Shown: piece by piece, positions 1 to 64,000 of the stretch
Position numbering within the stretch: the stretch's first letter is position 1
How the letters are laid out: each line of letters starts with the position of its first letter
NCBI RefSeq assembly: GCF_006345805.1
Contig: NC_043002.1
Span: forward strand, 8,184,001 to 8,248,000
DNA length: 64,000 bases
Reading direction: 5' to 3'
Source of the DNA: Octopus sinensis
Taxonomy: Eukaryota
Notes under the pieces: model-generated
Databases searched by the model: none
What the model saw: only the letters and a program-made list of their open reading frames with translations
What the model was told of the DNA's origin: nothing
Program-made: the position numbers and the translations under genes

Positions 1-719
1 AGAAAAATGGTTTCTTTTGACCAGGTACATACGAGGACTAATATTGTGGCAGATGGAGAATGGTATGCTTCATTGTATCATAAGGCGGCGAGCTGGCAGA
101 ATCATTAGCATGTCAGGCGAAATGCTTAGCAGTATTTCGTCTGCCGCTATGTTCTGAGTTCAAATTTCACCGAGGACGACTTTGCCTTTCATCCTTTCGG
201 GGTCGATTAAATAAGTACCAGTTACGCACTGGGGTCGATATAATCGACTTAATCCATTTGTCTGTCCCTGTTTGTCCTCTCTGTGTTTAGCCCCTTGTGG
301 GTAGTAAAGAAATAGGTATTTCGTCTGCCGCTGCGTTCTGAGTTCAAATTCCACCGAGGTCGACTTAGCCTTTCATCCTTTCGGGGTCGATTAAATAAGT
401 ACCAGTTACGCACTGTGGTCAATGTAATCGACTTAATACCTATGTCTGTCCTTGTTTGTCCCCTCTATGTTTAGCCCCTTGTGGGTAGTAAAGAAATAGG
501 TATGCTTCATTATGTTACTGATACTGAGAAGATGGAAGGGAAAATTTTTATACCAAAATACTCTAACTGTTTAGTCATCTTACCTATGAGGTACATTCCA
601 GAAGTTTTGAGACTGTTTCTAGGAGAGTTAAATGTCCTAGATTATTGTAATTTTAGTATATCATTACTCTACATGTAATAAGCTGGCCTGCCAGCTTTTT
701 TAATTCTTGATTGAAGGAT

Positions 720-1230
720 ATGGCTGAAAGAGCACTTTGAAGATACCCTTCTAAACACTGCTTATCACACCTGACTAGTTTGCTGAAAACAATCAGGACA
801 TGAAGGTAATTTAGAAGCTCGTTATGCAAATAAGTTTTGGATTAAACTGAGCAAAAACTCTACAGAAACTTATGAAATACTCCAGATTACTTATAGATTA
901 TCTTCTTTGAGACAAGCATCTGGTTCTTGCTGGCACCAGAGATTCAAGGACAGTAAAGAGGAGGTGAGAGACAACAAGAGGTGTGAGAGGGGGAACGATG
1001 TTGGAACATCAGAACTGATTGAGGAATTTCATAATTTTCTGGATGAAAGACTGTTGTGTGTCTATAAAGATGATAAGCATAGTGTGGGAAAATGTATATA
1101 GGATTATTTATGATTATTCGTACTTTTTGTTCCCAAGGTGCTCAGTGTTGGAGAGAAGGAAGAGAAGACGTGTTGGTGACAGCAGGAGATAGTTGAGATC
1201 ATTACCTCCAGTCCATGGGTACTTGTGTTT
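720..1230 (+). mobile_element. Degenerate mariner 5' region and transposase N-terminus
   Basis: EARYANKFWIKLSKNSTETYEILQ...WHQRFKDSKEEVRD resembles the mariner HTH consensus; downstream FVP.VL..RRV.DS remnants; multiple stops and frameshifts. Confidence 0.7.
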
Positions 1231-1834
1231 CTGTGGTAAAGGCGGACAAGAGAAACAACAATTAGAAGGACAGGCAAAAAGAGACGGGTCATTCTTGGCT
1301 TTCTTTCTTCAGTCAAGTACCAGAAGTCGAAAAAAATATAAATATAAATATATATATATATATAACCCTCGTGGCCGATGCCAGCCTCGCCTGGCACCAG
1401 TGCAGGTGGCGCGTAAAAAGCACCTACTACACTCTCGGAGTGGTTGGCGTTAGGAAGGGCATCCAGCTGTAGAAACTTTGCCAGATCAGACCGGAGCCTG
1501 GTGCAGCCTTCTGGCTTGCCAGATCCCCAGTCGAACCATCCAACCCATGCTAGCATGGAAAACGGATGTTAAACGATGATGATGATGATGATGATAAATA
1601 TATATAAATACAAATATATATAAATATAAATATATATATATATAAATAAATATAAATATATATATATATATATAACCCTAACATATATCATCATCATCAT
1701 CATCATTGTTTAACATCCGTTTTCCATGCTGGTATGGGTTTGACGGTTTGACTGAGGACTGGTGAGCCAGATGGCTGCACCGGCTCCAATCTGATCTGGC
1801 AGAGTTTCTACAGCTGGATGCCCTTCTTAATGGT

Positions 1835-1945
1835 TATGTTCGTACACATGCATCATACTGTCTACCTTTTACTCTGAGTGAGAGGCCCTTTGTCACCAGC
1901 AGAGGTAGGAGCTCCCTGAACTTTGCCCAGCCTATTCTTATACTG
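1835..1945 (-). mobile_element. Internal RTE fragment (RIGWAKFRELLPLLVTKGLSLRVKGR.YDACVRT)
   Basis: Same family as 24189-27123; retains CGA at the codon that is TGA in the two larger copies. Confidence 0.8.
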
Positions 1946-2191
1946 TACATTTAAACACAAAGGAGGCGACCCTAAACAGGACACCTTACACACCAGAAAG
2001 AACACTCAAAATTCAAACCACACCTAGCAAATTATTTTATTTGTTAATTAAAGTTTGAAACCTAGGTCTGGTAACAAATATGGTAAATGTTTTTATTTTT
2101 CAATCCCCTCAAACCATGGTTTGGATTTTGACTGTTCCTTCTAGCATGTAAAGTGTCCTGTTTAGGGTCCCCTCTTTTGTGCTTAAATGTA
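1946..2191. mobile_element. Tc1/mariner-type MITE
   Basis: TA-flanked TIRs of about 38 bp (CATTTAAACACAAAGGAGGCGACCCTAAACAGGACAC and its near reverse complement). Confidence 0.8.
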
Positions 2192-2213
2192 CACTAATTT
2201 TATATGAAAAATA

Positions 2214-2438
2214 TATTATTTACATTTGACAGATATTTGTCCTCATCTTGTTTGTTGTTAACGCGTTTCGGCCGATATACCCTCCAACCTTCATCAGATG
2301 TATTGGGAAATTTTCGAACTTCGGTTCTCATTCCGAAGGTATTTTTCGATGTTATTAATATTATTCAGGTCACTGCCTGGAATCGAACTTGGAATCTTGG
2401 GGTTAGTAGCCCGTGCTCTTAACCACTACACCATGGGC
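2214..2438 (-). mobile_element. tRNA-derived SINE with a hammerhead-like 3' region
   Basis: A box TGGTGTAGTGG and B box GTTCGATTCC in the head (2365-2438); CTGATGA-A-GGTTGG/TCGGCC-GAAACGCGTT at 2259-2297. Confidence 0.65.
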
Positions 2439-2799
2439 AATTATCAAGTAAATTTTAGGGCTTTCAAATCAAATATTTTTCTATCCTTCCTTAATACCAG
2501 TTCCCATATGCTACTCATATCTGCACTCTGTCTTCTCAGGAGGTTGTTGTGTCCTATCATATCTGCTGCTTCTTTTAGTTTTCGTATTTTTCAGTGGTGT
2601 TCTCTGTCTATTATTTTAACTTCATCCCACAGGGGGAGGTGGGCTCCATTTTTCCATACATGATCAACTGTACCTGATTTTCTGGAAACTACAGAACTAC
2701 ATGAACCGTACCCACATATATACACACACACACACACGAATGCATACTCTGTACCAACACACACAAAACGCATGTACATATATTCTCTTGAATAGCCGT

Positions 2800-3608
2800 A
2801 TTGAGTCATTCCATCTGTTGAACATAGAGTTCCGCGTTGACCGTTTGGCTCCGTTCAAGCAATTCGTAATGGATAATCCCTTCCCAGTCCCACCATATGC
2901 ACAACATTGTTTTACGCAGATGAAGATCTTGTTTCACGTACGGTGTCGCTTGTTTACCGGAGCTAAGCCATTCCTTACGCTGCTTCATATTGATGTACAG
3001 GCACCATTTTTCGTCGCCAGTAACGATTCGGTAAAGAAATCGTTGATTGTGTCCATGAGTGACAAGCAAGCAAACCAGTGGAGATCGTGGCTCGTTGAAT
3101 TTTGAACTCATGCTCCATACTTCTCAACCTTTCCCATCGAGTGAAGATGCTTCTCTATAGCAGTGTGAGAGCATTCCATTTTCTCTGCCAGTTTCCTTGT
3201 CGTTTGACGAGAATTTTCGTGCAAAAGTTGGTTTAATCACTCTTCATCGAACTCAACTGGATGGCCAGAACGAGGTGTATCTTTGAGTTCAAAATTTCCA
3301 TTTTTGAACTTTGCATACCAATCACGAGTGGTTCTTTCAGCTATGGCACTCTCTCCATTCACAGCACAAATGTGGCGAGCAGCTTTTGCGGCCTTAGAAC
3401 CTTGATTAAAAGCAAAAAGAAGGAGGTGTCGAAAATGCTTGTTTTTCTTAACTTCGCATTCCATTTTAACGATTTGAAGATAGACAAAAATTAACTAAAA
3501 ATAACTAGAAAAAAAAAATAGATTCCAAAATGATTCAAAATAGAATTCTCGAAAAATATAGATTCCAAAATTTTAAAAAACAGCGGGAACTTAGTTGCCA
3601 ACCCAATA
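2800..3608 (-). mobile_element. 3'-truncated mariner (mellifera-like TIR), defective transposase
   Basis: TA + TTGGGTTGGCAACTAAGTTCCC terminus at 3585-3608; HFRHLLLFAFNQG...WYAKFKNGNFELKDTPRSG; IVTGDEKWCLY (first catalytic Asp); KTMLCIWWDWEGIIHYELL. Confidence 0.9.
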
Positions 3609-3780
3609 CCTTACTGGCTGATATTTCTAGTCTCTCAGCCACATGCAGCTGCAGGTATGCCAAGTTCATATCAACGATTGTGGAGGACCCTGTCATCTGC
3701 TTCCACTCTCTCAAGGTTTTGCTGCAAATGTTCGTGGCTTCACCGCCTGTTTGGTACAATACGTGGTCGCTCAGCTCTCA

Positions 3781-4178
3781 GATCTTTTCGCTTTGACCGA
3801 CAGTTTTTTAAAATAATTTCCACGTAACTAAACACTTTTAAACTTCGTATACTGGCAGAATGTGTTTATAAAACATCTTTTTCTCTTGGCTTTATTGAGA
3901 AAATTCTATAGTTTGTAAGATATTTTCTTCAATTTCAACCAATCAATGACGTCTATTGAGGTGAAAACATTCTCTGCCGTATGAAAATGTCCCTCGTTTA
4001 AGAAACAGATTGGGTTTATTTACATTTGTGAAGAAAAAAAAGATACTCTTCCCCCCACTCCTAACCCTAACCCTAAAACAGATTGAAATGCAATAGATCG
4101 ATACTAGGGTCATAATTATGGGTGACAATTTCATATGACACCGCAAGAAAAAACTGCCGTTCAAACCGAAAAGATCCC
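3781..4178. mobile_element. MITE with GGATCTTTTCG termini; further copies at 5563-5975 and a deleted copy at 7495-7592
   Basis: Terminal inverted repeats GATCTTTTCG..TTTGA..G.CAGTTTTT; near-identical internal sequence in the two long copies. Confidence 0.8.
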
Positions 4179-4740
4179 AGCACCATTCCACTGTCCACTG
4201 CCGGCCGCCAAACACAGCCCGAAAATCTTTGTCTGTAATGGTGTCAGCTGTCACCACTTTCCTGTCGCAGACTCACACCCCCACATCACCGAACGTTACA
4301 CCGGCTTCATTGACTGTGTGACACCTCCCCCAAACGGACAATCCCCATCACCACATCGACTCCGTCCACCACACCACAGTCGATCACGATCGCGTGTAAC
4401 GGCAATCTCGTTCCACCATCTCCATCCTCTGCATTCAACTTCCGTACCGTCAACAGCCTTTACACCACTCACTCCACTCCATCCTTCCACCAACTCCAGA
4501 GTCATTAGGGTTGTTGAGCAGCCGGGGTCCACGAAGGATCGTGACACCTTTCCGTTCACCATGACATCTATTACTGGCAATCACTGTATCCATGCCTCTA
4601 TTCTCTTGGCGGGACTACTAGCGGAGTAGTCTCCCTTAGACCGTTTCCCTGAACGCATTCACTAGTGATGAGGCCTGTTTGTTTGCATCGATAGCAAATT
4701 ACTCCAGGCATGGGTTCTTTGCATTCCCTAACTATGTGCA

Positions 4741-5069
4741 GTGAGGGCGCGTGGCTTAGTGGTTAGGGCATTCGGCTCATGATCGTAAGGTTGTGAGTTC
4801 GATTCCCGGCGACGCGTTGTGTCCTTGAGCAAGACACTTTATTTCACGTTGCTCCAGTCCACTCAGCTGGCAAAAATAAGTTGTACTTGTATTTCAAAGG
4901 GTCAGCCTTGTCACTCTCTGTGTCACGCTGATTATCCCCGAGAACTACGTTAAGGGTACACGTGTCTGTGGAATGCTCAGCCATTTGCACGTTAATTTCA
5001 CGAGCAAGCTGTTCCGTTGATCGTATCAGCTGGGACCCTCGTCGTCGTAACCGGCGGAGTCTTTTTAAG
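4741..5069 (+). mobile_element. tRNA-derived SINE with 11-bp TSD (AACTATGTGCA)
   Basis: A box TGGCTTAGTGG, B box GTTCGATTCC; TSD at 4730-4740 and 5070-5080. Confidence 0.9.
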
Positions 5070-5246
5070 AACTATGTGCAAACCCTGACACCGAAAACAC
5101 TGCCCTTTGAAGGGTCACACACGTTCCTTGTTCTACCCCCCTCTCCACCGTTTTTTGTTTGATCCCTTCTCGTTATTGCAGTCACTGCTAAAGGTGTCGT
5201 CCTGCAACACGAGACAAGGACCCTGGCCCAAGGTATTACCTCTCCC

Positions 5247-5464
5247 AAGGCGAGCTGGCAGAAACGTTAGCACACCGGGCGAAATGCTTAGCGGTATTTC
5301 GTCTGCATTACGTTGTGAGTTCAAACTCCGCCGAGGTCGACTATGCCTTTCATCCTTTCGGGGTCGATAAATTAAGTACCAGTTACGCACTGAGGTCGAT
5401 GTAATCGACTTAATACCTATGTCTGTCCCCTCTGAGTTTAGCCCCTTGTGGGTAATAAAGAAAT
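5247..5464 (+). mobile_element. SINE family GGCGAGCTGGCAGAA...TAAAGAAATAG, 16-bp TSD; other copies 84-498 (dimer), 23740-24110, 44415-44831 (dimer), 45515-45745, 47358-47590, 51245-51478
   Basis: TSD AGGTATTACCTCTCCC at 5231-5246 and 5465-5480; degenerate B box GAGTTCAAATTCC; TSDs are also visible at the other loci. Confidence 0.9.
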
Positions 5465-6439
5465 AGGTATTACCTCTCCCATCGCCATAGAGTGAATAAT
5501 CGGCAGTTTTTGCAGTTCGACAGACACATGGTCAGGAAATCCTCTCACAAATGATCCATGCTGGATCGTTTCGGTTTGACGGGCAATTTTTAAAAATAAT
5601 TTCCACGTAACTAAACACTTTTAAACTTCGTATACTGGTAGAATGTGTTTATAAAACATCTTTTTCTCTTGACTTTATTGAGAAAATTCTATAGTTTGTA
5701 AGATATTTGTTTTTTTCTTCAATTTCTGCAATTTCAACCAATCACTGACGTCTATTGAGGTGAAAACATTCTCTGCCGTATGAAAATGTCCCTCGTTTAA
5801 GAAACATATTGGGTTTATTTACATTTGTGAAGAAAAAAAGATACCCTTCCCCCTAACTAACCCTAACCCTAAAAGAGATTGAAATGCAATAGATCGATAC
5901 TGGGGTCATAATTATGGGTGACAATTTCATATGACACCGCTAGAAAAAAACTGCCGTTCAAACCGAAAAGATCCCAAAAATAAACTTTCGTGGGTGCGTA
6001 AATTACATGAGTAGATTGTTTCCAGAACTATTTAGAAATATTTTTTGTAGAAAAATGACACAAATGTAAACATTCGTACAAAAATTTGAGTCATTTAATG
6101 TCAGAATAGGTTTTTACAGAAAAAATATAATGAAGTTGACTTTTATTTATGCTGAACGGTATAACGCTTACTTTTTCTGTATAAATTTACTTAAACCATT
6201 AAATGGTCAACTAGTAAAAAGTGGAAATTTTACCGGTGAGTGTGTTGAATTATAAAGCACAAAAAGAAAATGACTTTCCTCAGACACAACAGAATATGCT
6301 TCAACATACGAACTCATATAAAGAATCTTGCAAACCAAATACCAAAGCGAAATACTTTTTTAAGTTTGACATTCATGCTGGTAATCACGGTCTGGGCCAT
6401 ATTTTACATTGCTTGGAGTTTCTATCTATCACAATAGAG

Positions 6440-6970
6440 TTTCATCATTCTTGTGGCTATGGCGAAAGAATGTATCTGGTGGACGCGTCTGAAAGGATTG
6501 GAGACAAACACTTTCCTCTCTGGTAAATCTCTCATCAACTTCTTCAAGTATCACTTGAAAAGGAAAGAGAGAGTAGAGAGGCAAGTCTTGTCTTGCGAAT
6601 GTTTCAAAAAAGATGGGTGAATGTAGCAAGGATGGCACGTATGAATGACGAAGCCACCTTGAGCATAATCCTATGAACCTGGAAACATTTAAAACAGAGG
6701 GTTACCTACTTGCAAACAAATGTGGTAACATGTAACATTATTGACCGAGGTTACCGTGGTCTTTTCCGTAGGCTTTTCTTCCCACGGATAAACCTTACTT
6801 GCTTTCCCCTTTACTCCGTACATCATGACACTGTGATACACGATCCCTATTGATCGTTTTTTTCCCCTTTTTTTTCTTCTTTCCCTTTTTGATCGAAAAC
6901 CTACCCCCACCCTTTTTTTTTCTCTCCCCAAAGAACTTTGTAATCTGTCCCGTCTGTATGGCTAATAAAG
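6440..6970 (+). mobile_element. Tx1/L1-clade LINE 3' end
   Basis: AMAKECIWWTRLKGLETNTFLSGKSLINFFKYHLKRKERVERQVLS...RWVNVARM, then a 3' UTR with pyrimidine tract and AATAAA at 6964. Confidence 0.65.
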
Positions 6971-6978
6971 AAACATAT

Positions 6979-7494
6979 TACTGGCAATCACTGTATCCAT
7001 GCCTCCATTCTCTTGGCGGGACTACTAGCGGAGTAGTCTCCCTTAGACCGTTTGTCTGAACGCATTCACTGATGCTGTGGCCTGCTGTCTATCTACATCG
7101 ATAGCAAATTACTCCAGGCCTGGTTCTTTGCAGTCTCTAACCATGTGCAAACCCTGACACCGAAAACACTGCCCTTTGAAGGGTCACACACGTTCCTTGT
7201 TCGCCCCCCCCCCGTTTTTTGTTTGATCCCTTCTTTTGTTACAGTCACTGCTAAACGTGTCGTCCTGCAACACGAGACAATGACTCTGGCCCCAAGGTAT
7301 TATCTCTCCCATCGCCATAGAGTGAATAATCGGCAGTTTTTGCAGTTCGACAGACACATGGTCAGGAAATCCTGTCACAAATGCTAATTTAACTGTTTAT
7401 TCCAACACGTCATTCCTGTATCCCACTCACAACTGTCCTACTGCCGTAACCGTCTAACACATCTGCTCTCAGATGCTGTCCACCGCCAACTGAC
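6979..7494 (-). mobile_element. Second gag fragment of the same Gypsy family
   Basis: About 400 bp homologous to 4571-5553 once the SINEs are removed; VKLAFVTGFPDHVSVELQ, CFRCQGLHMVRDC, CYRC..GH....C. Confidence 0.75.
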
Positions 7495-7786
7495 GGATCT
7501 TTTCGCTTTGGCCGGCAGATTTTTAAAATAATTTCTTTGTAACTAAACACTTTTAAACTTTAAAAATCTGCCAGTCAAAGCGAAAAGATCCCTGAGTACT
7601 GGAGTCGATCGAATCAACTTGCCCCCTCCCCCAAAATTTCGAACCTTGTGCCTAGAATAGAAAAGAATTTGGAACGTCAGATAATTCATTCGTTTCGTAT
7701 TTACACGAATTTATACGGAGGAATTCTGACAGTTGTTCACTTTTTGGTTGCTTACTTTTTTAATCACCACATTTTTTTCTCCATAC

Positions 7787-7799
7787 CTTCTTTTGTCAT
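7787..7799 (-). other. Candidate first coding micro-exon (ATG ACA AAA GAA G, MTKE) of a divergent gene
   Basis: ATG followed by AG|GTATGG donor about 200 bp from the promoter cluster; no downstream exon identified in the window. Confidence 0.2.
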
Positions 7800-8004
7800 T
7801 AATATGTTGTGACAGAAAAACTCAAATAGTATTATTATAGTAGAAGATTAAATAAGCAAGAAGAAACACACACTTTTAATGATAAGAAAAAAAGGCAATG
7901 GAAATTTTTGGATGACACATATCACACACAAATAGCAAAAGAAGCTGTAGACACGAATCCAAGAACAAACAATATTTACTAAATAGAAATGGAAAACAAA
8001 ACAC

Positions 8005-8110
8005 ATGAGGGCTTTCGCGCCTGCGCACAAACTGTTTCTCCGGTTATGGAGACTTCCGTCCGGGTAGGAGCAAGCGTGGAGGAGGTGGTTGCGCATGCGT
8101 TACCGGAAAA
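8005..8110. promoter_or_regulatory. CpG-rich housekeeping-type (possibly bidirectional) promoter cluster
   Basis: GCGCCTGCGC (8017-8026) and TGCGCATGCG (8090-8099) are NRF1-like; ACTTCCG (8052-8058) and CCGGAA (8103-8108) are ETS-like; local CpG retention about 520 bp upstream of the PSMG2 ATG. Confidence 0.55.
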
Positions 8111-8143
8111 ACAATAGTAAACATTAATGAAAAGACCAAACAA

Positions 8144-8416
8144 AGGTACTACTAACGAACAGTGGTCCCGGCGTTCGCACGCGCACCAGCTAGTCATGAC
8201 TAGTCGATCCTTTGTGTTGTGTGTTATTTATTTTGTTTAACAAAAATCCTTTACTTTGTGTTTTTGTGTGTTATATTCTTTGTTTAATAAAAATTATTTA
8301 TTTATTTTGTGTTTTATTTACTTTGCTAGGTAGTCGTTGTAGGATCGACTAGTCACGACTAGCTAGCACGGATACGTGAGTGCGCGCACCGGGACCACTG
8401 TTCGCTAGTAGTACCT
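8144..8416. mobile_element. Inverted-repeat (MITE-like) element in the PSMG2 promoter
   Basis: About 68-bp arms: AGGTACTACTAACGAACAGTGGTCCCGG...CTAGTCGATCCT versus AGGATCGACTAG...CCGGGACCACTGTTCGCTAGTAGTACCT, with a T-rich spacer; no clear TSD. Confidence 0.7.
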
Positions 8417-8625
8417 CATTTTTTTTTTAGTTAATAGAAATAACGATATTTATTTTGTGTAATTTCAAATACCTATTTTATAATTAATCAATTAGTTTAG
8501 CAGGTGCTTCAACTGAATTAAAATAAAAAGTCGTTCGTCTCAAGCTCCTCAACCACAATAATAACCAGCTGAGCCGCTTCCTTGTTGCTCTGTAGTTTGC
8601 TCGGTCATTCTGCCAATGTGTCGCA

Positions 8626-8706
8626 ATGTTTTACTTCCCAGCTGAAGCTTCTTTATCAGAAGAAAAACAGAAATCGAAAGACTGGTCCGGCTATTCCCTT
8701 ATTGTG
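8626..8706 (+). CDS. PSMG2: Proteasome assembly chaperone 2, coding exon 1 (MFYFPAEASLSEEKQKSKDWSGYSLIV)
   Basis: ATG at 8626, donor GTGAGT at 8707, phase 0; joins in frame to the AAVSVGNVGQL exon; resembles the PAC2 N-terminus (D.sGftLi.PAVSVGNVGQL). Confidence 0.85.
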
Positions 8707-10236
8707 GTGAGTTATAACAACAGATAATACGGGATAATTAAGTTTACAATTAAGAATACTCGTCCCGTAGTATTCCAGCAACTTTGTTTAGTGTCTTAAT
8801 TACAAACTAATATTTCTTTTCACTTTGCGTCTTTACCATTTTCTCTTTCCCAGCACCGGAATCAATTTCTTACGGAGATCATACAGAAAAATCAGTATAT
8901 GAATGTTGCAAAAATAGTGTTAATGATGATATTTCTTTCTCCCGTTTCTAATTTATTAAAATTATGTTTTATTGTGTCTGGGAAGAGTCATTCTCTTTTT
9001 AGCCCTGTTAATATAACACACACACCGATCCGATTTCCACTCATTTATTTAAGAGAATGACCCTCCCCTGACACAATGAAATATGCTTCAACACACGAAT
9101 TCAAGTAAAGAATTTTGCAAACCAAATACAAAAACGAAATACAATTATTTTCTCGAATTTTAAATCAAATTTTCACTGAAGCCTCACTTGATAATGTAAA
9201 GTTGTCATTACGGTATCTTTGTTCCATACTCTTGAAAATAGCTAAAACAAAGAAAGGTTGTGATGTTTTGTTTTAATTTCAATTTCTATTCATAGTGGGT
9301 GCTTTTACGTGCCAGTCGGGCGGCACTGGCAACGACCTCGTTCGAATCTTTTACACACGCCACCGGCACAGGTGCCTGTAGGCGATGCTGGTAACGATCC
9401 CGCTCGGATGGTGTCTTTTACGTGCCACCTGCACGGAGGCCAGATAGCCGCTCTGGCAACGATCACGCTCGGATGGCGCACTTTGGGTATAATAGCAGTC
9501 ACCCTACATAGCTTGTGTGACATTGATTCAACATGCAGTCTTTCTGTGATAATTATACCTGCACATCAAGTACAATTGGTTTTGAAAGATTCCTCATCTA
9601 AATTGTATATCTCTACAAGCAACAGGCAATACAGTGACAGAAATATTTTTTTAAAAAGTATTATTTATTATGATTCTTCTTATATTCATCATCATCGTTT
9701 AATGTCCGTTTTCCATGATAGCATGGGTTGGACGGTTCGACTGGGGTCTGGGAAGCCAGGAGGCTGCACAAGGTCCAGTCTGATCTGGCAGAGTTTCTAC
9801 AGCTGGATGCCCTTCCTAACGCCAACCACTCCGTGAGTGTAGTGGGTGCTTTTTACGTGCCACCAGCACAGGTGCCAGGCGAGGCTGGCAACATCCACGA
9901 TCGGTTGGTGCTTTTTATGTGCCACTGGCAAGGAGGCCGGTCGAGGTGACGCTGGCAATGGCCACGTTCGGATGGTTCTTTTATGTGCCACCGGCATGTT
10001 TATTATTGCTATTTATAAATTAAAATACTGTTTAAACCTGATCAAATATATTGTCACAAATTTTTTTTTTTAACATAATTACATGTAGTATTTCAGTTGA
10101 AACAAAAGTAACATTGAACTTATGAATATTTGGACTTAAAAATTCTAGGATCCTATCTTGTTCATAAGCAGGGGAGTACCAGTAATTAAATGTTGTAAAC
10201 CAAGCTAAATTTTGGTAATTTTTTTGGTTATTTCAG

Positions 10237-10408
10237 GCTGCAGTATCAGTGGGTAATGTTGGTCAGCTAACAACAGACTTAGTTGTTTCAACTTTAGAAA
10301 TGACTAAAGTTGGATATATTTATGATGAAAGCCTTTTACCCGTAGTCGGTAACCATCCTTACTCTGCAGTTAACAGTTCTTCCTGTTCATTAATGACAGG
10401 CTGTGAAG
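10237..10408 (+). CDS. PSMG2: PSMG2 exon 2 (AAVSVGNVGQLTTDLVVSTLEMTKVGYIYDESLLPVVGNHPY...GCE)
   Basis: TTTCAG acceptor, GTAATG donor, 172 nt; contains the PAC2 signature AVSVGNVGQLxxDL and the LPxVGNxPY motif. Confidence 0.96.
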
Positions 10409-10804
10409 GTAATGTTTTCATTCTCATATCTTGTTGGAATCATATTTGTTTCTTAAGTCCTCCCTGTTTGATAATGTACCAGTGCCACTGAGTCGACTCT
10501 CTCCCTTTGCTCTTCAAAAATGTTTTAAAAACCCTATTTTTCAGGAAAGGAAACTATTATTGTTATCCAGTGAATGGCATTGATCTTTATGTATAAAATA
10601 TAATTGGTAGTGGTGTAGACATTTTGTGCTTAACTCCAAGTGTTGCAGTCACTGGTGGGTAGTGGGCTTGTACAACTGGGATCTTGTTTTAGCATATTTT
10701 AAATAAGAATTTTCTAGCAATCATTCAATAGTTCAGTATAAGATGTAAAAATGTATGGCGCAATGGTAGTTCAAGGAATGCAAAGATGGTAGATCAGATC
10801 TTCA

Positions 10805-11070
10805 ATTCAATTCAATTTTTATTGCTCAAAAAGCAAAAGCAAGGCCATGTAGGGGGACAGGGACGGTGGTCATACAAAGAGTTCAGGCCATTTCTGGTCA
10901 AGAGAGACTTTGAACCAAGCGGTCGTCGGCATCTTCACTATCTCGTCTGGCAGCTTATTCCACGGATTCACAACCCGGACGGAGAAAGCCCCTCTCCTTT
11001 GATTGAGATGAAATCATCGTAGATAGAGCTTTTCGGAGGGACCTGAAAAGCTCTTAGTGATCTTAAAAGG
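10805..11070 (-). mobile_element. CR1-type LINE 3' end
   Basis: FSVRVVNPWNKLPDEIV...FKVSLD followed by an (AATTG)n tail. Confidence 0.8.
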
Positions 11071-11639
11071 TTATCTTTTGGAAAAATTTATATCTGTGCT
11101 GGTGGCACTTAAAAAGGACCCACTACACTCTTGGAGTGGTTGGCGTTAGGAAGGGCATCCAGCTGTAGAAATTCTGCCAAATCAAGATTGGAGCCTGGTG
11201 CAGCCATCTGGTTTGCCAGCCCTCAGTCAAAATCGTCCAACCCATGCTAGCATGAAAAGCAGACGTTAAACAATGATGATGATGATCTGTTTTAGAAGTG
11301 GATAAGATATTGCACTTTCAATATGCTGGCCCTTGAGTTCAAATTTGTTGTAGGAGTTTCACATGTATTTGAGCTGAAAACTCAATCCTGCATTCACCTA
11401 ACTGGGAGAGTTATTTGCAATAGATTGCAATCCTCTCAACTATAATAAACATTTATCTATCATTTAACAGCACAGAACTAAAGCTAAGCATCAGCTCATG
11501 TACACCTTGCTATCCTTATGGCCTTTATGTCTGTTATCAACGAGTCTGTTGTAGTAAGTTCTTTCAGTAAGAAATGCATACGGTTTGGATTGCAATAAGT
11601 CAGAAAATCTGGTTGTGGCAGAGTTACAGAAGAAGGGAA

Positions 11640-12000
11640 CCTACTGTACTTACTTGTACTTGTGGCAACATTCACCCTGGGCAGGTTGAGTCGGCTTCTT
11701 CCACCTTGGAAGAAGTTTCGTGGGAATATGTGGATTTCACAAGTGGTCCCCAACAATCCCGCATGTAGAGACATCCTGTTTGCCGCAGATTGTTCGCAGA
11801 CGCAAGGACAGAACGACTGAGGAGCCACCAGTTGCCGAAGCAGACATTCCAAGGATTTTCACCAGGTTTAACCACTCGGTGTCAGACCAATCCGCCTTGG
11901 ATGGCCCTACCAGGAACCGAAGTTCCCGATGGCATAGCTCTGACACTACCCGTTGCCAGCGTCCCCACCATGGTGAAGAGGGGATGGACTTTGGGGACGT
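11640..12000 (-). mobile_element. LINE-like 3' fragment with (AAGT) tail; second copy at 14236-14612
   Basis: Two homologous segments in PSMG2 introns 2 and 4 ending ...EEADSTCPG* followed by CAAGTAAGTA, an RTE-like terminus; clade assignment is tentative. Confidence 0.55.
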
Positions 12001-12109
12001 GGAACCTATTGTAGTAGTAGTAAAAACAAAAAGGGTCAAAGTAAATGAAGCATGACAATGAATCAGGGATTTTTCTTTATTCAGATTCTTGTTTTCTTTC
12101 TTTTTTCAG

Positions 12110-12168
12110 TGTATGAATGTGAGGAAAAGAAACTTGTAGTTTTACTTCAACGAGCACCATTTGCCAAA
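12110..12168 (+). CDS. PSMG2: PSMG2 exon 3 (VYECEEKKLVVLLQRAPFAK)
   Basis: Polypyrimidine tract + CAG acceptor, GTAAGT donor, 59 nt, phases 1/0 consistent with neighbours; matches PAC2 EVY...KLV.LQ.R. Confidence 0.93.
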
Positions 12169-12435
12169 GTAAGTCATTTCATTATATTGGTTTTAAATTC
12201 TGGTACAAGGCCAATAATTTCAGGGGAGCAGGTCAGTCAACTACATCGACCCTGGTCTTCAACTGGTATTTATTTTATCAATCTTGAAAGGATGAAAGGC
12301 TAAGTCGACCATGGCAGAATTTGAACTCAAAATGTAAAGACAGATGAAATGCTGTTAAGCATTTTGCCTGGTGTGCTGACAGTTCTACCAGCTCATCACC
12401 TAAAATTATTTTATTATATTGAGCATTGAGCCCCA

Positions 12436-12924
12436 TGGAGGCAAAGTGGCTGAGCTCCTGGGCCACATGGAAGCAAAGTGGCTGAACTCTTGGGCTGCAT
12501 GGAGCAGAGTGGCTGAGCTCTTGAGCCTCATGGAAGCAAAGTGGCTGAACTCTTGGGCTGCATGGAGCAAAGTGGCTGAGCTCCTGGGCCTCACGGAAGC
12601 AAAGTGGCTGAACTCTTGGGCTGCATGGAGCAGAGTGGCTGAGCTCCTGGGCCTCATGGAAGCAAAGTGGCTGAACTCTTGGCTGCATGGAGCAGAGTGG
12701 CTGAGCTCCTGGGCCTCACGGAAGCAAAGTGGCTGAACTCTTGGGCTGCATGGAGCAGAGTGGCTGAGCTCCTGGGCCTCACGGAAGCAAAGTGGCTGAA
12801 CTCTTGGGCTGCATGGAGCAGAGTGGCTGAGCTCCTGGGCCTCACGGAAGCAAAGTGGCTGAACTCTTGGGCTGCATGGAGCAAAGTGGCTGAGCTCCTG
12901 GGCCTCATGGGAGCAAAGTGGCTG
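12436..12924 (+). repeat. 63-bp minisatellite (31+32 bp sub-units, about 7.8 copies) in PSMG2 intron 3
   Basis: Unit GGAGCAGAGTGGCTGAGCTCCTGGGCCTCAC-GGAAGCAAAGTGGCTGAACTCTTGGGCTGCAT; runs directly into an RTE 3' end at 12975-13280. Confidence 0.92.
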
Positions 12925-13622
12925 GGTTTCTTTCGAGTGTTGGACCTCACAGAGGTGAGGTGCCTGAGTTCCTTTAAAGTGTTGGGCTTCACGGAGTCAA
13001 TGAACAAGACCTTTAGCATTATGACCTGCTTGAGAAGAAGACCCAGCAAGCCAAGCAAAATTGCAGTTGTGGCAGGTACCAGTGTCACGCAAATGGCACC
13101 CGTGCCAGTGGCATGTAAAAGCACCCATTACACTCTTGGAGTGGTTGGCATTAGGAAGGGTATCCAGCTGTAGGGAACCGTGCCAAATCAGACTGGTTCC
13201 TGGCACAGCATGCCAGCCCAGTTAAACCGTCCAACCCATGCCAGCAGGTACAATGGATGTTAGATGACGATGATGATGATGATTGCCAAATTTTCAAAAT
13301 TAATTTCTCTTTATTTCCTATTCTATATCATTCATTGTACGAATGGCGTTAGATACATTGATGTAACATTATGAAACTATGAAAGAAATGATGTTTTGTG
13401 TAATTCTCTGAGGGTTTACTACAGTCAGCATGCCATCAAGACCAGGTGTGGCTTGTTTGAATAAATAGCCTTGTCTGGTGGTAGACAGACTGGACTTCTA
13501 GAATAGTATTTTATTGAAACAGTTTTTGCTAAACTTTTGTGATTTACTTACATCTTTACTACTTTTACAATATATTTGGTTGATATCAAGTAAATTGGTT
13601 TTCTTTTATTCTTTGTAACAAG

Positions 13623-13741
13623 GGCAAGCAATCGGGATACCGTAAACGCTTAGTTCAATGGATTAAAGAGCAAATGTTTGGCCAAGTTATCATTTTAACA
13701 AGTAGTTCAGCACATGAACGTCTTGATGTTCAACTTCATGG
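13623..13741 (+). CDS. PSMG2: PSMG2 exon 4 (GKQSGYRKRLVQWIKEQMFGQVIILTSSSAHERLDVQLHG)
   Basis: AAG acceptor, GTAAGT donor, 119 nt; matches PAC2 L..W.K....VI.LSSS.a..R.D.QL. Confidence 0.93.
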
Positions 13742-14896
13742 GTAAGTAACACACTTGTCGTTTCTCTGTTATGGCATCAACCCTTTCATTACTGTATTTC
13801 TGTTGAGATGCTCTGTGATTGTTTCAATTCCTTTAAATATAACAAAGAATTTTGTAAACTAACTTAGTTATCATTAAGCTAGTGTTAGGAACATAAATTG
13901 TGACTAAGGTTTGGTGGAAGATTTTAATTCAAAACTTATGAAAACAAGACATTTGTACTAAAGAGCCAGAGCCGGTTTTAGCCAGGTTGGTAATGAAAGG
14001 GTTAACCCTTTAGCATTTAAACTGACCAAAATATTCTTTTGCATTCACCTTTCATGTTGAAACCAGCCAGATCAAGCCACTCACAACTACCCTACACTGC
14101 CAATCTGAAAATTAACAATCACATTATATTAATCTCAAAGACCTGAGATAATCCATGATTAATTCAAAACAGTTTGAATAAATAAGCATCACATTTGAAT
14201 AGGGTTTGTTATTGCTATTTAGCCCTAGAGTAAGTCTACTTACTTGTGGCGACATTCACCCTGGGCAGGTTGAGTCGGCTTCTTCCACCACCCTCGAGGC
14301 ATTGTATTTGCCATTGAGACTTCATGGAAGAAGTTTCGTGGGAATATGTGGTTTTGACAAAGCGGTCCCCAACAATCCTGCATGTAGAGACATCCTGTTT
14401 GCTGCAGATTGTCCACAGACGCAGGGGCAGAACGACCGAGGAGCCACCGGTTGCCGAAACAGACACTCCGAGGTTGTGGCCCTAATACCACTCGGTGTCA
14501 GACCAATCCACTTTGGGTGGCCCTACCAGGAACCAAGTTCCCGATGGCATAGCTCTGACACTACTCGTTGCCAGCGTCCCCGCCACGGTGAGGAGGGGAT
14601 GGACTTTGGGGACTAGAGTAATTCAGGTTGAGCTGACTTATAGTCAAAAGTATTCAGCCATAACCATTCCAATAATTACTTAATGTATCCTTTCTTCCGA
14701 ATGCCAACCACTTTGCAGTGTGGACTTTAGGGATATCAGGCGATGCAGTGAACGGAAAACAGGGGTGGTGGATGTTGTTAGTGATGAATATCAATTTGGG
14801 AAAGGTGAAGGAAATGCAGGTAGATCAGGGAGGAGAAAAGTAGGGGTACACACACACACACACATATATATATTTTACTTTTACTTTCTCTTTCAG

Positions 14897-15100
14897 TTCA
14901 CAATTTCGGTTTCTCTTGTCGCCTGGTCAAGAATCAACGGTTGGAGACTTTCTACAGAACAAGCTAAAGTGGAAACCATTAGAGAAAAGGCCTTGTTTCC
15001 CAGCACCTTCTGCTATCGAAAGTGAATCCAACAGGGACCAGAATATGGTATCTCTCTATATTCCTGGGGGAGGAATTGCTAAAACCCTTTTTACTGATTG
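14897..15100 (+). CDS. PSMG2: PSMG2 exon 5 (SQFRFLLSP...SLYIPGGGIAKTLFTD)
   Basis: TTTCAG acceptor, GTAAGT donor, 204 nt, phase 2/2; conserved IPGGGI.K.L motif. Confidence 0.95.
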
Positions 15101-16804
15101 GTAAGTATATTTTTTTACAATAGCTTCTAAAACTAATTTTGCCTGTGTGGAAATTGTATCATCATCATCATCGTTTAACGTCCGTTCTCCATGCTAGCAT
15201 GGGTTGGACGGTTCGGCCAGGGTCTGGTAAGCCATGGAGGCTGCACCAGGCTCCAGTCTGATCTGGCAGTGTTTCTACAGCTGGATGCCCTTCCTAACGC
15301 CAACCACTCCATGAGTGTATTGGGTGCTTTTTACGTGCCACCGGCATGGAAGCCAGTCAAGGCAGCGCTGGGATCGGCCACATACGGATGATGCTTTTTA
15401 TGTGCCACTGGCACAGGTGTCAGGGGAGGCTGGCAACGGCCATGATCAGTTGGTGCTTTTTATGTGCCACCGGCATGGAAGCCAGTCAAGGTGGCACTGG
15501 CATCGACCATGTACAGATTGTGCTTTTTAGGTACCACCGGCACAGGTGCCAGGGTAGGCTGGCAACAGCCACAATCGGTTGGTGCTTTTTACGTGCTGCC
15601 GACACGGAAGCCAGCCAAGGTGGCGATTTATGATTATCTGTCTTGAATAATCCTTGAATAATCCTTAAAATCCTTAAAATTAGAAACCTGTGTGAGTTGT
15701 TGTGCCCCATAACAAATATATTGAACTCAAGTGGCCCAGTCCACCTAGCTTTCAATAAGCACCACTTGAATGTACAGTCCATCACTTAAGTATCAGTTTG
15801 TTGTTGCTTAACCCTTGACTGACCGAGCAAATCTATGCTCAAACTCATCGCAGACATGATCATCCCAGCCTTGTCTCAGGCATTGCATGTCTAAGATTAC
15901 TTTCCCCATTGCATGTCTGAGGTAAAGTAATGATTGTCCCTCCTTTTCACAACATTCAAGACAGTAGGATATGAGATAAGGGAGATTAGTTGCTATTTCT
16001 AGCAGGTTAAACATCAGCCAACCCTGCCTCCTTTTGAGATGCGGGCGTGATTTGAAGGAAATTTGATTGCTGCATCTGGCAGATCAGATGACAGCGTACA
16101 GGCTCCCTCAATGATTTATCAGTTGAGCAAGAGACTCTTTATTTTATTTTAAGATAACATCAGTAGTACTTTCCAGTGATGTAAACTGAGTGATTGTATT
16201 GCCTAGATTTTCAGATTGACTGAAGTCTTGTGAAAGGTCACGAGCTTTGGTAAATCTTGCTTGACAGTCTATTTTGCCCCATTGATTTGGCTAATAAAGC
16301 TTCTTGTATAAGTAAAGTCATCTACATAGTCCAGTAGCTTGTTGTTGGCAATGATAGGTGCAGTTCTTGGAGTTTATGCACATGTTTCTGAGGTACTGAT
16401 GTTAAGACCTGTTTGCATTACATAGTTGCTCAAAACCTATCAGTTTTTTCCTGTAAATAATCATCATTGTTTAACATCCGTTTTCCATGCTAGCATGGGT
16501 TGGACGGTTCAACCGGAGTCTTGTAAGCCATGGAGGCTGCACCAGGCTCTAGTCTGATTTGGCAGTGTTTCTACAGCTGGATGCCCTTCCTAACGCCAAC
16601 CACTCTGTTCTCAGAGCATCCATCCCCACTACAGACTTGGTCACCTAGGTAGCGGAAGCTATCAACTACTTCTAGTTTTTCTCCCTGATATGTGATGGAA
16701 TCTGTTTTCTAAACAAATCGACCATAGTATTTTTTAAGTCTACTTAGTCTGTCGGTCCCTTTTGCCAAACTAATAACTAAGCAAAATATTCCACAAATCA
16801 TGCT

Positions 16805-17033
16805 TTAACCCTTTCGTTACCAACCCGGCTGAAACCGGCTCTGGCTCATTAGTAGAAATGTCTTGTTTTCATAAGTTTTGAGTTAAAATCTTCCACCAAA
16901 CCTTAGTCACAATTTATGTTCCTAACACTAGGTTAATGATAACTGAGTTATTTTACTAAATTCTTTGTTATATTTAAAATAATTGAAAGAAACGCGGAGC
17001 ATCTCAAAATAAATACAGTAACGAAAGGGTTAA
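16805..17033. mobile_element. piggyBac-type MITE; other copies 13777-14005 and 39617-39861
   Basis: TTAA-CCCTTTCGTTAC...GTAACGAAAGGG-TTAA. Confidence 0.85.
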
Positions 17034-17827
17034 TGATTTTTCCATTCCACCAACTGTGGATGATGAGGAGGATGACAATGATGATGCCTCTTCTTAATTG
17101 CTGCATCCCTAACAACAGCTGACACTCAAGTTCTCAAAAGAAAAGAAATTATTCAAATATAAGGGATATTAAAATGTGGAGGTTGCACACAAGAAACAAT
17201 TTCCATTAATAATCGGTGCCTTGGAAATGATAAAAGAGAAACCAGAATGACATGCAGACAAATACATAGCATAACCCCAGTACTGACAAATATTCACAAC
17301 TTGCACAACTTAGATACTACATATACCAACCGATTGTGGCCGTTGCCAGCCTCCTCTGACACCTATGCTGGTGGCATGTAAAAAGCACCATCCGTACGGG
17401 GTCGATGCCAGCGCCGCCTTGACTGGCTTCCATGCCAGTGGCACATAAAAGCACTAACCGATCGTGGCTGTTGCCAGCCTCCCCTGTCACGTAAAAAGTA
17501 CCCACTACACTCACGGAGTGGTTAGCGTTAGGAAGGGCATCCAGCTGTAGAAACACTGCCAGATCAAGATTGGAGCCTGGTGCAGCCTCCTGGCTTCCCA
17601 GATCCCCGGTCGAACTGTCCAACCCATGCTAGCATGGAAAACGGACGTTAAACGATGATGATGATATCACACAAGAGTACTTTCAATGCAACCGAAACAA
17701 CAAAACCAAAATAAAAACCACATGTATCCAAGGTGTACTGAGTGTGCAATGCAGTGAGAGCATGCAATAAAAATAAGTCAACTAAATAATAATAATAATA
17801 ATTGTTTTTTTCTTTTGTGTATTGAAG

Positions 17828-17951
17828 CTGTGATGCCGAGATTCCTGTTAGTGTCCTGCTGTTGTTCTGTGCTGAAGGGGATAATGCCTGGCATGCTAAG
17901 TACCTAGCAACAATTCTCAATCAGTGGATGAATTTAGTACCAATGCCAATG
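17828..17951 (+). CDS. PSMG2: PSMG2 exon 6 (CCDAEIPVSVLLLFCAEGDNAWHAKYLATILNQWMNLVPMPM)
   Basis: GAAG acceptor, GTAAGT donor, 124 nt; conserved F..EGDN..dA..L...lN.W motif. Confidence 0.94.
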
Positions 17952-18361
17952 GTAAGTACATACGTATAATCATGTATGGAGACATTAAGTGAACCTCTAC
18001 ATGCTTGCTTGACTTGCTAGAAATAGCAGCCAAATCTTTCTGAAATTATTTTCTATTCTCTTAAATAAAAAGGAAAGGCATATTGGATAATATAATTCTA
18101 GGTATACAAAAAAGAAAAAAAAAAAAGAAAGGACGGTTATAGCTAGAATGCCTTTGACTGTAGGTCTGCTTACGAGGGGCTCAACAGTGGTATATATATA
18201 TTTTGTATTTTACTTGATATAACATGCATTTGTGAACAGTAGCGTTGTTGATTATTGGCTTCTTACAATTTCCAATCACTGGTTCACTACATTTTTGATG
18301 GTAGAATAAATACCACAAAACATTGATTTACTGGTAATTTCTCACTGCCTTTATACATATC

Positions 18362-18394
<33 letters not shown>

Positions 18395-18804
18395 GTACAA
18401 AGTAAGATAGGGGTTATGGGTGTAACCCACTATGGGATATCATTTATCCAATATACTGTTGGTAAAGTACCCAAATTCTTGATACATAAATGTTTTTAAT
18501 TGCAATGCAATTAATTCATTTATTGTATTAAACGGGTGAAGGTAAAGAAATATTTTTACAGTAAATTTATAATACAAATAAGAAAATAGAGAAACATATT
18601 TGATTTGTTCATCAACTTACGGATATTATAATGTTGGATTATTTATTCATTTTACAAATAAGAACATCAAAAGCATACAAAAATATTATATAAATGCTTT
18701 TGATGTTCTCATTTGTAAAATGAATAAATTATCCAACATTATAATATACGTAAGTTGATGAACAAAGTGAATTTGTTTCTCCATTTTTTTATTTGTATTA
18801 TATA

Positions 18805-19510
18805 TATCATCATCATCATCATCATCGTTTAACGTCCGTTTTCCGCGCTAGCACGGGTTGGATGGTTCGACCGGGATCTGGGAAGCCAGGGCTGCACCAG
18901 GCTCCAGTCTGATCTGGCAGTGTTTCTACAGCTGGATGCCGTTCCTAACGCCAACCACTCCGCGAGTGTAGTGGGTGCTTTTTACGTGCCACCTGCACAG
19001 GTGCCAGGGGAGTCTGGCTTCGGCTACAATCGGTTGGTGCTTTTAATGTGCCACTGGCACGGAAGCCAGCCAAGGCAGCGCTGGCATCGGCCACGTTCGG
19101 ATGGTGCTTTTTATGTGCCACCGGCACAGGTATCACAACTACTATTTCCATTGATATTTGTTTCAATGTTCATGTACATGCACTTGACTCAACAGGTCTC
19201 CTCAAGCACAGCGAGATGTTCCGAGATCCAAGGTACTTTGAATGGGCAGGGGCTATGCGGAACTGGTGCCAGAAGCATCCCGGGTCTTTGTAGTCACAGC
19301 ACATCTCTAGAGATCTCGGTCCTTCGCCATTGCCTCAGTGAGGCCCAACGCTCTGAGGTCATGCTTGACTACCTCATCCCATGTCTTCCTGGGTCTACCT
19401 CTCCCCCTGATTCCTTCAACTGTTTGGGAGCGGCACTTCTTCACACATCTCTCTTCATCCATCTGCAGTACATGCAGTACATCACAAGCGTTGCTCTTGC
19501 ACACCGCATA
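18805..19510 (-). mobile_element. RTE 3' fragment (C-terminal coding region + 3' UTR) in PSMG2 intron 6
   Basis: Translation ...GRGRPRKTWDEVVKHDLRALGLTEAMAKDRDL, then the 3' UTR and a (CAT)n tail on +. Confidence 0.88.
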
Positions 19511-21216
19511 TATATGCATGCATACAAGTTTGAGAGATTGAAAGCATTACAACAGAAAGCCAAACACAAAATAGTGGTGATGATGAAAGCTGTGTATGTG
19601 TGCACGTGCATAGAGATCCAGCTGCGAGATGATTGTACTCACGGAGTTCACTGCGAACAGGAGCATTGTAAGCCTCAGCTCTGACATTGCTCACACAGAA
19701 GCAGTGGTTGGTGGTAAGGCCTGTCTGAGGTAGGAAATAAGCAAGTCATATATATATATCATCATCATTTAACGTCCGTTCTCCATGCTTGCATGGGTTG
19801 GACGGTTCGACCGGGGATCTGGGAAGCCAGAAGGCTGCACCAGGCTCTAGTCTGATCTGGCAGTGTTTCTACAGCTGGATGCCCTTCCTAACGCCAACCA
19901 CTCCGTGAGTGTAGTGGGTGCTTTTTACGTGCCACCTGCACAGGTGCCAGGGGAGGCCGGCAACGGCCACGATCAGATTGGTGCATTTTACGTGCCACCG
20001 GCACGGAAGCCAGTCGAGGCAGCACTGGCATCGGCCACGATTCAGATAGCGCTTTTTACGTGCCACCAGCTCAGGGATCACAACTGCAGTTTCCATTGAT
20101 TTTGATGTCATTTATATCTATATTGTCCATCTGTCTGTTCATCAATCCACATACAGGCACAGGTATAGCCGTGTGGTTAAGAAGACCACTTTACAACCAT
20201 GTGGTTTCAGGTTCAGTTCCACTGTGCAGTACCTTTGGTGTTTTGTCATTTTTATTGCATATTTGCACAGCATTACGTTTGGAGTGAAGTTGGTAGACAG
20301 AAACTGTGCAAAACCTGTTATATGTGTGTGTGTGTAACTTGATGGTATGCCCCAACACCTTATCACTATCGTTGTCTCTCTTTTTCTAACTGCGAGACAC
20401 CTGTTCCTGTCCTTCTATCACCCTCTCATTACCAGACATGACACTACCATTCTCAGTACTACACCCCTATTCAAATGGGGGGCTTTTCTTGAAAGTTACT
20501 GGGTGACCTCATTAGTACCAGTACCATGGAAAAAGTACCCAGTATACTCTGTGAAATGGTTGGCATCCAGTTGTAGAAACCATGCCAGAGCAGACAATGG
20601 AGCCTGATGCAGTCCTTGGACTCACTGATCTCTGTTGAATCATCCAAACCACTTTACAGAGTTTCAAGTTCTCTCTACAAATTCTTTATAGAATGTAGAG
20701 TCAGCACAAATGTTAAAAATTTCACTCTTTTGTCACTTTATATGGCAAAGAGTTATAGCGCTGAGGCCAATGCCAGCGCCGCCCCGACTGGCTTCTGTGC
20801 CGGTGGCACTTAAAAAGCACCATCCAAACATGGCCGTTGCCAGCGCCGCCTAGGCTGGCTTCCGTGCCGGTGGCACGTTAAAAGCTCCAACTGATCGTGG
20901 CCAATGCCGGACCCCCCTGGCACCTGTGCAGGTGGCACGTAAAAAGCACCCACTACACTCGCGGAGTGGTTGGCGTTAGGAAGGGCATCCAGCTGTAGAA
21001 ACTCTGCCAGATCAGACTGGAGCCTGGTGCAGCCCCTGACTTCCGAGACCCCGGTCGAACTGTCCAACCCGTGCTAGCGCGGAAAACAGACGTTAAACGA
21101 TGATGATGATGATGTGTTTTCATTTTATTATATTGATCTTTGATGTACACTTTTAAGCAGTTAAATAGCAGTCAACCAATTTCAAAGCCTGATTGTTTTT
21201 AATTTTCTCATTTCAG

Positions 21217-21312
21217 TCTCCAAACTTACTGATGCCTTCAGATATCTGGAAAATTCCCCCATCATGGAGACTCACATTTGGAAATACATTTGACCAAACT
21301 CTGTTCCATTGA
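21217..21312 (+). CDS. PSMG2: PSMG2 last coding exon (SPNLLMPSDIWKIPPSWRLTFGNTFDQTLFH*)
   Basis: TTTCAG acceptor, WKIPxSWRLxFG C-terminal PAC2 motif, TGA at 21310-21312. Spliced CDS totals 855 nt (284 aa + stop); AATAAA follows near 21343. Confidence 0.94.
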   Translation, partial: SPNLLMPSDIWKIPPSWRLTFGNTFDQTLFH

Positions 21313-21511
21313 CCTGAAATATTTTTTGCTTGAAAGACTTAAATAAATTATCTTTTTGTCACCATTCTACATTAATTTCATTCTATTCATCATATAAACA
21401 TTTTCATCCAATAATTTCTCCAAACTTATAAAAAGCAGTAAAATAAAAATTATTAATTTTTCTTCGTTTTTTAAGAAGTTATGTTGTTAGAAAACAAAAG
21501 AATATTGACCA

Positions 21512-21895
21512 GGAATGGCTGTGTGGTAAGTAGCTTGCTAACCAACCACATGGTCCCGCGTTCAGTCCCACTGCGTGGCATCTTGGGCAAGTGTCTTCTG
21601 CTATAGCCCCGGGCCGACCAATGCCTTGTGAGTGGATTTGGCAGACGGAAACTGAAAGAAGCCTGTCGTATATATGTATGTGTGTGTTTGTGTGTCTGCT
21701 GTGTTTGTCCCCCTAGCATTGCTTGACAACCGATGCTGGTGTGTTTACGTCCCCGTCACTTAGCGGTTCGACAAAAGAGACCGATAGAATAAGTACTGGG
21801 CTTACAAAGAATAAGTCCCGGGGTCGATTTGCTCGACTAAAGGCGGTGCTCCAGCATGGCCGCAGTCAAATGACTGAAACAAGTAAAAGAGTAGA
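21512..21895 (+). mobile_element. SINE family GGCTGTGTGGTAAGTAGCTTGC... with central microsatellite; other copies 35255-35720, 37390-37852, 38030-38415, 40410-40765, 51952-52362, partial 46845-46945 and 63800-64000
   Basis: tRNA-like head with GGTTCAGTCCC B box, conserved body, (AAAGAGT)-type tail. Confidence 0.88.
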
Positions 21896-24188
21896 TGACA
21901 AACGTTGTTCTTTGAGATTTTTTTTTTTAACACCATTCTGTACATTATCAATTTATGTATTTTGTAATGCTGGCATCGGTCAAATGAATTGTCACAATCT
22001 AAGTTACTTTTTTCTCTTGCAGTTACTGCTCTTCTACATGTGTTGGGAACTAGTATCTCACTAATTCGTTCCATTTTGAGTATACTTTCTATGGTTGGAT
22101 GCTGTTCTTAATGACAACTACTTTACATAATGCAGTGGGTGTATTTTACTGTGTAAATAGTACTTGAGAGGTTTTCTTGTCTCAGGCAAGACTAAAGAAC
22201 CCTCTTTAATCTGTTGTCTTTAATCTTTCATATATCAGCTACTTTACAGATTGTATGGGGTGTATCTTATTGTTGAACTAACACTAGTGATGATGACTCT
22301 GATGGTCCAAGGCAGCATGACTAGGAATGAAGAGGAGAGAGAGTGCCAGGATAAGAAGGTGAAAGAAAAGAAAAAGGATAGAAGAGACTCAGAGACAGTT
22401 TTATGTTGGTAACTACAGATACATATTTTTTCTGATAAAAAGCAATATTATATAGAAAACCATAGACACTTTTCCAACAAAATCATCAGTGCCTATAAGA
22501 AAATTAGCTTTACTACTCTCCACATTCTGAAAGGAAAGCAACATTAGCTTACATTATTTCAAAATAGCATTTTACTTTGTTTAAACAGAGGTGCCAATTT
22601 GAAGTACACATCCGGTAAACTTTGTTCATTTGCTTAATATCCATTTTCCGATGCCAGCACAGGGTTATGCAATGGCAGGAAGAATAGGGTGCTGGGTGAA
22701 ATATGCTTGAACATGTTTTTATATTACAGAAGCATTTCATTACTCAAAATCTTGCCATATGGAAATTTGTACTGTGAAGTTTATTTCTATTGAAGGAGGA
22801 TTTTATAGAATGATGCTCTTCTTGTTGCCAATCTTTACCGTTTCTATTCAAGGTCGTCAACAATGCCACCACTTTGCTCAACCTGTTACAAACATTAATC
22901 ATATTTGTAGTTGTGATACCTGTGCCAGTGGCACGTAAAAGAACCATCCGAACGTGGCCGTTGCCAGCGCCTCCGTGCTGATGACACGTAAAAAGCACCA
23001 ACCGATTGTGGCTCTTGCCAGCCTCGCCTGGCATCTGTGCAGGTGGAACGTAAAAAGCACCCACTACACTCACGGAGTGGTTGGCGTTAGGAAGGGCATC
23101 CAGCTGTAGAAACACTGCCAGATCAGACTGGAGCCTGGTGCAGCCTTCTGGCTTCCCAGACCCCGGTCAAACCGTCCAACCCATGCTAGCATGGAAAGCA
23201 GACGTTAAACGATGATGATGATGATGTTCACAAGGGATTGGGCAGCCTGAGGTTCTAGCAGAAGACACTCAAGATGCTAACCAGTGGAATTGAACCTGAA
23301 GCCACATGATTAAGAAGTGAAGTTTTTAACCAACAGCCATGTCTGCATCTAGAATATCTAATCTAAGTGCATCCCATACATTTCTAAGCTCTGTACCTAC
23401 AGGGGCAATTATAGCTATGCCTAGCACCTATATACATTAGGTAAATGGAATCACTATAAAACAGTGATTAGATCAACTCAAGAATAGATCAGGTATTTAA
23501 CTGATTTCAAAGAGAACTAAAAGCCAAAGTCAATTTTAGCCAGATTTGAACTCAGAACATGGCAGCAAATCTACTACATTACAAAAACAATCTTGCTGTA
23601 ATGATGAATTCCATAAATGGTAAACAGTATTTTCTCCAGGACATCCTTGTCTCATGAGAGTCAATGGAAATAAGTTTCACAGTACAAATTTCCATGTTAT
23701 GGCAAAATTTTGAGTAACGAAATACTTCTGAAACATAAAACCCATTTCTTTACTACTCACAAGGGGACAAACAAAGACAGACAAACAGATTAAGTCAATT
23801 ATATCGACTCCAGTGCGTAACTGGTACTTAATTTATCGACCCTGAAAGGATGGAAGGCAAAGTCGACCTCGGCGAAATTTGAACTCAGAACGTAACGGCA
23901 GACAAAATACCTATTTCTTTACTACCCACAAGGGGCTAAACACAGAGAGGACAAACAAGGACAGACAAATGGATTAATTTGATTATATCAACCCCGAAAG
24001 GATGAAAGGTAAAGTCGACCTCGGTGGAATTTGAACTCAGAACGTAACGGCAGATGAAATACAGCTATGCATTTCGCCCGGCGTGCTAACATTTCTGCCA
24101 GCTCGCCATCTTTTCTGTAACCCAAAACCTGTTCAAGCACATTTTATCCAGCACACTGCATAGGGAATGGAAAACAAAAAAGTACAAG

Positions 24189-27123
24189 ATGCAAAGAAAA
24201 ATTAAATGGAAGCTTAAAGCCCCTGCGAATGGACAGAGATTTAGAGATATGTTACTTGAAGCCTTTGACGAAGTGGAAGGGGGTATAGCTACACATGGGG
24301 TAGAAGACAACTGGACGTTTCTGAGGGACAACCTGCTGAAAGCCGCTGACCAGATCTGTGGCTGGTGCAAAGTCCCCTTAAGACCCAAAATAACGTGGTG
24401 GTGGAACAATATTGTTGACAGGGCTATTAGACAAAAGAAACAGGCTTGGAAGGCCTGGAAGAACGGTGGTAGCAGGGAAGGGTATCAGACTGCCAGAAGG
24501 GAAGCTAGGAGACAGGTCTATCTAGCCAGAGGGGAAGCAGATAAGAGAAAATTTGCCAATGTCCTGCGCCGTGAGGATGAAAGACTTGAGGTATTTCGTG
24601 TTGCAAGACAGTGTGTGAGAGAGAATCGTGATGTGGTAGGAGAGAAATGTGTTCGCATGGAGGATGGTTCACTTGCGCTAAATGAGGATGCAAAGAGAGA
24701 AGCTTGGAGACGCCACTATGAAAGGTTACTGAATGAGGAAAATGAATGGGATAAAGAGAGTCTGCCGAATGTTGACCCTACAGAGGGACCAGCTATCCAA
24801 GTTGATAGTTCCGTGGTAGCTAAGGCAATTAGAAGCATGAAGGCAGGGAAAGCGCCAGGCCCATCAGGAATTACTGCAGAGATGCTCAAAATATCTGGCA
24901 GTGTCGGCTATAACCTAGTCACCCGTATAGTCAACCAGGTGATACACGAAGGAGTCATACCCAATGACTGGTGCAGCAGCATACTAGTCAACTGCTACAA
25001 AGGTAAAGGTGATGCCCTAGATACAAATAATTACAGAGGTATCAAGCTGTTGGATCAAGTAATGAAGGTTACGGAGAGGGTCATAGCCCAACTAATTAGA
25101 GAGAGAGTTAGTTTAGATGAGATGCAGTTTGGGTTCGTGCCAGGGAAAAGTACCACTGATGCTATATTCCTGGTAAGGCAGCTGCAGGAGAAATACCTAG
25201 CCAAAGATAAGCCCCTGTACCTGGCTTTCGTTGACATGGAGAAAGCTTTTGATAGGGTCCCCCGATCCCTTATCTGGTGGTCAATGAGGAAACTAGGGAT
25301 AGATGAATGGCTGGTGAGGACTGTGCAAGCCATGTACAGAGATGCCGTAAGTAAGGTTAGGGTTGGCAACATGTACACAGAAGAATTCAAAGTAGAGGTT
25401 GGGGTCCACCAGGGTTCAGTACTCAGCCCCCTCCTATTTATCATAGTACTCCAGGCAATTACGGAGGAATTCAAGACAGGCTGTCCCTGGGAGCTCCTCT
25501 ACGCTGACGACCTTGCTCTTATTGCTGAGTCACTATCAGAACTGGAGGAGAAGTTCCAGGTGTGGAAGGAGGGTTTAGAATCAAGGGGCCTTAGAGTCAA
25601 CCTAGCTAAAACCAAAGTACTAATAAGTAGAAAGGTAGACAATCCACAAATATCTTCAGGAAGATGGCCCTGCTCGATCTGTAGAAAAGGTGTAGGTAGA
25701 AACTCTATAAGATGTACCCAGTGTAAGCTATGGACACATAAGAGGTGCAGCAATGTCAAAGGTAGGCTAACTGGGAAGATAGTTTTTGTATGTGGCAGAT
25801 GCTCGGGAGCATTAACCTCCGAAAATCTGCAGAAAACAACTTCCGTCACTTTCCAGGGGGAAAAACTAGAAGTAGTTGATAGCTTCCGTTATCTAGGTGA
25901 CCAAGTCAGTAGTGGGGGTGGGTGCGCTGAAAGTGTAACTGCTAGAATAAGAATAGCCTGGGCAAAGTTTAGGGAGCTCTTACCTCTGCTGGTGACTAAA
26001 GGCCTCTCGCTCAGAGTAAAAGGCAGACTGTATGATGCGTGTGTATGAACAGCCATGCTACATGGCAGCGAAACATGGGCCGTGACTGCTGAGGACATGC
26101 GTAAGCTCGTGAGGAATGAAGCCAGTATGCTCCGATGGATGTGTAATGTCAGTGTACATACTCGACAGAGCGTTAGCACCTTGAGAGAAATGTTGTACCT
26201 AAGTAGCATCAGTTGTGGTGTGCAAGAGAGACGATTGCGCTGGTATGGTCATGTGGCGAGAATGGATGAAGATAGGTGTGTGAGAAAGTGCCAATCCCTA
26301 GCAGTTGAGGGAACCCGTGGGAGAGGTAGACCCAGGAAAACCTGGGACGAGGTGGTGAAGCACGACCTTCGAACTCTAGGCCTCACTGAGGAAATGACCA
26401 GAGACCGAGACCTTTGGAAATATTCTGTACGTGAGAAGACCAGGCAGGACAAGTGAGCCCAGCCCACTTATGAATGCCTTTCCTCCCTTGGACACAAAGA
26501 CCGGCTGAAGCAAGCGAAGTCGATATAGAACCTCATCCGACGACAGACACCCATGCCAACCCCCCATGCTTGCGAAGACATGTTGGGGCAAGCGAAATCG
26601 AAATCGAAACCGAATTGAACCAGCCAGGATCCCATGCCTGGTGGTACGTAAAAAGCACTATCCGACTCGTGGCCGTGGCACATAAAATACTCCAATGCGA
26701 CCGTACGACAGGCACCCATGCCAACCTCCTTTGCTTGTGAAGACATGTTGGGGCAAGCGAAATCGAAATCGAATTGAACCAGCCAGGATCCCTGGTCTGG
26801 TGGTACGTAAAAAGCACTATCCAACTCGTGGCCGATGCCAGCACCGCCTCGACTGGCTTCCGTGCCGGTGGCACATAAAATACACCAATCTGACCGTGGC
26901 CGTTGCCAGCCCCGCCTGGCACCTGTGCAGGTGGCACGTAAAAAGCACCCACTACACTCACGGAGTGGTTGGCGTTAGGAAGGGCATCCAGCTGTAGAAA
27001 CATTGCCAAATTAGACTGGAGCCTGGTGCAGCCTTCTGGCTGCCCAGAACCCCGGTCGAACCGTCCAACCCATGCTAGCATGGAGAACGGACGTTAAACG
27101 ACGATGATGATGATGATGATGAT
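24189..27123 (+). mobile_element. 5'-truncated RTE-clade LINE: RT domain, PHD-like finger, C-terminal domain, repetitive 3' UTR, (GAT)n tail
   Basis: One frame 24189-26456 broken only by TGA at 26046; RT motifs KGKGD, QFGF, FVDMEKAFDRV, GVHQGSVLSPLLF, YADD (25500-25511); LHGSETW, RLRWYGHV, RGRGRPRKTW; Cys/His finger at 25667-25803. Confidence 0.95.
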
Positions 27124-28119
27124 ATAAACAAAACAAAAATAGTGTCGAAATAAAAAGAGTATTTCAAGTTTAAAATAATTTTATTATGCAAAAGCATTTG
27201 AAACTGTTTCCTCTAGAATATATTGCAGTGACTTTGTTTCTTCTTGTACATTAAAAGATCTAACGAACTGTATAGTCAAATAAAGTAATATATCTGACTA
27301 TAACATGGACCTTTCTATATGGTCTTAGCAATATCTAATTTTATAGAACCATGACAATTAAAATAGTATTCCCATAAGAATTGCTGTTTAAGGTAAAGTG
27401 AAGAGTTTTTGTACCACAGTAATACCATCAAAGAGAAGACAAGAACAGCAACAGCTGTTTTGAAAATACAAGCAAGGCAAACCCATTGGCATTCTTTGTT
27501 GAACATAACACCATTCCCACAACACCAGCAACCTTAATATCAATTATTCAAATAATGTAATCATTATTATTAACAGGTATTCAGCAGTCAAATCTTTGTG
27601 ACTAATCTCATGCTAAACGTCCTTTTAAAAATAAACAAAAGGAAAAATAGCTGTCAACAACCACAGACTACAAAGATTTCATACATTGACACAAGGCCTC
27701 AAACTTGTAGGGGAGGACTGTAGCCTAGTGTCTGTTCTTTGCCACTTTGACAGGCAGGAATACATACAGAGTAGAATTTGAACTCAGAATGTAAACATGA
27801 ATTTAAATAATACTGTAAAGGCTGACACACTAAATATCATGATATCAGGTGGTATGATCCCACTGAATGGAGTCTGCAATTCAGATCCGATTCCAATTGC
27901 AGTTATTTCACTTGCTCCACTTTGTTTGATAGTATACTCTACGTGTCATCTGGTCTAATACCATCCATTGGGTATTTATAGAGGAGTTCACTCTATTGCA
28001 AGCATTCAGACCAGGTCTCTAGTCTGAGGAAGATAATTACTTTTCTTCATCTCTCTCTGAGAGGCCCTGACTGAAAGTTTCATGGACACTGACTGAAGTT
28101 ACACACACTATATATATAT

Positions 28120-28391
28120 ATCCAAAATAAGCAACAAGTATATCCAAGGTAGAGTGGTATAATTGTTTCATGCTACTTCATTTTATTAAACACTGTAAGT
28201 ATTACATCAGTTTTAAAATGTGGAGCAATCTTCAGCAACTTATAGGATTTTCCAGTCAAACGGACAATGCACATTTCTTTGTTGCTTATTTTGATTATAA
28301 CCACCCTATTTGATTTATATGGATAATACCATACAAAATTCTGGTGCCTTCGACTTAAGTACCATATTCATCTGAATCTAAATTTTGCTGA
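28120..28391. mobile_element. Second locus of the hammerhead-bearing inverted element
   Basis: Minus-strand hammerhead at 28154-28239 (CUGAAGA...AGCAU GAAA CAAUUA UA CCAC) followed by the same tail in plus orientation (28277-28391). Confidence 0.6.
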
Positions 28392-30351
28392 ACTTTTATG
28401 TATATATATATATATATAAACTTTCAACCTCCAAACATCTGATTACCTATTCAGGAACTCTTCTGATTTTTAGGAGAGTCAAACAATAGATAATTTATCA
28501 CACTGAGGCATGATATATATTTTTAACATTTAATTACAATTTGGAACTCTACCATTTTGCCACCCTGTTACTTTTTCAAGGGAGTCTTTCAGTTATTGGC
28601 TCAGTCATTCACTAACAAAGAAAAACAAAGAAATATAATAACAGTTACAATTAGCTAACGGGAAAGTTAATTCATTATCTCTTCAGCTAAAATTAAAAAT
28701 TAAAAAAAAGCTTATGAAAAACCAGATTTATTTCAACACCTGTTAGAAGGTGGTAATCCCATTTGAAACCCTATTATGTTACCTCTACCTCTTGATTTAA
28801 GACGAGTGAGGTCTATATGCTGATGAGGACATGATGGAGTTTTGTTTCTGGCAAATTAGAATTGTTGCTGTGTTTTGAATACTTGCCTTACTTATTGCCT
28901 TCTTTCTGTTCAAGCTACACAAGTCTTGGAAGATGTGGTATATTCATTACAAACAAAAAAAAAATTTTTCGATACCAAGTTAGAAATGATCATTCCTATT
29001 TGAGAATGAACAATGTCTCAAAAATCCAGCATATAATAATACAATTATGAGCAACGTCTTCTATTAAAATAAATTTTTAAATATCTCTCCAAAACTTACC
29101 ATATCTCCTTAATATTGTTAAGATCATATAATTGTAAAAGCCCCTAGCCTTATGGTAATACACTGCTTTCTTTGAGAAGTATAGTTTTTTGTTTATTTTT
29201 TTTATTTTCTTTTGCATTCCATTTATGGTTTATTTCATCTCACAGCCATTTCATTTCGAAGAATTGCTTTTTATACTCTTTTTGTAAAGTGTGTCTCATA
29301 ATTATATACAGTCCCCACAATAAATTAACCTAGTTCCAAAAGGATGAGGCTTTTCTTGCAGACATAAGACTCCTTCCCCATTCATACACACACACAAAAC
29401 TTCAGAATGTATAGATACTATGCATATTTTACAGTGGCACGTAAAAGGGCACCATTCGAGCGTGATCGTTATCAACATCACTTTACTGGCACCTGAGCTG
29501 GTGGCATGTGTAAAAAGATTCGAGCGAGGTCTTTGCCAGTACCGCCGGTGGCATGTAAAAGTACCCACTACACTCACGGAGTGGTTGGCATTAAGAAGGG
29601 CATCCAGCTGTAGAAACTCTGCCAAATCAAGATTGGAGCCTGGTGCAGCCATCTGGTTCGCCAGCCCTCAGTCAAAATCGTCCAACCCATGCTAGCATGG
29701 AAAGTGGACGTTAAACGATGATGATGTAAGTGCACTAATTGCTTTTTGTCTAGGCACAGGATAATTTTTCCCAGTAAAGGAGCAAAGTCTAATAGATCAA
29801 CCAAATGGATGACAACCAAAGGTGACAAGACTGAAAACTGGTAGGTATTTTAATCTGATGCCTTGAGTATTTCTGCCAACTTGCTGCCATTCTTGCTTTG
29901 GCGATAGTGAATTGGAATTATTTGTCTGATCTGGAAGTATTAGTTTTAAGAGTGTTGTAATCCGTGTCCTATATAGATAGAAATGTTTATGGCAAGAAAG
30001 CATCATATAGATAGAAAACAACTGCACACAGACTTTTGTTTTTGTCCAGTCCTTAACTGTGTAAAGAATAAGAGGTGTTGATAAACATCTTGTTTAAAGC
30101 TTATTCAAGAGGAAGAAAGAAAGAAAAGGAAAAAATATGGGAATTCCATCTGTTGTGAATGCAATGAATAGTGTTTTATTATCATGCAATCATTGGTATT
30201 TGCAGGTGTGAATAAAATATATGCATATTTTGGGAGCAATCCTCTTCACAGCTAGCAACAGTGGAGGAGTATTGGTACCTGCTACAAGACCAGCAGAGCT
30301 GTGTGTCTCATGCATGGACACAACACTTCTAACCAAATATATGTATGTATG

Positions 30352-30408
<57 letters not shown>

Positions 30409-30459
30409 CGGAGATGTACTTGCATAGTGAGTGACTTGATCTGAGATTGTGTGCAAAAA

Positions 30460-30718
30460 CAATTGCAGCGTGGAAGGTGTTTATAAACCATTTAAGAAAC
30501 ACACAAAAAGCGTTAGATTCACTTCAACATTTAAATTTAATTTGTCAAAATATTTTTGTCGCTTTGAGACTGCGACCTGTTACAAAGTTTTGTCAGTGAA
30601 CAGGTCGCAGTCTCAAAGCGACGAAAATATTTTGACAAATTAAATTTAAATGTTGAAGTGAAATCTAACGGTTTTGTGTGTTTCTTAAATGACTTATAAA
30701 CACCTTCCATGCTGCAAT

Positions 30719-30720
<2 letters not shown>
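30460..30720. mobile_element. Near-perfect fold-back MITE (arms of about 120 bp); second copy 38958-39222
   Basis: GCAGCGTGGAAGGTGTTTATAA...GAGACTGCGACCTGTT / AACAGGTCGCAGTCTC...TTATAAACACCTTCCATGCTGC. Confidence 0.88.
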
Positions 30721-30757
<37 letters not shown>

Positions 30758-31832
30758 AATAGTCCTGCATTTTCACTTTCCAGATATTGCCTGTTGTATT
30801 TAACAGATGAAGACTTTTTTAAAGTAAACCAAGAATTAGTAACTATTTCTTTGAACTCTTAAGTAGGAAAAAAAAAAATGGAATGAATATTAGATTAGCA
30901 TTCAACTCTTTGATTCTAATGGGATTGTTAATATATTTGTTTGTTTTTTTCCTTTAAATAGAAATAAAATAATAATAATAATAATATTGACTTTAAGATC
31001 TAGTAAGCAGGATTAAAAAGTTGGAAGAAATGTCCAAGCTTTTTCCTGGACTGGTCAGTATTCCAGGCTGGCCACAAGAAATAACAGCTGCATTTGAATT
31101 ATATCACATAACATTTTCGTTTGTAAATAGGTTTCATTAGCAGAAAATAATTTATATTTTGCAAATTTTACAACTGAGAAACCATCCTGGGTAGTACTGA
31201 TATATCACAGAGGTGTTTTATTTTAGGATTTTTTTGTTTTTTAGCAGATTTTGTTACAGCAGTTGGTACTGTAAATTGCTGGTGGGTGTTTTGTGTTTTA
31301 TCGAACTGAGGATGAGAACATATCTGAAACTAAACGTCTAAATTTTTTTTGATGAATTTATTATTAGTAGTAATAGTAGTAGACGAGGTGGTCGTGGTGA
31401 CAACAAATTTTCAATCTTAACCTCATCTTCCTTATCTCATCCACTTTATTTTGGGCAAAACAACATTTTGAACAATTTGTTTTGTGACCAAGTGTCATAG
31501 TTTGCAAAACTATGTGCATATTTTGAAGATGAGATTGAATTTGTTTATATATAGACATGTTCACACACTCACACACACACATATACACAAAGATGAAAAT
31601 GTCTAAAAAAAAATGTTTTCTGTCAGTATTTGGAAGTACTTTTGCATTATAATATATTTTCTCTATATTATTTGGCAAAATATTCCAAGATATTGGTATT
31701 CACTTAAAATAAACATTGGAACTAAAATTCTAAAATTCATCATATTAGAAAAAAAAAAAGACTTCAACAAAATTCTCAGTTCCATAACAGTTAATATATA
31801 CAAAAAACACTTATCACTAAGTTTGCTCTCTC

Positions 31833-33694
31833 TTATAACACAGAATCAAATATGTGAACGAAGAACATGGGGCTGCGTTCAAGTACCAAGAGTTTCCCAT
31901 CTGAAGTCACGTCTACTGATTGGGGGCGTAAAATAAACTTCTGGACACTGAGAAGCACTTTATCAAACTGGCCATCTTTGAAGAGCCGAATTACTCTGGA
32001 TTTCCAAGTGTCTGCCAAATATATGTACTTATTGTTAGCTGAAATACCAAAAACACCACACATACAGATATTACAATGGCTGCTGCTGCCACGGAAAACA
32101 AACTTTAACCTTCCTTTTAAATCTATACACACCAAACAATTGCTATCTTGATCGACAATTAAAATATCGTCTTCCGTAGTAATGGTTAGACATCCAACAG
32201 ATGAAATTACTTCAGGATAAAGAAAAGCCATTTCAATATGTTGTACGACATCAGTATGATCGGAATGAACGGTGAGAATGTCTGCTGAAAGAGAATCCAA
32301 TGAACTGCATACAAGTCTCTTGTCCTTAGTGGCTGCCACCCCTCGGTACTTATAGACTGTCTTTAAGGGACGCCAAGACCATGGAAGTACCATGTTGACA
32401 TGTTGAACAAGGCGGATTTCAGATGAGTATGGAAAAGTAATAGCCACTTCACTGTTGGACCAAACACAAATTCCAAACGGTTGACCTACAGTTTTTAAAC
32501 AGCCAACAAGATGGCCTTCTCGATTAAACTGCTTTATTGTATGATTTACACTGTCTGTGACTATTAGCCGACCATTTGGCAGACTGACTATTTGTCCAAA
32601 GCATCTATAATCAGTTTCATCTGCTAGAGTTGCTGGAAATTGATTCAGTTTAACAGGTTCAAGTGGTCTAAGAAAATTTTCTAAATGTTCAGATCTTTTT
32701 GTATGATTGTCTTTAATTTGTTGTATAACTTCATAACTGCTTTCTACACCATCTGCCTCAAGGAAAATATTGGGAGAAACGTTTGTATAATCGGTAGCAC
32801 TTTCCAACTTGTTTTCATATGTTAAAGAGACTTCTCCAAACTTGTGTATTTCAAACTCTCGAAACAGGTTAAAGTATTTCTGGTTTGGAGAAAATCTGAG
32901 GCTGTGGTGTAACCGTTTTGGTTGTGGAAGTTGAAGCGCATAATCAGGACTCATGTTCTGGTAAATGTTCATGAATTGAGAACACGATGACTCCAAGGCA
33001 CAGTCAAGCGTGGAAAGATGTCGAGAAACTGAATCAACCATATCACGTGCTTGACCAAGGAGACCATCCAAGTAATTCTGCTGATCATCATGCAACTGAA
33101 CAAGATCATAAAAGATCTCATTTTCCTTCTCTTTTAGAACTTTCTCAATCTTCAGACGAATGTTGCAAATCTCTCTTTTTATTTCCTGCATGCTAACAGT
33201 TACTTTCTCTTTCTCTTTTAGAACTTCTTTCACTAATTCTTCAGCTTGTTTCTTTTTAGCAGCAAGGTTCAAACGGCTTGTTTCTGCAGCCCCTCGTTTG
33301 TCTGGATAGACGGTTAGTAAGGAATGAACATAGCTGTCGCATTTACGGTGCATATCGAAAAAGCATAAGCAGCATATCATTTGCTCACACTTGGTACAAA
33401 AGAGTTCCATTTCTTTGGAACTATGGAGAGGACAACTTGGTCCAGAAGGAATTTGAGAAAGTGCAGAACTCAAGGTTAAAACTTGATGTTCCATAGACAC
33501 AGGATCTTTCTTTGAGGCATGCTTGTTGGAACAGTTTGAACACAGCCCTTCACAACACGGCTTACACCAGAAATTGGCCAGTCGTCGTCTTTTCTGCTTC
33601 AGACAAGACTCACAAAAGATACAGCCTTCAGTTGCTTTTGTAAGTGAAAGTAAATTTATCAAGTGATGGTTCTGTGGAAAAGCACGACCCCATT
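31833..33694 (-). CDS. Large terminal exon of a TRIM-like protein: B-box1, B-box2, coiled coil, NHL-repeat beta-propeller
   Basis: Uninterrupted frame of about 620 codons; CxxC...CxxCxxxLCxxCxxxH (B-box1), CPLH...FCxxCxxxICxxCxxxxHxxC (B-box2), heptad region, NHL-like repeats (GRLIVTDSVNHTIKQF, ILIVDQDSNCL, IYLADTWKSRV). Acceptor TTTTGTGTTTTTCAG at 33695-33709, phase 1, so the ORF-track start at 33707 is intronic. Confidence 0.88.
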
Positions 33695-33868
33695 CTGAAA
33701 AACACAAAAGAAATAAATTAATAGAGTGCCCTTTACTTTAGATAAGGATTATTAGAAGTCAACCTAAAATTAGTCCAACATAAAATGTATTAATCATTTC
33801 TGGGATTCTTGACATTTAACAAAGAAGACTTAAAAAAAATATACTAGGCCCAGGCACACGCACACATT

Positions 33869-33902
<34 letters not shown>

Positions 33903-33907
33903 TATAT

Positions 33908-34620
33908 GTTCAGTAAAATTTAGATTCAAATGAATATGTTACTTAAGTCAGATACACCAGAATTTTGTATGGTGTTATCCATATAAGTCCATGAGGTGAT
34001 TATAATCAAAATAAGCAACAAGAATATCTTCGTGAAACGATCGTACCAAATTACCGAAAATATTTTTGTTGCTTATTTTGATTATATATATATAATCAAA
34101 ATAAGCAACAAGGATATCCAAAGGTAGAGTAGTACAATTGTTTCATGCTACTTCATTTAATTAAACAATGTAAGTATTACATCAGTTTTAAAATTTAGAG
34201 CACTCATCAGCCACATATGGAATTTTTTAAAAATTAAATTGACAATGTTCATTTTTCTACTTAATTCCATTTGCCAACATTACAAAGAAGGTAGGTATAT
34301 AGACAGAGAGGTGAATTTCATCAGCAGAAACATGGTAGTATATGATCCTTCCTCATGGGTAGATTTCTTTTCACTGAATTTCCTTTGTCAATTTAATTTT
34401 TATACAAATTCTATATGTGGCTGGAGAGTGCTCTACATTTTAAGTCTTATGTAATACTTACAGTGTTTAATAAAATGAAGTAGCATGAAACAATTGTACT
34501 ACTCTACCTTGGATATCATTGTTGCTTATTTTGATTATAATCACCCCATTTGATTTATATGGATAATACCATATAAAATTCTGGTGCCTTTAACTTAAGT
34601 ACCATATTCATGTGAATCTA
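33908..34620. mobile_element. Fold-back non-autonomous element of two head-to-head hammerhead-bearing units (Penelope pLTR-like)
   Basis: 33908-34227 is the reverse complement of 34406-34620 apart from an internal insertion; each unit is a hammerhead plus a tail of about 130 nt. A related arrangement is at 28120-28391. Confidence 0.65.
34129..34214 (-). ncRNA. Type I hammerhead ribozyme motif with intact core
   Basis: Minus strand reads GUGG-CUGAUGA-GUGCU-(loop of about 50 nt)-AGCAU-GAAA-CAAUUG-UA-CUAC: stem I GUGG/CUAC, stem II GUGCU/AGCAU, palindromic stem III, GUA cleavage triplet. Confidence 0.7.
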
Positions 34621-35049
34621 TATATATATTTGCCAGCGCAGCCTTGACTGGCTTCCGTGCCAGTGGCACATAAAAAGCACCAACCGATCGTGGCCGTTAC
34701 CAGCCTCCCCTGGCACCTCTGCCGGTGGCACATAAAAAGCACCATCCATATGTGGTTGATGCCAGCGCCACCATGACTGGCTTCCGTGCCAGTGGCACAT
34801 AAAAAGCACCAACCGATCGTGGCCGTTGCCAGCCTCCCCTGGCACATAAAAAGCACCCACTACACTCACGGAGTGGTTGGCGTTAGGAAGGGCATCCAGC
34901 TGTAGAAACACTGCCAGATCTGGAGCATGGAAAGCAGACGTTAAACGATGATGACGATGCACATACACACACGTTGGCAGCATTAACTTGTGTCTGAGTA
35001 TTACATCTACGGCAAGTGCATGAGCCTCTTCATCTTGATGCGTGCAAAT

Positions 35050-35240
35050 GGTACCATTACCTGAGGTGACTGTTCAGGCCAAGTGTGGCATAGAAGTGAC
35101 ATTTATTGCAGGGAAGTGTTGGCAGGGGACAAAGAAGAGCAAGTCGCTCTTTGCATCTTCGACCTTTGATCTCTACCTCTTGACGTCTTAGTTTTCATTT
35201 AGGCCTCTTCCCTCAACGATGACATGCCACCGCTTTATTT
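35050..35240 (-). mobile_element. RTE-type 3' end with C2H2-like finger remnant
   Basis: PTLPCNKCHFYATLGLNSHLR* resembles the C..C.R.....GL.SH.R terminus. Confidence 0.5.
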
Positions 35241-35794
35241 TATTTTCTTCTTTTACACATTTCAGTCGTTTGACTGCGGCCATGCTGGAGCACCATCTTA
35301 ATGGGTTTTAGTCAAAGATGTCGACCCCAGGACTTATTCTTTATAAGCCTAGTACTTACTCTAATGGTCCCTTTTGTCAAACCACTAAGTTATGGGGACA
35401 TAAATACACTACCATCAGTTGTCAAGCAATGGTGGTGGGGAGGACAAACATACACACAGAAATATATATACAAATACACATCTAAATATATATATATACA
35501 CACACACACATATATACACGCACACATATACACACACATACATATACACACACACACATATATATACACAATGGGCTTCTTTCAGTTTCCATCTACCAAA
35601 TCCACTCATGAGACTGGTCGGCCTGAGGTTATAGAAGACACATGCCCAAGGTGCCATGCAGTAAGACAGAACCTAGAACCATGTGGTTGAGAAGCAAGCT
35701 TCTTACCACACAGCAACACATGCGCCTATATATATATATATTATATATATATATATATATAATACATATCTATTTGTCTATCTATCTATATATA

Positions 35795-37015
35795 CAGGGG
35801 TTGGACAAAATAACGGAAACACCTAGCATCACAGCATCATAATTTTGAAATATCTATAAAACCATCAAAAGCTTATTTATTTTTGTTTTTTTATTTATTA
35901 TTAGTGTTGCTTAATATGTTTTGCTAAAATTGCTGTTCCTTTTCAGATATCATCAGGAAAAGGTAATTAAAATTCATTAAAATGACAGATCTATTGGACT
36001 TTCAAAGAGGTCAAATTGTTGGTGCTTGTATGGCAGGTGCTGGCAAAACGAAAACAGCCGAAATGTTTGGTGTATCAAGAAGTACAGTCTCAAAAGTAAT
36101 GACAGCATTTGAAAAAGAGGGAAAAACCTCCTCGTTGAAACAAAATTCCAGAAGACAACCAAAACTTTCAGATAGGGACCATCAGACTCTTATGTGAATT
36201 GTTATAAAGGATCACAAAAGTACAGCTCCCAAAATTACTGCAGAGCTTAACCCTGTTTCCACAAAAACTGTTCGTTAGGAACTGCACAAAGCTGGAATCA
36301 CAGGAGGGCTGCAATCAGAAAAGCACTAATTTCAAAAACAAACATTGCAAAGCTTTGAGAGTGGAATAAAAACCTACAGAATTGGTCCCTAGGGCAGTGG
36401 AAGAATGTTATTTTCTCAGACGAGTCATCTTTTACCTTATTTGCAACCACCGGCCGAGTATACGTGTGGAGACAGCCAAAAGAAGCATTTGACCCAGACT
36501 GCCTTCTTCCAACTGTTAAACAAGGAAGAGGATTTGTGATGATCTGGGGAGATAAATCTTGGAAATCTGCTAGCCCAATGCTTTCCCTTAATGGCAGAAT
36601 TAATAGTCAAGACTATTTAAGCATTTTATCTGATCAGAACTGTTTCCGGAGGGAAATGCAATCTTTCAGGATGATAATGCACCAATTCACATAGCTAAAG
36701 TTATTACTGAATAGCACAAGGAACATTCTAGTGAAGTTGAACATCTTATCTGGCCACCACAGTCCCCAGATCTCAATATTATCGAACATTTATGGTGCAT
36801 TTTAGAAGAGCAAGTAAGGATTTGATATCCTTCACCATCATCACTACAAGAACTTGAGACTGTTTTAGCTGAAGGAAGGACAAAAATTCAAACTTTATAC
36901 AAATCCATACCTCATAGAATTCAAGCTGAATTACTGTCCAAAAATGGTCCTACTTCATATTAAAATGAATTTGTTTGAAATTTTGAGGTGTTTCCATTAT
37001 TTTGTCCAACTTCTG
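35795..37015 (+). mobile_element. Full-length (1221 bp) but decayed Tc1-superfamily transposon with DD36E spacing
   Basis: 30-bp TIRs CAGGGGTTGGACAAAATAACGGAAACACCT / AGGTGTTTCCATTATTTTGTCCAACTTCTG flanked by TA; MTDLLDFQRGQIVGA, FSDES, FQDDNAPIH, WPPQSPDLNIIEHLW; stops and frameshifts present. Confidence 0.92.
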
Positions 37016-37039
37016 TATGTGTATATATATATTTTTGCA

Positions 37040-37375
37040 CTCGCCTCCTTATGAGAGCTCAAAATATCTCGTGGAAGCATAATTCAATTAAAGTACAAAT
37101 ATATGGGAAACTACCACCTGTATCATCTCTTGTGAAAGGTAGAAGAGTCCAGTTTGCTGGACAATGTTGTAGAGCTGAAAACGAGGTAATTTCTACTCTT
37201 CTCCTCTGGAAGCCATCTGCTCACGATACCAGAGGGCACACACTCTCCTATCCTGATGTAGTCTCCAGGGATACAGGCATCCAACAACAGGACCTCCGTA
37301 ATGCTATGATGGACCGTGAAGTCTGGCATAACATAGTAAATTCCACTGTCTCAACCACGGTTGAACAATGAATGA
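37040..37375 (+). mobile_element. 3' end of another RTE family; longer copy on - at 60454-60866 with TSD CACACTACAC
   Basis: LYGSETWTL...YTRLLMRAQN.SW...QFAGHC.RA...DR..W..IV; TSD at 60444-60453 and 60867-60876. Confidence 0.85.
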
Positions 37376-37995
37376 AATATATATATACGTAGAGGAGTGG
37401 CTGTGTGGTAAGTAGCTTGCTAACCAACCACATGATTCCGGGTTCAGTCCCACTGCGTGGCATCTTGGGCAAGTGTCTTCTGCTATAGCCCCGGGCCAAC
37501 CAAAGCCTTGTGAGTGGATTTGGTAGACAGAAACTGAAAGAAGCCTGTTGTATATATGTATATATATATATAAAAAATTTTAATATAAAGTAAATAAATC
37601 GCCACTAAAAAATTTTAATATAAAGTAAATAATCGCCACTATATATATATGTATGTATGTGTTTGTCCCCCTAGCATTGCTTGACAACCGATGCTGATGT
37701 GTATACGTCCCCGTCACTTAGCGGTTTGGCAAAAGAGACCGATAGAATAAGTACTGGGCTTACAAAGAATAAGTCTCGGGGTCGATTTGCTCGATTAAAA
37801 GGTGGGGCCCCAGCATGGCCGCAGTCAAAATGACTGAAACAAGTAAAAGAGAATACCTTAGCTGTATGCAAGCAAGGTGATATTTTCTTCCTTAGTCCTC
37901 TAATACAAACAATACAATGGTTAAACTTGTTTTCATGGATGATGGCATTTGTTTACAATTAGTGTGCAGTGTTAAAACAAGGAGACACAAACATA

Positions 37996-38029
<34 letters not shown>

Positions 38030-41000
38030 TCTCTTTTACTCTTTTTCAGTCATCTGATTGTGGCCATGCTGGAGCACTGCCTTTAGTCGAGCAAATCGAC
38101 CCCAGGATTTATTCTTTGTAAGCCTAGTACTTATTCTATCGGTCTATTTTGCCGAACTGCTAAGTTACGAGGACGTAAACACACCAGCATCAGTTGTCAA
38201 GCGATGTTGGGGGGACAAACACAGACACACAAACATACACACACACACATATATATGACGGGCTTCTTTCAGTTTCCATCTACCAAATCCACTCACAAGG
38301 CTTTGGTCGGCCCGAGGCTATAGTAGAAGACACTTTCCCAAGGTGCCATGCAGTGAGAATGAACCCGGAACCATGTGGTTGGTAAGCAAGCTACTTACCA
38401 CACAGCCACTCCTACGCCTATACATAAGATTTTTTAGTTTCCATCCATCAAATCCGTTCACAAGACTCTCGTCCACCCTGGACTACATGGCATCTGGAAT
38501 ATTGTCTCTGACTATAGCTCCAAGCTAAGTAGAACTTTTTGTGTGGATTTCGTAAAAGCCTGCCGTGTGTGTGTGCGCAAGTGAGTGGGTGAGTGTGCAT
38601 GCATGCGTGAGAGTATGCATGTTTGTGTATGTGAATGTATACATGTGAATGAGTATGTTTATATTTGTGTCCTTGTTTTGACATCACATAACTGATGTAA
38701 AGGAGTCCCACTGCCGTGTCTATTTTCAATATTCTGTGAAAATATGTTTGGCAAATATTACTTTGGAAACAGGTGAGAGTTGGCCATAGAAAATCTGTTT
38801 CAATAAATTCTGTCTAACTCATGCAAGCATGGAAAAATGGATGTTAAAATGATGACCATGATTTGTATGCATTTCCTTCAACGATTAAATTTGGCACAGA
38901 AAATAAACATTAAAAAGAAAACAAAAGCAAATAAATCGTGTGCTGGAACGAAAGCAATTGCAGCATGGAAAGTGTTTATAAGCCATTTAAGAAACACACA
39001 AAAAATGTTAGATTCACTTCAACATTTAAATTTAATTTGTCAAAATATTTTCGTCGCTTTGGGACTGCGACCTGTTCTTCTGCAGCACAAAGTTTTGTCA
39101 GTGAACAGGTTGCAGTCTCAAAGCGACAAAAATATTTTGACAAATTAAATTTAAAGGTTGAAGTGAATCTAACGGCTTTTGTGTGTTTCTTAAATGGCTT
39201 ATAAACACCTTCCACGCTGCAAAAGCAAATAAATAAATTAATTAAATTAGAAAGACTACTGCACTTAAAAAATGAAGTTCTTTATCACTCTTGTGGTGAA
39301 GAGGAAATTGACTCGTTAGAAACCAGTAACTCATAATGCAATTGTTTACAAATTGTTTAATAAAATAGAGAAACAACAACAAAACTCTAAAAGCATGTTC
39401 AACCACCGTTAAATACCTGGACTAATCAAGCCAGCAAAGGAGACTCATTATGGTTGCTCAATCTACTACAAATAGCAGTCAAATCTCTAACAAATCATAA
39501 TCTATCGTCTTTGAAAGACTTGATGGATAAGATGTCCTGGGTTTTCTATACCAGAAAAGAAAAAGGCAGTCAAAACCAGAGATCATGAACTTATTTGATC
39601 AAGATTGACTTGGGGGTTAACCCTTTCGTTACTGTATTTATTTTGAGATGCCCTGTGTTTCTTTCAATTAATTTTAAATATAACAAAGAATTTAGTAAAC
39701 TAACTTAGTTATCATTCAGTTAGTGTTAGGAACATAAATTGTGACTAAGGTTTTATTACTATGTATATAATTGTACTCTATAATTCAGAACTTATGAAAA
39801 CAAGATATTTGTACTACAGAGCCAGAAATGGTTTCAGCTGGGTTGGTAACGAAAGGGTTAAACAATAACAACCTTGACAAATCAATGATGTTCAAGAGAG
39901 TTACTTACATTACTAACACCATCCTAAAATCATATTCTCTTTCGTGTAAACCAGATAAAGACTCAATGTTTGTACACACACACACACAAACAAATAAAAA
40001 TTACCTGTAATGTCAACTGACTAATTAGATCCACAAACTTTGTTGCCTTTTTTTTTTGTTTTTCGTAAGGTGGTTGGTATCCGGTACCCTTTAACATCGG
40101 ATGATTATTTCTACTGGCAATAATCTGAGATAATTAAACGTAGTTAAGCAGTAACGCATACAGAAATAGACTCAGCAGCAACAACACCAGATCTTCAGGG
40201 AAGATGACAGCTACACACACACGCAAACATAAATATATATATATGTATATAAGGGATACTGCTAACCTGGCAACAAACTTGTCTGACTGCAGAAATCTAA
40301 TGTTACTCTTACAATAGAGCCATCAGACCATATTGTTGATTTGTTTTCTGGTTATTAATATAAAAATATATTATACCCTGATAATACCCTGTCATCAGGC
40401 ATAGGATTTATATTATACTCTTTTACTCTTTTACTTGTTTCAGTCATTTGACTGCGGCCATGCTGGAGCACCGCCTTTAGTCGAGCAACTCGACCCCGGG
40501 ACTTATTCTTTGTAAGCCCAGTACTTATTCTATCGGTCTCTTTTTGCCAAACCGCTAAGTGACGGGGACGTAAACACACCAGCATCGGTTGTCAAGCAAT
40601 GCTAGGGGGACAAACACAGACACACAAACATACACACACACACATATATATATATACATTCATATATACGACGGGCTTCTTTCAGTTTCCGTCTACCAAA
40701 TCCACTCACAAGGCTTTGGTTGGCCCGAGGCTATAGCAGAAGACACTTGCCCAAGATGCCACGCTAGTAATGCTAGACCAAACAATGCTCTGCCACTTTC
40801 TCTATTATTGTGTGTGTGTATATATATATCTTCTTTTCCAACCAGGCTATCAGATGTTGCTACACATCGCTGGTCACAATGCGCTTCGCATTGCTTTAGC
40901 CTTCAAATGACACCACCTCGCTGGCTAAGCGAGCAGGCCAGCAGAAGAAAGAGTGAGAGAAAGTTGTGGTGAAAGAGTACAGCAGGGATCACCACCACCC

Positions 41001-41127
41001 CCTGCCGGAGCCTCATGGAGCTTCAATAAACACTCACAATGCCTGGTCTGGGAAATGAAACCGCGATCCTACAACTGCGAGTCTGCTGCCCTAACCACTG
41101 GGCCATTGCACCTCCATATGTATATAT

Positions 41128-41163
<36 letters not shown>

Positions 41164-41164
41164 C

Positions 41165-42645
41165 AGGAGCAGAAGTTTTAAGTGTGGAAACAAGGATTAG
41201 AATTGAAGGGCCTTGAGTCAACCTAGCTAAAACCAAAGTCCTAATAAGTAGGAAAGCAGGCAAACCACAAATCCCTTCAAGTAGATGGCCCTGCTCCATC
41301 TGTAGAAAAGGCTTAGGTAGAAACTCTATAAGATGTACTCAGTGTAAGCTATGGACACATAAGAGGTGCAGCAATATCAAAGGAAGGCTAACTGGGAGGA
41401 TAGTTTTCGTATGTGGCAGATGCTCAGGAACAATAAACACTGAAAATGTGCAGAGAACAACTTCCGCCACATTCCAGGGAGAAAAACTAGAAGTAGTTGA
41501 TAGCTTCTGTTACCTAGGTGACCAAGACAGTAGCAGGGAGGGGTGTGCTGAAAGTGTAGCTGCTAGAATAAGAATAGCCTGGGCAAAGTTCAGAGAGCTC
41601 TTACCTCTGCTGGTGACAAAGGGCCTCTCGCTCAGAGTAAAAGGTAGACTGTACGACGCATGTGTATGAACAGCCATGCTACATGGCAGTCAAACATGGG
41701 CCATGACTGCTGAGGACATGCGTAAGCTCGCAAGGAATGAAGCCAGTATGCTCCGATGGATGTGTAATGTCAGTATTCATACTCGACAGAGTGTAAGTAC
41801 CTTGAGAGAAAAGTTGGACCTAAGAAGCATCAGTTGTGGTGTGCAAGAGAGACGATTGCGCTGGTATGGTCATGTGGCGAGAATGGATGAAGATAGTTGT
41901 GTGAAAAAGTACCAGACCCTAGCAGTTGAGGGAACCTGTGGAAGAGGTAGACCCAGGAAGACCTGGGATGAGGTAGTGAAGCATGACCTTCAAACATTGG
42001 GCCTCGCCGAGGCAATGACTAGTGACCGGGACCTCTGGAAATAAGCTGTGCTGCAGAAGACTCGGCAAGCGCAAGTGTGACCATAACCTTGTGGCCTATG
42101 CTAGGGGTGTAACTAGTCCACTTATGCGTGCCTTTTCTTCACTGGACACTAAACTCTGCTTGTGAAGACCAGTTGAGGCAAGTGAAATCGAAATCAAACT
42201 CGGTGACTGGCATCCGTTGCTAGTGGAGTGCTTAGAGTACCTTACAAGTGAGATTGTTGCCTTAACAACAAGCTGGCCTTGGAGCTGATGGCATGTTAAA
42301 CACACCATTCGAGCGTGATCATTACCACATCGCCTTACTAGCACTTGTGCTGGTGGCACGTGAAACATTCAAGCGAGGTCGTCACCAGTGCCGCTGGACT
42401 GGCTCCTGTGCAGGTGGCACATAACAAGCACCATTTGGTCGTGGCCGTTGCCAGTACCACCAAATTGGCCCTCGTGCCGGTGGCACGTAAAAGCACCCAC
42501 AACACTCTTGGAGTGGTTGGTGTTAGGAAGGGCATCCAGCTGTAGAAACTCTGCCAGATCAGATTGGAGTCTGGTTCGCCAGACCTCAGTCAAATCGCCC
42601 AACCCATGCTAGCATGGAAAGCGGACGTTAAATGATGATGATGAT
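41165..42645 (+). mobile_element. Second, shorter copy of the same RTE family (PHD finger to 3' tail)
   Basis: High similarity to 25550-27123, with frameshifts and TGA at the same codon (41667-41669). Confidence 0.92.
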
Positions 42646-43525
42646 ATAGATATATATATATATATATAATATATATATATATATATTATATATATATATA
42701 TTAATTTTATGAATGTGTCATTAATTTTATTATTATCCAATGTAACTATTTAAAAAATGATAATAACAGAATCAATGACATGTTATATATATATATATAA
42801 TATATATACACACATATATATATATATATACACACATATATACATATATATATATATGCACATATATACATATATATATACATGCACATATATACATATA
42901 TATATATATACGCATATATACATATATATATATACGCATATATACATATATATATATACGCATATATACATATATATATACACATATATACATATATATA
43001 TACACATATATATATATTACACATATACATATATATATATACACACATATACATATATATATATACACATATACATATATACACACAAACACATATATAT
43101 ACATATATATACATATACACATGCATATATATACATACATACATACATACATATGTCTGTGTGTATATGAGTCAGCAGAAAGAGAAGAACTAATATAATT
43201 TTGTTTTCCTTCTTTCAACAGCATCGTGTCTAAAGATAGTATAAAATGCAGTCTGAAACAGGCCAGGACAGCAGCAGCAGCTCTGCATTAAAGGGAAATA
43301 TACCACACAGCACAGAGACTGTTTACCAACTTCCAATAATAGTATGTGTGTGTGTACATACTCACACACACACACACATACATATCTATACAAGGTTTTA
43401 CGTATGCATGTATGTATATATGTGTGTATATATATATATTAAAGAAATGACAAGGGAATATATATGTGTGTATATTTATATATATATATTTCTTTACTAC
43501 CCACAAGGGGCTAAACACATATATT

Positions 43526-43588
<63 letters not shown>

Positions 43589-43765
43589 TTTATACATATA
43601 CATATATATATATATATATATATATGTCCAACCCATGCTAGCATGGAAAGCGGACGCTAAATGATGATGATGATGATATATATATATATACAATATATAT
43701 ATATATATATATAATATATATATATAGATAGATAGATAGATAGATAGATAGAGAGATATATACAT
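42645..43765. repeat. Extended compound (TA)n/(TACA)n microsatellite region
   Basis: Directly visible; source of the Y/I/H/C/V-rich spurious ORFs. Confidence 0.95.
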
Positions 43766-44859
43766 TAACGAAAAGATATGGGAATATATATGTAGTCAGC
43801 TAATTAGGCTGAAGAAAGAAGACGATGTGGTGAAACAGGTTTAAAACACAACCTGTGGGTTTATTTTCTTTCTCTTCTCCATTTAAACTCTTCCAACACA
43901 AAACCAGTATTCAGTCCTAAACCAATAAAGGAGCCAAAGAAAGATTCTCATTACTTCAAAATATGAAAAGATCCACACAACTGCTTAATGAGTTGAAGCA
44001 GGTAGGACCAATTAAAAAAAAAAATAATGACAACAAATATTAACTTCGTGTTGCGATTATGTAGAAAATGTCTAGTTTTGCATTTATAAAAACCCAGAGA
44101 TTAAAACTTCCAACGAGGGTACGATGACCTGATAACCATTGTATCGTGAGTTTGACATGTGGTGTTTTATTACTATGTATATAATCGTACTCTATAATTA
44201 AAGATGGTCCTGCTTTGATCGTTCTATCTTTGTGTCAGACATAATCTGAGCTACAAACATAGTACATGCTGCTATACCAACCTATAGTCAAAGTACACCA
44301 GTGTTTTAACCACTAATTATCTAACCTATACTACTTGAGAATATCTTTATACTGTATGCAATCTGACTGGAGAGAACATAGCCTTAATTATAATGATGTT
44401 GACGATATATAACTAAGGTGACAAGCTGGAAGAAACGTTAGAACACCGAGCGAAATGTGTAACCGTATTTCGTCTGTCGTTACGTTCTGAGTTCAAATTC
44501 CGCCAAGGTCGACTTTGCCTTTCATCCTTTCAGGGTCGATAAATTAAGTACCAGTTACGCACTGGGGTCAATGTAATCGACTTAATACCTATGTCTGTCC
44601 TTGTTTGTCCCTTCTGTGTTTAGCCCCTTATGGGTAGTAAAGAAATAGGTATTTCATCTGCCGTTACATTCTGAGTTCAAATTGTGCTGAGGTCGACTTC
44701 GCCTTTCATCCTTTCGGGGTCGATAAATTAAGTACCAGTTACGCACTGGGGTTGATGTAATCGACTTAATCCGTTTATCTGTCCTTGTTTGTCCCCTCTG
44801 TGTTTAGCCCCTTGTGGGTAGTAAAGAAATAGATATATAACTATTTGATGATACCATAA

Positions 44860-45010
44860 CTGTTTAACATCTTGCTAAACAACCTCAGAGATTTACAAGG
44901 AGACTTCAAAAAGTATCTCGACAAATTTCCCTCTGAAATTCCAGATGAAACCACATTGCAAGAGGAGGCACAAAAAAGAGCAGTTCCCTCCAATAACTCT
45001 TGTTTATACA
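44860..45010 (+). mobile_element. LINE C-terminal remnant (CR1/L2/Jockey group)
   Basis: LFNILLNNLRDLQGDFKKYLDKFPSEIPDE...RAVPSNN resembles the LFN.LP..LR...FK..LD.FL..IPD.P...SNS terminus. Confidence 0.55.
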
Positions 45011-46757
45011 TTACTGTTTTGATGGTAGGAACATAGATTGAAGTATATACAAATAATATGATAGTCATTATTGAAACGCTTTAGATCCTGTGTTAGTTGG
45101 ATCTAAACTTACCACGATCTAAAAAAAAAATTTTTTAAAACACACAGAACAGCTGGCTAAGGAACGTTTGTATCGTATAAACATTACGCTATATGAATCT
45201 TACTTCCACATTTGAGTCACGATTTGTGTTTTGTCGTTAAGCTGTATAAAAGGTGAATTAGGCGAAGGACTATAATAATTATCTTGCTATAAATTGTTAT
45301 GTGATTGTAATCTTACAGAAAAGACGTTATAGAAAGGAGACCCAAACACGCTGAAAGGTGGTGGGCCAGCATGGCCTCAAGCACTTGGATGATACCAATA
45401 AAAGATAGATACACAATTAGATCAAATTAATCTCTATAAAAAAAATGACAGAATGACCAAAGCTGGAACACTGATAGATTGTTCAGGGGTTACACAGAAA
45501 ACAACAAAAATATATTTCTTTACTACCCACAAGGGGCCAAACACAGAGGGGACAAACAAGGACAGACAAACGGATTAAGTCAATTACATCAACCCCAATG
45601 CATAACTGGTACTTATTTAATTGACCCCGAAAGGATGAAAGGCAAAGTCGACCTTGGCAGAATTCGAACCCAGAACATAATGGCAGACGAAATACAGCTA
45701 CGCATTTCGCCTGGTGTGCTAAAGTTTCTGCCAGCTCGCCGCCTTGTACACAGAAAACAACAAATATAGCTTAGTGTAATGTTAGTTTAGTCCAATTTCT
45801 ATTTGGAGTTCTGATCTTATTCTTAGAAAAACACTTAAGGATTTCATTTCACAAGGATTTCATTTCAATTGTTTAATTCTTAAACTGCGTCCTTGCCAAA
45901 TGTTCAACAAATGACTTGGCCATGCCAAGCAATTGGAAATATAATTTTAAAGACCGAGTAGGAAAGAGGAAAGTAAGACAACTTAATGCAAGGAATGCTT
46001 TCTGCATGAAAAACAAACAGTTAAGTTGATCCTAACTGCATATTTAATGTAGTAAGCAAAGAACTTTTTAAGTAGTGAAGAAAAGAATTCTAATCAAGAA
46101 GCAACTCTGGAATTTCGCCTTACTGGCACTTGTGCCCGTGCTAATAGGATGCCAAGAGCACCATCCGAGCGTGATCATTGCCAGAGCAGCCAACTGGTTT
46201 CCATGCCGGTGGCACATAAAAGGGCACCATTCAAGCGTGATTGTTACCAATGTCGCCTTACTGGCACCTGTGCCAGTGGCATGTGTAAAAAGATTCGAGC
46301 GAGGTCGTTGCCAGTACCTCCTGACTGGCCCCCGTGCCGGTGGCACGTAAAAAGCACCCACTACACTCTTGGAGTGGTTGGCATTAGGAAGGGCATCCAG
46401 CTGTAGAAACTCTGCCAGATCAAGATTGGAGCCTGGTGCAGCCATCTGGTTTGCCAGCCCTCAGTCAAAATCGTCCAACCCATGCTAGCATGGAAAGCAG
46501 ACGTTAAACGATGATGATGATGATGATGAGGTGTTCAGAATGATAGCAGATAGGAGAGGTGTTAAAGACAAGGTATGGCAGACTGACAATGTAGCTTGGG
46601 GTGGAGGGATGTAGAGAACTGAAGGGACTAAAAAGGGGTGATCAGTAACAAGTAATATGCACAAGAGTAATAACAAGAATGAGTAATGATATTTCAAAGG
46701 AAGTGTTTCTATACATACACACATACATATATATATATATATTATATATATATATAT

Positions 46758-46807
<50 letters not shown>

Positions 46808-48589
46808 AATTTAACTAATGTGTTTGCTGAAATGAATTGATAGGTCCTGTGTGGTAAGTAGCTTGCTTACCAACCACATGGTTCCGGGTTCAGTCCCACT
46901 GTGTGGAACCTTGGGCAAGTCTCTTCTACTATAGCCTCAGGCTATAGTAAGCGATGATGATGATGATTTAGAAAAATAGAATGGAGGCTTGCAGCGATAG
47001 CTAAGTTTGATTTTGGCAAGTCGGGTTACAACTCTGGATGCGTTTCAGTGCAATTAGACCACTTTAAATATGCGAGTCAGTGCTTATTCAGTGAAAATCT
47101 TTACATTTCTCAGTCGTCTAGGCTTTTTTATGACATAGCAGAGTTGTTAGAACCTCAGATAGCATACCTGGCAATATTTGTTTGCACTACAAAGTTCAAA
47201 TCCTGCTGAGGTCAATGTTGCTTTTCATCTTGTCAAGGTTGGAAAATAAATTACCAATCCAGTGCTGGGGTTGATTCTTCTCGTTACCTTTTTTTACTCT
47301 CAAAGAAATTGGCTATGGTCAGACTTGAAGTGGGATGGAATCTACCAGGTTAAAGAAAGGCGGTGAGCTGGCAGAAATGTTAGCTCGCCGGGCGAAATGC
47401 ATAGCCGTATTTCGTCTGCCGTTACGTTCTGAGTTCAAATTCCACCAAGGTCGACTTTGCCTTTCACCCTTTCGGGGTCGATAAATTAAGTACCAGTTAC
47501 GAACTGGGGTTGATGTAATCGACTTAATCTGTGTGTCTGTCCTTGTTTGTCCGCTCTGTGTTTAGCCCCTTGTGGGTAATAAAGAAATAGGTTAAAAATG
47601 TCTACAACATGCCATATGTTATGCCAGAGCTCTCACGGCCTCATGAGGAATTGAGGGCCTAAGGAATCATTGAAAAGGTTTAATTACACCAAAGTATGAC
47701 TAGAATTATCACTGTATTTGTCAGCGATTGGGCTTACTCTTCATTGACACTCATACCCTTATTCAATATTTATTAATTTAAATTCTGGATTCATTATTAA
47801 GTATGTTAGCATGCACTTAACTAGTCAAAATGTAATTAGCCAAAGTAACAATACAGCATGTTGCACAGAAAGATATTTAATTTAGGAATTATTTAAATCT
47901 AACACAATGTAAATATAGATCAGACTGTTTCTCAGGTGTAAATAATAGTTCATATACGATTCAACTGGCAACAGCCCAGCTCATCTCACTGATAACATAA
48001 TAGAACAATTTAATAAGCAATAATATAGGTCATACATTGCTAGTCTCACAAGAACTTTGAACAAAATATCTTGCACAGTTTTATTCTGCCCATTTATGTT
48101 CAGAGTTCAACTCTTGATAAGGTAAACCTACCTTTTAAGTTTTCAAGGTTGGTAAAATAAAGATCTGGTCAAGTACTAGAATTGATTTCATTGCCAGAAT
48201 TCTTCAAGCATAATACTACAGCTTAGAACCCAAATAAATCTTTGTAATGTTTAGACTTTCAGGGTGAATGGGAGTGTAAACCCTAATAGCCACAATATTT
48301 GTGTGAGGAGCAGTTTCAGTTCATCATCATCATCATCGTTTAACGTCTGCTTTCCATGCTAGCATGGGTTTGACGATTTTGACTGAGGACTGGCGAACCA
48401 GACGGCCGCACCAGGCTCCAATCTTGATTTGGCAGTGTTTCTACAGCTGGATGCCCTTCCTAACGCCAACCACTCCGAGAGTATAGTGCAACCTTCTCCC
48501 ACCCATCTTCCCCTTCATCTTCTCCCACCTCTCCATCCATCAACCTCCAGATCTTCAGCCTTACAACCTCAGACATACCATTAGAGTTA

Positions 48590-49960
48590 GTAACACCTAT
48601 TTCCAATATAACGGTGTGATTTACAGACTTCCAGCCTAACTATGGGATCCAGCCTTTCAGGCCTGCTGGCCATCATGTACATGGATAAGCTAGAACACAC
48701 AGCACTCAACACCTGCCGCTCGTGCATCTTCTTCTCCAGGTACGTTGATGACATCCTTATCATCACGTCCTCCAGGGATGAGGTCATTAACATACACCAG
48801 ACCTTCAATAACATCGACTTAAACATCCAATTCAAGACTGAACATCCAGATGAATCCAGAACCCTCTCTCTACTCGACTTTCAACTCAGGATCACAGAGG
48901 AAGGCTCCATATTTACCAACTTCTGCGGTAAAGCCGCCATCAGAAAACTTTTCGTCCCCTACCAATCACCCTTACCCACTAGAACCAAAGCCGCATACAT
49001 GAGAAAAGAGATTGCACGTATAAACAACAATCGCAGTGAAGTGACCAACAAAGCAGTCAACACCAAACAGTTCCTCAGAGACCTAACTTGAATGGCTACA
49101 CACCATCTTTGGCCAAACAACGGTGCCTAAAGAACATCAGGGTCAATAAACCCTGGAAGAACCATCGTACTCCCAAGTCCGGCACGTGCTTGCTAAACAT
49201 TTTGACAACAGAACTACTGCAGCAATGCAGCACACAGTCCGAAGGGAAGGACTCGACATACAGCTAGAGCACACCGGCCCTTCCCTGAGAAAAGCTCTGT
49301 CCAAGAACAACACCTCTCACTACTCTGAGGAGTACACATTATCGAACTGCCCCATCAATGACCCTGAATTGTGCCAGAGGACCTATGCTGTAGCAAATAT
49401 GGCGCATCCTACATAGGAAGCACAACAAGAAAACTGCAACCCCCGTGCCGGTAGTACATAAAAAGCACTATTGAAACGTAGCCAATGCCAGTGCCGCTTT
49501 GATTGGCTTCCGTGGTAGTGGCATGTAAAAAGCACCAACCGATCTTGGCCGATGCCAGTTCCTCTGGCCTCTGTGCCAGTGACACGTAAAAAGCACCCAC
49601 TAAACTCTCGGAGTGGTTGGCGTTGGGAAGGGAATCCAGCTGTAGAATCACTGCCAGATCAGATTGGGGCCTGGTGCAGCCTCCTGGCTTCCCAGACCCC
49701 AGTCGAATCGTTCAACCCATGCCAGTATGTAAAACGAATGTTAAACAATGATGATGCAAGCAGACACTTCCATGAAGAAACAACTATGGAAATGCCAGAC
49801 CTAGAATTCACAGTGCACATCAGGGCAACACAGCGAAACAAGGGCAACCTTAGAATCTCTGAAGCCATCCTCATACACCACCAAATATCAACAACAAGGG
49901 GACATAATCCAGGGTTTCTACAATTACATGATTTCCCAGGGCCATCCCTAACATTAATTT
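48590..49960 (+). mobile_element. Penelope-like element fragment (RT + GIY-YIG), split by an RTE 3' UTR insertion at about 49430-49755
   Basis: YRQ..GL.MGSSLS..LA..YM, RYVDD (48741-48752), QF..E..L.LLD, YIGSTTR (49410), L.I.EAILI. Confidence 0.88.
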
Positions 49961-50699
49961 CTACTACTAACAGTACTTGTCAGGTTTCCCATATTCACAT
50001 CTCTCATTACTGGAGTTCGATACACCAGGTGGGAGCAAAATGTTGGCATCACTAAACTTAGACGTATCTTCGTCTCATTTATATTTGAGCACTTTTTTTT
50101 GCAATCCTATAAACCCTTTTGTTTCGATAATAAAAGACAAATATTATTTCTTGTTGTATGTATGTATATATATATACATATATTCGAAGATAAAATCTTA
50201 TAAAGATTTTATCAAGGATCCAGCATATATATATATATCATCATCATCATTGTTTAACGTCCGCTTTCCATGCTAGCATGGGTTGGACGATTTAGACTGA
50301 GGGCTGGTGAACAGATGGCTGCACCAGGCTTAAATCTTGATTTGGCAGAGTTTCTACAGCTGGATGCCCTTCCTAACGCCAACCACCTCGAGAGTGTAGT
50401 GGGTACTTTTTATGTGCCACCAGCATGGGGGCCAGTCAGGCAGTACTGGCAACAACCTCGCTCAAATCTTTTTACACATGCCACCAGCACAGGTGCCAGT
50501 AAGGCGACATTGGTAATGATCACGCTCGAATGGTGCCCTTTTATGTACCACCGGCACGGAAGCCAGCTGGCTGCTCTGGCAACGATCACACTCAGATGGT
50601 GCTCTTGGCACCCTATATATATATATTGGGTGTGTACGAGGATGTATGGTAATAAAACATAGGTGCAAATGTTAAAATGGACAAAAATGATTTCAATCC

Positions 50700-51760
50700 T
50701 TCCTGATGGACTCATAATATAGAGGCAGGTGTTACATCACTGGTTAGTACAGCGAACTCACCATGCAGAATGGAATATCCAAAGTTTCAGGCAGAGTCCT
50801 TCATCAGGGAAAAGTTGAGAGGACAGAATTTAACGAGAGACAGCAGAGTTTTACATCTAAGTTTAAAAATTGGCTGCAACTGATACAAGACCACAGGAGC
50901 TTCACACATGAACAGGATGTGGTAAGACAGAGGAAAACAGAGTGGGAGAAGTAGAAGACAAGAAAATAGAATGAGGATGAGAAGCTAGGGAAATTCAGAG
51001 TTAGGTGAAGGGAAAAGATGAGGCGAGAGGGGAATTGGAGAATAAGAATGAGTTTAATGAACTAAAAGAAAGTGGAGGTAAAATGTTCATTTAAACCGGG
51101 TGCCAAGTTGGAATATGAAATAGTGTTTCTTTGGTTCCTTGAAAATGTGAATCCATGAGGTGCAGTGATGCCACCCACTAAAAAGTGAGCGATAGAATGG
51201 CCTCTAGTATTGAAGTGGGCGATGGCAGGTTGGCCTGGCATATATATATTTCTTTACTACCCACAAGGGGCTAAACACAGAGGGGACAAACAAGGACAGA
51301 CAAATGGATTAAGTCGATTACATCAACCCCAGTGCATAACTGGTACTTAATTTATCGACCCCGAAAGGATGAAAGGCAAAATCGACCTTGGAGGAATTTG
51401 AACTCGGAACGTAACGACAGACGAAATATGGCTACGCATTTCACCCAGCGTGCTAATGTTTCTGCCAGCTCGACGCCTTCCTGGCATATATAGTAGGATG
51501 CTTTGAATGTAATTGGCAAGGTGTTGGTCTGTCACTCCAACAGAAAGGGGGCTGCAAAGTTTGCAAATGCCATGATATAATTGGACAATGTGTGATAGAA
51601 GTTCTGAGTAATTTGATATTATGACTAAGGCCCATTGATGGTTGTAGTGTTGTTAATATAGGGGCAGGTGTTACATCACTGGTTAGTACGTTTAAAAGTG
51701 CCTGGTTGTGTGGGCCTGGAAAGACAGGAGCAATTGTAGGGTCAGAAAGTAGATTCTACC
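50700..51760 (-). mobile_element. Second Penelope-like element 3' end (GIY-YIG region + pLTR with hammerhead remnant), split by a SINE
   Basis: PTQPGTFK...CNTCPYI.NTTTI.GP and PAIAHFNTRGHS remnants; CTGATGA-AGG/CCT-GAAAC at 50778-50810. Confidence 0.65.
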
Positions 51761-52684
51761 AAATACTATAATAATACACGTCATGCTGATGCAAACTCTC
51801 TTTGCATCTGTTTGAATCACGCACAGACACACACAGAGGGAAATGTTGAATAAATGATGCAATGTTGTGAGTTGATGGAAGAAAAATGAAATAGTAAGAT
51901 CTGAGAATGTTGGGCTTCACAAAGGAGTTGCTGCAGAAGTAAGAGGAACAAAGAGTGGCTGTGTGGTAAGTAGCTTGCTTACGAACCACATGGTTCCAGG
52001 TTCAGTCCCACTGCGTAGCACCTTGAGCAAGTGTTTTATACTATAGCCTCAGGCCGACCAAAGCCTTGTGAGTGGATTTGGTAGCCGGAAACTGAAAGAA
52101 GCCCATTGTATATATGTATATGTATATATATGTGTATGTGTGTGTATATATTTGTGTGTCTGTGTTTGTCCCCTCAACATCTCTTGACATCCGATGGTGG
52201 TGTGTTTACGTCCCCGTAACTTCGCGGTTCGGCAAAAGAGACCAATAGAATAAGTACTAAGCTTACAAAGAATAAGTCCCGGTGTCGATTTGCTCAACTA
52301 AAGGCGGTGCTCCAGCATGGCCACAGTCAAATGACTGAAACAAGTAAAAGAGTAAAAAGAGAGCTAACTTATAAAATCTGTGTGTATCAAATTTACATTT
52401 AAGTCCATGGATGAGGAAGAGGGAAAGGAAGGATAGTCGGAAAAAAGATAGAGGGAGAGGAGTGGAAAAAGAAGAGGTGGAACATTGCTGGTCTTCCTAA
52501 ATTAAGGGCCAGTGCCGTTAATTGCTGCAGGCTGTCTTCTGTCTGTAAAGAAAACATGAAGTAACAAGGAGACCTCTATATAATCACTTGACAAGCTGGG
52601 AATAAGAGTAAAATTTCCCTCGAATCATACACCTGCCATTACTGGACCATGTGGTTACCAATGCATATGTGTGTATGTGTGTAC

Positions 52685-53235
52685 TTGTGCATGCTCACAC
52701 ACATATTAATCATCTGGAAGCCGTTCAGCGACATGCAACCAAGAGAATACCCTCCATCACGCATTTGCCATATTCTGAACGCCTTACTTCCCTGGGCATG
52801 GACACATTGAAACTCAGACGTCTGGCAGCTGACTTGGCAGACACCCATAAAATTATTAACCATCTTGCCAACAATAACTCTGAGCACCTTTTCAAACTCC
52901 ACCTGTCTAACACCCGTGGACATGTTTACAAAGTCAGAAAACAGCACAGCTCCTTCCATGACTTTCGGAAACATTTTTTCAGGCTAAGAGTTGCTGAAGC
53001 ATGGAACAAACTGCCGGCATCAGTTGTTAGTTGTCGGAGCACTGCATCCTTCAAAACTTCCTGAGATTCGCCAACATTACACCTGATTTTCTCCCCTCCA
53101 TACACACACAGGCATGTATCTGACTCATACACTGTTCACTTCCCAGGCATTTGTACATTACTGCATATGCTTTATATGCACTTTTTGACAAGTTGTGGTG
53201 CACCTGAGCACTGTATACAATAATTTCATTAATAT
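52685..53235 (+). mobile_element. CR1-type LINE 3' end; second copy at 55713-56160
   Basis: LEAVQRHATKRIP...YSERL..L...TL..RR, TRGH..K, FF.LRV..AWN.LP, (ATT)n tail. Confidence 0.88.
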
Positions 53236-54744
53236 TATTTTTAGTTCTTATACAAAAAACATGATGGCCAAGGCTGGAATAATTCTAATAGTAGGCCTGC
53301 TCAATGAGAGCTGATATGCAGCTGACCAACAACAACAACAACAGCATGAGCATTAAGTGGAAATAAAGGTCTGGGCAAAGCACTGGATACAGGGTTCTAT
53401 GAGAGTGAGTTGGAGAGGCGGATAAATGAAGTGAACTAAGATAGAAGTAATACTATTCAGCTCGTTAGTGCAGGTGTAAAGTATTGTATAAACGACATAG
53501 CCACTACACAGACATCCAAATCCCACACAGTTTAGATATGTTGTTTCGTAACAAACTGATGAAGTATTAACAATAACCGTCCGAGAAGCAAATATAATAA
53601 GCTGGAAAATATTTTAATCAGATCTACAAAGTAATAATTAACTGTATCAATTTCAATAAAAATCAACAACAGATAAAGTGTTATAGAAACATTCTTAATT
53701 AATCTTGCCAGATTAACAGCTAGAACTTAAAATCCCAAGAAAAGTTGGGCAATTAACTTAGCACTACTAAAAAGCACATTATTCTAAATATGATAATTAA
53801 CGAGAATAATTTGATTAAAATACAAGTTCTGTATGGGATACTTAAGAACGATTTCATCAGATTATACTTCTTATGTCAGCCAAGGCTTTAATTGTTAATC
53901 CATCCAAGATCTGTATATTAAGTATCAGTTATGTACGAAGTGAGATTCACTAAAATAAAATAAAAAAATATTGTAATTTGTTTTCAACCATGAGGTCATT
54001 GGTCAAGATTTTTATGGCCAGAAATTCTTCCAGTTGCTCACTCCAACTTGTTTAGAAGCAAAATATTTCTCCTATGTTGACTAGAGACCAAGATCTTTGG
54101 AAGTATGCTGTGCGTGAGAAGACCCGGCAGGACAAGTGAGACCATAACCCATGGCCTCTACCTGGGATGTAGCCAGTCCACTTATGCATACCTTTCCTTC
54201 TTGGGACACAAAACTCTACTTGTGAAGACCTGTTGAGGCAAGTGAGAATCAAAATCAAAATTGATCAACATCAATGGAAATGGTAGTTGTGATACTAGTG
54301 CCGGTGGCACGTAAGAGAACCCTCCGAACGTGATCGTTGCCAGCACCGCCCTGACTGACCTCCGTGCCGGTAGCACGTAAAAAGCACCATCTGATCGTGG
54401 CTGTTGCCAGCCTCACCTGGCCTCCGTGCCGGTGGCACGTAAAAAGCACCATCCAATCTTGGCCGTTTGCCAGCCTCGTCTGGCACCTGTGCCGGTGGCA
54501 CGTAAAAAGCACCCACTACACTCTCGGAGTGGTTGGCGTTAGGAAGGGCATCCAGCCGTAGAAACATTGCCAAATCAGACTGGAGCCTGGTGCAGCCTTC
54601 TGGCTTCCCAGACCCCAGTTGAACCGTCCAACCCATGCTAGCATGGAAAGCAGACGCTAAACGATGATGATGATGATGATGGTTGGACATGCTTTTATGA
54701 AGTATGCTAGTGAGTGGCTTCCTGCTAATCAGTTGAGTGTGGAG

Positions 54745-55040
54745 GCACATGGCCTAGTGGTTAGAGCAGTGGATTCGCAGTCAAAGGATAGTGGGTTCAA
54801 ATCTCAGATCGGGCGATGTGTGTGTTTATGAGCGAAACACCTAATCTCCACGCGGCTCCAGCAGAAGGTAATGGCGAACTTCTGCTGACTCTTTCGCCAC
54901 GACTTTCTCTCACTCTTTCCTCCTGCATCTTGCAGCTCACCTGCGATGGACTGGCGTCCCGTCCAAGTGGGGAACCTATACGCCAAGGAAACTGGGAAAG
55001 CGGCCCTTATGAGCCAGGCATGGCTCGAGAAGGAATAAAC
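54745..55040 (+). mobile_element. tRNA-derived SINE (related head on - at 40790-41110)
   Basis: A box TGGCCTAGTGG, B box GGTTCAAATC; shared body CAC.ACTTTCTCTCACTCTTTC. Confidence 0.7.
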
Positions 55041-58000
55041 AAACAAAAAATCAGTTGAGTGGCTTTTCTCTGAATGAGATCTAGGATGACTCTATCTATG
55101 TAGCAGCAGCACTTTCCCAGGTGTGGGGATAGAACTACATTCTGAGTATCTCACCTGAGTTTTATAGAAAGTTTGTAGTTGTTGAAGGCCGAAGCATTTT
55201 CAAGCTCTGTAAAGAAAGGCTGCTACTTCTAGAATGTCAGTTGCCCATGTACAAACTTCATCAATAAAACACTGAAAGGGAACCATACTGAATCCTCTAA
55301 AACATTTTGTTTATAGCAATAAGAACTGCAATTATATTATGTTCCCCTGGCACCTGTGCCGATGGCACGTAAAAAGCAACCACTACACTCATGGAGTGGT
55401 TGGCGTTAGGAAGGGCATCCAGCTGTAGAAACACTGCCAGATCTGACTGGAGCCTGGTGCAGCCTCCTGGCTTCCCAGACCCCAGTCAAACCGTCCAACC
55501 CATGCTAGCATGGAAAGCGGACATTAAACGATGATGATGATGATGAATGTTTGTAAAAATTAAAAAAACAAATTAAGGGGAAAAAAACAAGTTAGAGAAG
55601 GGGTGCATAAAGGTTTAGGCTTTTCAGAAGTACAGCCCGCTAAAATTCCCCTGCATATTTTACTCAAGGGCGGACTATACTCGAGGATTTACGGTATACT
55701 AAATATAGCATTGAAACTCCAACGTCTGGCAGCTGACTTGGCAGACACCCATAAAATTATTAATCATCTTACAAACAATAACTCTGAGCAGCTTTTTAAA
55801 CTCCACCTGTCTAACACCCGTGGACATGTTTACAAAGTCAGAAAACAGCACAGCTCCCATGACTTTCGGAAACATTTTTTCACGCTAAGAGTTGCTGAAG
55901 CATGGAACAAACTGCCGGCATCAGTTGTTAGTTGTCGGAGCACTGCATCCTTCAAAACTTCCATGCTTCCTGAGATTCGCCAACACTACACCTGATTTTC
56001 TCCCCTCCATACACACGCAAGCATGTATTTGACTCATACACTGTTCGCTTTCCAGACATTTGTACATTACTGCATATACTTTATACGCACTTTTGACAAG
56101 TTGTGGTGCACCTGAGCACCGTATACAATAATTTCATTATTATTTTTATTATTATTATGATTATTATAGCATCATCATCATTTCACATATAATTTTCTAA
56201 GATCACATGGGTCAGATAAGAGTATGATGGGGCACAGTTTTCTATAACTGGAAGCCCTTCCTGACACAGAACCCCACACCTGTTTTCAAGTAATAATCTC
56301 CCCAGTCAATGTTATGCAGAGAACGGGAACCAAGTAACACTGTTTGTATGAGCCGTTTGTTTACAAAGATTATGCAATATATCAAGGCATGTCAAGAAGC
56401 CTGGACATGTTTGTGTGGTGGTACAGTTTACATGAACACAGCACAATATACATGAAGATAAAGGGAAATACGAACTAGCTCACTTAAACACACACACATA
56501 CATTTATATATAAATCTCTGTTGATTCTCCAGAAGTAATAAATTACAGGACTCAATACAGTTGTAGAGTATTCTTTAATATTATTATAACTGAAAGACTC
56601 CAACTTCCAGTTGTTCATTTCCATTCATCAGCTGTTAAACCAAGCCTGCTTTTTTTTTTTTAATGTTCACTGTTCATTCAAGTATGATCGTTACCAGCAT
56701 CGCCTTACTGGCACTTGTGCCCATGCTAGTAGTGTGCCAAAAGCACCATCTGAGCGTGATCGTTGGCAGAGCAGCCAACTGGTTTCCGTGCCGGTGGCAC
56801 GTAAAAGAGCACCATTTGAGTGTGATCGTTACTGGCACCTGTGCTGGTGGCATGTGTAAAACGATTCAAGCGAGGTCGTTGCTAGTGCCGCCTGACTGGC
56901 TCCCATGCCAGTGGCACGTAAAAAGCACTCACTACACTCTCAGAGTGGTTGGCATTAGGAAGGGCTGTAGAAACTCTGCCACATCAAGATTGGAGCCTGG
57001 TGCAGCCATCTGGTTCGCCAGCCCTCAGTCAAAATCGTCCAACCCATGCTAGCATGGAAAGTGGACATTAAACGATGTGATGATGAGTGTTCAAATATTT
57101 TTTTGAAATATAAAATAAAAGTTTAAAGAAAACAGTTATCATTATGTTATTTTGTTTAAAAACTTTGTGAATAACGCATACAAAATCAGCCATTTCTGCT
57201 CGCGTTTTTAATTTCATTTCTGGTTCTCATGATAATATTATAAATGTCTTAAATTTCATGCGAGTGAAGTCACTCTAATAACTTTAATCATGAATTTGCA
57301 TTGTAATGTTTTAAAGTAATACTTTTAATGTTTTTAAAAACAATGAATGTGTATGTAAATATTCATTTTGCATGTGGCCATGCAGATGCATACATATACA
57401 CAGAATTATATATACATGTATGCATATACATATACACACCCACATATATCAATAAACCATTAATGAAACATATAGACCCATTAATCTAGAAACCAAAGAG
57501 TCAGCAGAAAAAAAACTGCAAACAGGTGACGGCAGAATGCTTAGCGTCCTAGCCCTTCTTTTATAATGCTTAAGGACCATAGAGTAAACTTTGAGAGTAA
57601 CCCTAAGAGCTGATTGATTAACCCAACAAAGATTGATTAACACTACAAAGCCAGAGTTAGGTGTAATGAACAAAAAATATTACAAGAGATCATTTTCAGA
57701 GTAAATCATCTCTAGATATATAAACGGCAAAATGTGTGTGTGTGTATGTGTGTGCGTGTCCTTTATACAAATCCACAATTTTTCAGTTAGAGGGCTTTCA
57801 CTTTCTATGGTAATTCAAAACCATCCAAGGGTGGCCGTGCACATCTTTTATAAGTAAATATATAAACTTATATCCTTATGTACTGAGTCAAAATTAGGCC
57901 CACAAGAGCATTTTCAGTTGCAAAGGTCAAAGTTTGAATCAATCTGTTTTATTTTATTTTATCATTTCACAAGACCCCGGCAGTTGCCAGTGCCGCTGGA

Positions 58001-59545
58001 CTGACTCCTGTGCAGGTGGCAAGTAAAGAAACCCCGTTTCGACCCTGTGCTCGAGGAGACCTATTGAGTCAAGTACATCAACATCAAAAATCAATGGAAA
58101 TTGCAGTTGTGATTCCTGTGCTAGTGGTACGTAAAAAGCACCATCCAAATGTGGCCAATGCCAGCACCGCCTCAACTGGCTTCCGTGCCGATGGCACGTA
58201 AAAAGCACCAACTGATCATGGCCATTGCCAGCCTTGCCTGGCACCTGTGCAGGTGGCATGTAAAAAGCACCCACTACACTCACGGAGTGGTTGGCGTTAG
58301 GAAGGGCATCCAGCTGCAGAAACTCTGCCAAATCAGACTGGAGCCTGGTGCAGCCTCCTGGCTTGCCAGTCCTCAGTCAAACCATCCAGTCCATGCTAGT
58401 ATGGAAAGCGGACGTTAAATAATGATGATGATGATGGACACTATATTTTGGTTAGCTTGATAATAGATTGTCAGCAAGTGTCTTATTCCTGAATATACAC
58501 ATACTAAAGGAATGTCTATAAATAAGAAACTGTTATAATAAAGGTACCTAGTTTGAATCCAATTCACTATGTAACTATCAAGTAACACACACACATATAT
58601 ACAAAAGTTAACCCAGAATTGAACTCTGAATGAAATTACAACCGTGCTTCATGGTCTGCTACCACAACAGCTCCTTTATAGGATCCAGTTAGCTCAAGAC
58701 ATCATCAGGAGGAACCACGTCCGGTTTCGGCCCCTACTCCTCAACTGTTTTGATGTGGCGGGGCCCCCTCTTTCGGAGGTGTCTTCAGCTCTGGTGTTGG
58801 GTGCATGTCTTCTTTCTTCTGTTCCCTGGCCTCTTTGATATATCGTCAGCGAGTGTCAGCCGGTGACTGACTGACACCGGTTGACATTCGCTGTAAAGAA
58901 TTGGAAGAAATATAGTAAGGCATTTTGCTCAATGCTCCAACAGATCAACCAATCCAGTGAACTTGAACTCTAGGTCAACAATGATGATCTCTTAATTATT
59001 TTGAAATGTAACTAACGTTTGAATCAAGACTTGTACTTTGTGTCTTTAGGGTATAATTTGTAGTGGTACTTGTTAAGGAATCAATTTAGTTGTAAATTGG
59101 TTTCAGGTTATATTTACAATCGTAAAAGGAGTGAATAAAGGAAAGGCTTGTAGCAGCAGAAGCAGTCAGCGCCATATTGGATGAGATCTCGTGGCAGCCA
59201 TCGCCATTACCGAGACTGGAGCAAGACCTCACCTGCATCCATTTGCCATGTGCGAGATTACAACAAGACTCACGTTGGCAAACTGTATATAAGGGCAAAA
59301 CAGAAACAGATTCATTCTCTCTTTCTGCTTCTACGCAGCAGCGCTTGCTGAGCACACTTCACTGGATGGGCCTGTCTGCATGTTGTCCCTCCAGAGGCAA
59401 TGTACCCGCACTAATGGAGATACAGCACCACACACATGACAACCCTGTATTCTTAGAGATTCATAAAATTATATTGTACAAAGTTTCTACAGCTATTCCT
59501 AGAAGTTTGGGAAATACTATGAGTTTAGCTCCATAATCCATAAAA

Positions 59546-61045
59546 TATGTGGTCTGATCAATAAGCATCTGGACTGTTGCTATAGTAACGAAGCTAAAGC
59601 ATGCAGAGTGAAGCCACTTGACACAGATTCACCTTGAACTCTGATGTGCATGCACACTAAGTTTTAATGTTCTGACTCACTTCTGCTGTTTACAGCAGTG
59701 CTTGGAAGGAAGGTGTGTAGTGCGTGATTGTTGCATTGACCATGACAGAAAGTCGAGAAGAGAATCTTTTGGAGATACCTGCTCAGATGCCTATGCAAAG
59801 TTTTAAAAAAGTTATCAACAGCCACCAACTGATCGTGGCCGTTGCCAGCCTCCCCTGGCACCTGTGCCAGTGACACATTAAAAGCACTCACTAGACTCAT
59901 GGAGTGGTTGGCATTAGGAAGGGCATCCAGCTGTAGAAACACTGCCAGGTCAGACTGGAGCCTGGTGCAGCCTCCTGGCTTCCCAGACCAGTCAAATCGT
60001 CCAACCCATGCTAGCATGGAAAGCAGATGTTAAACGATGATGATGATTGTCCTGAATACAATCCAGAAGATCTTGTACAACTGAAACTCAAGTGTCTTTT
60101 TGTTCGGCTGAAAGCAGTTTTGGCACAAACTTGGCAGACAAATGTTTCATACCCAAATCTTCAGTGATTCACTGAATTGAACCGTAACTAATCTGCACAT
60201 CCTCTGATAACTCACGGAGGGTGATTCAACAATTTTCCCTCACAGCTACATTCATATCTGTGATGTTTCTCTAAGTTGTGGGTCTCCCAGAACATTCGTC
60301 AATATCGACAATTTTCGACCATCTTGAAAATACCTGAATCACTCATACACTTGCGTTTGACTCATACACCTTCTGCAACATTGCGTAGACCTCTGAGCAG
60401 GTATCGCCATGACAACTTTCTCTGTCATAGTCAATGCAACGATCACACTACACATCATCATCATCATTCGACCGTGGTCGAGACAATAGAATTTACTATG
60501 TTACACCAGACATCATGGTCCATCATTGCATTACGGAGGTCCTTTTGTTGGATGCCTGTATCCCTGGAGATTACATCAGGGTAGGAGAGTGTGCGCCGTC
60601 TGGTGTCGCGAGCAGATAGCTTCCAGAGGAGAAGAGTAGAAATTACCTCATTTTCAGCTCTACAACAATGTCCAGCAAACTGGACTTTTCTACCTTTCAC
60701 AAGAGATGATACAGATGGTAATTTCCCATATATTTGTGCTTTGGTTGGATGACGCTTCCATGAGAGATTTTGAGCTCTCATAAGGAGACGAGTGTAAGTT
60801 CCATCCAACCGCCTCTCAAGCTTCTTTGATAACGTCCAGGTTTCTGAGCCATATAGTCTGAAAAGACACACTACACACCTTCCTTTCAAACACTACTGTA
60901 AACAGCAGAAGTGAGCTAGAAAGTTAAAACTTAGTGCATATGCACAGCAGTGTTCAAGGTTAATCTGTGCCTAGCGGCTTTAATCTGTGTGCTTTGGCTT
61001 TGTTACTATAGCAACAGTCCGGATACTTATTGATCAGACCTTGTA
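59546..61045. mobile_element. Mariner structure with two inward-facing 5' ends, interrupted by two LINE insertions
   Basis: GGTCTGATCAATAAG..GGACTGTTGCTATAGTAAC at both ends, inverted homology of about 270 bp, TA flanks; the minus arm continues into transposase-like sequence to about 60050. Confidence 0.75.
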
Positions 61046-61234
61046 TAAAATTGTCATGAAATCAAAAATATTTTGGCTTTTTAAGTGTCACTAAGAGCCA
61101 TTATATTTCATGTGAGTGTATAGTCACACATGCACATGTGTGAGTGTGTTTATGTATGCGTGGGGGTGTGTATACATATATATACACACCTTGGATTGCA
61201 GAACGACTTGCTGTGCTTACCTTGGATCGTAGGG

Positions 61235-61650
61235 TGACCTGCTGTGCTTGAGGAGACCTATTGAGTCAAGTACATCAACATCAAAATAAATATCAAATGG
61301 AAATTGTAGTTACAATACCCGTGCCGGCGGCACGTAAAAAGCACCATCCGGACGTGGCCGATGCCAGCGCCGCCTTGACTGGCTTCTGTGCCGGTGGCAC
61401 ATGACCTGCTGTGCTTGAGGAGACCTATTGAGTCAAGTACATCAACATCAAAATAAATATCAAATAGAAATTGTAGTTACAATACCCGTGCCGGCGGCAC
61501 GTAAAAAGCACCATCCGGACGTGGCCGATGCCAGCGCCGCCTTGACTGGCTTCTGTGCCGGTGGCACATGACCTGCTGTGCTTGAGGAGACCTATTGAGT
61601 CAAGTACATCAACATCAAAATAAATATCAAATAGAAATTGTAGCTGTGAT
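61235..61650 (+). repeat. 167-bp tandem repeat (2 full + 1 partial unit) within an RTE 3' UTR copy
   Basis: TGACCTGCTGTGCTTGAGG recurs at 61235, 61402 and 61569 with near-identical units. Confidence 0.9.
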
Positions 61651-61884
61651 ACATGTGCTGGTGGCACGCAAAAAGCACCAACCGATAGTGGCCTCTGCCA
61701 GCCTCCCCTGGCACCTGTACCAGTGGCACGTAAAAAGCACCCACTACACTCACGGAGTGGTTGGCATTAGGAAGGGCATCCAGCTTTAGAAACACTGCCA
61801 GATCAGACTGGGCTTGGTGCAGCCTCCTGGCTTCCCAGACCCCAGTCGAACTGTCCAACCCATGTTAAACGATGATGATGATGA

Positions 61885-61918
<34 letters not shown>

Positions 61919-61978
61919 CGGGAAGCTTTATGAAAATAGACAAAAGACGAAGGCAGGTGGAAAACAAACACACACACA

Positions 61979-62195
61979 CAAGGGGGTGCTGAAAAGTTCC
62001 TGGCTTTAATAGAACTGCAAAAAGCCAGGTTGGAGGCCTAACCTCCTGAGTTCTTTTATAGGTTAAAAAAAACTTAAGGACCACTGCAATAAGTGTGTGA
62101 ATCTGAGAGGGGAACATATTGAATAAAGATCACAATTAATTGATCCTCCTGTATTTTCTTTTACCCAAAGCCAGGAACTTTTTAGCGTCCCCTTG
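61979..62195. mobile_element. Mariner-derived MITE
   Basis: TIRs CAAGGGGGTGCTGAAAAGTTCCTGGCTTT / AAAGCCAGGAACTTTTTAGCGTCCCCTTG, with TA at the right end. Confidence 0.8.
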
Positions 62196-64000
62196 TATAT
62201 GTGTGTGTATGCCTGCGTGTATACGTATGTATGTATGTATAACCTCATAACTTTGCTATATGGTCATGAAATTCACTTCACTTAACTACGTGGTTTCAGG
62301 TTAGAACCCACATAACACCTAGGCTCCCACAACTACCTCAGAGGCTGACTGATTCTTTACGAATGAAATTCAGAAGATAGAAACTGTACAAAAGCTCATC
62401 ATATGTGTGTAAATATGTGTGTGTGTGTGAATGTTTATCTCCATGTATCTTCACATTGACACTATTTGAATTAACAGTGACATTCTGCTTACTTCTATCA
62501 TCATCATCATCGTCTAACGTCCGCTTTCCATGCTAGCATGGGCTGGACGGTTTGACTGAGGGCTGGCGAACCAGACGGCTGCACCAGGCTCCAATCTTGA
62601 TTTGGCAGAGTTTCTACAGCTGGATGCCCTTCCTAATGCCAACCACTCCGAGAGTGTAGTGGGTGCTTTTACGTGCCACCGACACAGGGGCCAGTCAGAC
62701 GGTACTGGCAACGACCTCGCTCGAATATTTTTACACATGCCACCAGCACACGTGCCAGTAAGGCGACGTTGGTAACGATCACGCTCGAATGGTGCCCTTT
62801 TATGTGCCACTGGCACGTAAGCCAGTTGGCTGCTCTGGCAACGATCATGCTCGGATGGTGCTCTTGGCACCCTACTAGCACAGGCACAAGTGCTAGTAAG
62901 GCAACGCTGGTAATGATCACACTTGAATGGTGGATTTTATGTGCCACTGGCATGGAAGCCGGTTAGCTGCTCTGTCAACGATCACGCTCATATGGTGCTC
63001 TTTGCACCCCGCTAGTACGGATGCCAGTTATCGAATGTGATTTTGATTTTGATTTGATTTGATTTCACTTACCCCAACAGGTCTTCATAAACAGTAATCC
63101 ATAGCTCAGTGGTTTCAACTTGTGAGGACCAGGGAGACAAAATATTTGATTATGTCGTAGATTTTGTTCCATAGTTTCAGTTGTTGAAGAGTAAAGAGAT
63201 GTATGTGTATGATCATTTATCTGTCTATATGGAAATGATTTAAAAAAAAAAACAATCTTACATATGATTCATTGTGGGTTCTTACACCATCATCAAACAC
63301 CTGCTTTCCATGCTTTGTCACAGACTGGCGATTCAGTTCATCTCTAGCTCAGTTCATGTACATGATGTCAATAAGCCACAAAAATGATGATGATCATCAT
63401 CGTTTAACGTCCGTTTTCCGTGCTAGCATGGGTTGGATGGTTCGACCAAGGTCTGGGAAGCCAGGAGGCTGCACCAGGCTCCAGTCTCATCTGGCAGTGT
63501 TTCTACAGCTGGATGCCCTTCCTAATGCCAACCACTCCATGAGTGTAGTGGGTGCTTTTTACGTGCCACCAGCACAGGGGCCAGGGGAGGCTGGCAACGG
63601 CCATGATCAGTTGGTGCTTTTTATGTGCCACCAGCACGAAAGCCAGTCAAGGTGGTGCTGGCATCGACCATGTACGGATGGTGCTTTTTATGTGCCAGGG
63701 GAGGCTGGCTACAGCCATGATCGGTTGATGGTTTTTACATGTCACCAACACGGAAGCCAGTCAAGGCAGCGCTGGCATCGGCCACATACGGATATCCATC
63801 ACACTTGGATGGGACTGGTACTTATTCAATTGGTCCACTTTGCTGAACCAGTAAGTTATGGGGATATAAACATGCCCACCCTGGTTGTTAAGCAGTGGTG
63901 GGGGACAAACACACACAAACTTTGGTTAGCGCAAGGCTATAGCAGAATACACTTGCCCAAGATTACATGCAATGGGACTGAACCCGGAACCATGTGGTTG

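What the first reader, a model, noticed from the sequence alone, without database searches (positions are those of the whole stretch)
34129..34214. Intact-core hammerhead ribozyme, sense within the TRIM gene intron, about 440 nt upstream of the splice acceptor
Seen: the minus strand reads GUGG CUGAUGA GUGCU [~50 nt] AGCAU GAAA CAAUUG UA CUAC, giving all conserved core nucleotides, 4-bp stem I, 5-bp stem II, self-complementary ACAAUUGU stem III and a GUA site (predicted cut between 34133 and 34132). Established: minimal type I hammerheads with palindromic stem III occur in Penelope-like elements and metazoan retrozymes and generally cleave as dimers. Inference: the TRIM pre-mRNA (minus, acceptor at 33695) would carry a self-cleaving motif that could affect splicing or transcript stability. 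The long loop II is unusual for this class.
Basis: partly seen in the sequence, partly recalled or inferred. Interest (0 to 1): 0.75.

Follow-up and report, generated by a model that had tools for sequence, protein, structure and literature searches.

The report
Hammerhead ribozyme relic in octopus retroelement
The motif is a real hammerhead-ribozyme sequence, but it is a decaying leftover carried by a small retroelement that landed in an octopus TRIM gene intron, where the RNA would fold into a long hairpin that buries the ribozyme, so it is ordinary rather than a gene regulator.

Summary
The sequence is exactly as described at 34214-34129 (minus strand): complete hammerhead core, a 4-bp stem I, a 5-bp stem II base and the palindrome ACAAUUGU. 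It lies sense in the single large intron of an Octopus sinensis TRIM-NHL gene. A chance match is unlikely (about 0.013 expected per 64 kb). A homologous, more canonical hammerhead, which Rfam Hammerhead_1 aligns end to end, sits in a second element family in the same intron of O. vulgaris.

It is not a gene-specific device. It lies in one arm of a compound insertion in a (TA)n microsatellite. Three insertions in the window share one architecture: an inverted 5'-truncated segment plus a sense segment. That fits target-primed reverse transcription from both DNA strands, as in Penelope-like elements and retrozymes. The sibling copies are decayed (CUGGAGA, a U·U closing pair, a broken stem III).

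Copy A has G10.1·U11.1 instead of G-C, and no Rfam hammerhead model hits it. Within family 1 there is no covariation. In the pre-mRNA the whole motif pairs with the antisense of copy B (-334 against -11 kcal/mol), and the gene holds no second sense copy for dimer cleavage.

Verdict: observation confirmed, functional inference not supported. It is a new member of a known kind.

The parts
34129..34214 (-). Copy A, the finding. A type I hammerhead-like motif with a complete core (CUGAUGA, GAAA, A15.1-U16.1, A17), stem I GUGG/CUAC, a stem II base GUGCU/AGCAU with G10.1·U11.1, a 59-nt helix II arm and the palindrome ACAAUUGU. It lies in the inverted segment of insertion 2.
34417..34502 (+). Copy B, the same motif on the opposite strand, with a dead core: CUGGAGA (A6 to G, position 7 U to A). 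Its antisense is what pairs with copy A in the pre-mRNA.
28154..28239 (-). Copy C in a separate insertion: CUGAAGA, a U10.1·U11.1 mismatch, one stem I mismatch (GUUG/CCAC), and a stem III palindrome broken to ACAAUUAU.
34033..34047 (+). Partial copy D, 5'-truncated inside the ribozyme: UGAAACGAUCGUACC. GAAA is kept. The palindrome CAAUUG has become CGAUCG through two complementary changes and is still palindromic.
34091..34619 (+). Insertion 2. An inverted segment (34091 to about 34238: rc of c-HHR_A-t1-t2, ending at t2 next to (TA)n), a centre (34239-34392), and a sense segment (34393-34619: HHR_B-t1-t2-t3, ending next to (TA)n). The arms 34121-34238 and 34393-34510 are 88% complementary.
33909..34086 (-). 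Insertion 3, same architecture in the opposite orientation. The inverted segment is copy D (HHR 3' end, t1, t2, ending at the (TA)n of 34083-34094). The sense segment is t2-t3, ending at 33909 next to (TA)n. The t2-(TA)n-t2' palindrome produces the sub-threshold mir-3910-like hairpin.
28117..28400 (+). Insertion 1. An inverted segment (rc of c-HHR_C-t1-t2, 28117 to about 28272) plus a sense segment t2-t3 (28279-28400). Its two termini are not inverted repeats of each other. O. bimaculoides has a clean empty site inside a (CA)n(TA)n tract.
33887..33902 (.). (TA)n target microsatellite on the left of insertion 3. The further (TA)n tracts that bound the insertions are at 34083-34094, 34619-34629, 28109-28121 and 28401-28418.
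31836..33694 (-). Last exon of the TRIM-NHL (TRIM56-like) gene. The acceptor AG is at 33696-33695. Exon 1 (RING) is outside the window, so everything above 33695 in the window is intron.

Best explanation
The motif is an inherited, partly decayed copy of a type I hammerhead ribozyme (HHR). The ribozyme lies about 120-140 nt from the 3' end of a short, non-coding, AT-rich retroelement family (F1) of the Octopus vulgaris/sinensis lineage.

Shown. The element inserts in (TA)n microsatellites. All three insertions in the window have the same structure: an inverted, 5'-truncated segment ending at an internal ...GAUUAUA site, joined to a sense segment ending at the element's 3' end. The ribozyme is homologous to a more canonical hammerhead in a second family (F2).

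Inferred. Both nicked target strands prime reverse transcription on TA-rich sites of the element RNA. This twin-priming-like route has been shown in vitro for a Penelope-like element (PLE). The likely mobilising enzyme is a PLE reverse transcriptase/GIY-YIG endonuclease, so the element would be a non-autonomous PLE derivative, that is, retrozyme-like. In master copies or multimeric transcripts the ribozyme would cleave as a dimer through the palindromic helix III.

In this intron the copy is a passenger. Copy A keeps the core by descent. It has a weak 4-bp stem I, a G·U at 10.1-11.1 and no partner copy in sense orientation. In the TRIM pre-mRNA it is transcribed just after the antisense of copy B and is predicted to be locked in a hairpin of about 300 bp. 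Self-cleavage of the TRIM transcript is therefore expected to be negligible.
For: Gene and species. The window is O. sinensis (100% identical to GCA_006345805.1). The motif is sense in the single big intron.

Element anatomy. The motif lies in an inverted repeat. Three insertions with the same architecture are bounded by (TA)n. Insertion 1 has an empty site in O. bimaculoides. No family copy occurs in 75 kb of O. bimaculoides, 68 kb of Argonauta or another cephalopod-like contig. The termini of insertion 1 are not inverted repeats, which argues against a DNA transposon.

Sibling copies. GAAA is invariant in 4 of 4 copies. CUGANGA is kept in 2 of 3. Parsimony gives an ancestral GUGG CUGAAGA ... 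CCAC with a perfect stem I. Copy D keeps the palindrome through a double change.

Second family. F2 lies in the same intron of O. vulgaris (L002 37173-37248 minus, 37796-37872 plus): UUGG CUGAAGA GCUA ... UAGC GAAA CAAUUG U C CCAA. It has G10.1-C11.1 and a GUC cleavage site, and it also has a long helix II. Rfam Hammerhead_1 aligns it over the full model at 26.6 bits, E 5.6e-5. The F1 consensus and F2 share 61 of 88 aligned columns, z=7.8 against shuffles, with a G-C to U-A compensatory change at stem I pair 2.4-1.4. F2 has 145-nt inverted arms that are 100% identical, and a partial tandem of about 400 nt.

Folding. In context the fold is -334 kcal/mol with the motif fully paired to antisense B. 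The isolated hammerhead fold is -10.9 against a free minimum of -12.8, with z=-0.19. A dimer forms the 8-bp helix III.

Literature.
- PLE minimal hammerheads have a 4-5 bp helix I, an enlarged helix II and a palindromic helix III. They occur as pairs on opposite strands 100-700 bp apart, mostly in truncated copies, and show no activity as monomers (PMC4209133).
- PLEs form tandem and inverted insertions and favour (TA)n (PMC8557442).
- A PLE protein nicks and extends both strands and starts reverse transcription at internal sites (PMC11167929).
- O. vulgaris has 30 recently active Penelope families. It split from O. bimaculoides 13-33 million years ago (PMC13282606).
Against: No copy joined to a reverse transcriptase or GIY-YIG reading frame could be found, so the PLE partnership is inferred, not shown. 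Only three and a half F1 copies and one F2 locus were accessible. Within F1 there is no covariation at all: 0 pairs changed on both sides, and 90.6% of cells paired, the same as in shuffles.

F2 was found with a descriptor that demands the stems, so part of the cross-family 'covariation' is there by construction. A homology-based alignment explains the helix II difference by small indels rather than by substitutions.

Two features called typical of PLE minimal hammerheads are missing in F1: the unpaired nucleotide after A9 and the G10.1-C11.1 pair. No Rfam hammerhead model hits F1. F1 itself shows no tandem arrangement. The folding argument is thermodynamic prediction only. Helicases, RNA-binding proteins or ADAR editing could change it in vivo.
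Confidence: 0.7

Rival explanations
1. Copy A is an active cis-acting ribozyme that cleaves the TRIM pre-mRNA in the intron and so modulates splicing or transcript stability.
For: The core nucleotides are all present and the motif is sense to the gene. In isolation the hammerhead fold is within about 2 kcal/mol of the free minimum. O. vulgaris keeps copy A unchanged. Natural hammerheads with non-canonical 10.1-11.1 pairs can be active (PMC3088659; PMC7229834).
Against: The motif comes with a transposable element that is absent at the orthologous place in O. bimaculoides and in a third Octopus species. In the transcript it is predicted to be buried in a -334 kcal/mol hairpin whose other arm is transcribed first. 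There is no dimer partner in sense orientation anywhere in the gene. Hammerheads of this class show no monomer activity and low dimer activity in vitro (PMC4209133). No Rfam model hits it. The identity of copy A between O. sinensis and O. vulgaris is unremarkable, since the whole element is 98% identical between them.
Confidence: 0.05
2. A chance look-alike. The element is a foldback or miniature inverted-repeat DNA transposon that targets TA sites, and the hammerhead pattern in one arm is coincidental.
For: The compound insertion looks like an element with long terminal inverted repeats flanked by TA. The sequence is AT-rich and hairpin-rich, which inflates the number of stems. There is no covariation within F1. 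A fragment with a Tc1/mariner-type HTH domain lies nearby, and O. vulgaris has many Tc1-mariner and MITE families. A genome-wide scan would produce hundreds of chance descriptor hits.
Against: The termini of insertion 1 are not inverted repeats. All three insertions show variable 5' truncation with fixed 3' ends, which is the signature of a retroelement. The 3' ends vary by about 20 nt at TA-rich sites. A homologous motif with canonical G10.1-C11.1 and a GUC site, recognised end to end by Rfam Hammerhead_1, occurs in a different element family with otherwise unrelated flanks, and that element is partly tandem. The inferred ancestral F1 motif is a better hammerhead than any present copy.
Confidence: 0.1
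3. The biologically relevant feature at this locus is the long intronic double-stranded RNA hairpin, not the ribozyme. It could be a substrate for ADAR editing or for small-RNA production. The hammerhead is irrelevant baggage. This reading is compatible with the best explanation for the origin of the element.
For: The predicted hairpin is about 300 bp and near-perfect, at -334 kcal/mol. Its sub-structures score as miRNA-precursor-like hairpins below threshold (mir-3910 at 46.5 bits). From established knowledge, coleoid cephalopods edit double-stranded RNA extensively.
Against: No expression, editing or small-RNA data could be examined. All the miRNA hits are far below their gathering scores and simply reflect perfect inverted repeats. 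Such transposon hairpins are common in this window.
Confidence: 0.1

Closest known systems
Minimal type I hammerheads of Penelope-like elements (Cervera & de la Peña 2014, PMC4209133)
   Same: Complete CUGANGA/GAAA core. Short helix I of 4 bp. Enlarged helix II. Palindromic 15.2-16.2 and loop 3, implying dimer action. Mostly isolated, 5'-truncated copies. Pairs of motifs on opposite strands a few hundred bp apart. Complex inverted and tandem insertions with a (TA)n bias (PMC8557442).
   Different: There is no unpaired nucleotide between A9 and 10.1. F1 has G10.1·U11.1 instead of the conserved G-C. Helix II is far longer, with an arm of 49-59 nt against 7-8 bp. No copy is shown to be linked to a reverse transcriptase/GIY-YIG reading frame.
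Metazoan non-LTR retrozymes (Cervera & de la Peña 2020, PMC7229834; Li et al. 2026 bioRxiv 10.64898/2026.07.22.740005)
   Same: Short (a few hundred nt), non-coding, low-GC (29-34%) repeats that carry a type I hammerhead with a weak palindromic helix III. F2 shows a partial tandem with a period of about 400 nt. Retrozymes co-occur with PLEs and are proposed to be PLE derivatives.
   Different: F1 is not tandem in any copy seen. No loop 1-loop 2 tertiary contact is recognisable. Circular RNA was not tested. In vertebrates retrozymes are reported to be depleted from introns, whereas these copies are intronic.
Rfam Hammerhead_1 (RF00163), e.g. the Schistosoma Sm-alpha and newt satellite 2 ribozymes
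   Same: F2 aligns to the whole 45-position model (UCUUGG CUGAAGAG ... GCGAAAC AAUU GUC CCAAAA). The type I topology and the GUC site are the same.
   Different: F2 scores 26.6 bits, below the gathering score of 34, because of a 37-nt insertion in loop II. F1, the finding itself, gives no hit at E<=10.
Conserved intronic hammerheads of amniotes (HH9/HH10)
   Same: Sense orientation inside an intron of a protein-coding gene.
   Different: Those are single-copy, syntenic and ultraconserved across orders, and they fold stably as monomers. This one is a lineage-specific transposon insertion, absent in O. bimaculoides, with decaying siblings and a monomer fold no more stable than shuffled sequence (z=-0.19).
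L1 twin priming / 5'-inverted LINE insertions
   Same: The architecture is an inverted upstream segment joined to a sense 3' segment, with a short overlap at the junction. Here the t2 block is duplicated in insertion 1.
   Different: The target is (TA)n and the internal priming site is a fixed TA-rich site. The likely enzyme is a PLE, which extends both strands (PMC11167929), rather than an APE-type LINE.

Membership tests
Hammerhead ribozyme, type I | Conserved core: C3 U4 G5 A6 N7 G8 A9, G12 A13 A14, A15.1-U16.1, H17 | tested here: met
   Copy A has CUGAUGA ... GAAA ... U-A, then the cut before C. Copy B fails (CUGGAGA). Copy C fits CUGANGA.
Hammerhead ribozyme, type I | Three helices around the core, with helix I open-ended | tested here: met
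   Stem I has 4 bp (one G·U). Stem II has a 5-bp base plus an extension. Stem III is 2 bp with a 4-nt loop, or 8 bp in the dimer. The constrained hammerhead fold is -10.9 kcal/mol against a free minimum of -12.8.
Hammerhead ribozyme, type I | G10.1-C11.1 closing pair. It is the most conserved pair after 15.1-16.1 (PMC3088659) | tested here: not met
   G·U in copies A and B, U·U in copy C. It is met in the related family F2.
Hammerhead ribozyme, type I | Match to the Rfam covariance models (RF00163 and other hammerhead families) at gathering score | tested here: not met
   No hammerhead hit at gathering or at E<=10 or E<=5. F2 reaches 26.6 bits against a gathering score of 34.
Hammerhead ribozyme, type I | Loop 1-loop 2 tertiary contacts of fast, canonical type I ribozymes | tested here: not met
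   Helix I cannot be extended beyond 4 bp and has no internal loop (inspection). This is as in minimal PLE hammerheads.
Hammerhead ribozyme, type I | Site-specific self-cleavage giving 2',3'-cyclic phosphate and 5'-OH ends | not testable with these tools
   It needs in vitro transcription or mapping of RNA ends.
PLE minimal hammerhead (Cervera & de la Peña 2014) | Short helix I (4-5 bp), enlarged helix II, palindromic 15.2-16.2 and loop 3 | tested here: met
   Helix I is 4 bp, helix II has about 20 bp in a 59-nt arm, and the palindrome is ACAAUUGU (criteria).
PLE minimal hammerhead (Cervera & de la Peña 2014) | Unpaired nucleotide between A9 and G10.1 | tested here: not met
   A9 is followed directly by the paired G10.1 in both F1 and F2 (criterion).
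PLE minimal hammerhead (Cervera & de la Peña 2014) | Located in the pseudo-LTR of an element that encodes a reverse transcriptase and a GIY-YIG endonuclease | tested here: inconclusive
   There is no RT or EN domain in or next to any copy. All accessible copies are short. A genome-wide search was not possible.
PLE minimal hammerhead (Cervera & de la Peña 2014) | Consensus families with compensatory changes within a genome | tested here: inconclusive
   Within F1 no pair changes on both sides. Between F1 and F2 there is one clear compensatory pair in stem I, and helix II is kept despite indels. Only five motifs were available.
Metazoan non-LTR retrozyme | Type I hammerhead inside head-to-tail tandem repeats of 150-450 bp | tested here: not met
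   F1 shows only inverted arrangements, never tandem ones. F2 has a 1.4-unit partial tandem with a period of about 400 nt.
Metazoan non-LTR retrozyme | Expression as small circular RNAs | not testable with these tools
   No transcriptome could be searched by nucleotide sequence.
MITE / foldback DNA transposon | Both termini of every copy are inverted repeats of each other, with a fixed-length target-site duplication | tested here: not met
   Insertion 1 ends with CCAAAATAAGC... on one side and ...GAACTTTTATG on the other, which are not inverted repeats. The target-site duplication cannot be read, because every insertion lies in (TA)n.

The most novel reading that the evidence does not exclude
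F1 and F2 may represent an undescribed cephalopod lineage of non-autonomous retroelements that target (TA)n and carry a hammerhead ribozyme. They would be retrozyme-like PLE derivatives. Their type I ribozyme has an unusually long helix II arm of 50-60 nt. They would still be transposing in O. vulgaris, since the F2 arms are 100% identical and the insertion is absent from the O. sinensis assembly. They would produce self-cleaved or circular RNAs and would seed long double-stranded RNA hairpins in introns of neural genes.
Probability: 0.4. Interest if true: 0.4.

Novelty: new member of a known kind. Interest (0 to 1): 0.25.

Why it matters
The find matters little for TRIM gene regulation. The motif is a transposon passenger and is predicted to be structurally silenced.

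Its modest value lies elsewhere. First, it documents hammerhead-bearing retroelements in octopus, for which I found no report in the searchable literature. One family looks very young in O. vulgaris. Second, the ribozyme variant, with its long helix II and a G·U at 10.1-11.1, escapes the Rfam models. Genome annotations based on Rfam gathering scores would therefore miss the whole family. Third, three insertions with the same 'inverted segment plus sense segment' structure in (TA)n are a clean natural record of reverse transcription primed from both target strands, which has so far been shown for a Penelope-like element only in vitro.

It is also a caution for motif-based scans. An intact hammerhead core inside an inverted repeat should be folded in its transcript context before any function is inferred.

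Tried and rejected
Attempts to obtain more family copies.
- A homology search with the window's LINE reverse transcriptase ORF, meant to sample more octopus loci, listed only hits of 61% identity or less, none carrying an octopus name.
- A search with concatenated stop-to-stop translations of the element gave nothing.
- Exact-pattern scans of the metagenome, prokaryotic-genome and viral collections with the 22-mer shared by all copies gave 0 hits.
- nhmmer and blastn of F1 and F2 against O. bimaculoides (75 kb), Argonauta hians (68 kb) and an ENA cephalopod-like contig (22 kb) gave no copies. nhmmer with the F1 profile found none in three Logan contigs either.

Attempts to link the element to a protein.
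- Pfam found no domain in the element's ORFs, and no RT or GIY-YIG domain near F1. ORF listing around F2 showed only microsatellite-encoded ORFs and one 187-aa ORF that I did not scan.
- Supplementary transposon libraries of the octopus repeat paper and of the PLE paper are not held as text.

Ideas considered and rejected.
- A C/D-box snoRNA reading, from the weak archaeal sRNA hits on UGAUGA...CUGA at 8-10 bits. These are chance hits.
- A miRNA-precursor reading of the t2-(TA)n-t2' palindrome (mir-3910 at 46.5 bits against a gathering score of 95). This is an artefact of a perfect inverted repeat.
- A MITE reading (see the rival explanations).
- An alternative register with a bulged G after A9. 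It would leave U10.1·U11.1, so it was rejected.

MAFFT misaligns helix II between F1 and F2. I therefore built no covariance model, and I compared pairs by position from the core.
Full report
1. Observation

The minus strand from 34214 to 34129 reads GUGG-CUGAUGA-GUGCU-(49 nt)-AGCAU-GAAA-CAAUUG-U-A-CUAC, exactly as reported. In standard numbering the core is complete: C3 to A9, G12 to A14, A15.1-U16.1 and A17. The predicted cut lies between 34133 and 34132.

Three details refine the description.
- The 10.1-11.1 pair is G·U rather than G-C, and stem I contains a G·U.
- The '50-nt loop II' folds into an imperfect extension of helix II.
- Stem III is a 2-bp stem with a palindromic tetraloop in a monomer. 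It becomes an 8-bp helix only in a homodimer. That homodimer is the predicted minimum-free-energy dimer (-31.4 kcal/mol).

2. Chance

An RNAmotif-style descriptor finds this as the only hit on either strand of the window. In 300 first-order Markov simulations of the window it gives 0.013 hits per 64 kb at minimum stems of 4/4/2, and none at the observed 4/5/4. That is unlikely for one window, but not for a 2.7-Gb genome (genome size from my own knowledge). The decisive evidence has to come from relatives.

The isolated RNA is not unusually stable: the minimum free energy is -13 kcal/mol, z=-0.19 against shuffles. The hammerhead-constrained fold is -10.9 against a free minimum of -12.8.

No Rfam hammerhead family matches. 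This holds at gathering score over the window, at E<=10 over 1.3 kb or 116 nt, and at E<=5 over the whole window with lax filters.

3. Where this is

The 620-residue exon below the motif is 98% identical to an O. bimaculoides RING/B-box/NHL protein. The cluster also holds the TRIM56-like protein of O. vulgaris and O. sinensis. The O. sinensis locus (GCA_006345805.1, L003) is 100% identical to the window. O. vulgaris (L002) is about 97% identical and O. bimaculoides (L001) about 92%.

The gene has two coding exons. Exon 1 (RING) lies 38-53 kb upstream and outside the window. The acceptor AG ends at 33695. The motif is therefore intronic and sense, 434 nt from the acceptor, as claimed.

4. What the motif sits in

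The motif is one arm of an inverted repeat. Arms 34121-34238 and 34393-34510 are 88% complementary. Outer arms 33918-34028 and 34512-34623 are 86-92% complementary. A further copy lies at 28117-28400.

I read the units in ribozyme sense as c-HHR-t1-t2-t3. Here t2 is ...TTGTTGCTTATTTTGATTATA and t3 ends ...GAATCTAAATTTTGCTGAAC.... On that reading the window holds three insertions with one architecture. Each has an inverted segment that stops at the end of t2 against (TA)n. It is joined to a sense segment that runs to the end of t3 against (TA)n. Both segments are 5'-truncated to different extents.
- Insertion 1 (28117-28400): inverted c-HHR_C-t1-t2, then sense t2-t3.
- Insertion 2 (34091-34619): inverted c-HHR_A-t1-t2, then a centre, then sense HHR_B-t1-t2-t3.
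- Insertion 3 (33909-34086): inverted 'GAAACGAUCGUACC'-t1-t2 (copy D), then sense t2-t3.

The termini of insertion 1 are not inverted repeats of each other, and the t3 ends differ by about 20 nt between copies. Fixed 3' ends with variable 5' ends mark a retroelement, not a cut-and-paste transposon.

Insertion 1 has a clean empty site in O. bimaculoides inside a (CA)n(TA)n tract. No family copy exists in the 75-kb orthologous O. bimaculoides locus, in Argonauta hians, or in another cephalopod-like contig. A Logan contig from a third Octopus species carries a SINE instead, just upstream of the exon. Both insertions are shared by O. vulgaris and O. sinensis. They therefore date from after the split from O. 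bimaculoides, which is put at 13-33 million years ago (PMC13282606).

5. Is the hammerhead real at the family level?

Aligned copies:
- A: GUGG CUGAUGA GUGCU ... AGCAU GAAA CAAUUG UA CUAC.
- B: identical except CUGGAGA. The A6-to-G change should be inactivating.
- C: GUUG CUGAAGA UUGCU ... AGCAU GAAA CAAUUA UA CCAC.
- D: only ...GAAA CGAUCG UA CCAA.

GAAA is invariant in all four. CUGANGA is kept in two of three. Parsimony gives an ancestor GUGG-CUGAAGA-...-CCAC with a perfect 4-bp stem I, which is a better hammerhead than any living copy. Copy D keeps the palindrome through two complementary substitutions.

Formal pair counting within F1 shows no covariation: 0 pairs changed on both sides, and 90.6% of cells paired, the same as in shuffles. 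The copies are too few and too similar for this test.

A relaxed descriptor run over all fetched loci gave the key extra evidence. In the same intron of O. vulgaris (L002 37173-37248 on minus, 37796-37872 on plus) a different element carries UUGG-CUGAAGA-GCUA-(41 nt)-UAGC-GAAA-CAAUUG-U-C-CCAA. It has G10.1-C11.1, a GUC site, a perfect stem I, the same palindrome and again a long helix II with the same UGUAA...UUACA tip.

Rfam Hammerhead_1 aligns this motif over all 45 model positions at 26.6 bits (gathering score 34), E=5.6e-5 for the 121 nt searched. The F1 consensus and this F2 motif share 61 of 88 aligned columns, z=7.8 against shuffles. Their flanks are unrelated.

Stem I pair 2.4-1.4 is G-C in F1 and U-A in F2. 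At the base of helix II, F1 differs by small indels that create the G·U.

The F2 element lies in a giant (TA)n/(A)n tract. It has inverted arms of 145 nt at 100% identity and a partial tandem with a period of about 400 nt. It is absent from the O. sinensis assembly. It is therefore very young, unless that assembly has collapsed the region.

A caveat applies. F2 was found by a descriptor that requires stems, so part of the agreement is by construction. The shared 11-mer GAAACAAUUGU, the homology of helix II and the Rfam alignment are not by construction.

6. Behaviour in the TRIM transcript

Folded as the pre-mRNA strand, 34635 to 33905 forms a single long hairpin of -334 kcal/mol. Essentially the whole of copy A is paired with the antisense of copy B. 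That includes five of the seven CUGAUGA positions; the other two face the two substitutions in B.

The antisense of B is transcribed first, so the competitor strand is already present when A emerges. This last step is inference. The hammerhead fold is worth about -11 kcal/mol.

Hammerheads of this class need a second sense copy to build helix III. Their reported activity is nil as monomers and low as dimers (PMC4209133). No second sense F1 copy exists anywhere in the gene. Copy C is sense, but it lies 3.6 kb beyond the stop codon and has a degraded stem II and stem III.

7. Mechanism proposed

Shown: a hammerhead-bearing, non-coding, AT-rich (29-34% GC) retroelement lineage that targets (TA)n and leaves insertions made of an inverted plus a sense segment.

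Inferred:
- The two 3'-OH ends of a cleaved (TA)n target anneal to TA-rich sites of the element RNA, namely the 3' end of t3 and the internal ...GAUUAUA of t2. Both prime reverse transcription. This yields the inverted and sense segments, which are then joined at variable 5' points.
- This matches the finding that a purified PLE protein nicks and extends both strands and initiates at internal RNA sites (PMC11167929).
- It also matches the known PLE habit of tandem and inverted insertions and a (TA)n preference (PMC8557442).
- O. vulgaris has 30 recently active Penelope families.
- In source copies the ribozyme would process multimeric transcripts as dimers.

The link to a PLE enzyme is not demonstrated. 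No RT or EN reading frame was found near any copy.

8. Comparison with what is known

The closest known classes are the minimal hammerheads of PLEs and the metazoan non-LTR retrozymes. The features that are met and not met are listed in the membership table.

F1 works like these classes, in architecture and in its implied dimer mode. It fails two features typical of PLE minimal hammerheads (the bulge after A9 and the G10.1-C11.1 pair) and the tandem criterion of retrozymes. I therefore file it as a hammerhead relic of a PLE/retrozyme-type element and not as a proven member of either family.

It differs fundamentally from the conserved intronic hammerheads of amniotes. It is lineage-specific, borne by a transposon, and decaying.

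9. Novelty and verdict

Hammerheads in metazoan retroelements are well known and occur in thousands of copies per genome. An intronic relic is ordinary.

The points that are mildly new:
- I found no report for octopus.
- Helix II is unusually long, and as a result Rfam does not detect the family.
- The three insertions are a tidy natural record of priming from both strands into (TA)n.

Novelty: new member of a known kind. Interest: about 0.25.

10. Dead ends

I could not get more copies. The two remaining protein searches gave no octopus loci, and pattern scans of the three DNA collections gave nothing. The transposon libraries of the relevant papers are not held as text. MAFFT could not align helix II across the two families, so no covariance model was built.

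Noticed in passing
L002 (O. vulgaris) 37013-38196; ribozymes at 37173-37248 (-) and 37796-37872 (+): A second hammerhead-bearing element family (F2) lies in the same TRIM intron of O. vulgaris. It has canonical G10.1-C11.1 and a GUC site, 145-nt inverted arms at 100% identity, and a partial tandem of about 400 nt. Rfam Hammerhead_1 scores it at 26.6 bits. It is absent from the O. sinensis and O. bimaculoides loci, so it looks like a very recent insertion.
   Followed up: partly
L002 35600-42000, compared with window about 42750-43700: The long-read O. vulgaris assembly has about 6 kb of (TA)n and poly(A) tracts where the O. sinensis assembly has under 1 kb of (TA)n/(CA)n. This is either a real microsatellite expansion or a collapse in the older assembly. 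It limits any presence/absence call for F2.
   Followed up: no
window 24189-26456 (+): A LINE-type reverse transcriptase ORF of 619 aa, with 133 aa more after a stop. It has RVT_1 and a PHD-like zinc finger. The best database relatives listed are only 47-61% identical and none carries an octopus name. A related 3' fragment lies at 41448-42044.
   Followed up: partly
window 34630-34860 (+): About three tandem copies of a 62-67-nt unit (TGGCACATAAAAAGCACC...) lie directly to the right of the element. Related sequence recurs at 26500-27080 and 29300-29650, and in O. bimaculoides (L001 about 44800). It is probably an octopus SINE-derived repeat.
   Followed up: no
window 35982-36197 (+): This ORF has a helix-turn-helix domain of the Tc1/mariner transposase type (HTH_28 and HTH_23, plus a weak Sleeping Beauty HTH hit). 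The next ORF in line (36464-36694) gave no Pfam hit. It is probably a degraded Tc1/mariner copy in the same intron.
   Followed up: partly
window 1510-1771; 30522-30659; 39027-39153: Other long, near-perfect palindromic hairpins score as plant or animal miRNA precursors far below gathering score (MIR7533 at 93 bits, MIR841 at 64, mir-3913 at 61). They are probably further inverted-repeat transposons. The one at 39.0 kb carries mirrored ORFs on both strands.
   Followed up: no
window 34320-34326 (-): A second CUGAUGA heptamer lies in the centre of insertion 2 (UUUCUGCUGAUGAAAUUC). My descriptor did not report a hammerhead there, so I treated it as chance.
   Followed up: partly
window 4747-4816 (+): A sub-threshold tRNA-like match (25.1 bits against a gathering score of 29). 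It may be the head of a tRNA-derived SINE.
   Followed up: no
L001 about 63200-63240 and L008 150-220, compared with window about 33856: O. bimaculoides and a third Octopus species (Logan run SRR11869384) share a SINE-like insertion (GGCTGTGTGGTAAGAAGC...) just upstream of the last exon. There O. sinensis and O. vulgaris have the (CA)n(TA)n tract that received the hammerhead element.
   Followed up: partly
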